Source: Raillietiella orientalis
Taxonomy: Eukaryota
NCBI GenBank assembly: GCA_036172245.1
Contig: JAYWIR010000014.1
Coordinates: forward strand, 1,984,001 to 2,048,000
Length of the DNA stretch: 64,000 bases
Direction of reading: 5' to 3'
In this document: piece after piece, positions 1 through 64,000 of the stretch
How the letters are laid out: each line of letters opens with the position of its first letter
Numbering within the stretch: the stretch's first letter is position 1
Translations under genes and position numbers: made by a program
The notes under the pieces: generated by a model
What the model was told of the DNA's origin: nothing
Seen by the model: the letters and a program-made list of their open reading frames with translations, nothing else
The model's database searches: none

Positions 1-1954
1 TCATTACATGAAAGACCATTGTCAAAAGCTTTGGCAAGATATATCATAGCAGCACTCTCGCCAGCTTCTGCTGCTTTTTCCATATAAGCAAGTCCTTTAC
101 TAAAGTTCTCTGAAGTAGAACATATCTGGCAAAGAAGACATCAGAACAGTGAAACCCGTTAGGTCGAAAACCATTAAACTAACCTCCACAGACATCAAAA
201 TATCATGATCTAAATGCAACAGTAGCTGTGCTAATGCAAGTATGGCTTCTAAAACACCACAGTCAGCTGCATGTCGTAGATGAAATAAAGCAGCTTCCTC
301 ATCAAAATGTTGTGTGCCAATTACAAATCTTCCTATTTCATGATATTTTGCTAAATCTAAATGGATTTGTCCTAAGACATTTTCTTCTGAGAAATGATTC
401 AAAGGCAGATGAGATGGGCGATGCCTCTGATGCATCTCTTTACTGAACAGGTCCTGTTCCACTTCTCCAATCAGAGACATACTGCTTTCTGATACATATC
501 GTTCTCTACAGAATAAGTACTATAAACCGCGGAAATCGTAATCTATCTATAAACCTATGATATATATCTCCATCTGAAGAAAGCTGATCACTGTCTTCAA
601 ATTCATTCTCTTCCGTTGAAAAAACAGAACCTCCAGAATCCACACGTTTTTTTCCAGGAGAATTACTCATGCTTGAATCACTGCGAAATATGTGACACTC
701 CCAGAATGAACCTTTCTCATACTCCCAAGGAGATACACACATATCCACAGATCTGCATATGGTTTTCCCTCCATCATGCTGCACAAAATCATACTTCTAA
801 TTCTTGAACAACAAGCTTACCATTTTTTTTAAAATGTCATCCTGATAACACATCTCAGACTCTGCTAAATCAAAAGCTGTTAATCCCAAACTGCTGCAAA
901 TATTATTACAAACATGTGAATGGAAGAAAAGTGCCATTCCACGAGTTCCTAAATTTCCTTCGCCATATTCACTTCCTGAGAGAAAGCTTAATCATTACTT
1001 GTGTTTGAAACCCACCGCTAGCTGTATGGATTTGAGGATCAGTATATAAATCTCCTACACCTTGAATATCCACCACAATAAGCTCATGGCCAGAACGTTC
1101 GAAAGTAAAATGACTGAAAGCATGTGGAGTGTTGCGACAGTCCTCATCACTTATGAAACCTGCATTGGAGTTGTACTTAGTGTATCTTCCATGAATAAAA
1201 TGTTCAATATGATAGAAAGGACGTCCTTCTATCTCTGGAAATTCTAAAAGAGCCAACTGGACTATATCCACTTTTTTTGGTGGATTATGGCGATTGTATT
1301 CCTCGCCCCACAGTTTTGCATTCATTTGTAATTTGATATCCTCAAAGTACACTTCTTTGTCAGCAGAATTCATATACCGCTTAGCAACATAATTGTTGGC
1401 ATCGTGGTTCCATGGTGAACCATGCAAGCAGCTGCTCTTTTTTTTCCTATCAGAAATTCAATACCCAATTTGTACCACCCATTCTGTACACACAGGCGAA
1501 AGCATTCTCTCATGGCTCCACTTGCAAAAGACAAGGGCTCCATTTTAACTACCACTTCATCAGTAACCCATGTTTTCTTCAATGCATTATAACGATATCG
1601 AATGGCACGCTGCTCTGGATATTTTTCAAAGTGAAGAGACTGCCAAGGATCTTTCCAGTTTCTTGCCTTGAAAAATAAAACAAAACATGCAGGAAAAATT
1701 AGTGCAGGCAACACGCTAAAATGAGATCCATGTTCAGGTGTTGCCTAAAATAACCTACCTTTACTAGTGCCTTTTTCCAATATTTTTGTGCTTGGTTATG
1801 CTTTTCTATAGCGACATCTGATGATGTAGAGCTGAGGAAAAGGATTAACATAAGATCACCAAGTTAATTGACAAACGCACTTAGGAGATCCAATTGGTTC
1901 CAAAGAATCTAACTGTAATGGAAAAATCATCTTTTCTTCTTCTGCACAAATCAT
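1..1954 (-). CDS. EEF2K: Eukaryotic elongation factor 2 kinase (alpha-kinase domain plus C-terminal Sel1-like repeats); multi-exon, 3' end beyond the window start
   Basis: In-frame GT-AG exons 1954-1881, 1831-1759, 1666-1494, 1446-1016, 975-821, 778-~555, ~506-184 and ~101-8. They give MICAEEEKMIFPL..., FASGAMRECFRL, NYVAKRY, LQMNAKLWGEEYNRHNPPKKVD, YTKYNSNAGF, RNTPHAFSHFTFERSGHELIVVDIQGVGDLYTDPQIHT, YGEGNLGTRGMALFFHSHVCNNIC, LGQIHLDLAKYHEIGRF and KGLAYMEKAAEAGE, which are hallmark eEF2K motifs. The start codon is tentative. Confidence 0.96.
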
Positions 1955-4900
1955 AGAAGAAGATATGTTTTTCCTAACTGGCATTTTTTTTTGTTTTCCG
2001 TAACGAAAAAAATTTAGAGCTTATAAAATGTATTCAATTTTTCTTATAGAGAAGGATGTGCATATTTTTGCAGTTGATCAATGTACTTCAGCATCTTTGA
2101 GTCTACTTCCCAGACCAAATCCATTAATGCAGAAGAGAAGCATGATCCAATTGAAAAATGGTAGTAAAAACAGAAGAGAAATATAATTTGTTAAAAACAT
2201 AAATGATGACATGTAAAAGGACTCCAGTGGAACCATTTTCTGATATCCAGAGATACCTTAAACAAAACAACAAATACAACCTGTTTGCAATTCATCATGC
2301 AACTGGTACCTTTTAGCATATGAATTTCAAGCTTTCTTCTGATGCAAATTTTTCAGCTTCACATAAATCAGAGTAATGAAATTACATCTAAAACCTAATG
2401 TGGAGGAATAAAAAATTAATATTCAGGAATCAAACATTTGGTAATCAATTAAAAAAATAACTTGGAAATAAGATTTGTCTGAATGTATAATATAATGAAA
2501 ACATTAGATGGGCAACAAACTAGTTCAAAGGATTGTTATATTGCTTGTATTGCACATCAATACGCTTTCATCATCTTAATCAATAAATTCTGAAATTAAG
2601 ATCGTTAAAATTTTTGTTTTCACCTTGTGCATAAATTACATATGAATGCATACTATAGGAAACAAAGCCCCAATTCAAAGATTTTTTTCCAGAGTTTATG
2701 TGTAAACCGATACAACAAGCATTCTACCAGAGATAATGACTATATTGTAAATATGACTCCTAAGATTACAAGTACGTGCTACTTTCAGTATCCCTCAAGA
2801 TGGAATCATCTAAAGAAACAAAAGCAAGCAAATTTTGCTGACAAAAATGCAAACAAGCTCTTTCCCGAGAAACATGAAACAAATACGCATCCGTTAAGAG
2901 TGAAATTAACTTTCTGTGCACATTCCTGGAAATTTTCTTCCATGGTCACTAACCCTATAATACTTTGTCACACCATCCTACAGTCGGTTACAATGGAAGA
3001 AAATGTCCCCAAACGACTGTACGACAAACTTTTTCCATGAAATAAAAATTAAAACTAATTGTCCCACTAACTATTTTTCTGAAATGTTTTCATAAATCCG
3101 CATTAGTTCATGTATTAAATCAGTTTCACATAATTCATGAACTACGATAAAGCGATGTAAATTCATGAAATCAACAATTGCTTCGTCGTGAATGGACTGA
3201 AGTGCTAAGCAAGAAAAATTTTCGAGTACACTGAGAATTTTACTTTTAAGGAAAAATTTTTTTCGTACGCGTGTTTTTGAAAAAACAAAAACAAAAGAAA
3301 TCTTTTTCCAGAAATTACATACAGTGACTTACACGCCAAATGAAAGTAATTGTATGTGATCTCCGCACGTAAATTCAAATACATTAAAATTCACCTGAAT
3401 AAAAGAAAAAAAATTTTGTTCTATTGCAGCAAACGTATAGAATGATGAACAAAGAAAAAAATAACTAAAGATCTATCTTTCAACACAATTCCTCTCAGCA
3501 GTGTTTTCAACCAAACGTTGAACTTGAAAGGTACACAGTCTTAACCGAACAACCAAAGCGGTCCGACACACACATACACATATTGTTCTCACATATGAAT
3601 TGCTTTTTGCAAGTTGGAATAATCCCAACATTTTCGTTGTCACACACTCATGCTTTTCACTTCTTACCTGGTCAATAAACTCACTGAACCTTCTTGCGCC
3701 GGCAAGAAACAATATTGAAATGCGTGTTTACATCCAACGCAAGGGAACGTCGAACAGTATTGGTACTACGCAGTTCGTAAAACATGTGCTAATACAATGA
3801 AATTCAATACACTCTTCACCTTATTTATTACAGCTGGCTTGGTACACATGTATGTTGAAATAATTTGCTTCAGTAAAATAGTAAAGTCAATCATGCCATC
3901 TATGTATTGTTTTCTAGGTGGGTATCCTCGAACCGGGGATTTTATCATCAACAATGCCGGAAGGAATCATCAGAAAATAATGCTGTCGACACGACGGGCT
4001 TCTTTTTGATAGTAACCATTTTCGGTAAATGTTCTGTAGTATAATGGGATAATCTTCATTTCACGTGGAAAATCGTCAACAATCCACGGTTAGTTTTCAG
4101 CGACCTCTGCAAATGTTCATCGAATGGGTTGGGTAATTTAGAATTACTCTTCAGTAGCTGTAATTTTTTTTTCAAAAGACGAAATACTAAGATACACAAA
4201 TACATTATGCACGTCATTTAATTATCATTTATTCAATCATTGTATTACTCTTACGTACTGCGTCTCTCACAAGTAGATACATGAGATGGGAATATTTAAA
4301 CAAAATAAGAGTCCATCAATGAGGGTAAACTACAATATATTTGCTGAATTCGGTAGCAAACTCGAGGCTGAAGTTTATCGTGTTATTATATCATACATAC
4401 AATGCCGATATGTATTCAAGATTATGTAAACCCCATGAACAGCAGCGCTTTAAATGAGTAGATCTTTCCGAAACCTCTTGGACTATCCAAAAGGGTTTCC
4501 AATCTTCATTCACGCACCTTCAGTTACATACCTTCAGTTACAAATTACAAATCCTAGATCTAGAGAAATCATTACGTGCAAGCATCAGAACTAAAAAAAA
4601 AACTGGTCTTTCACGGCATAAGAGATTTTTTTTTAAAGTTGTTTTTAAAGAGAATTAAGAATCATCGGTTTTTAATCAAAGTAAATCTCACGAGGCTGAA
4701 AAAGGTGTAAGTATAGTAGCAAATTCTTTCAAAGGAAGGCATTGTGCATAAGGAAAATTAGCGTTTCAGGAAATCCTTCTGGAAGTTTCAGGAAATATAA
4801 GAAACGCGAATGAAAAAAATCTAGCAAGCAATACTGAAATCCTCTAAGAATCGGAAATACATAATTTCACAAGTGTGCAAAGAATAAAGATTGGGTAAAA

Positions 4901-6654
4901 TTTCGGGTCCTCACCTCAACTACTAACTTCATACCTATGATGTGATATTTGACGAAGATAAGTTGCCAGTTAATTAACTCTCTGGAAACATCGGTGACAA
5001 TGTCTGCCCTTTGAGTGAGAATGCTTTAAGATTTATCAGAAGAGATGCCTTCTTTCATTGGAAGCTTGAACGAGGTATCCATTCGTACGAGGTATACATT
5101 TTGAATTCTCTTAAAGCACGAACGATCTGATGGTTAGTTACTCAGAAGGTTAGTCACAGTAGAATGAAAAAATAAATGACATAAATATCAATGTAGTATA
5201 ACTTAACTGTGTTCTGCAATAAATAATATCAGCTTTTTGAAATTCAAACGTATATGTTTATTACGAAGAGATCTTTTATATCAATACCATTTCATGTTAA
5301 TTCGCTAGTATTTCTATGTCACATTTATTTGGCTTATTGGAACGAAATTTATGAAATTCCATAAATTTTACAGAATTTAGAGAGGACTCTTGTTTTTATT
5401 ATTTTGCGATATATGGATGGGAGAGCTCACTAGAGCTCCTTCTGGATTCCTGTAGGGTTTCAAATTACAGCATAAACCTGCAGTAAATGCTTAGATCGTA
5501 AGGCACCTCCGAATGTCAACCTCTTCAGAAGTGTCCTGCCGTTGTCTGATTTTTGCCTCTGCATCAATTTTGTTTACCTTTGCCAATTTGCTCTCCGTTG
5601 CGAGTTGCTACGTTTACAGAATCGGAAGTGCACATCCACAACTCCCAGACGAACCCCCGCAAACCAGTGTCCGTCACTTCTACCGAGGCCACCAAAGGTA
5701 GCAGAAAAAAAAAAAATTCTGCACGTAACGAAATCAGGAAACAACCAACCGAGTTTTTTTTTTTTTTATCCTGTCTCGAGTTCCGAACTTTCGTTCGTCA
5801 TGTGTCGCAGAACCTGAATGTTCTGAGCACTTGCTAGGGAAGGCTGGTACGAAGTGTTGCATGTAAAAAAAAAAAAAAAAAAAAAAATATGTAAACACAT
5901 TCGTCATCAACGTAAGCACTGCAATCAAACACCATCAGGCTGGTTGGGGGCATCTTGTTTTGGAGAAATAAAAAAGCTATATACCGGAAAGGCGATCGAC
6001 AAACATCTCGTACAGAGAGCACTTTTGTTCTTGCAAGTACAGTCAGTGCGAAGTCGTCTCCCATCCTAATTGTGGTTCACATGGCACAAGAATTGCGGTC
6101 GAGTAAGCTATTAATGATAGTGTGATAACATGTACTCAGTAGTTTCACATCAAATACATCGCTCTGTTATGTCTGATAGGTGGACTGATAACGTGGGTTT
6201 CGACAAAACCGTTTGGCAAGCATGACTGTCATGACTGGACAACTGGCTGTGCTTGTTATGTGGTGCTCTAAAAATTCGAACCCGTGATGGTTGTAAAGCC
6301 GAAAACACACACCCGTGAATCCAACTGGAAAGATTTTTAGGTTGGCGCAAAAGTGTTGTTTCCATCGCACCGGATGCAAGCGTTAGATAATCCATTTCAC
6401 GAAATGAACACCAGCACGTGATCACTTCTTTTTCCGTTTCAGAGCACCGTTTCCATCGTTTTGTGTTTACATTCCCCGTGTTTACCGTTGAATGTACACT
6501 ACTTGCATTTATACCATGAACATGGTATGTGTGATACGGGACGTACGTGCCACATACTTGAGGCAGCACAACATACAAATTCAACAAGACGGAGATTCCC
6601 ATCGAAAACCGAAAAACGGGTGCACGTTGCGATGACACCCTTCCTGTGTGCAAG

Positions 6655-6682
6655 AGTAGTAGCAGCAGCAGCAGCAGCAGCA
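6655..6682. repeat. (AGT)2(AGC)n trinucleotide microsatellite
   Basis: agtagtagcagcagcagcagcagcagca read directly from the sequence. Confidence 0.85.
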
Positions 6683-9600
6683 GAGCATGTGCAGTTGAAC
6701 TTTTCAACTGCGAAACAGTACCAGCGCGCCTGACGCCCAACCGTCAGTCCTCCAGGGTCACGACTTTTCATAGTTCAGTCTCAAGGTTACCTCATGCAAG
6801 TCACCAACTACAACGCAGTAATGCAGATGCGCAGAAAGCTCGCGTGGTCTTTTGTGTTTATTCAGTCTATTGATTTCATAGCGCTCATTTCAACTGGGTC
6901 AGGACGCGTTCGTCTCGGATGCGGTAACATTTGTGCTGCTGCACCTAGCAGCGGCAGCAACACTAGCCATGTATAAAATGAGTCAGCGCCATCAAATTCG
7001 TGCCATTTGTGCGCCCGCTCGAATTTGCGGGAATCCCGGTAGAGCGAATTTTTTCCCAAAGATCCATAAGAAAGTACTCCAAAACAACAAACTCCAAACA
7101 AGTGCGGCTACATCCTGCTTTCAAAGCGGGTTCAAGCCGGGTTTTCCTTGAAGGTGACATGGAGTCCAGTGGGGTAATGGTGCAGAGCACTGAAGTCACC
7201 TGGAAAAGGCGCTTTGCCCGATTTCATCGGATCAGCCACGCTGCCATCACAGCTCAGTTTTCACCGATGTGGTCCCTCAGGTTTGAAAGAAGAAACAAAT
7301 AAATGGTCCCCTCCCCTCCCCGAAGAAGAAAAAAAAAAAATGCAAACAAGGAAGGAGGAGAGATAACGTTCCCGATGATCACCGTGATGCTTTCACTAGC
7401 CAACTGCACGACTTTGCTCATCTGAAATCATTTGAAAACGAATGTTTCACGTGCTGAAAAGTTCGAATTCATACGGGGTATATACCCATAAGGTTGCTGA
7501 AAAATGAGGGGTTTCGAAATATAGGGATTTCTGCTCAGGAAAGATTTTTTTTTGGTTTGTAAATTTCAAACAAATGAATCGAATATGCATGGAACCAGCT
7601 GAGATCAGCAACACTTCGCCCAAAGTTCAGCAGACATTAAGGTTATGTGTAATAAACGCACGGTCGTACATGCATTTTTTTCCCCCTTTTTTGAAGTGCA
7701 CAAGATTTCGTCTTCAGTTTCAAAGTGAAATTTCAAATGTTATGAAGTCTGCAAAAATGGCACATTGAAAATTCAACTGCTTCCTTCAAACATGCCCACA
7801 GTTTTTTTGCATGTCCAGATTTTTCGTTGCTAAAGTCACAGGAATGACACAGGGTAAACGGTCTCCTGTAAAACAAAAACGATAAATTCTGCAACCAGGG
7901 GAAAGAGACAGAGAGCGAGAAATACTTTTCGTCGTTTCATATCGCTTAAAATGCGAAAAGAATTTTTAAATTAAGGATTCCGGAACTAATGAACCAATCC
8001 AGACCTCAGTTCTGTTCCCTAGATATTTGCTGGGTTGTCTCCGAGAATCGCACAAGAGCATTTACGTAGGAAAAATTTTGAAGTTGCGTTTCTTGCCAAC
8101 CTTTTTCGTACTGAGGGACTTTTTCAATTTAACGCAGCTTCAATGATGATAATCACCTAAACATTACCTGGTCACTACATTACTGGAAAAACTCGAAAAT
8201 GTTTCTTCATTCCTTCCTTTTTTGTGCTTTGTTTTGTTTTCTTGAGGGGAAGGGATCGTGAGATCGTATCCTCCAGATTGGAAAAACCGGTGGAAGAGTC
8301 GTTTTCATATTCATGAACACAAACGACTTCCCTTCCTGCCAACCTTTTGTATTCTCACGTAACTCAAGAGTCGTTCATCCAAATGCAATAAGTATCCTTT
8401 GAACCCAAAGTTTCGTTTCCCACTATTCCAATTTTGATTTTCTTGTGGATCTAGATTGAGAAATGGAATCAAAGAAAGCTGCCCATTGCAGAAGTCTACA
8501 ACAGAAGCGCATCATCGTGAAACTTCTCTGTTTGCCTGCCAGTCCGGAATGAGGCTGTCACCACAGCGATGCATCCAGATGGTGCCCCAAACTGTTTCGT
8601 CACTGCTTCTCCCAGGAAAATTCTGGATCCGAACGATTGAATGAACAGAATGAGCGGCCCTTGGAAGCAGCAGATTCCCCTAAAGCATCCAACTTATACA
8701 TCAAGTTTGGGTCTGACGAAAGTTTACGACGATGGGAAGCAGGTCTCATTTCGTTTTGCACCTTATTTCCTGGTGTGTACATACCCCAATAGCGTGAGAA
8801 AATTTCCGAGAGCAATGTCTCGGTTAGTTATGCAAAGAAGCATTTCATGGATGATTGCGACACAGCAATCGATGCGCCTTCTTCCTTCGAAGAGCCATTC
8901 GAATTGGTAAAACACCTTGAAGACGTAGGAATGTTCGGCAGTGATAGAGAAACGAAGCACCACCAAAACTCTTGACTCTAAACTCTTGAGGTCTGGAACC
9001 TATCTATAACTTCCATCGGTTAGCAGCAACCTTTAGGCCTAAAGCTTAAAGGATATGCAAGAGACAGGACACAGTTTGTTGCTTTCAAATGATAGAGTCT
9101 GACAGAGTCTTCAACAGATAGAGTCTGTTGAAGCAAATTTGCAGACAAGGAAACATACTCTCCGTATCACGGCACACACGTTTGTTCATTCTCTTTTTGA
9201 AGAGAATTTCGTCAGACACATGGAAAGAGGCTCTTTTGAGATCACATGCTATCGAAATACACAACTTTTAATTAATCCTTCAACGTGAAAAGTTCATCGG
9301 AACAAAGCCATCGAGAGGAATACTTCCTGTTACACTTCATAATGTAACAGAAACCAGAGGTATTTCCAAAAAATAAAAAAATGAATAAATAAATACGACC
9401 GATACTGAAATTACTGAGCTGCATCTCATTGCAACGAATCTCAAGAGAAGCAAATCAGTAACAGATTGGAGAACCCGGGGGAAGCTCCGATTTTCGTAGT
9501 GCTTTATTTCAGAAGATCTGAAGCAGTTTCATGAGCACCATTCTGAAGTGATGGAGAAGTAAGCAGCTTGCCACTTTCAAATTTACATTCTCTGACTTAT

Positions 9601-12082
9601 TCGTTCATTAAGAAAACAAGGTTAGGAAGACTTTACGAATGTTCAGAATAAGGTTTGGAGTAGTCACCAAGAGGGAAAAAATCAAGATGTATTCTAATTT
9701 ACTAAGCGAGTAACTATTGTCACATGTTTCTTCAGCAGTAAGCATAGTGCTCACAAGAGTTCATGGTAAGAGTAAAGTAAGTAAAAAAGTAAAAAATAAA
9801 AAAAAGGAAGAAAGCGAAAAAAAACGTAAAAACTGCGATATGCTTTGATCAGCATTTGATGCGATCTCATCCTGGTGACGATTCAGTTTATAAAAAAAAA
9901 TTGCTTCAGATGAGTGCGCTTACCAATCCTATGGAACCACTAACTTCATAAAAACTCTATTAACACAAATGAGCGGTATTGATTTAATTCTACTACAACT
10001 AATGGAATTTTTCCTTCCATATCTTGAATCGTTACATTTTTCTTTCTACATCTTCGAAAATCCAGAAAAATGTAACAAAATCTGGATCTAGGTGGCTAAA
10101 CAATCATTGGATTGGTTTGTTTTTGATTCCTAAGTTTGAGTTCATGAATTCCTCCTGCTTTATCTGAAAAATAAGAAAATGAACCAATCCAGTGTCTTGA
10201 GAGAAACCGAAGTACATCAGTCCCGTCAATTAGTTGCGTTATTCCTGAGTGGAACGCCCAATAGAATGCATGCAGTTAATGCTTACGTATCAGAAAGTAG
10301 TAACTGCGAAAGAGAAGATGCTTATCTAAGAGTCACAAATCTTATTATCCAAGCCGTCTCAATTATAAGAATTTGAATCTTTATAAATGAATCAAAATCG
10401 CGCTAATGTGCAACGATTGATTCAGTTTTACACAATTTTTTCATCTTGAGCACCTGCCGATTTCCGCTTTCATTCTCGAGTTTAATGATTTGAGGTAACT
10501 TTTATCTCAAATAATAATAATAATAATAGAATTAACTGTACTTATAGTCTTCGTAAGTCTTCGTCTGTTTCTTTCCATTCATTGAAACTTGACCAAATAT
10601 TATCTATTTTGTGTTTTTTCCCATAAATGCCCAACTATCGTTTCGAAGAATCTTTATCCAAATCTCTACCACAAATCCAAATCTTTTTCTCTATAAATCA
10701 ACTCACCAGAATCATGTCCTTCATTCTCATTATGCTGTGCGTAAGTCGTGTCGATCCTGATTTGTTTTTATGAAGATGAAGTCTTCGTTTTATATCTCAT
10801 AACATTTAGCGAATTCTTGGAAGATATAAAGAGATTTTAGGTGACATTCTGTTGAGAAGGATGCATTGTTCTCATTTTTGATTTGAGGCCTTTTGGTTAA
10901 TCCAAAATTAGACTTCGTTTCCTTTTCGACATCTTACAAGTTAGTTTATTCGCAACAGAAATGAATGGAAAACATCTTTTGCTGATTTTTGGTTTCACCA
11001 CAGATGCTATGAAATATCCTTTTACTTTACTAATATCATATTGCAAGGTTTTACTTAGTGCAGAACCTTAAAAAATCATACCAAATTCAATGACGTTACA
11101 ACTAGGAGGCAGTTATATGAAGATGTGTGATTCCCAGTATCATCGTGACAAGAAAAATCACGTTTGTGTAATCTCTCTATACTAACTAAGTAGCATTCTC
11201 TGCTTTTATTAGGAATTTTGCAGATTTAAAATCAAGTAGGTCAAATATTTAGGCAAACACTTATGGTCAGTTTTTACACATATTTTCACACAAGCATCCT
11301 AACAGAAAGGCTCTGCGAAAACCAAGCCATGAATGCAGCTAGCAAATCTGTTGAAGAGCAGTTCCCATAGTTTCTATCTATGTCTTTGTTTTATTTGGAT
11401 TGAGAGCTAATTTTTGTCTTTTACTTTATTTATTTTTCTAAGAGTTAAAAAACAAATACAAAAGATATTTATCAAATTATAAAATAAAGCAATAACGAAT
11501 ATCACTGACATATAGAACTAATTCTTTGACATTCCTTTCAGTTCCCATGCTGTGTTTAAAATGAGATTTCGCTAGTGTTAATAGCGAGATAAGCATACGT
11601 GTCACTTGTAGCAAATTGCTAGTCGATGATTTAAACTAGTATACGGATGTTAATTAAATTTAAATGGAAATTTCCTCCGTGGTTTGCAATTTTTGCATTC
11701 ATTTTTACTATGATCTTCATTGATTTGAATTCAATGCTGAAATTAGTTAGATCTATATCTGGTAATCCTGGAACTGAGTTGCTGTATCTGTTTATGCGTT
11801 CATTTACAGTGTTGCAGTTATTTCAGTTTTAGGTAGCTCAGCATTTTTGTGCTTTAGATTTTAATGCAATATCCTACGCGATACCCATATTACATGGCAG
11901 GGTTTTTAATTTGTAATTTTTAAACAAACTTAGAATGTTTGTATTCAAATAATAGGAATATCTGAGATGAGAAATCTACCTGTTTGCACAGTTGAATTGG
12001 AGGGCATAAGAATTGAATTGAAAGCTGTAGATTTATATGCATTCCAGTTTCAGGAAAACTGAAAACTTATTAACAGACGAAA

Positions 12083-12382
12083 ATGTCAGAAGTTGAGGGA
12101 CAAGATATTCAGCTTTGGACGGCACCCTTTGATCCCAGATTTCCTAATCAAAATCAAACAAAGTAATTCAATGTTTCATAAGCTTCTGTATATTCATGCA
12201 TTTTTTTTTGAAGTTATTGTTATGTCAGTTTTCTGGATTATCACCGATGTCAGAAACTGAAAGGTAAAGATTATGAACCTTGCAATTACTTCAAGAAAGT
12301 ATATGAATGTATTTGCCCAAGTTTTTGGATAGAGAAATGGGAGGAGCAAATGGCTAAGGGCACCTTTCCAGGAAAAATATAG
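12083..12382 (+). CDS. COX6B: Cytochrome c oxidase subunit 6B (82 aa, 2 exons)
   Basis: Exons 12083-12162 and 12214-12382 with a 51-nt GT-AG intron translate to MSEVEGQDIQLWTAPFDPRFPNQNQTNYCYVSFLDYHRCQKLKGKDYEPCNYFKKVYECICPSFWIEKWEEQMAKGTFPGKI*. This has the TAPFDPRFPNQNQT motif, the CX9C...CX10C pattern and the GTFPGKI C-terminus typical of COX6B. Confidence 0.96.
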
Positions 12383-13459
12383 TTTTATGGATTGTGAGAG
12401 AAATAAAGTATATATAGCTAACTATGCATCACCCTGTCAATAATGTTGTTGTCAATAGAGTGTTTGATCTAGTAATGTTTTTAATGTACTTAGTCAACCT
12501 GACTGTATTAGAAGTTGAATCTTTATCTCTAGATTCTTACCTTAAATGTTTGATTTTCCCATTCAAATTGAACATGTTTTTTGATGCAATCAGTGATGTG
12601 TAAGCATAAGTAATGGGTTACATCCTTTCATTCTTGTGGCCTGGACAAGAGTATCAACTTATGGAGTTATACTTGAAAAGGCAATCCAAATTTATTTTCA
12701 AACATAATGAATTTTTGTTATATGTGTAGCATCTAATATACTTATTTAAAGTGATTAAAGTACATTTAAGGCATTCTTGTCCTGAAAAGTATGGTATCCA
12801 TTATAATGGTATCATTCAAGGACAATCATGGTTTGTTATTGGGGAAATTTTGTTGTTGCTATAGTTATCTTATTTTAAATGGGTATACCTTTTTTCCCTT
12901 TAAATAAATAAGGTCTTATATCCATTAATATGAACTTATAGCTTTCTTGTGGTGATCCCTGTTTTTCATTTCGTATCCCAGGTATTTCTTTTTCTTGTTT
13001 ACTTTGTGGGTGAAATATTTGTAGGTCTTTAGTATTTGCATCACCTTTGAGAGAACAGGTCTGCGAATCAGCGTGTCATAAAATGCGTGTATTCTAGATT
13101 CGTATTTTTTATCCAAAGACAAGTTGAAATAACAACTGGCCTTTGGAGGAAAGTTTTTTCCCACTCATTTTTGTGGGATGACATTTTCTTTAAAGTAGCA
13201 GGTAGCAAGCGAGGTTTCTAACGGAATGTACACACAGTGCGTGCCGAGATGCAGCTGTCAGATCTTGGGTCGATCTGTGAAAAGGAGAAACCACGGTTTT
13301 ATGACCAAACATCGAAAATTACGGTGAGGCAGCCAGAAAGTCAAGTTGCCAGCGGCCAGCCTGTAGACGCCTGTGCCGCTGCACTTATTTTTGTGTGGAA
13401 CTCTTGCTGTCGACTGGCCCCTCATTCCCCCAAGCCCTCCCCATTCGAGTGCTCTCGTT

Positions 13460-15466
13460 CAATCAGGCACTCTTTTCTTATGAATGGAATTTGTGCTTTG
13501 CTACTTGAACACCGGTCGGTTTCGTCAGCATGAAGAACTGAAGACATCCAGGGCTCTCATTAATGCTTGCTATTATCCAGGGCTCACAGGTCACCGCAGT
13601 TTCTTGTGATTTCTCCGCTTCTGTAGAGAACTTACGTGTCTTTGTTGCCACCGTTTCCTCTTAGAACGCAGATGAGGCAGGAAAAAAGGAAGCAAAACGG
13701 TTTTTCTCGATCAGAAAGGATCGAAAGAGCCACCACGTTCTCCTTCAAGTTTCATATTGCCGTTGTATGCTCTTCCCACTTACTGATACGCATAATTTTT
13801 CATGTGGGTACAATAAAAACAATATTCAGTTCTTTTCGTGCTCTTTATGTGGTGGAGAATCGAATGTGTTCTTTGATTTCCAGCGCGCTTTGCGCAGCCG
13901 TCCTTGAGATCAACTACTATAGGTAAGCAGCAGCGGGCGCAAAGTATTCTAACAAAAAACAGTATTTTTTAAAAAAACAAACACACAGCAGAAACAATTG
14001 GCCTTCATCTGCAGTGCCATATATTTTTCATTTTGAGAGCCTTTTGCTGCCGATAGAGGATATCCGTGTATTCCAGAGGTCCCAGGTAGCAAGTGTTCGC
14101 AAGGTTCCCAGAATTTTTGCTTCCTACGGAAATACAAGGCTGTTTGACAGAGGAATTGGCTAACGATTCCTTGATGGTGTCTATTCGTCTCTTATTGAAG
14201 AAGCAGATTTTTCTCGGAGCTTACTCCGCTAATGCATTTTTGATTCCTATGTATTGTGCACTTGAGGTCTTTTGTAAGTTTGCTAAGTCACTAGAGGTTC
14301 ATGTAATGTGTTGCATCACATTTTAGTACCAATAGAAACCTATTTTCAGCAGTTTCTGTTTTAATAGTTCTAGTAATATGTGCTGAACGGTCATATTTAC
14401 GCCTTATTTCTTGTGATTATTTCTGCATCTTTGTTTTCGCGCTCGAAACGAGTGATTATTTTCCCCGTGTGGTCTTTGCTTCAGTGCTGGACTCGTTAAT
14501 GGTCTTCCATGAATCAACGTCCAAAATCACCGTCGAGACTTTTAAATTTTCGCATATTTTGGGGGATTGGAGGGTGCGTTGTATTCACAACCTAAACGAA
14601 GAAAGTATTTCGCAACAGATCTATTCGCAGTAGGTCGATGCTGTTGCCCCGGTGTTTGGAAAGAGTCCCATATGCTTTATCCTACTCGGCATTGTCTTGT
14701 AATAGACGCGGATATGATAAACGATAAAATGTGATTTCTCCGGAGTCTGGATTCTTACAGAGAAGAATAAAAGAGGGCACATCTTGGAGTTTGCTGAACA
14801 TTCCATTTGTAATCAATTCCAGCGTTTCCATGTTTCAGTATTTTAATTTTTTTGGCTTCGTTTTCTGCCCCGTTGCCTTCCAATCCTACGAAGCCTTGCC
14901 CGTGTGCCCTTATGGAACATTTCGCTTAGCGTCCTTCCTCCGCCGCTTCTCCGTGCCAGTATCTCCATCAGGATCTCTACAGCGTTCATCTGCACTTTGC
15001 GGAGGCATCAGCACACTTCCAAAGTTGCGAGCTACGGCGTTGCGTGCCTCCGCGCGAATGGTGAAAGCATGTGCTTATGCTGTTGGTTTGCTTATTTGTA
15101 TCCTCTTGATTTTTTCATTTTCGTGCTGGATTCTGTCACTTGAGGTTATTTCAACTGCTAACTGTTGAAAGCAGGGAAGCAACATGAATAATTTACTCCG
15201 GTCAAAAGAAACGCCTCTCAGTGTGCAGTAGATTTGGGCGTAGTCCTTTCGGAGAAAAGTTGAGCGTGACTAGTCCTTTCTCTTACGTGATTCGAAAGAA
15301 CTTTATCATACTGCAGATTTTCTTGGGAGGAGATCTTCGAGACATTCTGGCAGGGAGCTTCAAATACAACGACGAGAACAAGAACTCACCGGGAAGCGTC
15401 CCTCAGATGTGCGCGATTCCATTTCAGAGTAGCGGCAGAAAGACAGGACCTCAGCACTGGTGTTAG
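13460..15466 (+). CDS. Probable divergent rhodopsin-like (class A) GPCR, multi-exon; 5' exons uncertain
   Basis: Spliceable hydrophobic segments occur in receptor order: TM3-like VFSVSVLIVLVICAER (DRY-like ER; splice ttt t|gtaagt...ttttcag|ca), TM5-like FQYFNFFGFVFCPV, basic ICL3 then TM6-like RASARMVKACAYAVGLLICILLIFSFSCW, and TM7/helix 8 SVTSPFSY|IFLGGDLRDIL (NPxxY-like). Stop at 15464-15466. Exon boundaries are only partly resolved. Confidence 0.5.
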
Positions 15467-16836
15467 CGTTGTGCCAAAAAAGTGGACGAATTCCTTGACT
15501 CTGCGCATAAAGCCATTCCTTCTAGGTAGTAGTACATCTTGTATTCGATTCTGAATAAAATACACTACACATGCATATGGACTATGATTTGATTTCTGCT
15601 CTAAGGAACATAAAAGCCGAATAAAAATCCTAGAGAGTCCACATCTCAAAGAGAGAAAGATTTGTTTTGACATATTTAGTTTTTCTTAGTTCTCGCTACT
15701 TTGGACAGCCCTCAGACAGAAACTCGATGGATGATGTGCACACATTTGCCAACAACTTAATTATCTCACGTCCAAAAATTAGAGTCACAGTCTCCTTTAT
15801 GATGTACTGAAATTCCGTCACGTATTCACAATTGGAATCTCTGCAAAAAATGCTGCTGGGAAGACGATCATTTGCTGTTTTGATCTCAGCATACTCTCAG
15901 AAAGCTCAACCTGAGCTGTAGATTAAGTACGCATGGTGATGCCCCATCAGGCACCGCCTGACTTCTTTTTCTGTTGTTCCCAAGTCAGATGAACCCTTTG
16001 AAAGAAGAAACAGAGGATAACTCTTGTCCTCCTGGTTGCTCATGTAGCTTGCCTTGCAAGGAAAACACGGGTTCGCAAATGCGGCATCCACATCATTCTA
16101 TCACGATTTGATAATCGGAAATTGCTGCTTGTTTGTCATCATCTTTGATAGCAGAGGACACAGGATGCCTGCAGGATTCACATGGAGCGACGTGTCCTCG
16201 TTGGACTCAAGCACGGTGATGAACGGTGACGTTCTGCAACTAAATTCTGACGGTTATGTGGGAATGAGGCACGCAATCATTTTGGGTCTCGGTTTAACTT
16301 GATGCAGGAAATGCAACAAGGATATTCTTCTCCATCCCGAAAATGCCGCATCGCTTCATCAAGCAAAGAAGCTGTTGCAAAATCAAGATGCTCAGAGAAT
16401 CGTTTGGAATCCTTCTAGCCTTTAATGTCTACTGGGGTTATCGAAACTCGAGGATTAGCTGAAATAAAGGGTAGTTCCCCGGAATTCATCGAACCCATTT
16501 AAACAAACAAACCAAAAAAAAAAAAAGACCATTCAATGAAGTCAAACAAAGCAAGGAAGGAATGAAGAAACCAAACAGATTTTGAAAAATTTTTCTTTTG
16601 TAGGCGCGAAGGAAGAATTCTTGTAGGATTCTGTCGTATCGTCGTCCAACAAGCGTTTCCAAGTAAAGGGATTGCATGGTTTCGGAAGCCACGGTACCTC
16701 TGAGTGATCGGGGTTGGAGGCTTCAGTTGAAAGCATGCTTGCTTCTGTCGGGAACCCCTGCTGAAACAATCATGGAAGTTGTGTGTCCCAAGAGACCCCC
16801 AGACGTACAGCGGCTATTGCTTTGATGGGGGTGCAA

Positions 16837-19100
16837 TCACGACGGTATGAATGTTATTGCGTTCATGGAAACTTCATCCTCACTCGCACTCAAGACTCCA
16901 TCATATATTAAAACATCATCCACGAGAATCTGAGAGGAAATCCCTTACAGCATTAACAACCGCAAAGTAATTCTACGACTACTTCAATGTTTTTGACACC
17001 TCGGCTAGAGGACTCGCCATAGTTCCAGATGCGGAACGTGGACACGGTTGTCGGCTTGTCGAAGACTATGTAAATCAGGTTCACCTGGAAGCCACTGCCG
17101 AACGAACCTATTGCACTCTATTCTTACTAGTCCGGAAAGTATGGGACTGAGCCACATGTGCCGAGGATCCACCGTGTCGTAAAATCCATCAATCAGTTTT
17201 TCAGGAGTGCGCTCGTCCGAGTGCGGACCGGGAAGAACGTTCGTGCACGGAGGGAAGGCAGCAATATCTGAGCCGCCATTTTAGACGTAGAAAAGGACTC
17301 ACTTTTGGAATGGAGAACGATTCGTTCCGCGTTGTCATCGAGAAGCTCGATTCCATTGAGACCTACGTACTCGGAGTCACCCCAAGTGGTCAGTAATCGT
17401 AACTGAAATACGAATCCGCGTGGAATTATGAGCGTCCTCGACTCTTTGTGATCCAGGGACAGATTTGCTGGATCGCAAGCATCCTTGTCAAAGAACGTAT
17501 CGGGGGAGTCTATCCGAAAGCAGAGGTCTTGACTGAAATCGAAATGAAGGTGTCCTGGACCTTGTCTTAGGAAAAAATCGTTTTCGGAGAAAAGCAGCTT
17601 CCCATCAAATTCCACTCTCATGTACTTGGCCTGAAAACACGGACGCAATTTTTTTAAAAGATATGTAAACACATGCCACTCACCCCTTTCGTCGTTCCCT
17701 TACCCTTAGGGCTGTTGTAGTTCCATATTTTCATACCGCTGATTCGGCATTTCTGACGAAAACACATAGTGAGCGAGTATGGTTTGTTGTTCGTAAACTT
17801 CACGGACCACATGTGGACTTCATCATCGGTGTGACGAATCCCGTTAAACAAGCTGAATTTATGAAATGGAAAGGCATGACGTTTTTTTTTTTGTTTCAAA
17901 CTGCTGCCGACTAACTTGCAAATTTCAGGACAGATAGTTTCTGCAGAAGAGTTCTCGACAGAGATGTTGCAGTCATTGATGAGAATTTCTCTGCCAGTGT
18001 CGTCGATAACAGCCAACGCGGTTAAACCTACCAGGTGTAACCAAGGGTGCTGTTCCGCTTGCGCAATTTTTACCTAATTCAGAGGGATGAGACCAATTCT
18101 CCAAAAACGTGATGCGCAGGCACAGACCCTCGTTGATTCTTGGGCACCGCGAATCGTGCCTTTTCTGGAGCAGCTCTACTTGCTGCTCCCAGCAGCATTC
18201 CGATAAAAAAAAAAAAAAATGATTAGCAACAGCGAGACCTCCCTTAGGAACCTACCTCTACGGGAGGATTAGAAGTGGATTTTCCTACCGCGGTTAGATT
18301 GTCAACAAATGCATCGTGAAGCTTTGAATTTCCACTGAAGCACTTCCGCGGCACCTGAATGGGCTCAAGAGAATTCTCGTCGCTAGAGAAAAAGATTGTC
18401 TAACAAAAAGAATAGAGGTATGAGCTGACAAATGCCCGCGGATCAATGAGGTACATCTCCGTAAGTTCCTCCGTACGCTCTGGCCACCTCTCCTTGGAAG
18501 ATGGTGACTCCATCAAGCAGTATTTCCAGCTCCCGAACTCCGCGCGAAGAATGGAGCCGTGATCTGTTGTAGTTCTGCGAGGAGCCGTCATTTCAAACAA
18601 CCAGTGTTTCGACTATCATCTACCCATATCTTTATCTGGGACAGCTGAATCTTTTCCTCGAGTTCGATGTAAACAAGGTGGTCCGCACCGTGGGTAAACG
18701 GAGTTAGCCACATGTGCGTGTTGTCTCTGGTCTCGTTGACGCCATCAATGAGATTCATGATAACTCGAGGATCGGAATTGTATTTGGTCAGGATACTGAT
18801 TCCTGGTGGAACCGCCCAGATCTACAGAATTCGTATCTGAAAAGTCCGCTTGACAGGGTGGAAACCTTTTTAATGCTCGCGGGAACTCCTTCATCGCGAA
18901 AAATCTCGATTCCAGTTAAACCGATGAAAAAGTGGTCACCCCAAGTGTTCAGAAGGTTGAAGATCAATAATTTGCCTTCAGGATACGGCAGGGAAACCTT
19001 TTTGCCTTCCGGAACGGTGCTTTCTGAGTATTTTGCAAAAACGTGCGTATGCAAACTTTTCATTTCAATGTTTCTCTCTAAGCTGTCATCAGAAGTGCAT
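16837..19100 (-). CDS. KATNIP: Katanin-interacting protein (KIAA0556), C-terminal three DUF4457 repeats; multi-exon
   Basis: Exons encode LPYPEGKLLIFNLLNTWGDHFFIGLTGIEIF, LINGVNETRDNAHMWLTPF, RGVRELEILLDG, LFNGIRHTDDEVHMWSV...ISGMKIWNYNS, FLRQGPGHLHFDFSQDL, PRGFVFQLRLLTTWGDSEYVGLNGIEL, DPRHMWLSPILSG and VFDKPTTVSTFRIWNY...RGVK|ILVDDVLIYDGVL. TGA at 16837-16839. Confidence 0.92.
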
Positions 19101-22100
19101 TCTGCAAATAAAGAAACGAACAAAACAAGTCTCGCTCCAGCATCTCAACAGGGGCTTTGTGCGTCTTTGCATATTCATCTCAAGGTTCGAAAAATCTCCT
19201 CCTCGAGACTTTGAAGCATCCTAGTTGCAGAAGATTACAGAAAGGGTTGCTCGCAAGTCGCAGACAAGTCCCATAAAGAGAGAAGGGGCAAAATATTCTT
19301 GCAGGAGCGCAATTCCCATGCACGTGCATCGGAAGTGAACTCTTACTCGTAAACGGATCACAAACGCTCGCTGATCATCATCAGTAGGTGTGATTCGAGC
19401 TAAGATCATTGACTTCGTTTGTGCTCTACATCGCTCAGTGTACTTTCGACCCCCTGCCCGTTCTAACGACGTAGTGCTCGACGTCACGAAACACTAATTC
19501 GATAACGCTTTAAGTGTTGTTTCAACCAAGAAAAGACGGATCGAAGCGTTGCATATGCTTCGACGTACCCGCAGAGGTGCACTCTCCAAGGGAAGAACAC
19601 ACTTTTGTAGCAAAACGCCATCGCAGCAGACGAAGAAGCTGACTTTTGTGGCTGACCACATAGGTTTACAAAGAATTACATACGGAACAGTGAACAAATA
19701 AAAGCCGCAGCAGCGAAAATGATGTGAAGCTATGAGCCTCGAGAAGAGATTACAGAGATCGGAAAACGGAACATGTATTGCACGTCGTCTCACTGTCTCT
19801 GAGCTGGATGCTCTCATTTCTAAACGGATCCTTCTGATTGATTACTAGTTTCGTGTTTCGAGAGTGAAAAAAAAACAAAATGAACTGCACCCAGGACAGC
19901 TGGAGAACACTTAGTAAACGGAGGTGCCACACAGTGAAGGTCACAGAAATCGTTGCAGCTCTCTTTCCTTGCTGTTGAAGCTGTTCTTTAACAGGAAAAA
20001 AAAATATGATATAAAATATGATAGATTCGTTTATGAAACTTCTTCCACCAATGTCCAACGCACAGAGTCGTCGTTGCTTAGGAACCCAGCACGATGTACT
20101 TCCTGGTTTGAACGGCTCGAGAGTTGCAAAATGACCCCATCTCGCGCGCCTATCTCTTCTTCGGAGTCTCTCTTGCCGTTTCTTATGTCAGCCAAAGCCG
20201 AGGACTTCGGGATGAATCCGCACGAAACTGAGCCCAGGGATGCTGAATTTGGAGTAACGATTGCTTTTTTCCCCTCCTGACAACATGGGATTCCGCAGTA
20301 GGCCACGCATGCATGCTGAGCTTCTGAAGCAAGTTGCGATCGAAAAACCAGAGCTCGAATGCCAGTGAGGTCCATGAGGTCACTCACAAGAATGCGATGA
20401 TGACATGAAACAGTGCATCCGAGCTTATCTCGGGTGAGGACCAATGAGATATCTAAGAAGCAAAAAGCTTTGGCTTGCGACATACAACGCTGTGTCTAAG
20501 CACAGGGTTGGTAAGTTTGTGTGTTGCTCGAAATGCAAGTCAATCAGTCATGTACACACTCTGAAGAGTGGGTTGGTAATTTCGTGGTTCCTCGCGATGG
20601 AAACGCGGTAACGAAGGCGCTGACGTATCCCATTATAAAGCATTTCTCTGAAGGCCGAGTCTTCAGCACAGGAATCTACGGAGCATTTGCACGGCCGCCG
20701 CCAGGGAGAGGAACCGATTCGTGCAGCGGAATGTGCGCGTTTCATCCTAAAAGACTGAAATAGGAAGATAACGGAAGAGCACCTGGATCAACACGAATTG
20801 GCACGAGGATTTCGACTTTGGTTAGACAAATCGTTTAAAACTCGTGCAGACAGGTTTCAGACGGTCGCTTACGTCCGCATCTCTGAAACAGCATCCTAGA
20901 AATCGGATGTGACAGTCCGATAATTTCGGATCGTTGATCTTGCATAACCCACGGCACACACATCCTGAAAAATCTTTCGGGATTCCTCGCTCCTGCTTGA
21001 ATTCGAAATTCGGGAACTGCTTTCGAGAGACACTTCCAGTTTTTCGGGGAAGGGAACCATCCGTGGTTTGCGCAGTCGCTTGGAACCTTAAGGGGTCCTC
21101 CTCCACCACATAAGGGGGACATACACACCACAAAGGAAAGGGAACGTACGAACTACTCATACGGTAGATCTTCCCGTGTAGAACGCGAATTCGTATAACG
21201 CGACGAAAACATGGCAGCGGCCTTCGTACAAGGCGGAGAGTCAGCTTCGTAGGACGCTGTGGATCAGTCTTGATTTTGTGGCAGAGCCTCGTTTCAGCTG
21301 CTTTTGGAAAAGAACACGAAACACATAACTTACGTAGGTTGAAACCGATTTCATTCAAATTTTTGTGGATCAAATAGCGCGAGAAGATACGTTTTTCAAG
21401 AGCGATGGAGCTGAAACGATAGAATTGTTTAAATCGGTAAAACTCTAAAAGTGTTTTTTCACTTTAAGTTAGAGCATTTCAATTATTTTTGTTTCTCTTA
21501 AACCAAAATAATAAATATTCTATGGTTATAAAGTTTAAGATGCATTTTATGAATTTTGTGAAAAAACATGCCATATTCCCCATGTATCATGGGTTTCCAT
21601 AGGGCTCCTACAATGCGGAACGTATACCCCGCGTTATATGGGGCTTACTGTACTTTTTCTTTTCTTACAAACCATGCTTTTCGCACCATTGTTCCCACTG
21701 TCATATTTTCATCAAGCTCTAGAGAACCGAAAGCACGTTTTTTCACAACTGAATGAGTTCTGGAAGACACAGGAATCCCCCCCCCCCTTCCTCCCCCTAC
21801 TCAGTTGTGCCGACAGAACTGACTCCTTTGTCAGATTCCCGATCGGCATTTGCATTTCTCGTCGCTCGATCAGTGGTCACCAGAGCGATCGGCATCGCCC
21901 TGGTGACCACTGCAGACGACTTTTTTGGCAGGGGGAAAGTCCACTGCAAGGATCGCATACAGCTAGCCTCCTGTATCAGCCTTTCCGATCTCCGCGCTCG
22001 CACCTTGAAGAATTTCTCGAAAAGGAAACTCTTCGAGCTCTTACGGTTCCGAATTCGTCTCGCGGAATTCCCCTAACACCCCTTGCTGCGGCACTGCTGA

Positions 22101-23779
22101 GAAGAAGACTTCTCGCGGCTTCACGACGCGTCTCCCTCACTTTTCTCACTGCGTAGATGAAGCAGATGCGTGACTGACTGCCTGGAGAGTGCGCAGTTGG
22201 ATGCGGCGGAGACCACTCGCGGAGCAGCACACAAAGTTACAGCCGACTTTCGTGGATTCCTGGATTTCGAGAAGAGCACGCGGCTAGGGCGCTCCGGGTG
22301 CAAAAGGCAGCAACCTCCTTCTTAATGGAATTTGGCGGAACGAACTTCGTGCGAGCGGAATCCAAGCCATTACAAAGGCCCTCGGGCTTCTAGAACAGCC
22401 TCTGGCTACCTAATCCGTCCGCCTTCCTGGGAGCTGCAGTGAATTCCGTCCGAGATGCAAAATTTCAGAGCTCTGAAGGGTTGAGGTGCAGACGAGAAGA
22501 GTGGGAGCGGCATCCGATGACCGGTGCGGGAGCACGAAACGTCGCTCGTCCTAATGAGGTTTTGCGCGGGGTGCCATCGAGAGGAGGTGGTTTCTGCACG
22601 CGACCGATCCTGTGCACAGTGTCCATCCATCCAAAATCCTGGTTGCAGGGTATCGCAATGTTGTGGCAGACACTCATGGAACTCTGCGACCCACCGCGGT
22701 CATCATCCTCGTTCGAGAACATCATCCTCTCGTGGAGCAGCTTCTGGATCCCTGCCATAACAAGCGGGTGCGGCGATTTCCCGGAGCAGCCGAGATGGAA
22801 AAGCAACGGGTCACATGCACTGGGCAGAATGGTTACATCTTTCCGAAAAGTGACAGCTGCTGCTTGTTCTTAGGCAGAGTCGGTAATCGTTTGTTCGAAG
22901 CTTTCGGACATTTCGTGAGATTTCCAGGATGGCCGCATCAATCTTTTTTGTTGTTGTTGCTGCTGTTGTTTTCTCCCGAGAACAAAGAAACGCTTTTCGA
23001 CCGGTCCATCCCACGACTGGAACCTTCCTTAACTACACCAAGATCTTTGGTACATTTGATGTGCCGGTCGCATCATGAGGGGAGTTTTCGGCTGCCTCCC
23101 GTGGGCAGAGCGATCCACCCGAACCGATGGGCGTCGCGCTCTTTACCTTGTACGTAATCCGTGTGTACGATACTTTTGGACGAAATGGTGACCTTGGGAT
23201 CACCCTCGTAAGTCAGCGACCAAGTCGGGGAGCCGGCAAGCTTCGTGTCGTTATTGTTTTCCAGGATCGTACACTGGCTAGAGAACACGGAGCTGTCGGG
23301 TTCGGAGGAAGACATCCGGATTTCCACGAACGAAGCGCCCCGTGAGCACGACCTGCAAAACACACACACAAAAAAAAACACCTGGCGGCCTCGACCTCAC
23401 GCTTGGTGTTCACTGCACTTTTCGAAAGCGACTTCGCTCTGGGACTCTTTCGGGGGGAGGTTCCGCCTCATCTCGTCGCCGCCGTGCTCGGGGATTCTCC
23501 CCTTCTCCTTCCTGGACTCTGCCTCTGACTCGTCAGAAATCTCCCCCAGCCATCTTCCCACGGAGAATCGTCCCAACGCGTGGCTGATCCACTCCGAAGC
23601 GTGCTGGTGGTGACCGAGCTCCCGTTCTGGCGGTTGAAATGTCCGAATGAGTCACGGCTCGCGGCATGCATGCTGCTACTGCTGCTTGTGCGGATGGGCA
23701 AGCAGCAGCAGCAGCGCGGCGCAGAGCGCTCGCGTGCGGGGCGAGCACTGCGCACCCGTCTGACGCGGAAACAGAGCGA

Positions 23780-24510
23780 CCGCTTCTTGCTTGCAGATGA
23801 GCTCCCCGTAATCTTGCGTACAGCTTGGCTGCGAGATCTTCAGGATCCCCTTGTAGAACAGCCTCCCTCGAGCGACTACGGTGACATTCTTCGCCCCTGC
23901 GTCCATCTCCTAGCGAGTCTCTCCATGTGGGACGCTTCTTCGCGCCCGAGAAACCCGTTACTTTCAAGCCGTGGTAGTTCCAGACTTTGATGGCCCCGAC
24001 CTCCGCGTTCTCGCTGGAGACGATGAACTTCAGGGTGACGATGTCCCCGAGCTTGAAGTCGCATGACCACATCGAAGTTTTCCTCCAGGTCTGAAAGAGG
24101 GGGGGTGGGAGGAGGCGATCCAGCGCTCGATAATGCAAGGGAAGCTACCTTCACTTCACCGTTAAACAGAGTCGCCAGGTCCGGGCACAGGCTGTTGTCC
24201 CGCTCGCTCCTCATAACCTTGGGGCTCATCCTGAGACCCATCCGGTCGAAGAAGCGTATCTCGGTCAGGCCCAGTTTGGAGGGGTGACCCCAGTTCGAAA
24301 AGATCTGCAGAGTCACCGCAATTTCCTCGACGTGGACTTTCCCTGGGAGGCTGAAGGGCAGGACCATCGCCTCCCGGGGTATTCCTCGGAGCTGCCTGGT
24401 TCCGACTACTGGGAAATTTCTGCCCTCCACGGGCGGCGGCTTTCGTCTCCTGGCTTGCGTGTGGCACATTTTGCACACCTCCTTCCTGACGTCGATGAGA
24501 TCCCTTGGTT
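23780..24510 (-). CDS. KATNIP: KATNIP N-terminal DUF4457 repeat; probably upstream exons of the same gene, which may extend to ~25.4 kb
   Basis: Exons give VTLQIFSNWGHPSKLGLTEIRFFD...LATLFNGEVK|TWRKTSMWSCDF...AIKVWNYHGLK|EMDAGAKNVTVVARGRLFYKGIL, matching the first KATNIP repeat (SNWG...GLTEVEFF...DIGAKNV). Confidence 0.8.
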
Positions 24511-27500
24511 CCGCCAGAAAACAAGCACATAAATAAACACGCTTTGCCCACCCATCCACCCTCCCACTCCCGCTCCAAAAAAAAAAAGAAAAAGTGGGGG
24601 TGGGCGAACCGAGGATGCTGCTGATCAGTGACTGCCTGGTGCAAACGACCAGAGGGAAAGGGCAAACCGTTCCCTCCGGTAGTCGTTCCCTGAAAGCCAG
24701 ATCTTCCCGCAGCTGAAGCCATTATCCCTCACACCGGGTGGACAGGCCTTTCGCGAAATTTCGGATTGCACCACCTCGACACGCATCCGGAGGGAGGATG
24801 CAACGGCAGCGCAGCCACTCCGCTGCGGGGATGCACGGGAGGAAACTGTCAGGAGCAGGCAGCGAGAAAACTACCGCCTTGAAAGTCGCCGGCTTCCGGA
24901 CGTTTCTCACTGGCGATTCGATTTGCCCGTAGAGCCAGGGGAAGGGTGGCCGACCCGCGCGCCTCTCTCTCTCTCCTGCCTGCCTTCAGATCCTTGAGAA
25001 CCAGAAGAGAGGGGGAGGAAGAAGAAAAAGGGGAAACAAGTTCCAGCGCGCTCCAGAACGGCTCGGAAGAGCGATGGAGATAGGGCTCCGCAGATCTCCA
25101 CAGACGAAAGCAACTCTCGTTCCTGCTTGTTCCCGTTTTGTCCAGAACCGACAATCGTAGGAGAGCGTTCTGGAGACACCCCTGTCCAGGAGCCCTCTGC
25201 AGCCGAGTCCGATGGTGGCCGCTGATACCAAAAAGCGGGAGCGCTCTGGCCGGTTGGCCATCACCACACACGCTCCGCGCCTCGTCCACGCACTTCCCGC
25301 GGCCTGATAGCCCCTCTTCCCTACACAGCTTTACCTCCCCGTCGCGAAATCCCCTCCCCCCTCTTCTGTCGGCAGCCAGCTCACGGCGGCACTTTCCCGG
25401 GCCGGCCATCTCTGCGCAGGACGAGCTGGACGAGCGCACTCTCGAAGGACACCGGATGTGAGGACGATCGGGTCGCTCCTACGCTCTGTGATGTCGATAC
25501 CTCCAGAACAGGTGGTGACGAGCTGTCTCGGTACAGCCCTCCTTATGAACCCTCGAGTGACTGTCGCCAAGGAGCTGCCGCTTTGCTCCGGCTGGACTTT
25601 CGTCCTCCGGCCCGATCGCGGGGTTGAGAGCTCCAGCCTGAGAGCAGCAGCAGCGGTCGCGCTACGCGCAACGCAGTGGAGCAGCTCCAGCGACGCGGGG
25701 GAAGACGTCCTACCCTCTCCGCGGCCGAGGAAGGTGGGACGTGAAGGGGTCACCTTCGCACCGATACCGGAAGGAGAACGCCGCATACATGGGATGCGGG
25801 CCGCAAGAAAGATGCAGGATAGTCAAGCAGTGACTCGCCTTTCCTTTCATGCACTTTTTCATTGGTTGATTTATTTTATTTTTTCCTGTCCCCTTGCTTG
25901 ATGTTCCCTCTTGCGGCCGACCTGCGAGTTGGTGCACCCCAAGGAGTGCGTGGAGGAGTATTTCCGTCTCTTCATTCACGTATGTTAATTTATCTATCCA
26001 CTTGTTATTGCTTGAACGAACGAACGCCCCGAAGACGTGTCCGGGTTCAGCGCAGTGGCCGCGCCCATTCGTTGCACGCTATGCGTCCTTCCTGTCCTGA
26101 AGTCTGCGGGAGCTTTCGCCCACTGGACCGTGTCGCAACGCGGCGTCTGTGCCACGGTGGCAAGAGGACATGACAGAATTTTAAAAAAGTTCAGCGTGCA
26201 GCAGGGAGGAGGAAGGCGAGCAGCAACGACAGGTGAACTTTCTTTGTGTTTTTCCTCGAATAGCACCCAGATTCTTGCCCGAAGCCTCCACCAGGACGGG
26301 CGGAATTCCAGGAAACTTTCAAGCTCACGTGAAAGAGAAATGAAATAAGGGAAAAACAACCATGAAAATCGCGGACCGAGGACGCGCGCTGACGTGGGGG
26401 GATAAGTTCGTTCAAAGGGAGACCTGGAGGCACGAGGGGATCCGGAAACTGACGGTCTGTCAAGGATCCAGGAATCGCGAAATGGAACAGGGCGACGTGG
26501 ATGCCTCGGAATCACCAGCACGTGTTTTCAGCGCCATCGGTTTCCGTGTCATGGACCGCTCGAAACGACTTTCGGATCACATTTACGATGGCCAGAGATG
26601 CAGCATATGGCGTCGGTCGGATTGGCCAAGAATAACTAACGCCCAAGATGTGTTACGAGGAAATCACAAGGTTGAGTCGAGATCGCCATGTCGAAGGGGA
26701 AAAGAATCCGGTATCCCTAAACGGTATTGGGGGTGCGTCAGTGTCATTGAAGTGAATCGTAGAAGAAAGAGAGGACGTTTCAGAATACCAATGGTCATTA
26801 TTTTTTCGATATATGGAAGATCGTTTTGGAGTGTTTCCTCCGTAGAAAGTGGGAACTGAGCTGCGGAACGTTCAGAGTAACAGACCAGGGAGGAATTCAT
26901 TTCAAAAAAAGGCGCAGAAGCCCTTTCTGCAACAACTAACCCATGACCTCTACAATATTCGGTGATTTACAGGTTATTCTCTGCAGTTCTGTTCTTCCAC
27001 TTTGGTTCGAACTGAGTGCAGCTGAAGATTGTTCCTTTTTCGGAACGAACGTCTCAAGAGATCCTCATCCAAAGACACAGATGGTGACAGAAGGAAAAGG
27101 ATCGCTACCACCAGCATGTCGACTGGATCCAAGGAACAAGTCGGTTCGCTTGGAACGAAAAGTGTTTGTTTGTTCCCGAATCTGAAGGCGGGAAACAGTG
27201 CACCCCGAAATGACGACAGTGTGTTCCGCGAGTGTTCGGATGGGAATGATCGTAGTTGAATTGCGGTTCTTCAAGAAACTGCCGTAAAGAGACGATTTAA
27301 GAGTTGCAGTAAAACGAAAAAGCCCAGCTGTTCTTCTTACAACACACAAGAGGCACAAGAGTGCCTACTCGTCCTTGGCAACAGATTCCATTTCTTTCTT
27401 TCTTCCTTTTATGTTTCTTGACGGTTTCGAAAGACAAGTGCAAAAAGGAAAACGCTAGAAAAAAAAAAGAAAAAAACATGGAAGAAATGCGCGAATTTAC

Positions 27501-28067
27501 AAATCGAGAGCTTATATACTCACATATAGGAATGTTTGTTTATATGTGAGTTGTTTTCTTGACAACCAACGTCCCAGTGCAGCCGGGTGATAAACGAATT
27601 CACAATCAAGAGAATCAGCCTGCAACAGGCACTTTGTACGCAGCGGAGGCGGTGACGAAATCAAAGGAAATACCGCATGATATTTTCGAGTCTTGGATAA
27701 AAAAACGACAAGGACGGTAGCGATCGTGGGGGGCTGTAAAAAGGAAATCCTGCCTCATTTCGATCCTATCGGGGCAAGTGCAGCCTGAGAGAGGACTAAG
27801 ACCGGCCAGAAAGAAGTCTGTGCTCGTGGGGAGTTTAAAAGAAATGGCGGAGAACTTGCTCCAAGTGGAAACGAGCTTCTTCCCGGTAGATTCGACGTCC
27901 CATGAATCCGTCGCATGCAGGTATTCGACAGTGCCGTTCAAGAACAAGATTCACCGACTTCGCATCCAAAGATTCGCGTAGGGAGACTGGGACAACGAGA
28001 ACCACTTTGGAACGGCCGCCAATGGGAATTCCCTGTCGATTGCCGGTCGGTTGCAAACACAGTGTCC

Positions 28068-31000
28068 TCAAGTTTTGATGCGTTGCGCCGTCCTTTGACT
28101 TTCACGAGTTAGGGGGGATTTAGAACACGCCATCATTAGAAAGTATTCCCTCCAAGTTGCCGTCGAAGAGACTCCTGATAACGATTTCACTACTGCTAGC
28201 AATCCAATGCGCGTGGCGAAATGCAAATTCGCAGCGTCTCTCTTCACCCTCGTAAGCTCAGTAAGATGAGATTTTTGTGTGTAATTTTTCCCACCCTTGT
28301 GCACTGGTTTGAATTTTCACAGAAGCATGATCGTCTTTACGAGAGGGCATTCTAAAGGGATCAGGAATGTAGACACGAGCCTCCCTGAGAATGAATTCAG
28401 CCACTGTTAAATCAGATGTAACCCTATGCACATGTATGCACATACATATGGACACATATGCACCCACATTAATCAGATACACACTGATCCATACGTAGTC
28501 CAGTTACAAAAGAGATAGAGGCATTCAAATGCAACGTACTGATGTCTTCGAAGATCATTCGTATAAATTCGTCAAGCTCATCTTTGCAATCCTCTATCAG
28601 AATTTTATTTTTTTTTAATGTTTGAATGGCAATTTTTTTCCAGAGGCACATCGATCTCATTCAAGAATTCACTTCAGCGATACCCAACTCTTTTCGACTC
28701 CAATGTTTAGTTGAGTTTTTTTTTTTTTTTCAAAGCGAAAATAACACGCTGTTCGCATTTGATATGTACTTCAGTTAGCTAGAGACGGAATCTGGGGAAA
28801 AATTCACGGAGGAGGAAGGGGTGACGAAGGAGGATGAACACAGTCGCAACAATTTCTACATCACTCCTCGGATGGGTCCAGGGTGTATTTCACCGAGAGA
28901 AGACTCGAGTGTGAAATGTGCGGTGCGATTTAGACCCCATTTTAGCGTTGAGCAGCTGATTACAAACATTGAAAATATTTCTGAAACTGTCTCTAAAAGC
29001 TTCCTGAGCACTTGACGTGATGCAAACGCGAATCTAGATGAAAGAGTAGTAGTTGATGATCAACAGCCATTTCTGATCTACTAGTTGTGTTTCATCACTG
29101 ATCTCTGTTGTCAATGCTCTGAATATCAAAGGCAATGGGAAAATTCATCTCACACATTCTTTCGACAGGACCGCTTTTGATGAATAAATCCTGTGCAAAA
29201 AAAAGATAGGTAGGATTTCCGATAGGATTTCGCCGCCATTCTCCCAACATAGCTCATCGTTGATAAAACTGAGACACTATATCACGAAACCCCTGAGCAT
29301 CATAAAAACTTTTAGAGAATTTTATCAAGGCTGGGATCTGAATCGGATTCGTGACTGAGTTGCACCTACTTATTTCGCTGCTTAATCCGATTATGCATTA
29401 TTTTCCCGAAAAGTGGTTGAGATCCTAATTTATCCCTAATTTCCAAACTGGCTTTGCGACCGAAGGTGTTGTCTCGCATTTAGATATTTTGAAAAACAAA
29501 AAAAAATGACAGCAGCAACACCACGGGGTATGCGACGTGTGGCAACATTTGCAGAGTGAAGCGCTGACCTCGTGTTCAGGAGATGAATTCCTTTGACGAT
29601 TTCACTAATGAGCTCGTCCTGGAAGGGAAATTGTGCGTCGGGTTTCGTTGCAGGATGGACAGGAAGTGTCCCAAGGATATCTAGAAAAAAAGAACAGTCT
29701 AGTGTGTTTACACGAAAAAAAAAAAAAAAAAGAACTGTGAGAAGAGATTCTTAAACATTATCGCAAGATCGATTCTTAAGAATACAATGATTTTGCGTGA
29801 GATTATTCCTACGTAATGATGCATGGATTATTTACTCGTTGATGCTATCCAAGTAAACAAGAATTTTCAAATGCATGCTGGGTAGTTGTTGTTGTTTTTT
29901 TTTTTTTTAAAAAAAAAAAAAACTTAGTTTTTCTATTTCTCCCTCTGAATTGTACTCTTAAGACTTCAAATGCTTTGGACAATCGTTCAAGAACTGATTT
30001 CAAAAGAAGAATCTCCTTTTTTTTTTTTTTCTCCTCTCGAAAGTTTACGTTTGATGGCTCTTTACGATCCCATGCTTTGTACCCTCGATTTGGTCAATCG
30101 GGGACCAATCCTTACTTCCACCTTACTCCTACAACACCACAGCAATCGTGGTTTATCGGCTCTATAGCTGGTCTTGGATGCGTTTTGGAATCAAGTCGAT
30201 TCGTTCCAGAGCCAACGGTTTTGGAAACCTACCATTTTCACGTGTTGAGAACCCATCGGTCGGAGGCAGATGCTGGAGTAAACGCTGTTTCCCACTTGGG
30301 GGTGGGAATTTACCAAAGTGCTCTTACGGAAACCGAGCGAGCGTTGCACGTCCCTCGAGCCAGCCAGTCAGGCTGGGAACGGTTCAGCAGGCACAGAATA
30401 TCCCTGGTTTCAGAAATAACATTTCTTTCGGAAAAGCTTTCTCTAGAGAACAAACTCTTCGTCCTAAATGCCCGTCAGTTTGCAATAGATGATGTGCCTT
30501 CCTCGTACGCGAACCAAACAACAGAGAAAAACAAGAGGAAAAAAAAAAAAAAAAACACGAAGGATGAGCTTCTTAAGGCTTGCATATTTTGCTTCTTGCA
30601 GTCCTACGAGTAGCTTAGAGGATTGATGATGAGAATGCGATCAGAGCGGCTCTCCCACTTCGAATCCGCGGTAAATGCCATCATGGAGTTCCCGTTTTTC
30701 CACCAAACGTCTGCAGGTATGATTAAAGTGCAAAAGATTGCTAACTGTTTCTGATAGTTAGGATTTTCTGAGCTAAGCACCAAAAGCCATGAAACGAGTT
30801 CCATTCTCTGCTGTGATTACTATAGTAACAGAATCCTCAATCCGCCTCCCCCCCCTTCCTTTCTGTCTTTTGATTTGGATCCTTGTTAGAATCTCCGCAC
30901 AAAATTCAGCGGGTGAATTCGAGTAAATTCAAAGCTTAAGACAAGCGTGCGCACGCGCATACGTGCAATTTCCTTCTAGGAACTCGGATCTAAGATCTAA

Positions 31001-32687
31001 GATCAAAAACGTTCCGACAGTCCCATAGACACACACCCTCGCTTCTATCGGAAATGCATCGTCACGAAGAAATAACTCAACGAACGACAAAATACAAAAA
31101 GAAGAAAGGGAGAAAAGTAAAAAATTTACAATCATGGTGGAAGACGGCAAATACCAATATCTTCTGGAAACGCATCTTTCCTCCGGATGGCCTCGGAAGA
31201 AAAGCCAGCAAACAAGCATTAGCTACATTTCAATTAGATGAAATTCAAAACGGAAAGTCATCAAAATGAAATGCAACAGAATGACGCCGTGTCACGCCTG
31301 TGAGCCTGCGGGAGGATTCTCAACGGGAGGATTCATCCCGGTAAACATCTCATCATTTGATCAAGCACACAAGTCAGTTCGGTTTGCTGATTGGATTTAC
31401 GAGGACAAATAAATTCCTGTAAGTGGATGAATGCGTACAATATCCAAATCCATAATATACATAGCTACAAATCGATTGTACATTATCACAGGATATACAT
31501 CATCGATCTTTAGCATCAGTGTTATAACAACTAATGAAAAAAATTCTTTTATTGCGATAATTAAACATTTAAGTACGTAAATTACACTTATTTAGCAAAC
31601 AACTCGAATGATTCCGTTTTTTTATTAACCCACTGAATAAACATACATGAATGAATGAGGAATGCTCAAAGTAGTGTACCAAATGCGGATTTCAAAAGAC
31701 AAGGTATTTTATTGTGAAAAAGCGTCTCATTCCAGGAAACGGACTGCTGGAGTGAATGCATGTATCTCTCTATATCTCTTCCGATATCATCCACATCACA
31801 TAATTTTTGGTCGGTTGATGGGGAAATTACCCTGCATTTATTTAAACTAGGCTGTTGGAACAAAGTAAATGTTCCCACTTTTCGTACTTTAGCACATCTT
31901 CATGCAACTTCCGCGATGTGCTGTACCTTGCCGTGCCTGCACACCTCTGGACCATCTTCACCATTCAGTGTTCTAAGCATGCAGGTGTTAAGAAAGAGGG
32001 TAACCAGAGTCACATAGGGATCGGTACGGTATTCCTTTTACAAGAGGAAATGATAAGAGGACGGTCGCTGTACAGATGCCATCGGAAGCTGTGTAGGTGA
32101 ATAAATTTCGTGTTACCCGGTGTCTGCCTACGCGTGTAGGATTTCACATTCTTAGTGCTAGGGTTCCTCTGTTCAGTCAATTCTTTTTTTTTTTTTCCAC
32201 AGGAGCTGGTTCGATCTCTCCTATTGCAAAGGTGTTTCCCAAATAACGCCAAAGCATATGGGAAGTATGCCTGGAATATGTGTGTGGATATATGACGCAT
32301 ACATGAATATATGCAATGCAAACAACTTTTAAAGATGCAATAAACTGTATGGAATAGTCTCTTTAGAGAACGTAAATTGAAAAATATCACTGTTGGAAAG
32401 ATTTAAAGTTTCTGAATGGGATACGAAATACTAAAACTTCTGGAGTTCATAAAATATTGCATGCAACCGACCACTCCAAATCGCCGTTGCATTAAAAGCG
32501 CTGAAAGTCCTTGTGACATGTTCACAGTAAGCCCAAGCAATGAGTACATGAGACTGGCACAACAGACAAATACAAAAAGGGCAATGAAGATTATTTCCAC
32601 CATTCCAGGGTTGCAGATGCTGCTCTGATGAGTGGACAGCTGCCTTTCGAATTCACTCTCTTCACTCATGTTTCGCTCACTTTGCAT
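28068..32687 (-). CDS. Candidate uncharacterised multi-exon gene(s); the first exon resembles a type II single-pass membrane protein
   Basis: ORF 32403-32687 has a short hydrophilic N-terminus followed by the hydrophobic helix IIFIALFVFVCCASLMYSLLGL. Further AG/GT-bounded open segments lie at ~31.7-32.1, ~30.6-30.8 and ~28.1-28.6 kb. No recognisable domain, and the exon linkage is not established. Confidence 0.25.
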
Positions 32688-33274
32688 TCCTTTTCGATGT
32701 GACTTGTTTTGCCTGTGGGCAAGTCTTTATGGAGTAGACTTGTCACACGCTTCCTACTCTGAAAATGGATATATGTGTTCGTACACCACGTGTTACATTC
32801 GAAAAACATGAGAAATCGCTCCACAGCTCTCCTATTTTTCACACAATCTTGAAATATGGGGAGAGAAAGGGAAAGAAAAAGAGCATAATTTTGAATTCAG
32901 CTCGAAACTGGTTGGAAAAAGCTTTATCCAGCCATGCCTTCTTGCAAATAAACTCTGAATTTATGATTTTCTGAATGCATAAGTCCAGTGTACTCACGGT
33001 CACAAAAACGTTAAGCATGAATTGTGTACAAATGGCTGATTAAATTAAGATTTTGCATTTTCCTTGAATGATGAAAGAAACCTTATGAGTTTATTGAATT
33101 CAGTCGTAAGTGACCATCTCATTGAGATGCACTTCATTATACCACTTCGTATGCGCTTATGAAAAGATTCTCTTTATACGTAAAACTTCTTGACAAGAAA
33201 ACAGGAGAGTTCCAAGAAAACACAACTTTGAAAACTGAGGTGCTCAAGTGAGACCCTTTGTGTTGCATGCTTTG

Positions 33275-34168
33275 TCAAATATCAGTTCTCGTTATAAAAC
33301 AATAATTTCAACTATTTCGTATTATGATATTAATCTTGTACTTCAAGTTTTGTCGAGTCACTTGAATGCTTTCCACGTTAAACTTCCAAAGAGCCTCGTT
33401 AAAGTTCTAAGCCAAACCACACACTGTACTGTACTTTAAGAAATGGAAGCGAATAAATTAACTGCTCACGCAAACATGTATAACATACATCTTTATAGAT
33501 TTCAGCTGTACATTATACATTTGACTTATTGTATAGTAAACATACTGAAAAAGGTGATTTTTTTCAGTTTTCCTGTCTTCAATGAGCAAAGATAATTCAC
33601 TGAGGTGTACTGGGGCATATACTTACGTGGAGGGGGATGTAAAATGCTTCCATCGGTGCTTTTAATCTCCAATATAGTTTTCCTCCACTTTTTTCGCATC
33701 CCACGTGCATCATCATAATTTTCAGAGCATTTACTTTTCGGATACATAATTCAATTCGACGTTACTTCAGGTTTCTGAGGGGATTTTGTTTCTGTGGGTC
33801 CTCAGCTCGAGAGCGTTCGCATTAGGATGTTTCCATTCAACAATGGACGGAAACGGTACGAGTCGACCTTCGGGGCTTCCTCGCAGGGGCCGCCGGGAAA
33901 ACATCCTCCCCATGGACTTCAGGGTAATCATGTATAATGTAAATCTATAAAGATGTGCGTTATGCATGTTTACATGAGCAGTTAATTTATTCGCTTCCAT
34001 TTGTTAAAGTACAGTACAGTGTGTGGTTTGGCTTGGAACTTTAACGAGGCTCTTTGGAAGTTCAACGTGGAAAGCATTCAAGTGACTCGACAAAACTTGA
34101 AGTACAAGATTAACATCATAATACGAAATAGTTGAAATTATTGTTTTATAACGAGAACTGATATTTGA
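33275..34168. repeat. Long inverted repeat: arms 33275-33520 and 33930-34168, ~410 bp spacer
   Basis: The arms are near-identical reverse complements with a few substitutions and a 7-bp indel. They also appear as near-identical peptides (SNISSRYKTIISTISYYD...QTTHCTVL) in opposite-strand ORFs. Confidence 0.92.
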
Positions 34169-37100
34169 TATCCTCCTTCCTGTGAACTTCAGGATAATCT
34201 GCATTTCATGATGTAAAACACAAAGTCTTAAGTTACGAACGCACGAGTGTTTTCGTGCTTTGTGGATTCGTCCCTGCAATTCTTTATTTGCTTTCAAACA
34301 CATGTCGAGACAAATGTCAAAAACAACCCATTTCAAAATAGAATGCATGTTAACATACAAAAAAAATAAGTAAGGGATGTCAGAAGACAGCCTTATTAGC
34401 ATGGGCTTTACATCACTTAAAGTACATTACTTTCTTTTTAGTACGTTTATTATTCCTTGTTCGTTTTGATTCTTTTGAGAATATGTTTTGTAATTGGATA
34501 AACTATTAATGATCTAATTCAGTGGAAATAACGTAAATAGATACAATAGATAATCATCTAGCGATTAACAAATAATCTGGAAAGAAATCTTATTCCTTGG
34601 TATTTGCTTCACAGCTGGCGGAAGAGTCGACTCCCTTAGAAATTACTAGAATGAAAATGTGGTAACTTAACATTATGATGGAGTCTCTCAAGAAATTTTT
34701 ACATTTTCTAAATTCTAGAGTAAGAATCAAGCATAGTGAGTTATTTGCTGTTTCGTCATGAAGCAGTTTATTCAAGATTTTATAAATCTCCCGGTACTTC
34801 CGATAAACGAGGTGTAAAACCAGCAATAACACATCAGGAATAAATTTTCCGCCTTTGTCTTTGTTTGTCCCAAAAAAGATTGAAAATCAGGATATTTCAA
34901 ATTTTTACAGGAGTGAAAGTGTATGTACTTCCGCGTTGCTACCTGCACTGAAACCACTCTGATTCATGTGCATCCGAGACATGATTCTTCTGTAACAACT
35001 ATAACGTCCACTGGAAATAACCCCAGGATGTCTGACTGATGAACCAACTGATATGACCTCGAACTTCGACCCAGTCTGCAGAAATGAATCCTCAGAGATT
35101 CTTTTGCAGGCAACCAGTCCGAGTGTAATTCAGAATTCTCTGAAGCTTCATAACCTTCGCAGACAGTGGCAGAGAATTGTGTGGAATTCCTAGAGAAAAG
35201 GGAGGGGAAAAGAAATCTTTTGAAAAGAGGAACCTTGCTCTGAGATTCCAAGAAAGTCTTGGAGCTCTAATGTGAAACAAGAACAAAAACAAACGAGACG
35301 ACACATAAAAACACGTCAGTATGTAAAAATGCAAACCATACATGTTGAGAATGTTTTCAAAATGAAACAACAGGGATTATTTGCATTGTCTGTAGCATCA
35401 ATGCTACGATACAAAAGTATACCATTTTCCTTTTTTTAGAATGATCTCTTCCCAAATCTGCACGGCACACCGAAGAATTACGTGGCTGCAAAAAAAAAAG
35501 AAAGAAAGAAAAGGAATCGAAATGGTGATTAGAAGAAATTTTCCTTTTCGTAGCATAGACGAAAGACGAATAGGATTTCACAGTGTTGATGGATTCAAAA
35601 CGGAAATTTGAAACGGATTTTCAAGATAATCTCGAGGCAGCGTAGGAACCAACGAAATTTCCAATATGGCAAAATTAGAGAAAAACAAAAGATATGCAAT
35701 GACAACTGACTAGTGGTAAAAAAGTACTTCAGATTCCAAAGGGATAATCGTTGAAAGCTTTCCTATTATTAGGGACATTCGATAATCTGTGCAGGTGAAA
35801 TTCGGTGCACGTTACTTGCAAACGTTCTGCCCTTGATAATACTTTCAGAGCTTCCACCGAACATTATGAATGCCATCAGTGCTGAAAATGGAGTCTTATA
35901 ACAGGGCTGTCAAAGAGTCCCTAAAGGATGAGAAGGAAACTATGGGTAATGTCCTTAAACACCTATACGTTGTCTGCAAAGACTTCTCTGGGTTAGAAGC
36001 GACATTTGACCCTGAGAAAGACGTGCAAGAGCGTCAGAAAGAAGCAAGATCAACTTGGGTGATGAACCGTGTAGAAGTCAGCGAAGAAGTGCGTAGGCAG
36101 TAGCTCAGCAACTGGGATACACAACTGTGTTTGCGGTGTATCCACAACAGCTGATATCATAACCCAAGGTCTAGAGGAGGACCGCTGCTGCTGGGCTGCT
36201 AGAAGAATCTGCGACGAGTAGAAACAGTTTCCCTCCATAGTTACGTGGGTCAGGATGGGCGCAACGAAGAATGCCATTCTTGGACGAAAGCTGAGCAATG
36301 ACAGCGAGGTTACAGAAAAAGGCAAGACGTGGCTCCGACAAGCCCCGGAGGAGCTTTCAATGAGGAATTCTGGCGCTGGTTTCCAAATCGAGGAAAGCTG
36401 CCGAAAAAGTGGACCCAATGCAGAAAACAGCCGCTTGAAAACAAGGTATGCTGTTGCCCTTGCACGATACTTGCGAAGATCGTGCAGATTTGTTCCTTGC
36501 GATGATTAATGGCTGAGAACGAAAAAATGTGGCAAAACGTCCTGAGTGACCATCATAAAGATTGGAGATGATGTCACACTTTTGCTGCCGTGATGGATAA
36601 CAGCTATTTGATATATACATATTTGGATGTTTCATATTGTGATAATGAAAAACAAGTATTGAATTGAAAGAATTCCAATACGTGCATAACATCTAACAAA
36701 ATGAGTGCTCCAATGTGTTTCTGGTCAAGGGGAAACCTGGTGGTGGATTTTCCTTCAGGAATGAATGCACGAAAGCATCAGCTACAACCAACAACAGTTG
36801 AGTGGAAAAGGATACCCATTCCTAAACCTAATCATGTCTTAGACGGTGATAAAAAAGGGAAAATAAAATGACCTCCACTGATGAAATGAACTCGAATAAG
36901 ACACGAAACAAATCAAAAAGCAGGAACACCATCATCACAAGAAGCAAACAGAATAAACTTTTGTCCCTTCAAAAGTGAGGGATATAAGCCAAGTTTGATG
37001 ATAAGCAAGTAAACAAGCTTTCAGCCTGTTTAAAATCTAAACTATTTATTCCGGGTGAAAAGTTACAACCCTATGAACCCTGTGAAACGAAAAGCAATCA

Positions 37101-39590
37101 AAGAAAGTATCTATTGGGATAGCTTAAATATGATGGTTGAATGTTCGTAAGGTGTGTGTGCCATTCCCGTTTATGTGATCACTTGGAATTTAATTTCTTG
37201 TCATTTGGGCAGCTGTGTTTTGAAAGATGCATCTTCTCATTTACTTTTTTGTCTACAAAGATGCTCGTTTCTTTTTCGCTCATTTTTATGCATTATATGG
37301 ACAGATCCACACCTTACAATTACGATATGTTTCATCCGTAATCAAAAAGATGTACTGTTATGATTTATGTAAAAGTAAATTCCATGAATTAATTGAATTT
37401 AGTGCATTCTTCAAATGATTACTTTGATTTACAGTTACTTGAACTGCATTTTGTAAGGAAGCATGTTTATAAAGAGTGCAGATACTTTGTAAAGCAGAGC
37501 AGAATGTACTTTGATTTCTTGAAAAATGAATTTTTAATGCATTTATTTAATACTGAACAAAGATCTTGCATTGCAACCATTTCTCTCATCCTTTATAAAT
37601 TAAAAGCACTGTGCTATGTGTAAGCTTGCCCTTTCATGGTTTCAATTTTTATTATAAATCTGCGCATAAAATCAAAATTAAAGTTTCCAAAATATTCCAA
37701 TACCAGCACATGCACCAACATGATCAATGTGGCATGGCTGCGCCATCCAGACTTCCGGTATCCCAAGCAGATGATTTTTTCCACTTTACCATGGGTGTGA
37801 TCACAAACTTTAAATGCTCGAATCAGACATCACGAAGTGTTGAAATTGGAATGCAAATTACGACCGACAGAAACAGATGAGAAAATTAAATTATGAATTT
37901 TTACTTATGGAGGATCGTAGAGTCTAAATCGGTGGGCATGTAGTGTGGAGAACACTTCAAGAAATTAATAAAGCAGCAATTGCTGCAAGGTATCCCAGTT
38001 ACATCAAGTATGCATAGCTTATACCATCTACCATCCAAAATGCCAATCGATAATTCCAATTCCATGACTTTGTGGGAACCATTCTGACAGCAATCAGTCT
38101 GAATATTGCGATCACTTGTGAAATAATGTGAACTTTTTTCAAAACCAATGGCTTATATATGCTGGCTTGGATTCGCAATTGCGGCTTGCACTTGACCTTA
38201 AACTGAGAATCTCCAGAGGTGCCCTCTGTAAGAAGACACGATGCAAACAAACTTTTGATTCTGTAAGACAACACTCATGACACTTCAGAGTTATTCTTCC
38301 TGAACACTTGGTTTTTATCTTACCCGCTATACAATCCAAACACGGAGTCGTCCATCGTAAATATTCTTTTACTCTGATATGAGGCGATCCACTGGGTTTT
38401 CGGTCGTAATCTTCAATGGAAAAGTGGATGAAGCCGAACGTGTCCATTCGCCGAGATTCACAAACACATCCACACACATATGCACGCAAAAATGCAACTT
38501 GCGTATAATCTTGCCGTATGTTTGTGATCTCGAGATCTATAACTATTTAGATTCCACATCTCTATAAGTAGATTTTCCTGTATATTTCACAGGAAATTCA
38601 TGAATAGTCTGTACTCTATCCGATCCTATATCAGAGTAGTTGAAAATAAAATAAGGTTATTGATTTTTAACTATTGTTTCATAAAAACGATTATAAGATT
38701 TCTGTTGGTACCCCTGTTTCATGTGTCTTCACGTGTGCGATGTTTTCCACATGCTGAATGCAAGGGTTAACTGTGCCCAGAAAAACATCCCAACTAATGA
38801 CGCTGAAACCTTACATTTGATTATAAATGTGACCTAATTTTACATTGACATTTGAGGTGCTCGTTTTTCGAGGATATGATTTCGAAATTGTAGATTTTTT
38901 TTTTTTTTTTTAACAGTTCTGCATGGAGAAAAATCCCTCCCAATTCCTTTTCATCAACTATCAAAATTTCGTCATTAAGAATAAGCGATTTTTCACCCAA
39001 GTCTAAGACACAGACAAAAAAGAACATGGTCAAGAATAGGAATCGTGCTCAATGTGGGCAATTTGGTCAACAACTTTTTTCTTCCTGGATGCGGGGGGTC
39101 ATCTTTTTAAAATAAATAGCTTTTTGAAGAAAAGGTCAGACTGCGTAATGTGAGACAAAAAGGTCCGTTCCTACGGAGAGCAAACATATTAAGGACATGG
39201 AGAGAGGGAGTAGAACTTTTTCCTGTGAGAATTATAAACAACTCGTATCCCCATATCTAATATTATCACATAAATATGACCGGGAAAATGTGCCGATTGA
39301 AACGACGTGACTTTGAATGCTTGTGTGTAGAAATGCCTTCAAACGTACACGTGCTTTCAAAATTCAGATCGTGTGAATCGAAATGTGTGAATCTCCTTTC
39401 ATCTTTCGATTTCCCTCCAGTGTCTTTTGGATTTTTGGTTTTATACTGCTTCACGGTGCATCCATTCATTTTCGTTTTTGCTCGGAACGTGCACTGACAT
39501 CCTGAAAAATGGGAGGCGAACCTCCCGGCGATCCGCGCACGACAGCGCTTTTGCGATATATGAGCAGCGACAACAGGCAGGTAGACACGC

Positions 39591-39662
39591 AGCAGAGTGG
39601 CGCAGTGGAAGCGTGCTGGGCCCATAACCCAGAGGTCCGTGGATCGAAACCACGCTCTGCTA
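39591..39662 (+). tRNA. tRNA-iMet: Initiator tRNA-Met (CAT)
   Basis: AGCAGAGTGGCGCAGTGGAAGCGTGCTGGGCCCATAACCCAGAGGTCCGTGGATCGAAACCACGCTCTGCTA shows an A1:U72 pair, three G-C pairs in the anticodon stem, a CAT anticodon and the ATCGAAA T-loop characteristic of eukaryotic initiator tRNA. Confidence 0.98.
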
Positions 39663-39665
39663 GGC

Positions 39666-39671
39666 TTTTTT
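39666..39671 (+). terminator. RNA polymerase III terminator (T6)
   Basis: TTTTTT lies 3 nt downstream of the tRNA 3' end. Confidence 0.85.
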
Positions 39672-41509
39672 GAGCGTTCCTAAGCAGCAAGTGTTTTGCA
39701 CCCCTCCCCTCCCCCTCCCCCCATAAAAAGGGGGAGGGGGAAGGAAAACAAGGGCCAGTCGACCGATCTCGATTTCAATTTATTTTGCCGTTCGGTGAAA
39801 GAGGAGACGCTGAGCTGGAAATTACGGTTCCGCGGCGTGTGACGATTCTGGTTGAACCGTTCATTGGATTCATTTTTCCTTATGCCGTTGTGATTATGAT
39901 CGATCTGCAGTGATTCAGTGATTTAAAGGGTTCGCTCCGACATCCGTTTGCTTTATCAGGGGGATGGATGATGAAGACTGTTTTCGTAATTTGCCCGAGG
40001 GATGGTATTCAGCCGCGTTACGGAAAGTCGCACGACCAAATTCATCACGGAAGCAAGAACAGAAAGGCACAATCTGAGATAGTTATGCATCAAAAATAAG
40101 AATCGACGAAAGCAGTCGATGGTTTAATTTTGTAATTACTCAAAAAAAAAAACAGCTTTTAAAATTATATATGGCTTTTTGGTTTGAAGCTGCTTGGGTC
40201 TTAACTGAATTAATTACTCTTTGAAAGCCATCAGTGGCACATAATACTTGCGTCAAAAAACGATAGCCTTTCTGGTCCAGGTCTATTCAGTTCAGTTCGG
40301 AGCACGACTGTTGCTGGGATCACAGCAGCCGACTCGAGAGGATGAGAGATGACGAGTGCACTTGCATCGGACGGGAATGCACGGGCTTCATCCGGTTCAA
40401 ACGCAGATTTAACTGCGAGTAGATTCTGTACGTAGCATTTCTCACGTAGTTTATCAAGTGTATAATGCAGTATCACAATATAAAAAAAACAAAGCGAACA
40501 TGTATTACTATTAAGAGATGCAATTTCAACAATGGAACAAAGCGATGCAGTCTTCGAGTTCCGCAGGAGCATCCCGAAAATAAAGAGCTCAATCTGCGGA
40601 TCCTAGCAACCTCAATCAGTATTGCCGCGCACAGTAGAGAAACTCATTTCATCCTGGAAATCGTTTAAGAAAAAAGTGATCCTCTACTGCGAGTGGTCGA
40701 AAATTTTCTTCAAAGTCATCATCATTCACGATTCTTGTTTTTCAAACTAGTGGCTATCTTGTTTTACGATATTATACAGCTAAAAAATAAAAACAGAACC
40801 ATTAGGGAGGGGCGCATCTCCTTCGTACAACCATTACTTCCCTGCTATTAATGGAGTATGAATTACATCTCTTCGAGCTGTGCAAATGTTCCCATACAGA
40901 AACGCATTAGACACTTCCGCGTTTCCTAAGTTCTATGCTCGCCACTTAGAATCAAAGTTTCCAAAGGAATCTAATCTGATGATGGCTGAGTTAGCCAAGT
41001 TGCTACACAAGTAACAACTCTTCCTTTCTCATTTTTCATATCTTTGAAAGAGTTTTTTCATTTGTTTGGAGTGATAATACTGGTGTTCCAGACTTTTGGC
41101 TGGCAGTTGCAGGTCCTATGAAGATTGGAACTTTTTAATGACGATCAAGTGTTGGAATGCGTTTGAAAGAACATTTGCATTCAGATAATCTACCACAGAA
41201 AGGTCTACAATATATTTTTCAAACTTTCTTCTTTCCGATGATCATTGCAGCGATGAGTTGCAATGGTTATCCGTCTCATCGTCTTATGGTCTTTCCATTT
41301 CCATGCATTCAGTTCAGGTAAAGCCAATGGATATCTGATGGCCATGTGAGCTTCATGGCTCCTCTCAATTGCATTTTAAGGGCCATTTCGGATTACTGGC
41401 TGTGATTTGATACTGGTTTTCTGAATTTAAATACCACAATTCGTGTCGAGCACTCAAACTATTTGATGGAATATCGCAACTGTGACAGCAATTCTGATTT
41501 CATATTTGT

Positions 41510-44500
41510 CTTTCCCCAGTCCGACTCGCGGTGGAGTGAATTTATTTCAATAAACATTCACACTACATACACTCAAACAACAAAAACGCGGTTACTGCCG
41601 CCGTCCATGTGGGTACAACACTACACCGTCCTGGCCGCAAACAGCCCTATCCGGAGGCAGTGTAGTAAAGTCTAGGATGGGACTCTTCCACATGCTCGGA
41701 TATTAATTTCCCTTTTTAAGAGTGCACATAGAACGTCCAGGGCACTGCACACTTGACTATGGGAAAGTTTTGTTCTTCTTATGAGGATACTCCTCATGAA
41801 GGAGGTCGCGATCACTCTTACGGTGGGGTTGTAGCGGGGTACTCCGTTTTCGCCTTCGAAGAGTCCTCTCAGGATCTCCAGCATCGACGTTTCCTCCATC
41901 CGCACCGCCCTCTTTATGGTTTTCCAGTTCCGCACGAGGGTGCGACAGGTGTAGATGTGCAGGTCATCTTCGATGGACCCACACCCTGGGCACAGGTCGT
42001 CGTCGAGATTTCTGGTCCAGTGTTGAAGCCTTGTGCCACACAGGATGCCTCCGTGATAAAACATCAGGAGGCACTCCTGAATGTCCGGTGGCAACGAGAA
42101 TCTCCATAGGACCGTCCCGATTGCCTTTGAGTCGACGGCGGGATTGCCTAACCGCGACTTCATTTTTCGCGCTGCCTCGGATGGTGATGTTTCCTTGGAA
42201 CTGAGAGGGTTGTTGTTCAGGAGGTTCACCCTGGACAACTGCGTGCCTTGATCCTGCCAAAACTCCCGGGTCCTGTGAGTTATCCTCCTTTCCAGTTGCT
42301 TTTTTTTTTTTATATGAGAGGACTCGTCGTGCGTGTATAACCACGCTGTTCGACAGTCGCTCGCATGCCTCCATGATCACTTTCCGGGTCTTCTGGATCC
42401 ACATTCCCGTTTCCCAAGGGACGCTGATAAACAGCGGGATCACCTTGGTGGGTTTTTTGCTCCATAGCTCCTTTCTCCTTGGCACAATTCGTAATCTGAA
42501 GGTCCATATCAGACTCTGGATTCGCAGCGACGTTGGGTCCACTTTGTCCCAGTCGCCCGCGGTGAGCGCCCAGGCGGACATGAGGCCGTCGGTTCCGTGC
42601 ACCAGTCTTGCGAAGGCGCGGTGGAACGCAAACGGTCACTCGTCCCCTGCGCTAACCATTCGGACCAGATGTTTGAGGTCCTGGAGCTTCACGGCAGTGG
42701 CGACTTCGCGCATGCAGGTGCCTCCTTCCGTCCGCGGGCGACACAGGTACTACAACTTCGTCTTGGGTCTTTTGCCGCTCCACACAAGATTCCTCTGGAT
42801 GTCGGCCAGGTCTTTTGCCGTCCTTTTAGGGAACGCTAGAAATGACGTGGTGAAGAGAAACTTCGACGCCATGATCCCGTTCCAGAAGTTTGCCCTGTCG
42901 TTCTGCGAGAAGGATCTTTCGGTATATTGGCTGATTTCTTCGCGTAGCTTGGCCAAGATGGTCGACCATTGCTGCGATTACAGGGCAGGTGTTTCATCGC
43001 CGATGTGTACCCCGAGGTACTTGACACTTGACGCTGTCTGGAAGCCGTGGGCGTGGAGGACGGTGACGTCCAGGATTTCCACGGCAAGCAGATGGGACTT
43101 GGGATTCACCTTGAGTCCAATACCCCACTCCATGGCCTGAACGACGTCCAGGAATGCCTCCTGGTCCCGCTCGTCAGACATGAAGAAAAGCAGGTCATCG
43201 GCGTAGGCCAGGTGAGTGATGTTGAGTTCTTCGCACAGGCCAATACCCTTGAGTCGGCTCTCGTGTTGAACGAAGGCACTTACTGCCTCCATGTATATCA
43301 CGAAGAGCACCGGGTTCAGGGTATCTCCCTGTCGGACTCCTCTTTCCATCTTGATGTTGTGCGACGATAGCCCTTTCATGCTAATCGAGAAGTTGGCCTC
43401 CTTCAAGGAGTGTGCCACGTGCTGCACGAATCTCCCCTGGAAGCTCAGCTTTCCGAGGATCTTCAGCAGCATGGCGTGGTCCACCGAGTCGAAGACCTTC
43501 TCGATGTCGGCAAAGCCCAGCACCAATCCTTGCCCAGGATACAAGTGTAAGCCAGGAGGACCTGGGCGCACTTCAGGTTATCCCACATGCATCTATCTGG
43601 CACGGCACACGTCTGTGTGGGGGAAACCACCGACTTCATGCATTTGTGCTGCTTGTTGGCCCAGATCTTCACCATCCATTTTGCGTCCGAATGCAGGACG
43701 GATATGGGCCTCCACTGGGTGACGTTGCGGAGGTCCCCGCCGCTCTTGGGGAGCGGCCTCATCCTGCTTCGGTGAAAGGAGGCGGGCAGTCGTTCTTCTC
43801 GGTCGATGCACTCCAGTAGCTGACGAAATAGGAGTAGGTAGTCGGGCAGGTGTCTCGGATAGTGCGTCATGGAACGCTACCAGGACCCGCTGCCACATCC
43901 TTGAGCAATCCGTTGAACGCCGCTTTGACTTCTTCGACGGTTAATTGCTCTTCCAGGTCATATAGTTCTTGGGAGGTCAGGCGTTTCTTCACTCAACGGA
44001 GAAGCCGTTCCTCGCCTCCCGGGCCCAAAGTCCTTCTTGAGAATAACTCAGAGTAGTGGTGCTGGAGAGCTTCCAGCACTTGCTCCGAGGTCCGGTAGTC
44101 CTTGTTTTAGTAACGGATATGAAAGATGCCCGTTGCCAAGTTGCGTTTCTACAGCCGTACGATGTCCTGTTTGACGCTCCTTTCGAGGAAGAGCCTCTGG
44201 TACTGTTCCCAATACTCAGAGTGGGAGGGATGGAGTTGGTGGTCTCCCTGTACGCTTCCTCGTGGAGGTCCCTGTCGCCGTATTGCATGTTCGAGAAGAG
44301 ATGCAAGGTGTGTTTCAGGATATCCCAGTCGTCCACGCGCAGGATGCTGGTCGTGGAGAGGATGGTTTCCACGAGGCGCTGGTACGGGGGACAACGTTCA
44401 TACCACTCGGGCATGCAGATGAGTGCCATCCGGGGCATCGCGTTTTCTTTCCTGGGATTCCTGGATGCCATTTTCCATTTCAACAGGGGATGATCCGAGA

Positions 44501-45193
44501 TCCCGGTGTTGAGCTCTCGGATCCCCTAGGTGCGATTCGCGAGAGTTTCCGAACGCAGGACGTAGTCGATGCGCGTCGAGTTTGCCCCCGTGCATAGGAG
44601 GGAAAGTTCTTCCACCATGCATCGGTAGATGCCGTTCGCACACGACTCGTCGTGCCGCCTGCCGTCCAGGTGGACGTTGAAGGCGCCCGCGATCACTACG
44701 ACGTCTTTCGAGGTGACCTTGTTGTTGATTAACTCTGCGAGTGCTGTTGCGAACTTTCTTGAGGAGCAGGAACTCTTCGTTATTTCCTTGCCGACGATTA
44801 CGCCGTTCCTCGCGGATGACGGAGCCTTTGAAACTAGGGCGGACGCGGCCACGCTCTCGTACGACGGCACTGCGGGTGTGCCTGACCTGCTGCCGCAGCT
44901 CCCGACGTCTGTTCGTCGCGATCTCCGTGGGCGGTCCAGCTTTCACTTCCATCCTCGGTATCTTTTCCTTCCTCTTCCCCTCTTTGCTGGTTTCCTCCTC
45001 GTGTGGCTGTAGAAGACTCCATCTTCCACACTAGCACTGAACACTCACTTTGTCACTTTAGGTTTGCCCGCTCGGGGCACGCAAAAATTGCCTCGACAGC
45101 GGTATTTCACGCTGCCTTGGCGGGGTATTGGGTAAAGTTTTCAACTAGCAATAATCGTGCCCCCCTTTCTATCTGCTGCTGCGATATTGCCCG
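41510..45193 (-). mobile_element. Degenerate L1/Tx1-like non-LTR retrotransposon (APE endonuclease - RT - CCHC), internally deleted, with 15-bp TSD
   Basis: APE motifs IAGAFN, TRIDYV and ISDH; RT motifs LPKSGGDLRNVTQWRPISVL, DIEKVFDSVDH, GVRQGDTLNPVLF, LAYADD and VKYLG; C-terminal CPGCGSIEDDLHIYTC. Multiple stops and frameshifts. Flanked by a perfect direct repeat TGATTTCATATTTGT at 41495-41509 and 45194-45208. Confidence 0.93.
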
Positions 45194-45309
45194 TGATTTC
45201 ATATTTGTTCTAACGTGATAAGGTGTGTCTGCCACCCGGATTTGAAAATAAAAGTACAAGCAAATGTTCCTGTGGCGAACCGCTTGGTTCACCACTTTAT
45301 GGCAACTTG

Positions 45310-46863
45310 TCATTCACCGGTTGTGACACTGGCGAGCTCTGTTTCCGCAGAGAATGGGACGGGAAAAACACAAACAAAAAGTACAACAAGGGTGTGTGAG
45401 ATGTTCTGGAGGAAGAGAGGGCAGGGAAGGGATCACTGCTCTCTGGGGGACGTCCTCTATATCCTATTCAGGATACCTGCAAGTTGCATCCTTACATTGC
45501 CCAGGTGGGGCCATCGGGATGCGGTCCTCAAAAAGAGACGTGTCCAATGGATGGCATCCTTGCCATTCTGTCCTCTTCTCGATGCGTTCCAGGACACCAG
45601 GATTCCTCGAATGCAGCACAGAACTGCCAAAGCCGCGGCCCGGAGCAGAGAGGTACGCATGAAGAGGAGCTTAAAAATGTCCCTGGGACCACCTTCGGGG
45701 ATGTCTAGGATCGTCGACGGACGATCGAAGAAGGATCGGAGGGTGGCACAGTCAATCACAGGGTGCGGCAGAGTCTCTTTGACACCGCACCTTTCGCAGC
45801 GCACACTTCCTCGTGAGTGAGGCGTGCTTTGCATGGGAGTCCCCAATGCAACACTAGCAACGCCATTGCATGGGGAGGGTGCCATTGTTCCAACATGCTG
45901 GGGGGTCACTTCACCCCCCTGGGGGTATCGCGAGCAGCTCGCCCCAGCGTAAAAGTCCTTTAAGCAGGACACTCCGGGTCGCAGCGTGCGCTAGCTGCCG
46001 AGTTGTCCACGTTTTGAAAAGTTTTTCTCCTGCCTCCGATGAGACAGGACACTTCCCACGTTTCCGGTTCGTTGCTGTCCCTGGAGATCTCGAGGGGAGG
46101 CAGCACTGGGGCAAGGAGGGTTAACGAATGCCCATAAAAGCTTCTGTGGGTTCTGCACGATCTCCTGCAGGGTCTGCCTAGCGTGCCTCTCTCTCCGGAG
46201 GCAGGCGTAGTCTGCCTCGCTCGGGCCGGTGATTTTTCTCCATGAGGAAACTGACTCCTGAAGCCAGACAGTGCAGTTCGGGGGAGGTGGGAGATCCAGG
46301 CGTTCTCCTGGACCACAGCAACCATCCGACGCAGCTGAGGGCCAACGTGCTTCTTCAGGCAGCCGTCATGGGCCACAGGAATCGATAAGAGTCCTTCCCA
46401 GCCCGTCGCTCTTTTGGCCAGGAGGCGTGCTGGCGCGCACCAAGGCGTATTCCACAGTTTCGCCTACAGGACGACTATTCTGATCTGGAGCTGAAGCTCC
46501 ATGCTCTCTAACGTAAGGAGGTCCAGTCCACCGTCCTTGTGTGGAGCGCACAAGTCTTTCAGTCGGACTCGGGGCCTCCCTGTGCCCCACAGAACCTTTC
46601 TTGAGCAGTTCCGTTTCTTCATGTGGGAAGGGGGCGGGACAAACAAAAAGCAAAGAGAGGAGGAAGGGAGCCGCGAACGCGTTCCACACCGCGGCCCACT
46701 CCTGCAAGTGAAACTTGCCGTTTTGGAACGGGCCGGGCGCCATCCCTACTTTTTGGAGACGGCCGGACCAGACTTCTGCTATGCAGAAGTCCCCTAACGG
46801 AACACCGAGGTACTTGATGTACCGCTCGTGGGGATCGCCAAGCGTGATGACGTTAATTCTCAA
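45310..46863 (-). mobile_element. 5'-truncated L1/Tx1-like LINE fragment (family B, copy 1)
   Basis: YIKYLGVPLG, LWGTGRPRVRLKDLCAPHKDGGLDL, QLRRMVAVVQENAWIS and CERCGVKETLPHPVIDC followed by AAALAVLCCIRG; frameshifted. Confidence 0.85.
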
Positions 46864-49800
46864 TAGTGTCCATTTTTTTGTGATTCATACACATATGTTT
46901 AATGTCGCGAGATTCCATGTTTCAATTCTGTTTCAAGGTACGAAGGATCTGAGAAATTGATTGCGTAGTATTGTAGAATGACTTGCATGCTTTTATCTGT
47001 GACCCCTATTCTAAAATTTGAATACAATCACATTTGAGTTCGAAACGTAAGAATCAGTCTCTTCGCATATCCTTATACCTTCTTCAGCGCTTTGTACGCT
47101 CCCAGATGAATGTATTTCTACTGACATATTTCTAAATCTTATACGCGTGTCCCACTGATGAAAGCGAATTCTGGCTGCAAACTCGTTTGCTAGGTGTGAT
47201 GGAAAAAGTCATGAAAATTCTGGAGGGAACAAAATGCAGGAAAGAATCAGTGAGAGGAAATAAACCGAAAGCAAGTAAAATATACGAAAGCATGATGACC
47301 ATGAAAACTGAAGAGGCACCTCTCACCCCAGTTTTATCGCCGTGTCAATGGAAGGTTTCTCACTCTTCCAAAAAAAAAATCAAGCATTCTCCTGAAAGGA
47401 ATTAACGAGCAGACCAATTTAATGCACTTGTTCCTGTTTGTTTGTTTGCAGGAAACACAGACAAAGCGTGTTTCAGAAAACACACCCCACTGTTCACGAA
47501 GTGTAAGAACGATGCCGAAAATCTTGCAGGAGTGACAGTGAACTACGGAGGAAAATATTGCATCTCGGCACGATTCCCTTTTGAAATGTAGGATCGATTT
47601 TACGAGACTTTTGTGTATTTTCTGCGGCATTCAACTTACGTAGATGTCTTCTAGCGATCCTTCTATCGAGAGGAAAGGGTAGGTTGCACCGGGTTTCTCC
47701 ATTTCCATTTTGCAAATTACCTGCCATGCATGACGACTGGAGGAACATAGAAGCATCTCAATGAACTCAAATCTGTCATCATTACGACTTGTGTCAACAA
47801 GGTATCCAATTTCTCCTGGAAGTTTGGGTTGAACTCCTAAATTTGATTTCCCCTTGCTATGCCTTCCTGCACCATCGGTCAGTGATTCCAACGAGGGAAG
47901 ATCATCAGCTTCTGTGTTCTTCTGGCTTGGATTTTCTCCCATCCCGGACTGCACGGTTCGCTTCCTCATGCGACCACGTAAGAGCCACCGGATGTGCTTT
48001 CGTAATTGCTTGCTTCCATAATCGTCTCATCCCGGGATTTATCCTTGTCTGTTACTTTCATCGGGTCCTTGGACGCATCTGCTTTCTTGAGGGTCGACCT
48101 CGTAGCTGTCTCGATGTTTTGCAGGTGAGGAAGGATGATTTCCCTCCACAGTTGTCAATGTTGACACCAGCGTATCGCCTTCCGGGAATCCTGCTGCTTC
48201 TTGAGAATAATTGACCGTTTCTGCATTAAGGGGGGAACTGCCAGGGCGCTACGGCTACTGTTCCCGGCAATGTCCTGCCCCGCAACTGGATAATCGGGGT
48301 GGCTTGGTCGTGTGGGCCCATCGGCTAAACTTGCGACTTACGGTTGGTTTATCCTGACGTGTTGCTCCCAGTCGAGATGACGCAAACCGCACTTGCCAAA
48401 CGCGGGACTGGTAGAAACTTGCAGACGGGTTCGCAGGGATGGTTTGGCTTCTGAGGTCTTTTTCGTGAACTGAGAGAGAAAGGCCTACGGAAATAAATGA
48501 GAAGATGACTGGAGAGATCTCGCCGGGTCAATAGTTCCATCAACGCGCCGATGCATTTCCCGACGAGTGCAGATTTTGCCAATCGGCTGCTGCACTTGAC
48601 TGCAGCATGGGGAGCGTTCTGCGAGCGCACGCGTGTGAGTGCCCTTCGGACAACTTGACACTTGGCAACTCGATTTTCACTGCGACACTCCAAAAGGCCA
48701 AAAAAAAGGAACGAAAAGAAAAGAAACGGACGCTGCCACTCTCTCGGTTTATGTGGCATTCGCTGTCGCTCCTGAGAAGGGAAGAGTGCAGACGACCTTT
48801 TCGCCCACCTTCCGAAGTGGTGCCTTTTGAGTTCGGTGCTGACAACAACCAACCAACAGGCAAACAAACGAAAGAAAAAAAAACCTCCAGTGCAACCAGA
48901 CCTCAGAAAGCGCGTTCATGCTTGCATACCCGGGACTTCCTTCCTCGTATTTGCTCCCGGTTTCACACCTGTCAGAGGATGTTTTTACGCAGCGCTACAA
49001 GGCGCAAGCCGAAGCGTTTCCCGTGCTTCCACGTGCGTACGAGAAAGTTCACTGAAAGTGTGCGTCTTGGCAGACACAGCCGCTGGTGTTCCACTTGAGA
49101 GTATTTACAAGTCTTGCAAATGTGCACGCAATTCCGGGTCGAACAGCACGCGGCTGCGAAGATGCACCGCACTCTTGGACGCGAATGCGCAACAAGCGCT
49201 TGCTCGTTTTGCGGGTCGATGACGTCACCGCGAATCGATGGCGGAACGCGGGACGCTCGGGTGCCGATCAGCTGTCGGAACTGGAAGATGTGTCGGACTG
49301 AAGTTCCGCGAAGATGACGGGTAGGATGTGTTCCAGAGAGCCGTTTCCGAATTCCACTTTCCAGAGCAGCGAGGAGGGCGGGTAATCGGCTGAAAGTTAT
49401 TCTTCACATGGGGGTCCTTGCGCGGAATGTGGAAAGCCCTGGGCAAGTCCCGAGAGTATTCATTTAACTCTACGAAGATCCAGTGAGGATTTGCATAGAA
49501 GGAGACGAGAAATCCCGAACTGCAGAATTTTCAAGAGGCAGCCCAGGGAACAAGACGCAGACTCACACTATGAGGTCATACATCCGGTAAGGGGAAAAGC
49601 AGCTGCAACGAAATGGGACGGCCGACCCACAGTGCTGACGGCGAAAGTTTCATTCAGTCAGTCCCTTTTTTTTTTTTCTATGACTATATCTAAAATTAAC
49701 CTGACAGCCGTTGAAAGTTTGCTGTTCTTCCTTTCTGTCCTCGGAGGCGTAAGTCGTCAAGGAGGGCAACGGATCTCCTTGGGCCCAGCTGAAGGCCTGC

Positions 49801-49941
49801 TTACGCCATTTCCATGGAGTCTCTCCATGCCAAAGCGAACCGCTGGAACTCGCCAGTGTCTTTCTTGGTCCCAAGAGGAAAAACAAAGGTGTGCAAAAGA
49901 TCTGTGGATGCATCTGACACCAAGACGTTCCATGTTTTCGA

Positions 49942-50809
49942 TGGAAATCCTTTTGGGTTCCTTTCTGTCTTTCTGGCTGCTTTCCTTGCCGCCTTTTTCT
50001 TTTATTTTTCATTTCGGGCTTCCTTTTTGGGGGGCTCGCCAAGTGCTGAAGAACCGTCGCGCTCTTGGAGGCTCACGCAGCTCCTTGACCCTGCCCGCGC
50101 CGCCCGGGGGTGCGTGTGATTCTTTCTCAAGTTATAGGGGATATCCCGGAGGAATACCGTGTGAATCCAGGAAGGGCTCAGGAGCAAGGAGTCCATCCCT
50201 CTTGAGCTTGGTAGGGGAAGCCCGAAGAGGAACCCACCTCTTCCCCATTCTCTCCAGGGGGTCACCCGACTTGCGGGGACTGCTCCTCGTTTCTTCTCCC
50301 AAAAAAACCGGGAAAGGATCCCCTCTCGGAATTTCTTCTCCGGAAGGCACCCCCACAAGGGAACCGCCCCTTGTTATCCTGAGAGGACGCTCCCAAATTT
50401 TCACTAGAGGGCGCTCCCCGAAGAGAGCAGTTCTTGACACTCTGGAGAGGCATCAAAGCTCCATGGTACTGGATGGTGGGTCCTCCCCGAGGGAGAGGAC
50501 GGCTCCATTTTTATAACCGCAGGGTAGTCCCAAAGGTAACCGGCCCTTTGATGTCTTCGAGGGAACCCGGGGGGTTGACTTTCAATCCTGGCCAGTAGAT
50601 GGGGGCATCCGGGAGTTTCCGGCTGCTTGCACCAGTGCTGCACCCGAAAGCTGTAGGGCAACCGGCGTCATCCTGCGGAGAGGAAGGGAGACTCGAAACC
50701 CACGACTCACCCCCCGTTCTCGGCCGTCGATCCTCTCCCGGGTGGGGATTCGAACGTGCAACGCTTGGTGCCACGCGCGGAGGCCGCAGCAGCCGCCAAC
50801 GTGGACTTA
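49942..50809 (-). mobile_element. ~870 bp non-coding SINE/MITE-like element, copy 1, with 12-bp TSD
   Basis: Homologous to 57428-58332 and 58850-59645. Flanked by CCATGTTTTCGA at 49930-49941 and 50810-50821. B-box-like GTTCGAATCC on the - strand (50746-50755). Confidence 0.8.
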
Positions 50810-51099
50810 CCATGTTTTCGAGAACCATGCTCATTACATTGGAACCCAACGAGAGGGAAAGTTTGCTTTTCAAAAGAAGCAAAGAAGCGTCAGTGTCACT
50901 AGTATTTTCGTATCTTCCGGTTGACACATGGAAAATCTTCGAAAGACGATAGCGTACACGACAGGGACTGTTCGGTACGGTACTCGATGGCTCCAGACTG
51001 CCCTTGCAATGGGATTTCGTGTCCAATCCTTCTGCAAATGCTGTACAAGTGCTTTGGGCTGCTCTTCCGCTATTTTCGCAATTTTTTTTCCGCCAATAA

Positions 51100-52790
51100 T
51101 GCAAACTTAGTGCCGACGATGCGCTTTCCGGATACTATGGCCGCTGCGAGTACCATCTCCCGAAGAAGGACACTGGGGACTTGAGTCTGCAGGGTGAGCT
51201 TCTTGCCGGAGCGCCTGTCTCGGTTGCAGGTTTTCGTCCAGCTGCCTCGTCTCTGGCAGGCGGAGGTGGGCTCCCATATGCAGCGCCTCGGCTGCGCCGC
51301 GCATTGGAACGCACCGTTTAGCGGACCCCCCGCACCGCCGTTCCTCCTGGCGACGTGACCGGGAGTGTCGCACGCGAGGATCGAGCCGCGGCTCTCCCCA
51401 TCCCCTCACCACTCCTCTTTCGCGCGTACGATCCGCGCCCCTCTCCCCTTGCGCTCTACCTTCCCTTAGGGAGCACATGGGCAGCAACGTTACGGCTAGA
51501 TGGAAGGTTACTGTGGAAATCTCCGGAAGGAGAAAAGGACTGGACGAGTGGACGACGGGCCAGCTTACCGACTCTGAGACTCCGGTTGCTGGACCTTGTG
51601 GGCTTTTGCGTTGGGGCGTGCTACTGGGTCTACAGTGGCCCCTGATGCTAATGAACACCCGCACCCTCCCCTTAAAATGGCAGGAGTCGGCATTGATGCT
51701 GCTACACCGGGGCATCCCGTGCACCGTGCACCGCCGGCATCATGTGACTCAAAGGTGGGGAAGATCCAAACTGTGCCAGGTGCGGGGAGAGGAAATCCCT
51801 CCCTCACCCCCTAGTGTTGCCCTCCGACCCATTTGGGAACGCTTTGCAGCGACCCTTGGAACCCCCAGCAGCAGCGCCAGAGACTTTTTAAAGCCCCTCT
51901 TGCGCAACGCCCTCATGCCGGCCGCATCCCCAGCAGCACTCTGCTGCCTATGCAGGACCGTGGCTGCATAGAGCAGCAACGCCAGAGTCCAGGACGACAG
52001 GGACACCATCTATTTCACCGTTCTTTTCATGAGGAGAGCGTCAAGATGGCCCCATCTGGAAGTCTTGAAACAGGAACTTGCCTGCATCCTTACAAGGATG
52101 GACGTCCTCCAGCACACAGTGATGTAGCGCCTGGAATCCTCGCAGACGAACTCCCGGTCTTCAAAGTTCGCCTGGGGCGGCTCTGTGCTCTTCCTCCGAC
52201 TTCCGCGCAAGACGGCGTTGTCTTTGAATCGAGGTTTCCCAAGCAACTCGTCTTGCCTCAGGGCAGCGAGTGGTTACCCCGCACTGCGTGGTGATCCAGC
52301 ATCCCATGTGTGGTGTCTTTTTGTCGGGATGCGGTCCTCTCGTGCCCGACAGGCACCATTCGGGTTTTCTTTCTTCAGCAGGGACTTTCCGCGACCTCGG
52401 CAGTAGCGATACTGTGCTTCCTCGTTCGCGGCACCGTGGTAGCACGCCTGAAGCGATGAACACTCCAAGAAGAGAGGGAGACACTTCTGGATCTTTCCAT
52501 GGTGCGCCAGCAGGTGTGGCTTCAGCTAGAGGCAGTCGACAGAGGAAAACCCAGTCACATCGTCCAGGGGCACAGAAGGGGTAGGGGTTGGATTGGGCAC
52601 TTACCACTAGTTCCTTTCCCTCGCCCCGCCAGTCCCGTGCCTACTCATTTATTGTCTCCTCCGCTTTGGTGCACCGTGAGCAGAACTGCGCTTAGAGGAT
52701 TCCTCCACTTATATTTGTACACAAGGGCGCGAGATTTCCTTGCTGCCGTTTGAATGCTTCTTTCACTAAACGTCCCGGCGCAACCGGGTT
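51100..52790 (+). mobile_element. LINE family B 3' fragment (copy 2)
   Basis: LMLLHRGIP...ARDFLKPLLRNALMPAASPAALCCLCR is homologous to copy 1. Terminal hairpin CCCGG-CGCAA-CCGGG at 52774-52788. The 5' boundary is approximate. Confidence 0.65.
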
Positions 52791-53231
52791 TACGAGGACC
52801 ACTTCTGGGAGAGCATCAACTTTGTTTCAAAAGGAGAAAGAAAAATAACCTAAGGGTAGGGACAATGGACGACCTTGCGTGTTAGTTTTCTACGCTTCCG
52901 TGGTCCCCAAATCAGCAAGCCCGAAAGGTGAATGGCATTGGTCGTGAGGCATTCCCTTGTCAAGGAGAGTCTCTGGGTAAGGGGCCGACCACGTGCCCTG
53001 TTGGATAACACCGGGCGGATCCAGGAAGCTTTCTGTACACCGGGTGTCACCCTAGGTTTCCCGATTGGATCAGCTTCACACGCGCTGCTCGCCCGAACTT
53101 ACCGTTTGCGAGTGGTGCCTTCTAAGAGCGGTGCGCGAACTCAGGCTTGGAAGGCGTTCGGATTGGAAAGGTCACTCGCCCACGTCCTCGACCCACTGCC
53201 TGTGAAATTCTCCCTTCGAAACTGAGATGCA

Positions 53232-54900
53232 TTTTCACCCGGTCACGCCGGTGAAATGGACAAAAAATATTGACCAAAAAAAAACGGTTACGTCTAAATA
53301 TAAAAACGTCTTCCTTCGTGGTGGTCTCACATGACCACCACGAAGGGAAATGCCTAGGAGGGAGGGGCTGCTTCGCGCGAGCAGCTTCCCCGATGAGGTC
53401 CGCACAGGAAATGTGGGGGAAGGGGTAAACAAGGGCAAAACACACACACACAAAAGTTCAGTTTAGAAATGTGTGGGATGGGGGGGGGGGTGATCGCAGA
53501 TTTCTCCCCGGAGTCCTCAGCATCCTTTGGAGGATGTTGGCAACTTCCTCCCTTTGCCGACAGGGATGCAGCCATCTTGTCGCCTTCCTCACGAGAGAGC
53601 AGACGACAGTGATTGACCTCACAAGCCGACCGGCCTCTTTCGGTGCGGCTTCTCGCCGCCGCCGCATTCCCACGAAGGCAGCACAAGACTGCGAGGGAAG
53701 CTGCGGGCGACATCGCGTCGCGCGCGAAGTGGCTCCGCATGACCTCTTTGCCGCTGTCCCCCGGGAGTGGGAGGGTCATCCATTGGTGGACTGGCGCGCG
53801 TTGCATGGGATCTCCCAGCGCAACAACCGTAGTGCCGATTCGCACCACTACAGAGGATTTCCCGCCCAAGAACGGGGGGATTCCCACCTCTTCTGGAGGG
53901 ACGTCCAGGAGTTCCGTCTAGCAACGGATTCCCCTGGGAAGGGTGGCACGGGTTCGTGCGTCGGGCAGTTGACGCGCCGTTCAGCATCCCAGCTGCTTCT
54001 TTTTCTCTCTAAACGGTTCTCATCTCGCAAGGCCATCTCCATGTCCACTTTGTTGGGTTGTGTTGAGCGTGGCTTCAAGTGGGGTGTTCCCGCACCCAAG
54101 TGGTCATCTGTGGGCGGTCCATGATTTCTTGCAATGAGTAGTGAGCCGTTTCCTGTTTCCAGACACCGCGGTTAAGGCAGGAGGGAGGGAAGGAAATCCA
54201 TCTGTTCTCCTGGACCAAGGCGACCATTTTCCGGAGTTGGTACCTCTACCGGGGTGACCCTCGGTGGCTATGCACGAGGAACGTACCGAGTTCCTCGGCG
54301 CCTCCGGCTGCTCTCTTGGACAGGAGTCTGGATGGGACGCTCCAATGGGTAACTAAGCACAACCACCTGGACCAACCAGTCGGAGGAGCGACTCAGGGAA
54401 ACTGGGAGTTGGCAGACTCCGACCAGCTGATACTGGGAATCGACCAGAAACTCCGGGCGGATCTGTTGCTCCAGAACGAGTTGAGGGGTCATGCTTTCTC
54501 GATACTTCTTGTCCGTCTCGTCTCGATACGTCCGCTTGAGAGTCCCGATGCAGCTTTGGAAGGAGCTCATCGGTGGGAGGAGACTGGGAGCTGCCTCTCC
54601 TCTTCGCCGCAAGAGGAGTAGCACCGACTTCGGCGCGGTAGATGCTGTCCAGTAACTCTGGGACCTGAAGAACAAGGTGTTCAGGGAAACTCAGGGTCCC
54701 TCGCACGCAGGCTGGAAGCCTGGAGTGGAGAACGGCATGCGCCCCCACACAGCACAGCTGGGATATGCGCCGGGCGCGTGCTCTGGGCAGGAAACCACGT
54801 ATCCTTCGGAACAGGTGACCAGAAGATGGAACCCTCCTGAAGATCCCTTTTACTCAACAAAAGTTCTGAGCGTGATATCGCCACAAATTCCAAGCGACAG
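53232..54900 (-). mobile_element. LINE family B 3' fragment (copy 3)
   Basis: QLRKMVALVQENRWIS and AASLAVLCCLRG match copy 1. Terminal hairpin at 53233-53256. The 5' boundary is approximate. Confidence 0.7.
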
Positions 54901-56821
54901 TGCAGATGATGAGTGAAAATAGGCGAGCCCTTCGCTTTCCTTTTCCAGGGGACGTCTCGTTGAGGCTGTCCTTGGTCGGGGAGCTTCGAGCTCACCCTCA
55001 CCGCACATCCTTGCACATGGCATATCCCAACGGAGAAGCAGCGTCATCCAGTTACGACGTTCTGGAGCTGCTTGATCCCAGTTCACACATTGGATGGAAA
55101 CTTCGCGAAATTCGGAAACGAGGAATCGTCGTGAAACGCGCGCAAATTCACTTTCATGCGTCATGCCATGTCCACTAGAGCAACCGCTTGCTCTGATGCC
55201 CGGTTTTCGCGCCTCCTTTTCGAAGCGGATCGTGCCCGCCCACGCGTCGGGAAGAAGCGCACACCACCTAAGGTGCTGCATTCGGGAAACGGTCCGTGCT
55301 CTCAAAATAGCGCAGTGGAATCCCTGTAGTGCTGCGTTGACCTTTGCGATCTGCGGTTTCAGGTCAAATCACCGATTTTTGTGAAGATGGCGGTTCCATG
55401 GACGCAACTTTGCGCCCGCCATGTGTTAAATCTCATCCCCTGCCCGCCATTTCCCACGGGTTTTCAAGTCTGACAACCCTCGTACGTTTGCGTTACTTCC
55501 GGTTCCGAGCGGTCTCATGGCTTCCCTTATGTTCTTTCGAAACTTCTTGGCACCGTCGCCGAAGACTTACCACGTATTCCTATGCATGGCTTCTGATTGC
55601 ATGGACCCCAATCGTATCACATTTTCCTTAAACCATGCCCCTCTTTCCAAACGGCATATAAGTTTGAGAGACAATCTTCTGCATCTGCTGCACCTTGCAT
55701 CAACAGAGGAAGCGATGGTAGCTTCCTCCGTTGATGCAATCATCCGATTACTTCCTTCCACTGATCAAGAAAATAAAGTAAACGCAGCTGTGGCAACCGT
55801 TTCCCCATCAACGTTCGCTAATGCAGTTTCCGGATTCACGATGAGACGTGTTGCATTGAATCCGTGCTGCCATCTGGTCCTTTTCAATCCAGAAGAGTTT
55901 GGGGCGAGCAGATGATCCTGTGCTCCACGAAATGTTTGTGTTTTCAAGAATTCCTTCTGTATTCCAAATGCCTGAGATGCTTTTAAAGCTCATATTATCG
56001 ATCTTCCTTTTGCGTAATTGGTATCACACAGCTTCTGTGTGTTCTATCAATACACTCTGCAATGCTTCTTGAATGGCTTTCTGATTCATCATTAACAGAT
56101 GAAGCGCTCTGCACACCATGTCCCTGACGGATGAGTATTCGGAGCGGACATACGGGAGAAGGGAGAACCCGTTCCCAAAGGAAGCAATTGAAGCTTTCGA
56201 CGGCAGATCTGCTCGAAATTCACATCATCAGCTGGTTTCCATAGCATCGGCTATCGGTTTTCCACCTTCTTCGAAACAGTCCGTTACGATCAACAGATCA
56301 GGATGCTGTTCGTGCGCAGTACCTTTCTCGAGAAGTGAAATTCAGGAAAAGCTCGAGCTGAACCTTTGAAGAATTCTAGAGGGAATTTTAGAATTTATGG
56401 CTCGCTGCCAGACGGTTGGACAAGCCCGGCGTGAGGGAAGAAAGCAGCAGCAACAGATTCTACCTCGGAGGAACCGCAAGCTCCTTTCCCCCCACGCTTC
56501 TGTTGGCATCGGGGGGGTTTTGAAAGAAATAGCTCCAGCGTCAGGACAGTGGGCAAGGATGGAACCTAAAATTTCATGCTCCAGGGCCGGTGAGACTTCG
56601 AGGGATGAAAATCGGATCGAACTCTAAAGGCATCACCATCCTCGTAAAGCGGAGCGGCATCAAGTAATGTGGGCTGCAGAGGACTTGAGGCCCCACAAAG
56701 AGGAGAAGAACTCAATGCTACGTAGTTGGTAGGAGCCTTCAGCGAAACAGATGATGCGCCCGAGACCTTTGGAGGGAAGGATGCGAACATCAGCCTCTGG
56801 CGCCACGTCGAATGCTGCTTT

Positions 56822-57427
56822 GAGCCCGGTGACGCCGGACCGTTTATTTCATAAGTAAAATCAACACACGAGTGACACTTGTGCAATTGTGGTAGAGGAA
56901 CGAACTTGGGTGGCCCCCGACCCCATGCGGGTGCAGGCCCGGAGGGGTCTGGATTGGGGAGTGAGGGACAGTGTACAGTAAATCCTATGGGAAAAGTATG
57001 AGAAGGGGGGAGGGTAAATAAGACATCTATGTGTTTATCGGGAGGGAGGGGGACTGGGGGGATCGGGGGTCTGACTAGACCGAACATCCTAGCCCTTAGG
57101 CGATGGTGGATTTTGCGATTTCGTCCCTGATGTTTGCTGGAAGCGAAGGCCGTCGAAGTGATCTCCGACGGAGGGAGATCTCCTGGAGGGGGAGGGGAGG
57201 GGGCAGTGCTCCACGTCGATCGCTTCCTATGCTGGAATTACAGCAGCATTCACGACAGGACTACCCCGCGGAGGAAGCAGAGGAGCGCAACCACCTACGA
57301 TACGGGGAGTCCGTTGCGCTGAAGGAAACGCCGGATGGTGTCCTTGGCGCTGTCGGAAGGGGGAGAGATGGCACGGGCCGAGTGCTCCCGCCCTCTTCAG
57401 ACTCCCGAGCATTCGAGCAGAAGTGAT
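56822..57427 (-). mobile_element. LINE family B 3' end (copy 4), abutting or interrupted by SINE-like copy 2
   Basis: LLECSGV...AKDTIRRFLQRNGLPVS*VVALLCFLRGVV is homologous to the other copies. AATAAA followed by CCGG-CGTCA-CCGGG at 56825-56848. Confidence 0.65.
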
Positions 57428-58332
57428 GATGGAAATCCTTTTGGGGTTCCTTTCTGTCTTCGCTGTTTTCCTTCCAGCTATTTTTTTTTTGGTTCTCGGC
57501 CTTTTGGCTAAGATCAAGATAGCTAGGCACTTCAAGAACCGTCGTGCGGGCGGCTCACGCAGCTCTTTCACGCTTTTCCGCGCTATACGAGGGTGCATGT
57601 TAGCTCTCCAATTTATAGGGGGCACCCCGGGAGAGGACCACCCTATCAGTCCAGGAAGGGCTAAGGAGAAGGGGAGTCCGTTCCTCTCACGCCTGGGAGG
57701 GATCACCGAAGGGAACCTTCCACCCTGGTTGTCTCTGAAGGGAACTCCGAGGGAATCACCTTCCTTATTCTCTCCTGAGGGACACCCGGAGGGGGCCGCG
57801 CTCCATTGTTTCTTCTTCGAAGGGAACCCGGAAAGGATGCGCTCTTGGAATTTCTTCTACGGAGGGCATCCCCGCAAGGGAACCGCTCCTTCTTCCCTCC
57901 TCTGAAGAGAACCCCGAAGGAACTCCTCCGAATTTTCTCTGGAGGTCGCTCCCCGTGGGGGGCAGCGCGCTTCTCGGCACTCTGGAGAGGTATCAACCAG
58001 CTCCATAGTACGAGATGGAGGGTCCCCCCTCCCTCCAAGGAGGGGTAGGTCTCCTTTGTACAACCGGAGGGGAACTCCCACTCCTTAATTCTGTTTCCTG
58101 GAAGGACACTGGAGGGTCCACTCCCAATTCCGGCCACTCATCGGGGCATCCAGTTTTTACCAGCTTCTACCAGAGCCTCACCCGAGTTGAGGCCATTCAG
58201 CGTCATCTAGCGGAAGGAATTCGAACCCACGTCGCACCCTCTGTTGTGGACGTCGATCCTCCACGACTGGCGCCACGCGCGGAGACCGCCGCTACGCAGC
58301 CTCCGACGCGTGCGGCGGAATCTGCTTCCCAT
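57428..58332 (-). mobile_element. SINE/MITE-like element, copy 2
   Basis: Starts (+) GATGGAAATCCTTTTGGGGTTCC as copy 1 does, shares the same body, and has B-box GGGTTCGAATT on the - strand at 58218-58228. Confidence 0.8.
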
Positions 58333-58849
58333 CGCCGCGGCCCTGTGCGGGAATGCACGCTTGCCTGAAGCGTGGTGTCCTGGCGTCGCCATGCAGGAAG
58401 GGGAGCGTGGCGTCGGATGCTGTTTCGCTCAACGAAGAGATGCGTAGCTATAAAAAAAAAAAGGAGGTTGCTGCTGCATAGCAAACTCCTCTTTGATGCC
58501 AGCCTTACTCTGTAAGATGGGAAGCAGCAAGACCGCAGATGCTGCGGAGCTGAAGTGCTTATCTTCCGTGGCAAGAACTGTCCCTGAAGTTCCTGCTGGA
58601 TGGAGGTTCTCGGTGACCGCTGCCTGGCAACAGCGTCTACCCACATCTTCCAGAGTCGTTTCCACGAATGAAGACATCATCGATTAGCCCCCTCTCCCGA
58701 AAAAAAAGGCAACGGCCCGCGTCTCTCCGATTCACTCAACTTCTGGGCCTGTTCGCTTCTGAGGCAGGTCAGCATTGCGGGTTAGACAGGTCACATTTGT
58801 GAGACGAGGCAATCAACGACGACACACTTCCTTACGGCGTAGTAGACTC

Positions 58850-59645
58850 GCCTCTTTTTGGTTAGCCGAGGACCTCAAGAACCGTCGCGCGCCTGGTGGG
58901 CGGCTCGCGCAGCTCTTTATCGCCGTTCCACGCCTCCCGAGGGTGCTTGTGATTATTCAAGTTATAGAGGGTACCCTGAGAGACCATCCTATGAATCCAG
59001 GAAGGGCTCCGGAGGAAGGAGTCCGTTCCACTTACACTTGGGAGGGGAATCCGAAGGGAACCTCTTCCTTATTCTCTCCGGAGGGATCCTCGGAGGGGTT
59101 TGCTTCATTTTTTCTTCTCTGAAGGGAACCCGGAAAGGATCCGCTAGTAGGAATTTATTCTCCGGAGGGATCCCCCGGGAAGGGAACCGCTCCTGTTTAC
59201 TCTGAAGAGAACCCCGAAGGGACACTTCCGAATTTTTTCTGGAGGTCGCTCCCCGTGGGGGGCAGCGCGCTTCTCGGCACTCTGGTGAGGTATCAACCAG
59301 CTCCATAGTACGAGATGGAGGGTCCCTCCTCCCCCCAAGGAGGGGTAGGTCTCCTTTGCACAATCGGAGGGGAACTCCCACTCCTTGATTCTATTTCTTG
59401 GAAGGACCCCGGAGGATCGACTCCCGATTCCGGCCACTCATCGGGAGCATCCGGTTTGAACCGCTACCAGTGCCGCCCTCACCCAAATGAATATGAGCCA
59501 GTCAGTGCCATCTAGCGGGAGGAACTCGAACTCACGACGCACCCCCCATCTACCGGTGTAGATTCTTTCCGAGTATTCGAACCCGCGACGCTTGGTGCCA
59601 TGCCTTGAGCAGACCACAACCACATGGACTCCGACGCCTGCTTCT
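58850..59645 (-). mobile_element. SINE/MITE-like element, copy 3 (one end truncated)
   Basis: Long near-identical blocks with copy 2 (e.g. ctggaggtcgctccccgtggggggcagcgcgcttctcggcactctgg). Two tRNA T-arm-like motifs on the - strand: GTCGCGGGTTCGAAT and GTCGTGAGTTCGAG. Confidence 0.8.
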
Positions 59646-59737
59646 TGGGGCGGGACCCTGGAACGCAAGTCGCCTGGCGGTCGCGTTCCCCCATTGCTCC
59701 ACAAATCCCATGGCACTCCTTTCTGCAGAAGAGTTCA

Positions 59738-59764
59738 TTGTTTGTTTGTTTGTTTGTTTGTTTT
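59738..59764. repeat. (TTTG)n microsatellite
   Basis: ttgtttgtttgtttgtttgtttgtttt read directly from the sequence. Confidence 0.85.
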
Positions 59765-59899
59765 GGGTGGAGGGGATTTCGGAAACTCCTCAGAAGGAAC
59801 TGCAGCATCTCGAACTGGCTACAAAGGCCTCCGATTTGGAGTTCCCCCTCTTTCTCATGAAAAGGGGGGAGGGGAGGATTCGGTCGCCACCGAATGGCC

Positions 59900-61458
59900 G
59901 GTGGCTCTCCGATGCTCGGCCCTCCTTGTTGGAATCACGAAGGCGATCCTCTGAAAAGTCCACCTTTGTCTCTCTTCCAGGGTCCTCGTTCGTCAGATGA
60001 GGCTTCAACTCCTCGGACCATACTCCGAGGAGCTCGTTCTACAGGCCGCAGTGCTTTCATCGGAATTCCCCTCGGAGGTCATCTACCTCGGGAAATGACC
60101 TCAGATCCCCGGAAACCTAAATACCGCTTCAACTGCTGCCAAGACTCCCGCTCTGGAACCTGCCGTCTTCCTTCTTCCCGGATCCGCCTAAAAGATTTGG
60201 TGGTGCCGCTCCAGGGTTCCGGCTTGGTCATCCTGACCCTCCGCCAAGTCGGACTGCGAGTGCAGTCCCGTCTACGCAGGCTCTGTGGGGAGTCGTGGAC
60301 TTCGTGGTGCGCTCTTCGCGCTGCAGCCGGCGTAGGATGCCTGTTTTCAGCTACCCCAGGGGGTATCTGTCCTCCCTGCTGGAAGTTCAACTATGGATCT
60401 CCCGCCACCCTCCAAAACCGGAACGCCTGACGGCAGGAGGCACTGAAGTCCTGGGTCACCACTCTGGAAGCGTGCCCGGAGGAACTTCGCCCACTGCGGA
60501 AACTCCTACGAAAACTGCTAGGAGATCTGCAGGACTGGACGCCGTTTCCCGGATCGTCGTCACACTCATTGCCGCAGCACCGTCTGCCCTCAAGATAAGC
60601 AATGACAGCAGCCAACTGGCGGGGTGAAAGCTGTCCTGAAGAATTGCTGGAGTGGAGGGACTCCCCGACGGCTGCAAGACAAGAGGGTTGGACGCCTCTA
60701 CTCCTTTTTCTGGGCGGAGGGACTCCCTCGGTGGAGCGACCTGCTTGTTGTGCCCTCGAAGAACTCGTGGTCCCTTCCCTGCATGTGGGCACCTCCGTGT
60801 TCCCTCTCCGTTTGCAGCGGAGAGGGAACCAGGAACGCTCTGCTGTTTGTTCACCGGGGAGATTCCAGTGCAATCAGCACGGACGCCTGCTTTCCGGGGG
60901 GGTCGCCTCCCAGAACTGTTTGGGGTGCGGAGCGATAGAATCGTTCCCGCACCTCTCTCATTGGACTGCAGTGTCCTCGTGGACATTTGGAGGGGACTGG
61001 CTTGGGCGATCCGCTACCCGGAGGACATCGTTTTGGACTTGCTGCGGCAACTCTTTTTCACGCACCTGCTGTCAGCCCGCCGTGACCGCAACGAGATCTT
61101 GCATCTGTGCCATAGTAGCAGACCACTCCGTGATGGAATCTCGTTAGCAGAGAAGGGAGGCCACCCGAATGGCACCGCCTTGATGAGAACCGCTACGAAG
61201 TGGCCTCATCGGCAAGAAGAAGTCACCAGGGAGATCGTCAGCATTCCGTGCCAGCTCCAGGAAGAAAGGAGTGGCTGAAACCAAAGACTCCTGTGCGTAC
61301 CCTCCCCCTTTTTTTACTTTATTATCCCTTCCCTTTCGATCCTGAGTCCCTTAAAAGACGAACTGCGAGCTGGTGGTCATCCTTAGAGGACTTCTCTTTT
61401 TTTTTGTGACTCACTTCATTTATTTTTAAGTAAACGACCCGGCGTGACCGGGTACAAA
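59900..61458 (+). mobile_element. LINE family B-related 3' fragment (copy 5)
   Basis: SRIRLKDLVVPLQGSGLVIL, CLGCGAIESFPHL and LMRTATKWPH (compare FLRTASRWPH in copy 1). Terminal hairpin ACCCGG-CGTGA-CCGGGT at 61437-61453. The 5' boundary is approximate. Confidence 0.75.
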
Positions 61459-64000
61459 ACTATGCGGCGGTGGAGGCGCTCGAAGGAAGCTTTGCTTTCA
61501 GCGAGAATTTCCGGGAAGCTGAGCGTTACTGAGGCATCATCTGCAAGGAAGATGTGAGCGAGAAGCCGCGACGGTTCTATTCTGGTGCGGGACGCGACTG
61601 CTGGCACTGCGCTACAACGGCCTGCAAGCTGATGGTCATCCCCGATGGATTTTATTTTATTTTTTGGCATGTTTTTGTATTTAGAGAACACCTTTCCCTG
61701 ATTTGAGGTTTGTTTATTTTTTACATAAGTGTTCCGGCGTGATGACCAGGAACAACCTGGAACCCCGCTCACCAGTTTGCGTGCCCAGGTTTTCCAGGGC
61801 GGGGCGTGTGGAAATGTGGGTCCCAGTTTCCTGGCAGCCGGTTCCCGCTCGTAGGGAGCGTTTCAAGAGGCGGACACCTCAGGAGATTCCGCGAGAGTGT
61901 TCCTGTGCGAATCCAGGCAACGGGGGGACTCTCGAATCCTGAAGCACCAAAGGGGAAACCCTGACGAAAAGAAAGGCACGGAATCTCTCAGGGATGCAGA
62001 GCAGGAATCTTTGCTGTGGAGCAGGAAGGATCACGAAACGCTCTCCGACTTCCTGCGCGCATCTGAATGTCTGCTCGGATACATATTAGTTCCAAGTTGT
62101 GGGAGATAAGGGCTGTTGACGGTAACGAAGAGGACGTGGGGAGGTAGAGGTGGCGGGAAAAGGAACAGGGAGGGGGGGGGGGGGGGAAGTCGAACCATTG
62201 AAGTGAGCGGAGGGGTAAATCCACACGTTCAGATCGGGAATAAGCGATTCCCGGGAAAAAGTGAGAGCAGGGACAGGGAAAGAATCGATACTGAAAACGT
62301 GCGACGGGAAGTCAAGCTGACCTCTACTCTGAAAATCGCGAGGTAACGGGTCACGGTGACACGGGAGCGACTGCGCTGGAAACGGAACTGGAATGGACCG
62401 TTGGTCCCACGAGCACGCGAAGAAGAGGGATTTTCCTTCTTTCGTTCGTTCCTACCGGAAGGAAGAAAAGAAACGTTGTTTCAGGGTCTCGTGAGAGACC
62501 CACAGCAGCGGATTAAGCCCGGAAGAAAGAGGAGATCGTGATCGGAGACGAAAGAAATCGAATTCCTTTCATGGCGAGGGGTTCACGCGTACGGCACCGG
62601 CACACTTCCTCACCTTTCGTCAGTGCTCGTCCTTCTCAGCAGGGATCGAAAGCAGATTTTTATTATTTCTCGTAGAAGGTCACGCCACCTCCGATCGTCG
62701 TTTAAAGTGAAGCTGACTGGAGTTGCCGAATTGACGCTCGAGGTCCAAGGGAGTAATCAAAGGGGAAAGGGGGTGAGCGAGGAACGTGATCAGAAACCAA
62801 CTTCACTTGAAGCAGACCTCTAGAGTGGGTGTCGGCGCCCCGATCGTCCGAAACGCACACCCCAGTTCATGCTAAGTACGGTAATGCAATTTATTTTCCT
62901 GCAGACCCTTAAATTGCACTTCACAAGCCGACATGGCGTTGACACGTGAAGTGCAATCCAATGGTCTGGGGAGCAATCGATCTTCTGGACTGTTCTGCTG
63001 TGAACGAAGATCGGAAGAGGGTCATAAAGGGGACGACGTAACATACAAATCAGGGGAAACGGCAGCATCAGGACTCGAGCTGCAGGACAATCTTCACACT
63101 AAAGATGGACCTATACAAAGGATTCCCGTCGCTAACTTTTCATACTCGGGAGCTTTTCATCTTAACCGCGCCCTGAATAAATGTGCCGAAGGTTCGAAAG
63201 GTTTCGAGAAGACGGTCGCGCTTTGCGTTTCCTAAAGATTTGTGTAAGCTGCGTTATTGCTGCCTTTTGTTCGAAATTACAAACCTTGAGCAGTCCTAAA
63301 TAATTAAATGGCCATTTCGAATGCCATGTGCGAGTCCGCTATCCTCGGAATGAAAAGTATCGATTACTATAAATAAAAGCAGTTCTGGTGTCCCCCCCCC
63401 CCCCAAAGGAAGCCTCCTCGCTGTCCAATTTTCCAGTCATCCCTAGCCTTTGATTCAAGGAACGCTGTGGGAAAGTGCGTTTCTTAGAGGCGATCAGGGA
63501 AAGATGGATCCACGTTGCCTCAATAAAGGATCTTTCGGGAATCCTGTTTCCATCTTTCCTGAAGTCTGTCTCTTCCTTCCCGTGCGAGTTTGCAGAAAGA
63601 CTATGCATCCCAGTAAAACGGGTAAATCCACTGTAGGAAGCAACCGGGCTCGTTACAAGGTGTCCCCCTCAGCCACCCCACTAATTCACAAACAGCTAGT
63701 AGCTCGGAGCACGATTTTCCCCGGTTTCGATCCGTACCCCACTTCGCATAACCACAGGAGAGTTGACCGGGCTGCGGAGGGGAGGCAAACTGGTATCTGG
63801 GAACCAAAATCTCGGGGCACACGGGGCCAGTTGGTTCGTGGATTCCCGTTACCCAGCACGGAAGCAGTTGCGAACGCATGGCGGGGGGGAGGACCCAGCA
63901 CTGTGGACAAGTAAATGACTCACGTGGACACTTTTCAAAATCTGCTCTTCGACGTGCACGCCTAGCGCTTGCAGAGCACCTACGAGCCATTAGTTTCATG

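Follow-up and report, generated by a model that had tools for sequence, protein, structure and literature searches.

Hairpin-ended 3′ signals are a known style among LINEs, and stringent lineages of the L1 clade are already in print, namely the monocot “1a” lineage (LINE1-1_ZM, with ZmSINE2/3) and L1-1_CR from Chlamydomonas (Ohshima 2012, PMC3472496; this and the other papers are cited from excerpts). In Table 1 of that paper, families without any 3′ repeat account for 9 of 233 L1 families in flowering plants and 5 of 15 in green algae. For the stringent LINEs of the L2 clade (eel UnaL2, zebrafish ZfL2-1 and ZfL2-2), the ORF2 protein binds both the stem and the loop at the 3′ end (Hayashi 2014, PMC4176376). 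As for the Tx1 group, hairpin ends are not described in the excerpt of Kojima 2015 (PMC4494074). A sequence-only reading of the locus studied here had allowed that its 3′ signal might already be described in the clade of its reverse transcriptase (RT). This is partly the case: L1-clade stringent stem-loops are published, though their sequences differ and poly(A) is kept (PMC3472496).

The locus lies in a 64-kb window (the whole stretch of DNA that was analysed, 64,000 nucleotides) from an arthropod-like animal. In this window, a GC-rich hairpin motif stands at the ends of LINE copies, in the orientation of the element and with no poly(A) tail behind it, and one TSD-bounded copy shows an exact terminus. 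We hold with moderate confidence that this hairpin acts in cis as an RNA signal at the 3′ terminus of L1-like LINE lineages (APE-type endonuclease and RT, CCHC-ended ORF2). Judged from the sequences, the 3′ ends are best read as suiting a stringent-type RNA signal for the element's own RT. The ends of the CCGG type, and the copies to which they belong, are as follows.

52774..52788, plus strand: hairpin of end A, CCCGG-CGCAA-CCGGG (motif match, MFE hairpin)
51762..52291, plus strand: copy A, remnant of the ORF2 C-terminus (similarity to the ORF of copy F)
53233..53256, minus strand: hairpin of end B, TTTCACCGG-CGTGA-CCGG(G)TGAAA (motif match, MFE fold)
53357..54350, minus strand: copy B, remnants of the ORF2 C-terminal region (similarity to the F ORF)
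56823..56841, minus strand: hairpin of end C, GGTCCGG-CGTCA-CCGGGCT (motif match with core at 56825-56838, MFE fold)
56821..57210, minus strand: candidate extent of copy C, ~390 nt, non-coding (imperfect flanking repeat)
61437..61453, plus strand: hairpin of end D, ACCCGG-CGTGA-CCGGGT (motif match, MFE fold)
59861..61275, plus strand: copy D, remnants of the ORF2 post-RT and CCHC region (similarity to F, motifs by eye)
61731..61753, plus strand: end H, a decayed candidate, GTTCCGG-CGTGATGA-CC(A)GGAAC (covariance model R1)

The five hairpin sequences quoted in the sequence-only reading (ends A to D and that of the TSD-bounded element E, listed below) are all found where it had placed them. When both strands of the whole 64-kb window are searched, the pattern CCGGCGNNACCGG has four matches, all of them at these places, whereas 100 dinucleotide-preserving shuffles give a mean of 0.02 and a maximum of 1, none of the 100 reaching four. 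Since the CCGG-type copies share descent, this count is a measure of conservation and not of four independent events. A covariance model built from ends A to D (R1) scores these four at 35-45 bits and the rest of the 64 kb at no more than 11.7 bits. In every case, the loop of the CCGG-type hairpin follows the sense of the adjoining element, a CG..A loop being read in that sense at all five ends. The loops had been described as GNRA, which fits three of the four (GCAA, GUGA, and GUGA), the exception being C with GUCA. Four LINE 3′ fragments had also been claimed. For A, B, and D this is borne out by ORF2 C-terminal remnants related to F, located 120-500 nt upstream of the ends, but C has none.

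At end A, ACUAAA (52765-52770) lies 3 nt before the hairpin and TTTACGAGG directly behind it, without an A run; its 32-nt fold (−9.7 kcal/mol) is equalled by 18 of 200 shuffles. The F ORF at 45460-45990 matches copy A at 51762-52100 (37% over 115 aa, E 2.7e-17). End B, with the originally quoted core CACCGG-CGTGA-CCGGGTG at 53236-53253 on the minus strand, forms a 9-bp stem with one bulged G and ATG next. No AATAAA-type hexamer precedes this stem, and the 40-nt fold (−10.0 kcal/mol) is equalled by 51 of 200 shuffles. Copy B is matched by F ORFs at 53591-53773 (E 7e-5) and 54183-54350 (46% over 56 aa, E 3.8e-8). End C, which is preceded at 1 nt by AATAAA (56843-56848) and has CAAA behind, shows a 7-bp stem, G-U pairs included, and a 35-nt fold of −10.6 kcal/mol that is equalled by 7 of 200 shuffles. 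The flanks of copy C (57211-57228 and 56803-56820) are equal at 14 of 18 bases, the only exact stretch being a 9-mer. Since chance alone would give about 0.8 matches of this kind, its boundaries are those of a candidate, which would most simply be a 5′-truncated copy.

End D has AGUAAA (61429-61434) 2 nt before the hairpin and ACAAAA (61454-61459) behind it, with a 35-nt fold (−11.6 kcal/mol) equalled by 7 of 200 shuffles. Within copy D, 59861-60427 matches F 46434-46610 (E 8.9e-7), and both a C-x2-C..H motif and a C-terminal tail motif common to F can be seen by eye. An antisense RT read by eye at the D flank failed both tests. End H is the best non-training match of model R1 (11.7 bits, E 0.65), with CATAAG (61724-61729) 1 nt before its hairpin. 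The 3′ UTRs of H and D have a 20-nt block in common (90% identity, E 0.09). No coding remnant was found in C or H.

Two additional copies, F and E, end in hairpins of other sequence.

45272..45295, minus strand: hairpin of end F, GTGGTGAACC-AAGC-GGTTCGCCAC (fold)
45460..46884, minus strand: copy F, ORF2 remnant from the RT end to the CCHC motif (L1-ORF2 profile)
41510..45193, minus strand: element E, 3684 nt, with U4-like head, endonuclease-like region, RT, and 3′ module (exact TSDs)
41495..41509, no strand: 3′ copy of the TSD of E, ACAAATATGAAATCA in element sense (exact 15-nt repeat)
45194..45208, no strand: 5′ copy of the TSD of E (exact 15-nt repeat)
41514..41536, minus strand: terminal hairpin of E, CTCCACCG-CGAGT-CGG(AC)TGGGG (fold)

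End F is a perfect 10-bp stem directly behind CATAAA (45296-45301), unrelated in sequence to the CCGG type. Its 45-nt fold (−18.5 kcal/mol, z −3.87) is equalled by none of 200 shuffles, and the end coincides with the edge of the GC-rich LINE island, where GC drops. A local L1-ORF2 profile matches F colinearly at positions 830-868 (E 0.031) and 1001-1026 (E 0.88), while the CCHC motif was identified by eye. Copy F has one relative, P0028 (59% identity), and leads to an Atlas cluster with zf-RVT in 25% of its members, which we treat as a lead.

In element E, the hairpin lies within the exact TSDs, 4 nt from the end: AATAAA (41541-41546) stands 4 nt before it, and the tail consists of AAAG only (41510-41513), abutting the 15-nt TSD. 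That E ends similarly to the CCGG-type copies, as had been claimed, is right for the sequence, with CCAC-CGCGA-GTCGG present at 41521-41534 on the minus strand, but the hairpin folds weakly: 55 of 200 shuffles equal its best structure, an 8-bp stem with a bulge and the loop CGAGU (−7.3 kcal/mol). The RT of E is recognised by Pfam (RVT_1, 6e-19), and E has colinear matches to an L1-type ORF2 profile, the endonuclease-type motifs being seen by eye only. Its best RT matches are plant L1 ORF2 proteins (35-37% identity, E 9e-16), and a comparison with the PDB, where an R2 protein (1.7e-13) and human L1 ORF2p (2e-11) both match, does not discriminate. In the CCGG-type copies (A-D, H) and in F no RT was detected. 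Pfam returned neither zf-RVT nor an endonuclease domain, for E or for the other copies. The copies appear L1-like by their weak C-terminal similarity together with the RT of E, which is the copy with the weakest hairpin.

The 5′ end of E holds a U4 snRNA-like sequence (45066..45204, minus strand; RF00015, 63.3 bits, gathering score 46), and U4 model positions ~12 to 138 fall inside the TSDs. Separately, a repeat family carries a U2-like segment.

The ends have a common layout. A hexamer of the NNUAAA type is found 0-4 nt before the stem at 6 of the 7 ends, and the copies (or their stems, where the tail is undefined) end 18-31 nt behind it. The hexamers differ among the ends: AAUAAA is present in C and E only, A and D have ACUAAA and AGUAAA, and B has no hexamer. 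The early observation that real poly(A) is lacking is upheld, as no poly(A) tail is present at the seven ends, none of 11 A/T runs of at least 8 bases is in tail position, and none of the three rows reported by TRF for 41-64 kb is at an end. In A, an A-rich tail is absent altogether. No tRNA, 5S, or 7SL head adjoins any end, nor was a SINE-like partner with the same tail found in this one window.

In the mechanism that we propose, the module would run from the NNUAAA hexamer through 0-4 nt to a GC-rich hairpin (stem of 5-10 bp, loop of 4-5 nt), and on to a tail of ~3-7 nt, in many cases rich in A. The hairpin would fold in the RNA and be bound by the element's own ORF2 protein in a stringent-type recognition, and target-primed reverse transcription would start within a few bases behind it. 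The short A-rich tail might be the beginning of a poly(A) tail, or else a templated site at which the primer anneals. Because ORF2p would start reverse transcription just behind the hairpin, copies would end at the observed distance past the hexamer, without poly(A). To our knowledge, a poly(A)-type hexamer before the stem has not been described for L2-clade stringent LINEs. As a tentative and rather doubtful extension, deeply diverged L1/Tx1-like lineages, snRNA-associated ones included, might share the hexamer, hairpin, and 3-7-nt tail as a “ruler” fixing the first templated base at or near the RNA cleavage site. If so, an animal L1-group radiation would be wholly poly(A)-free, and its RNAs may even end, without polyadenylation, in an snRNA-like stem-loop.

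The same layout could also mean that the hexamer and hairpin mainly make the RNA 3′ end (by enhancing polyadenylation, by terminating the transcript, or as a non-polyadenylated snRNA/histone-like stem-loop) instead of serving as a handle for the RT, the absence of a tail then reflecting how the RNA ends. This is unlikely in our view, although it agrees with the hexamer placement at six ends, with copy ends at the usual cleavage distance of 18-31 nt, and with the CA directly before the terminal A's in C and D. Moreover, the U4 snRNA sequence heading E makes snRNA-style transcription and 3′ processing conceivable. However, the hexamer is the canonical AAUAAA at only 2 of the 7 ends, end B keeps its hairpin without a hexamer, and no Rfam family, histone stem-loop included, matches the ends (two chance rows in 52700-53300, E 1.1 and 1.6, and zero in 61350-61800). 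A processing signal alone would leave the missing A tails in the DNA unexplained, unless the RNA is non-polyadenylated or the start of reverse transcription is fixed, and a fixed start is the RT signal again.

Over 12-14 nt the hairpin forms an island of identity, the rest of the 3′ UTRs being without detectable similarity. BLASTN among five segments that each include the 800 nt preceding an end gives no match at E<=1e-3, and a short-word search with the seven ends finds shared blocks of 11-23 nt only, the best of which is the hairpin itself. The hairpin is within the MFE fold of A, B, C, D, and F (65-nt contexts), whereas short-window fold energy is unremarkable in A, B, and E, as the shuffles above indicate. 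Among the five CCGG-type sequences, covariation is not significant: 82.9% of cells are paired, compared to 77.3% in shuffles (93 of 500 reach this), and the covariation score is 0.200, compared to 0.121 (28 of 500). With the 3′ partner shifted by +1, the result is equal or better (71.4% paired, score 0.271). G-U pairs represent 5 of 29 paired cells and would give A-C mismatches on the other strand. Three of seven stem pairs are invariant, and the four pairs of the core show little or no variation. Since covariation is not demonstrable within the window, a conserved sequence motif is indistinguishable from a structure.

Such near-invariance without significant covariation would also be compatible with a motif inherited without function, if the copies exchanged their 3′ ends by conversion or derived them from a common source not long ago, with the remaining UTR evolving fast. 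CpG is not depleted in the LINE island (observed/expected 0.76-1.0), so CpG-rich motifs can survive there without selection, and the 20-nt block of D and H is a second piece of UTR held in common. This explanation is nevertheless improbable, because the specified motif bases are identical in the four copies A-D (12/12), while the UTR flanks and ORF2 C-termini have diverged (22-57% protein identity among copies, or beyond detection), and because F and E keep a hairpin of other sequence in the same place. The original statement that the signal stays conserved while the ORF decays is not borne out here: selection does not act on dead copies, the conservation is between source lineages, and CpG is not depleted. 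Alternatively, the palindrome might lie outside the element RNA, either as part of the target, where it would mark the insertion site of site-specific LINEs, or as a DNA cruciform at junctions. This is very improbable despite the palindromic CCGG arms, as the sequences before and behind the four hairpins are wholly different, E has its hairpin within exact TSDs, and loop orientation and G-U pairs track the element strand.

A stringent RNA signal for the element's own RT remains our preferred reading. The interpretation first made is supported in part: a stringent signal agrees with the identity island, the sense of the loops, the lack of tails, and the hairpins of other sequence in the same position. 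The attribution to an L1-clade lineage depends on weak C-terminal similarity and on the RT of E.

How do these ends compare with known systems? SART1 of the R1 clade is unlike the copies here, as it keeps and needs a poly(A) tail and is telomere-specific (PMC3472496, excerpt). A human L1-clade element similarly has a position-specific stem-loop near its 3′ end, a proposed RT handle, but this is a computational proposal for a poly(A)-dependent element, with a longer, bulged stem of 8-10 bp and a long A tail. The Tx1 group (Keno in U2 genes, and others) is animal, L1-related, and associated with snRNA genes or heads derived from snRNA, which is reminiscent of the U4 in E and the U2-like segment noted above. 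However, its SINEU partners have poly(A) tails, whereas the copies here are tail-less (PMC4494074, excerpt). Like our copies, UnaL2 and ZfL2 have a short 3′ terminal stem-loop and a short tail without poly(A), and the binding of this stem-loop by ORF2 is a tested mechanism that would fit the anatomy seen here, although they belong to the L2 clade (PMC4176376, excerpt). The L2-clade elements also end in short tandem repeats that serve template slippage (TGTAA in UnaL2; PMC3747384, excerpt), while TRF finds no repeat unit here. The monocot “1a” lineage and L1-1_CR differ in several respects according to the excerpt of PMC3472496: they end in poly(A) repeats, their conserved bases are a UCU loop and a CGAG 3′ flank, their hosts are plants and green algae rather than an animal, and compensatory changes and SINE partners have been demonstrated, while in this window covariation is not significant and no SINE-like partner was found. 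Yet they share with the copies described here an L1-type ORF2 and last tens of bases that are far better kept, capable of forming a hairpin and read as being recognised by the RT (PMC3472496).

In the window, the motif CCGGCGNNACCGG occurs four times (52775 (+), 53239 (-), 56826 (-), and 61439 (+)), against a mean of 0.02 over 100 dinucleotide-preserving shuffles, none of which reaches four. At all four sites, the asymmetric loop reads CG..A in the running direction of the adjoining element. The five sequences quoted in the sequence-only reading, which had proposed that LINEs here end in a hairpin and lack poly(A), were all found where it had placed them. The ends concerned are listed here with the hexamer (an NNUAAA poly(A)-signal-type motif before the stem) and, for A to E, the bases 3' of the stem.

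52774..52788 (+): A, CCGG-type hairpin end; hexamer ACUAAA; UUUAC after the stem
53233..53256 (-): B, CCGG-type hairpin end; no hexamer; UGAAAA after the stem
56823..56841 (-): C, CCGG-type hairpin end; hexamer AAUAAA; CAAA after the stem
61437..61453 (+): D, CCGG-type hairpin end; hexamer AGUAAA; ACAAAA after the stem
41510..45193 (-): E, element of 3684 nt bounded by a target-site duplication (TSD); hexamer AAUAAA; AAAG after the stem
45460..46884 (-): F, ORF2 remnant of a 3' fragment; hexamer CAUAAA
61731..61753 (+): H, decayed candidate end; hexamer CAUAAG

The hexamer lies 0-4 nt 5' of the stem in six of the seven ends. As for tails, no poly(A)-like or microsatellite-like sequence was found 3' of the four CCGG-type hairpins. 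The three small arrays called by TRF in 41-64 kb all lie away from the element ends, and none of the 11 A/T runs of at least 8 bases is in tail position.

The identity of these copies was approached through their coding remnants. Pfam detects a reverse transcriptase (RT) in element E only (2 of the 99 ORFs of at least 100 aa); at E<=10, eight ORFs showed no zf-RVT, endonuclease, or RT domain except the RT of E. The closest relatives of this RT are plant L1 ORF2 proteins (35-37% identity); for the RT fragment, comparison with PDB sequences leaves L1 and R2 undistinguished. Directly upstream of E lies F, a second 3' fragment, whose ORFs align colinearly but weakly with a profile of L1-type ORF2 proteins (E-value 0.031 for profile positions 830-868 and 0.88 for the CCHC region); a C-x2-C..H..C motif was read by eye. 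The C-terminal ORFs of F match copy A at 51762-52100 (37% over 115 aa, E-value 2.7e-17), copy B at 53591-53773 and 54183-54350, and copy D at 60131-60274. Therefore, A, B, and D are 3' fragments of elements with an L1-like ORF2; their 3' UTRs measure about 500, 120, and 180 nt, respectively. Since no RT is left in the CCGG-type copies, "L1-like" is a reasonable label for these three, judged by sequence. No coding remnant was found at copy C, which may be a copy of ~390 nt flanked by imperfect repeats that agree at 14 of 18 bases (9 exact, near chance expectation). For A, B, D, and F, the longest candidate TSDs were 9-10-mers, at chance level.

An ESM Atlas look-up with the C-terminus of F pointed to clusters in which 25% of members have zf-RVT, and a full HMMER search with its ORF2 C-terminus returned a single relative, P0028 (87 aa), located on one 2870-bp JGI contig. 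The word index, queried with 46467-46745 of F, gave no relatives, and none of the 455 pattern matches from a metagenome scan with the F/P0028 alignment was confirmed. A metagenome scan with the DNA motif AAACGNNCCGGCGNNACCGGG yielded 120 loci (mean GC 0.62), none of which resembles either the LINE ORFs of the window or reference L1 ORF2 sequences; we interpret them as chance matches to bacterial DNA.

From ~42 to 64 kb (GC 0.52-0.58), the window's right third is a heap of decayed repeats. This island adjoins ordinary genes:

972-1457 (-): eEF2K (alpha-kinase) exon; best matches are arthropod proteins, ~72% identity
17196-19144 (-): DUF4457 exons
39591-39662 (+): tRNA-Met gene

Both strands of a second GC-rich block (22000-27000, GC 0.56-0.59) carry long open frames. 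Pfam gave no meaningful match to this block (one weak EGF_FBN_1st, E-value 0.0072, under its cut-off), which neither resembles the LINE island nor contains a match to the hairpin model. There is also a repeat family with three copies (49940-50735, 57428-58261, and 58872-59544; 67-77% identity), in which 57488-57543 (+) resembles the first 31 nt of U2 snRNA (RF00004, 25 bits with a gathering score of 46; E-value 0.022). One copy shows the U2-like segment clearly; the remaining two retain it in decayed form, near 50000-50060 and 58830-58890. Similarity among the copies begins ~60 nt upstream of the segment, which therefore does not form the extreme 5' end.

Element E has a fixed 3' terminus because an exact 15-nt TSD (45194-45208 and 41495-41509) bounds it. 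The terminus consists of AAUAAA, 4 nt, a bulged 8-bp hairpin, and AAAG. This hairpin is a weak one: its folding, at -7.3 kcal/mol, is equaled by 55 of 200 shuffles, and the earlier statement that the element "ends similarly" therefore holds for layout, not for sequence. The 5' end of E is a complete U4 snRNA match (45066-45204 (-); Rfam RF00015, 63.3 bits with a gathering score of 46), and the first ATG, at 45021, follows 44 nt after it. Since U4 model positions ~12 to 138 lie within the exact TSDs, the retrotransposed RNA behind this ectopic copy carried U4 at its 5' end, not as a 3' tail. The U4 is either a head that the element inherited or the result of transcription reading through from a U4 gene target.

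The end of fragment F consists of CAUAAA and, immediately after it, a perfect 10-bp hairpin, GUGGUGAACC-AAGC-GGUUCGCCAC (45272-45295), unrelated in sequence to the CCGG type. None of 200 shuffles equals its folding, and the GC-rich island ends at this hairpin. Further ends were sought with a covariance model built from A-D, whose training ends score 35-45 bits. Its top match outside these is H (11.7 bits, E-value 0.65; the other four matches score 9.4-10.5 bits), a decayed hairpin of the CCGG type located at 61731-61753, 1 nt after CAUAAG; its loop carries an insertion of 3 nt, and one A is bulged. H shares a 20-nt UTR block with D and is, by its sequence, a candidate hairpin end only.

As for the surroundings of these ends, at 61454-61760 (+) the hairpin of D is followed directly, in the same orientation, by the apparent last 300 nt of copy H, a tail-to-tail-fragment tandem that may have originated by insertion into H or beside it. 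An antisense RT in this flank, proposed from an "ADD" box seen by eye, was rejected: it has no profile match, and BLASTP against the RT of E gives an E-value of 55. More probably, this flank is the tail of another copy in sense orientation, H. Between the facing ends A (+) and B (-) lie 444 bp (52789-53232) that match nothing elsewhere in the window or in the L1 profile and may be a piece of a host element. Nor do the flanks of C, H, and others resemble any other part of the window. The 3' UTR of B contains a second, long perfect hairpin (53318-53351 (-); 14-bp stem, CCTTCGTGGTGGTC...GACCACCACGAAGG), and the UTRs of D and H contain a related GGTGGTCAT block.

Among the ends compared, the terminal hairpin stands out as an island of conservation. 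BLASTN of five segments, each with 800 nt upstream of the end, gave no mutual match at E<=1e-3, and a short-word comparison of the seven ends found only 11-23-nt blocks, the best of which is the hairpin itself. Minimum-energy folds of 65-nt contexts contain the hairpin in A, B, C, D, and F, and lack it in E. Among five CCGG-type ends, 82.9% of 35 cells pair vs. 77.3% in column shuffles (reached by 93 of 500), and the covariation score is 0.200 vs. 0.121 (reached by 28 of 500); three of the seven pairs are invariant, and sliding the partner by one column performs equally well or better. These values do not demonstrate pairing. Two sequence features favor an RNA structure: the unrelated hairpins at the same place in F and E, and the five G-U cells together with the constant loop orientation, compatible with the sense strand only. 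Rfam holds no family resembling the hairpin ends. A second helix, between the hexamer and upstream U-rich bases, appears in the minimum-energy folds of A and C only; in that of E, bases flanking the hexamer pair and the hexamer itself does not. In these models, such a helix is not established.

The reading we consider most likely, and somewhat probable overall, is that the module (hexamer, hairpin, and short tail) is a stringent-type 3' signal. ORF2p would bind the hairpin of its own RNA and target-primed reverse transcription would begin within a few bases 3' of it, so that copies end 18-31 nt after the hexamer and lack an A tail. As for the few A-rich bases behind the stem, they may serve as a templated site for annealing or may be where a poly(A) tail begins. 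The hexamer variants at these ends are presumably used poly(A)-signal variants. That the module signals RNA 3' end formation and nothing else is a rather unlikely reading. Inheritance of the motif without function, to which the lack of CpG decay (observed/expected 0.76-1.0) lends some weight, seems more doubtful still. A palindrome at the target-site or DNA level is very improbable, since the hairpin of E lies inside the TSD and the flanks of the hairpins are unrelated. If the module is indeed a stringent-type signal, it offers a compact 25-30-nt unit for probing how L1-type ORF2p chooses its template and start site. The module is also a sharp marker of LINE 3' boundaries, which aids annotation of the dense nests in this genome.

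In most LINE clades, the tail is as a rule a stem-loop. The L1 clade is the standard textbook example of "relaxed" priming, which depends on poly(A). Keyword searches of the literature, which were not exhaustive, turned up no arthropod L1-like LINEs described as hairpin-ended and tail-less. In zebrafish L2 elements, binding of ORF2 to stem-loop tails has been demonstrated (PMC4176376). For L1, Ohshima (2012) argued from plant and algal cases that the ancestor was "stringent," described conserved, hairpin-forming 3' ends in a monocot lineage and in Chlamydomonas L1-1_CR, and also listed L1 families without any 3' repeat (PMC3472496). If our reading is true, an animal L1-like group that is hairpin-ended and lacks poly(A) would be an independent data point for a stringent ancestral L1. 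The stringent L1s of plants and algae retain poly(A) and conserve bases other than those of the hairpins here (PMC3472496), whereas the copies in this animal genome are without poly(A). Stringent hairpin ends are thus already known in the L1 clade; what appears new, within the reach of the keyword searches, is that L1-like copies in an animal end in a module of hexamer, hairpin, and short tail and lack poly(A).
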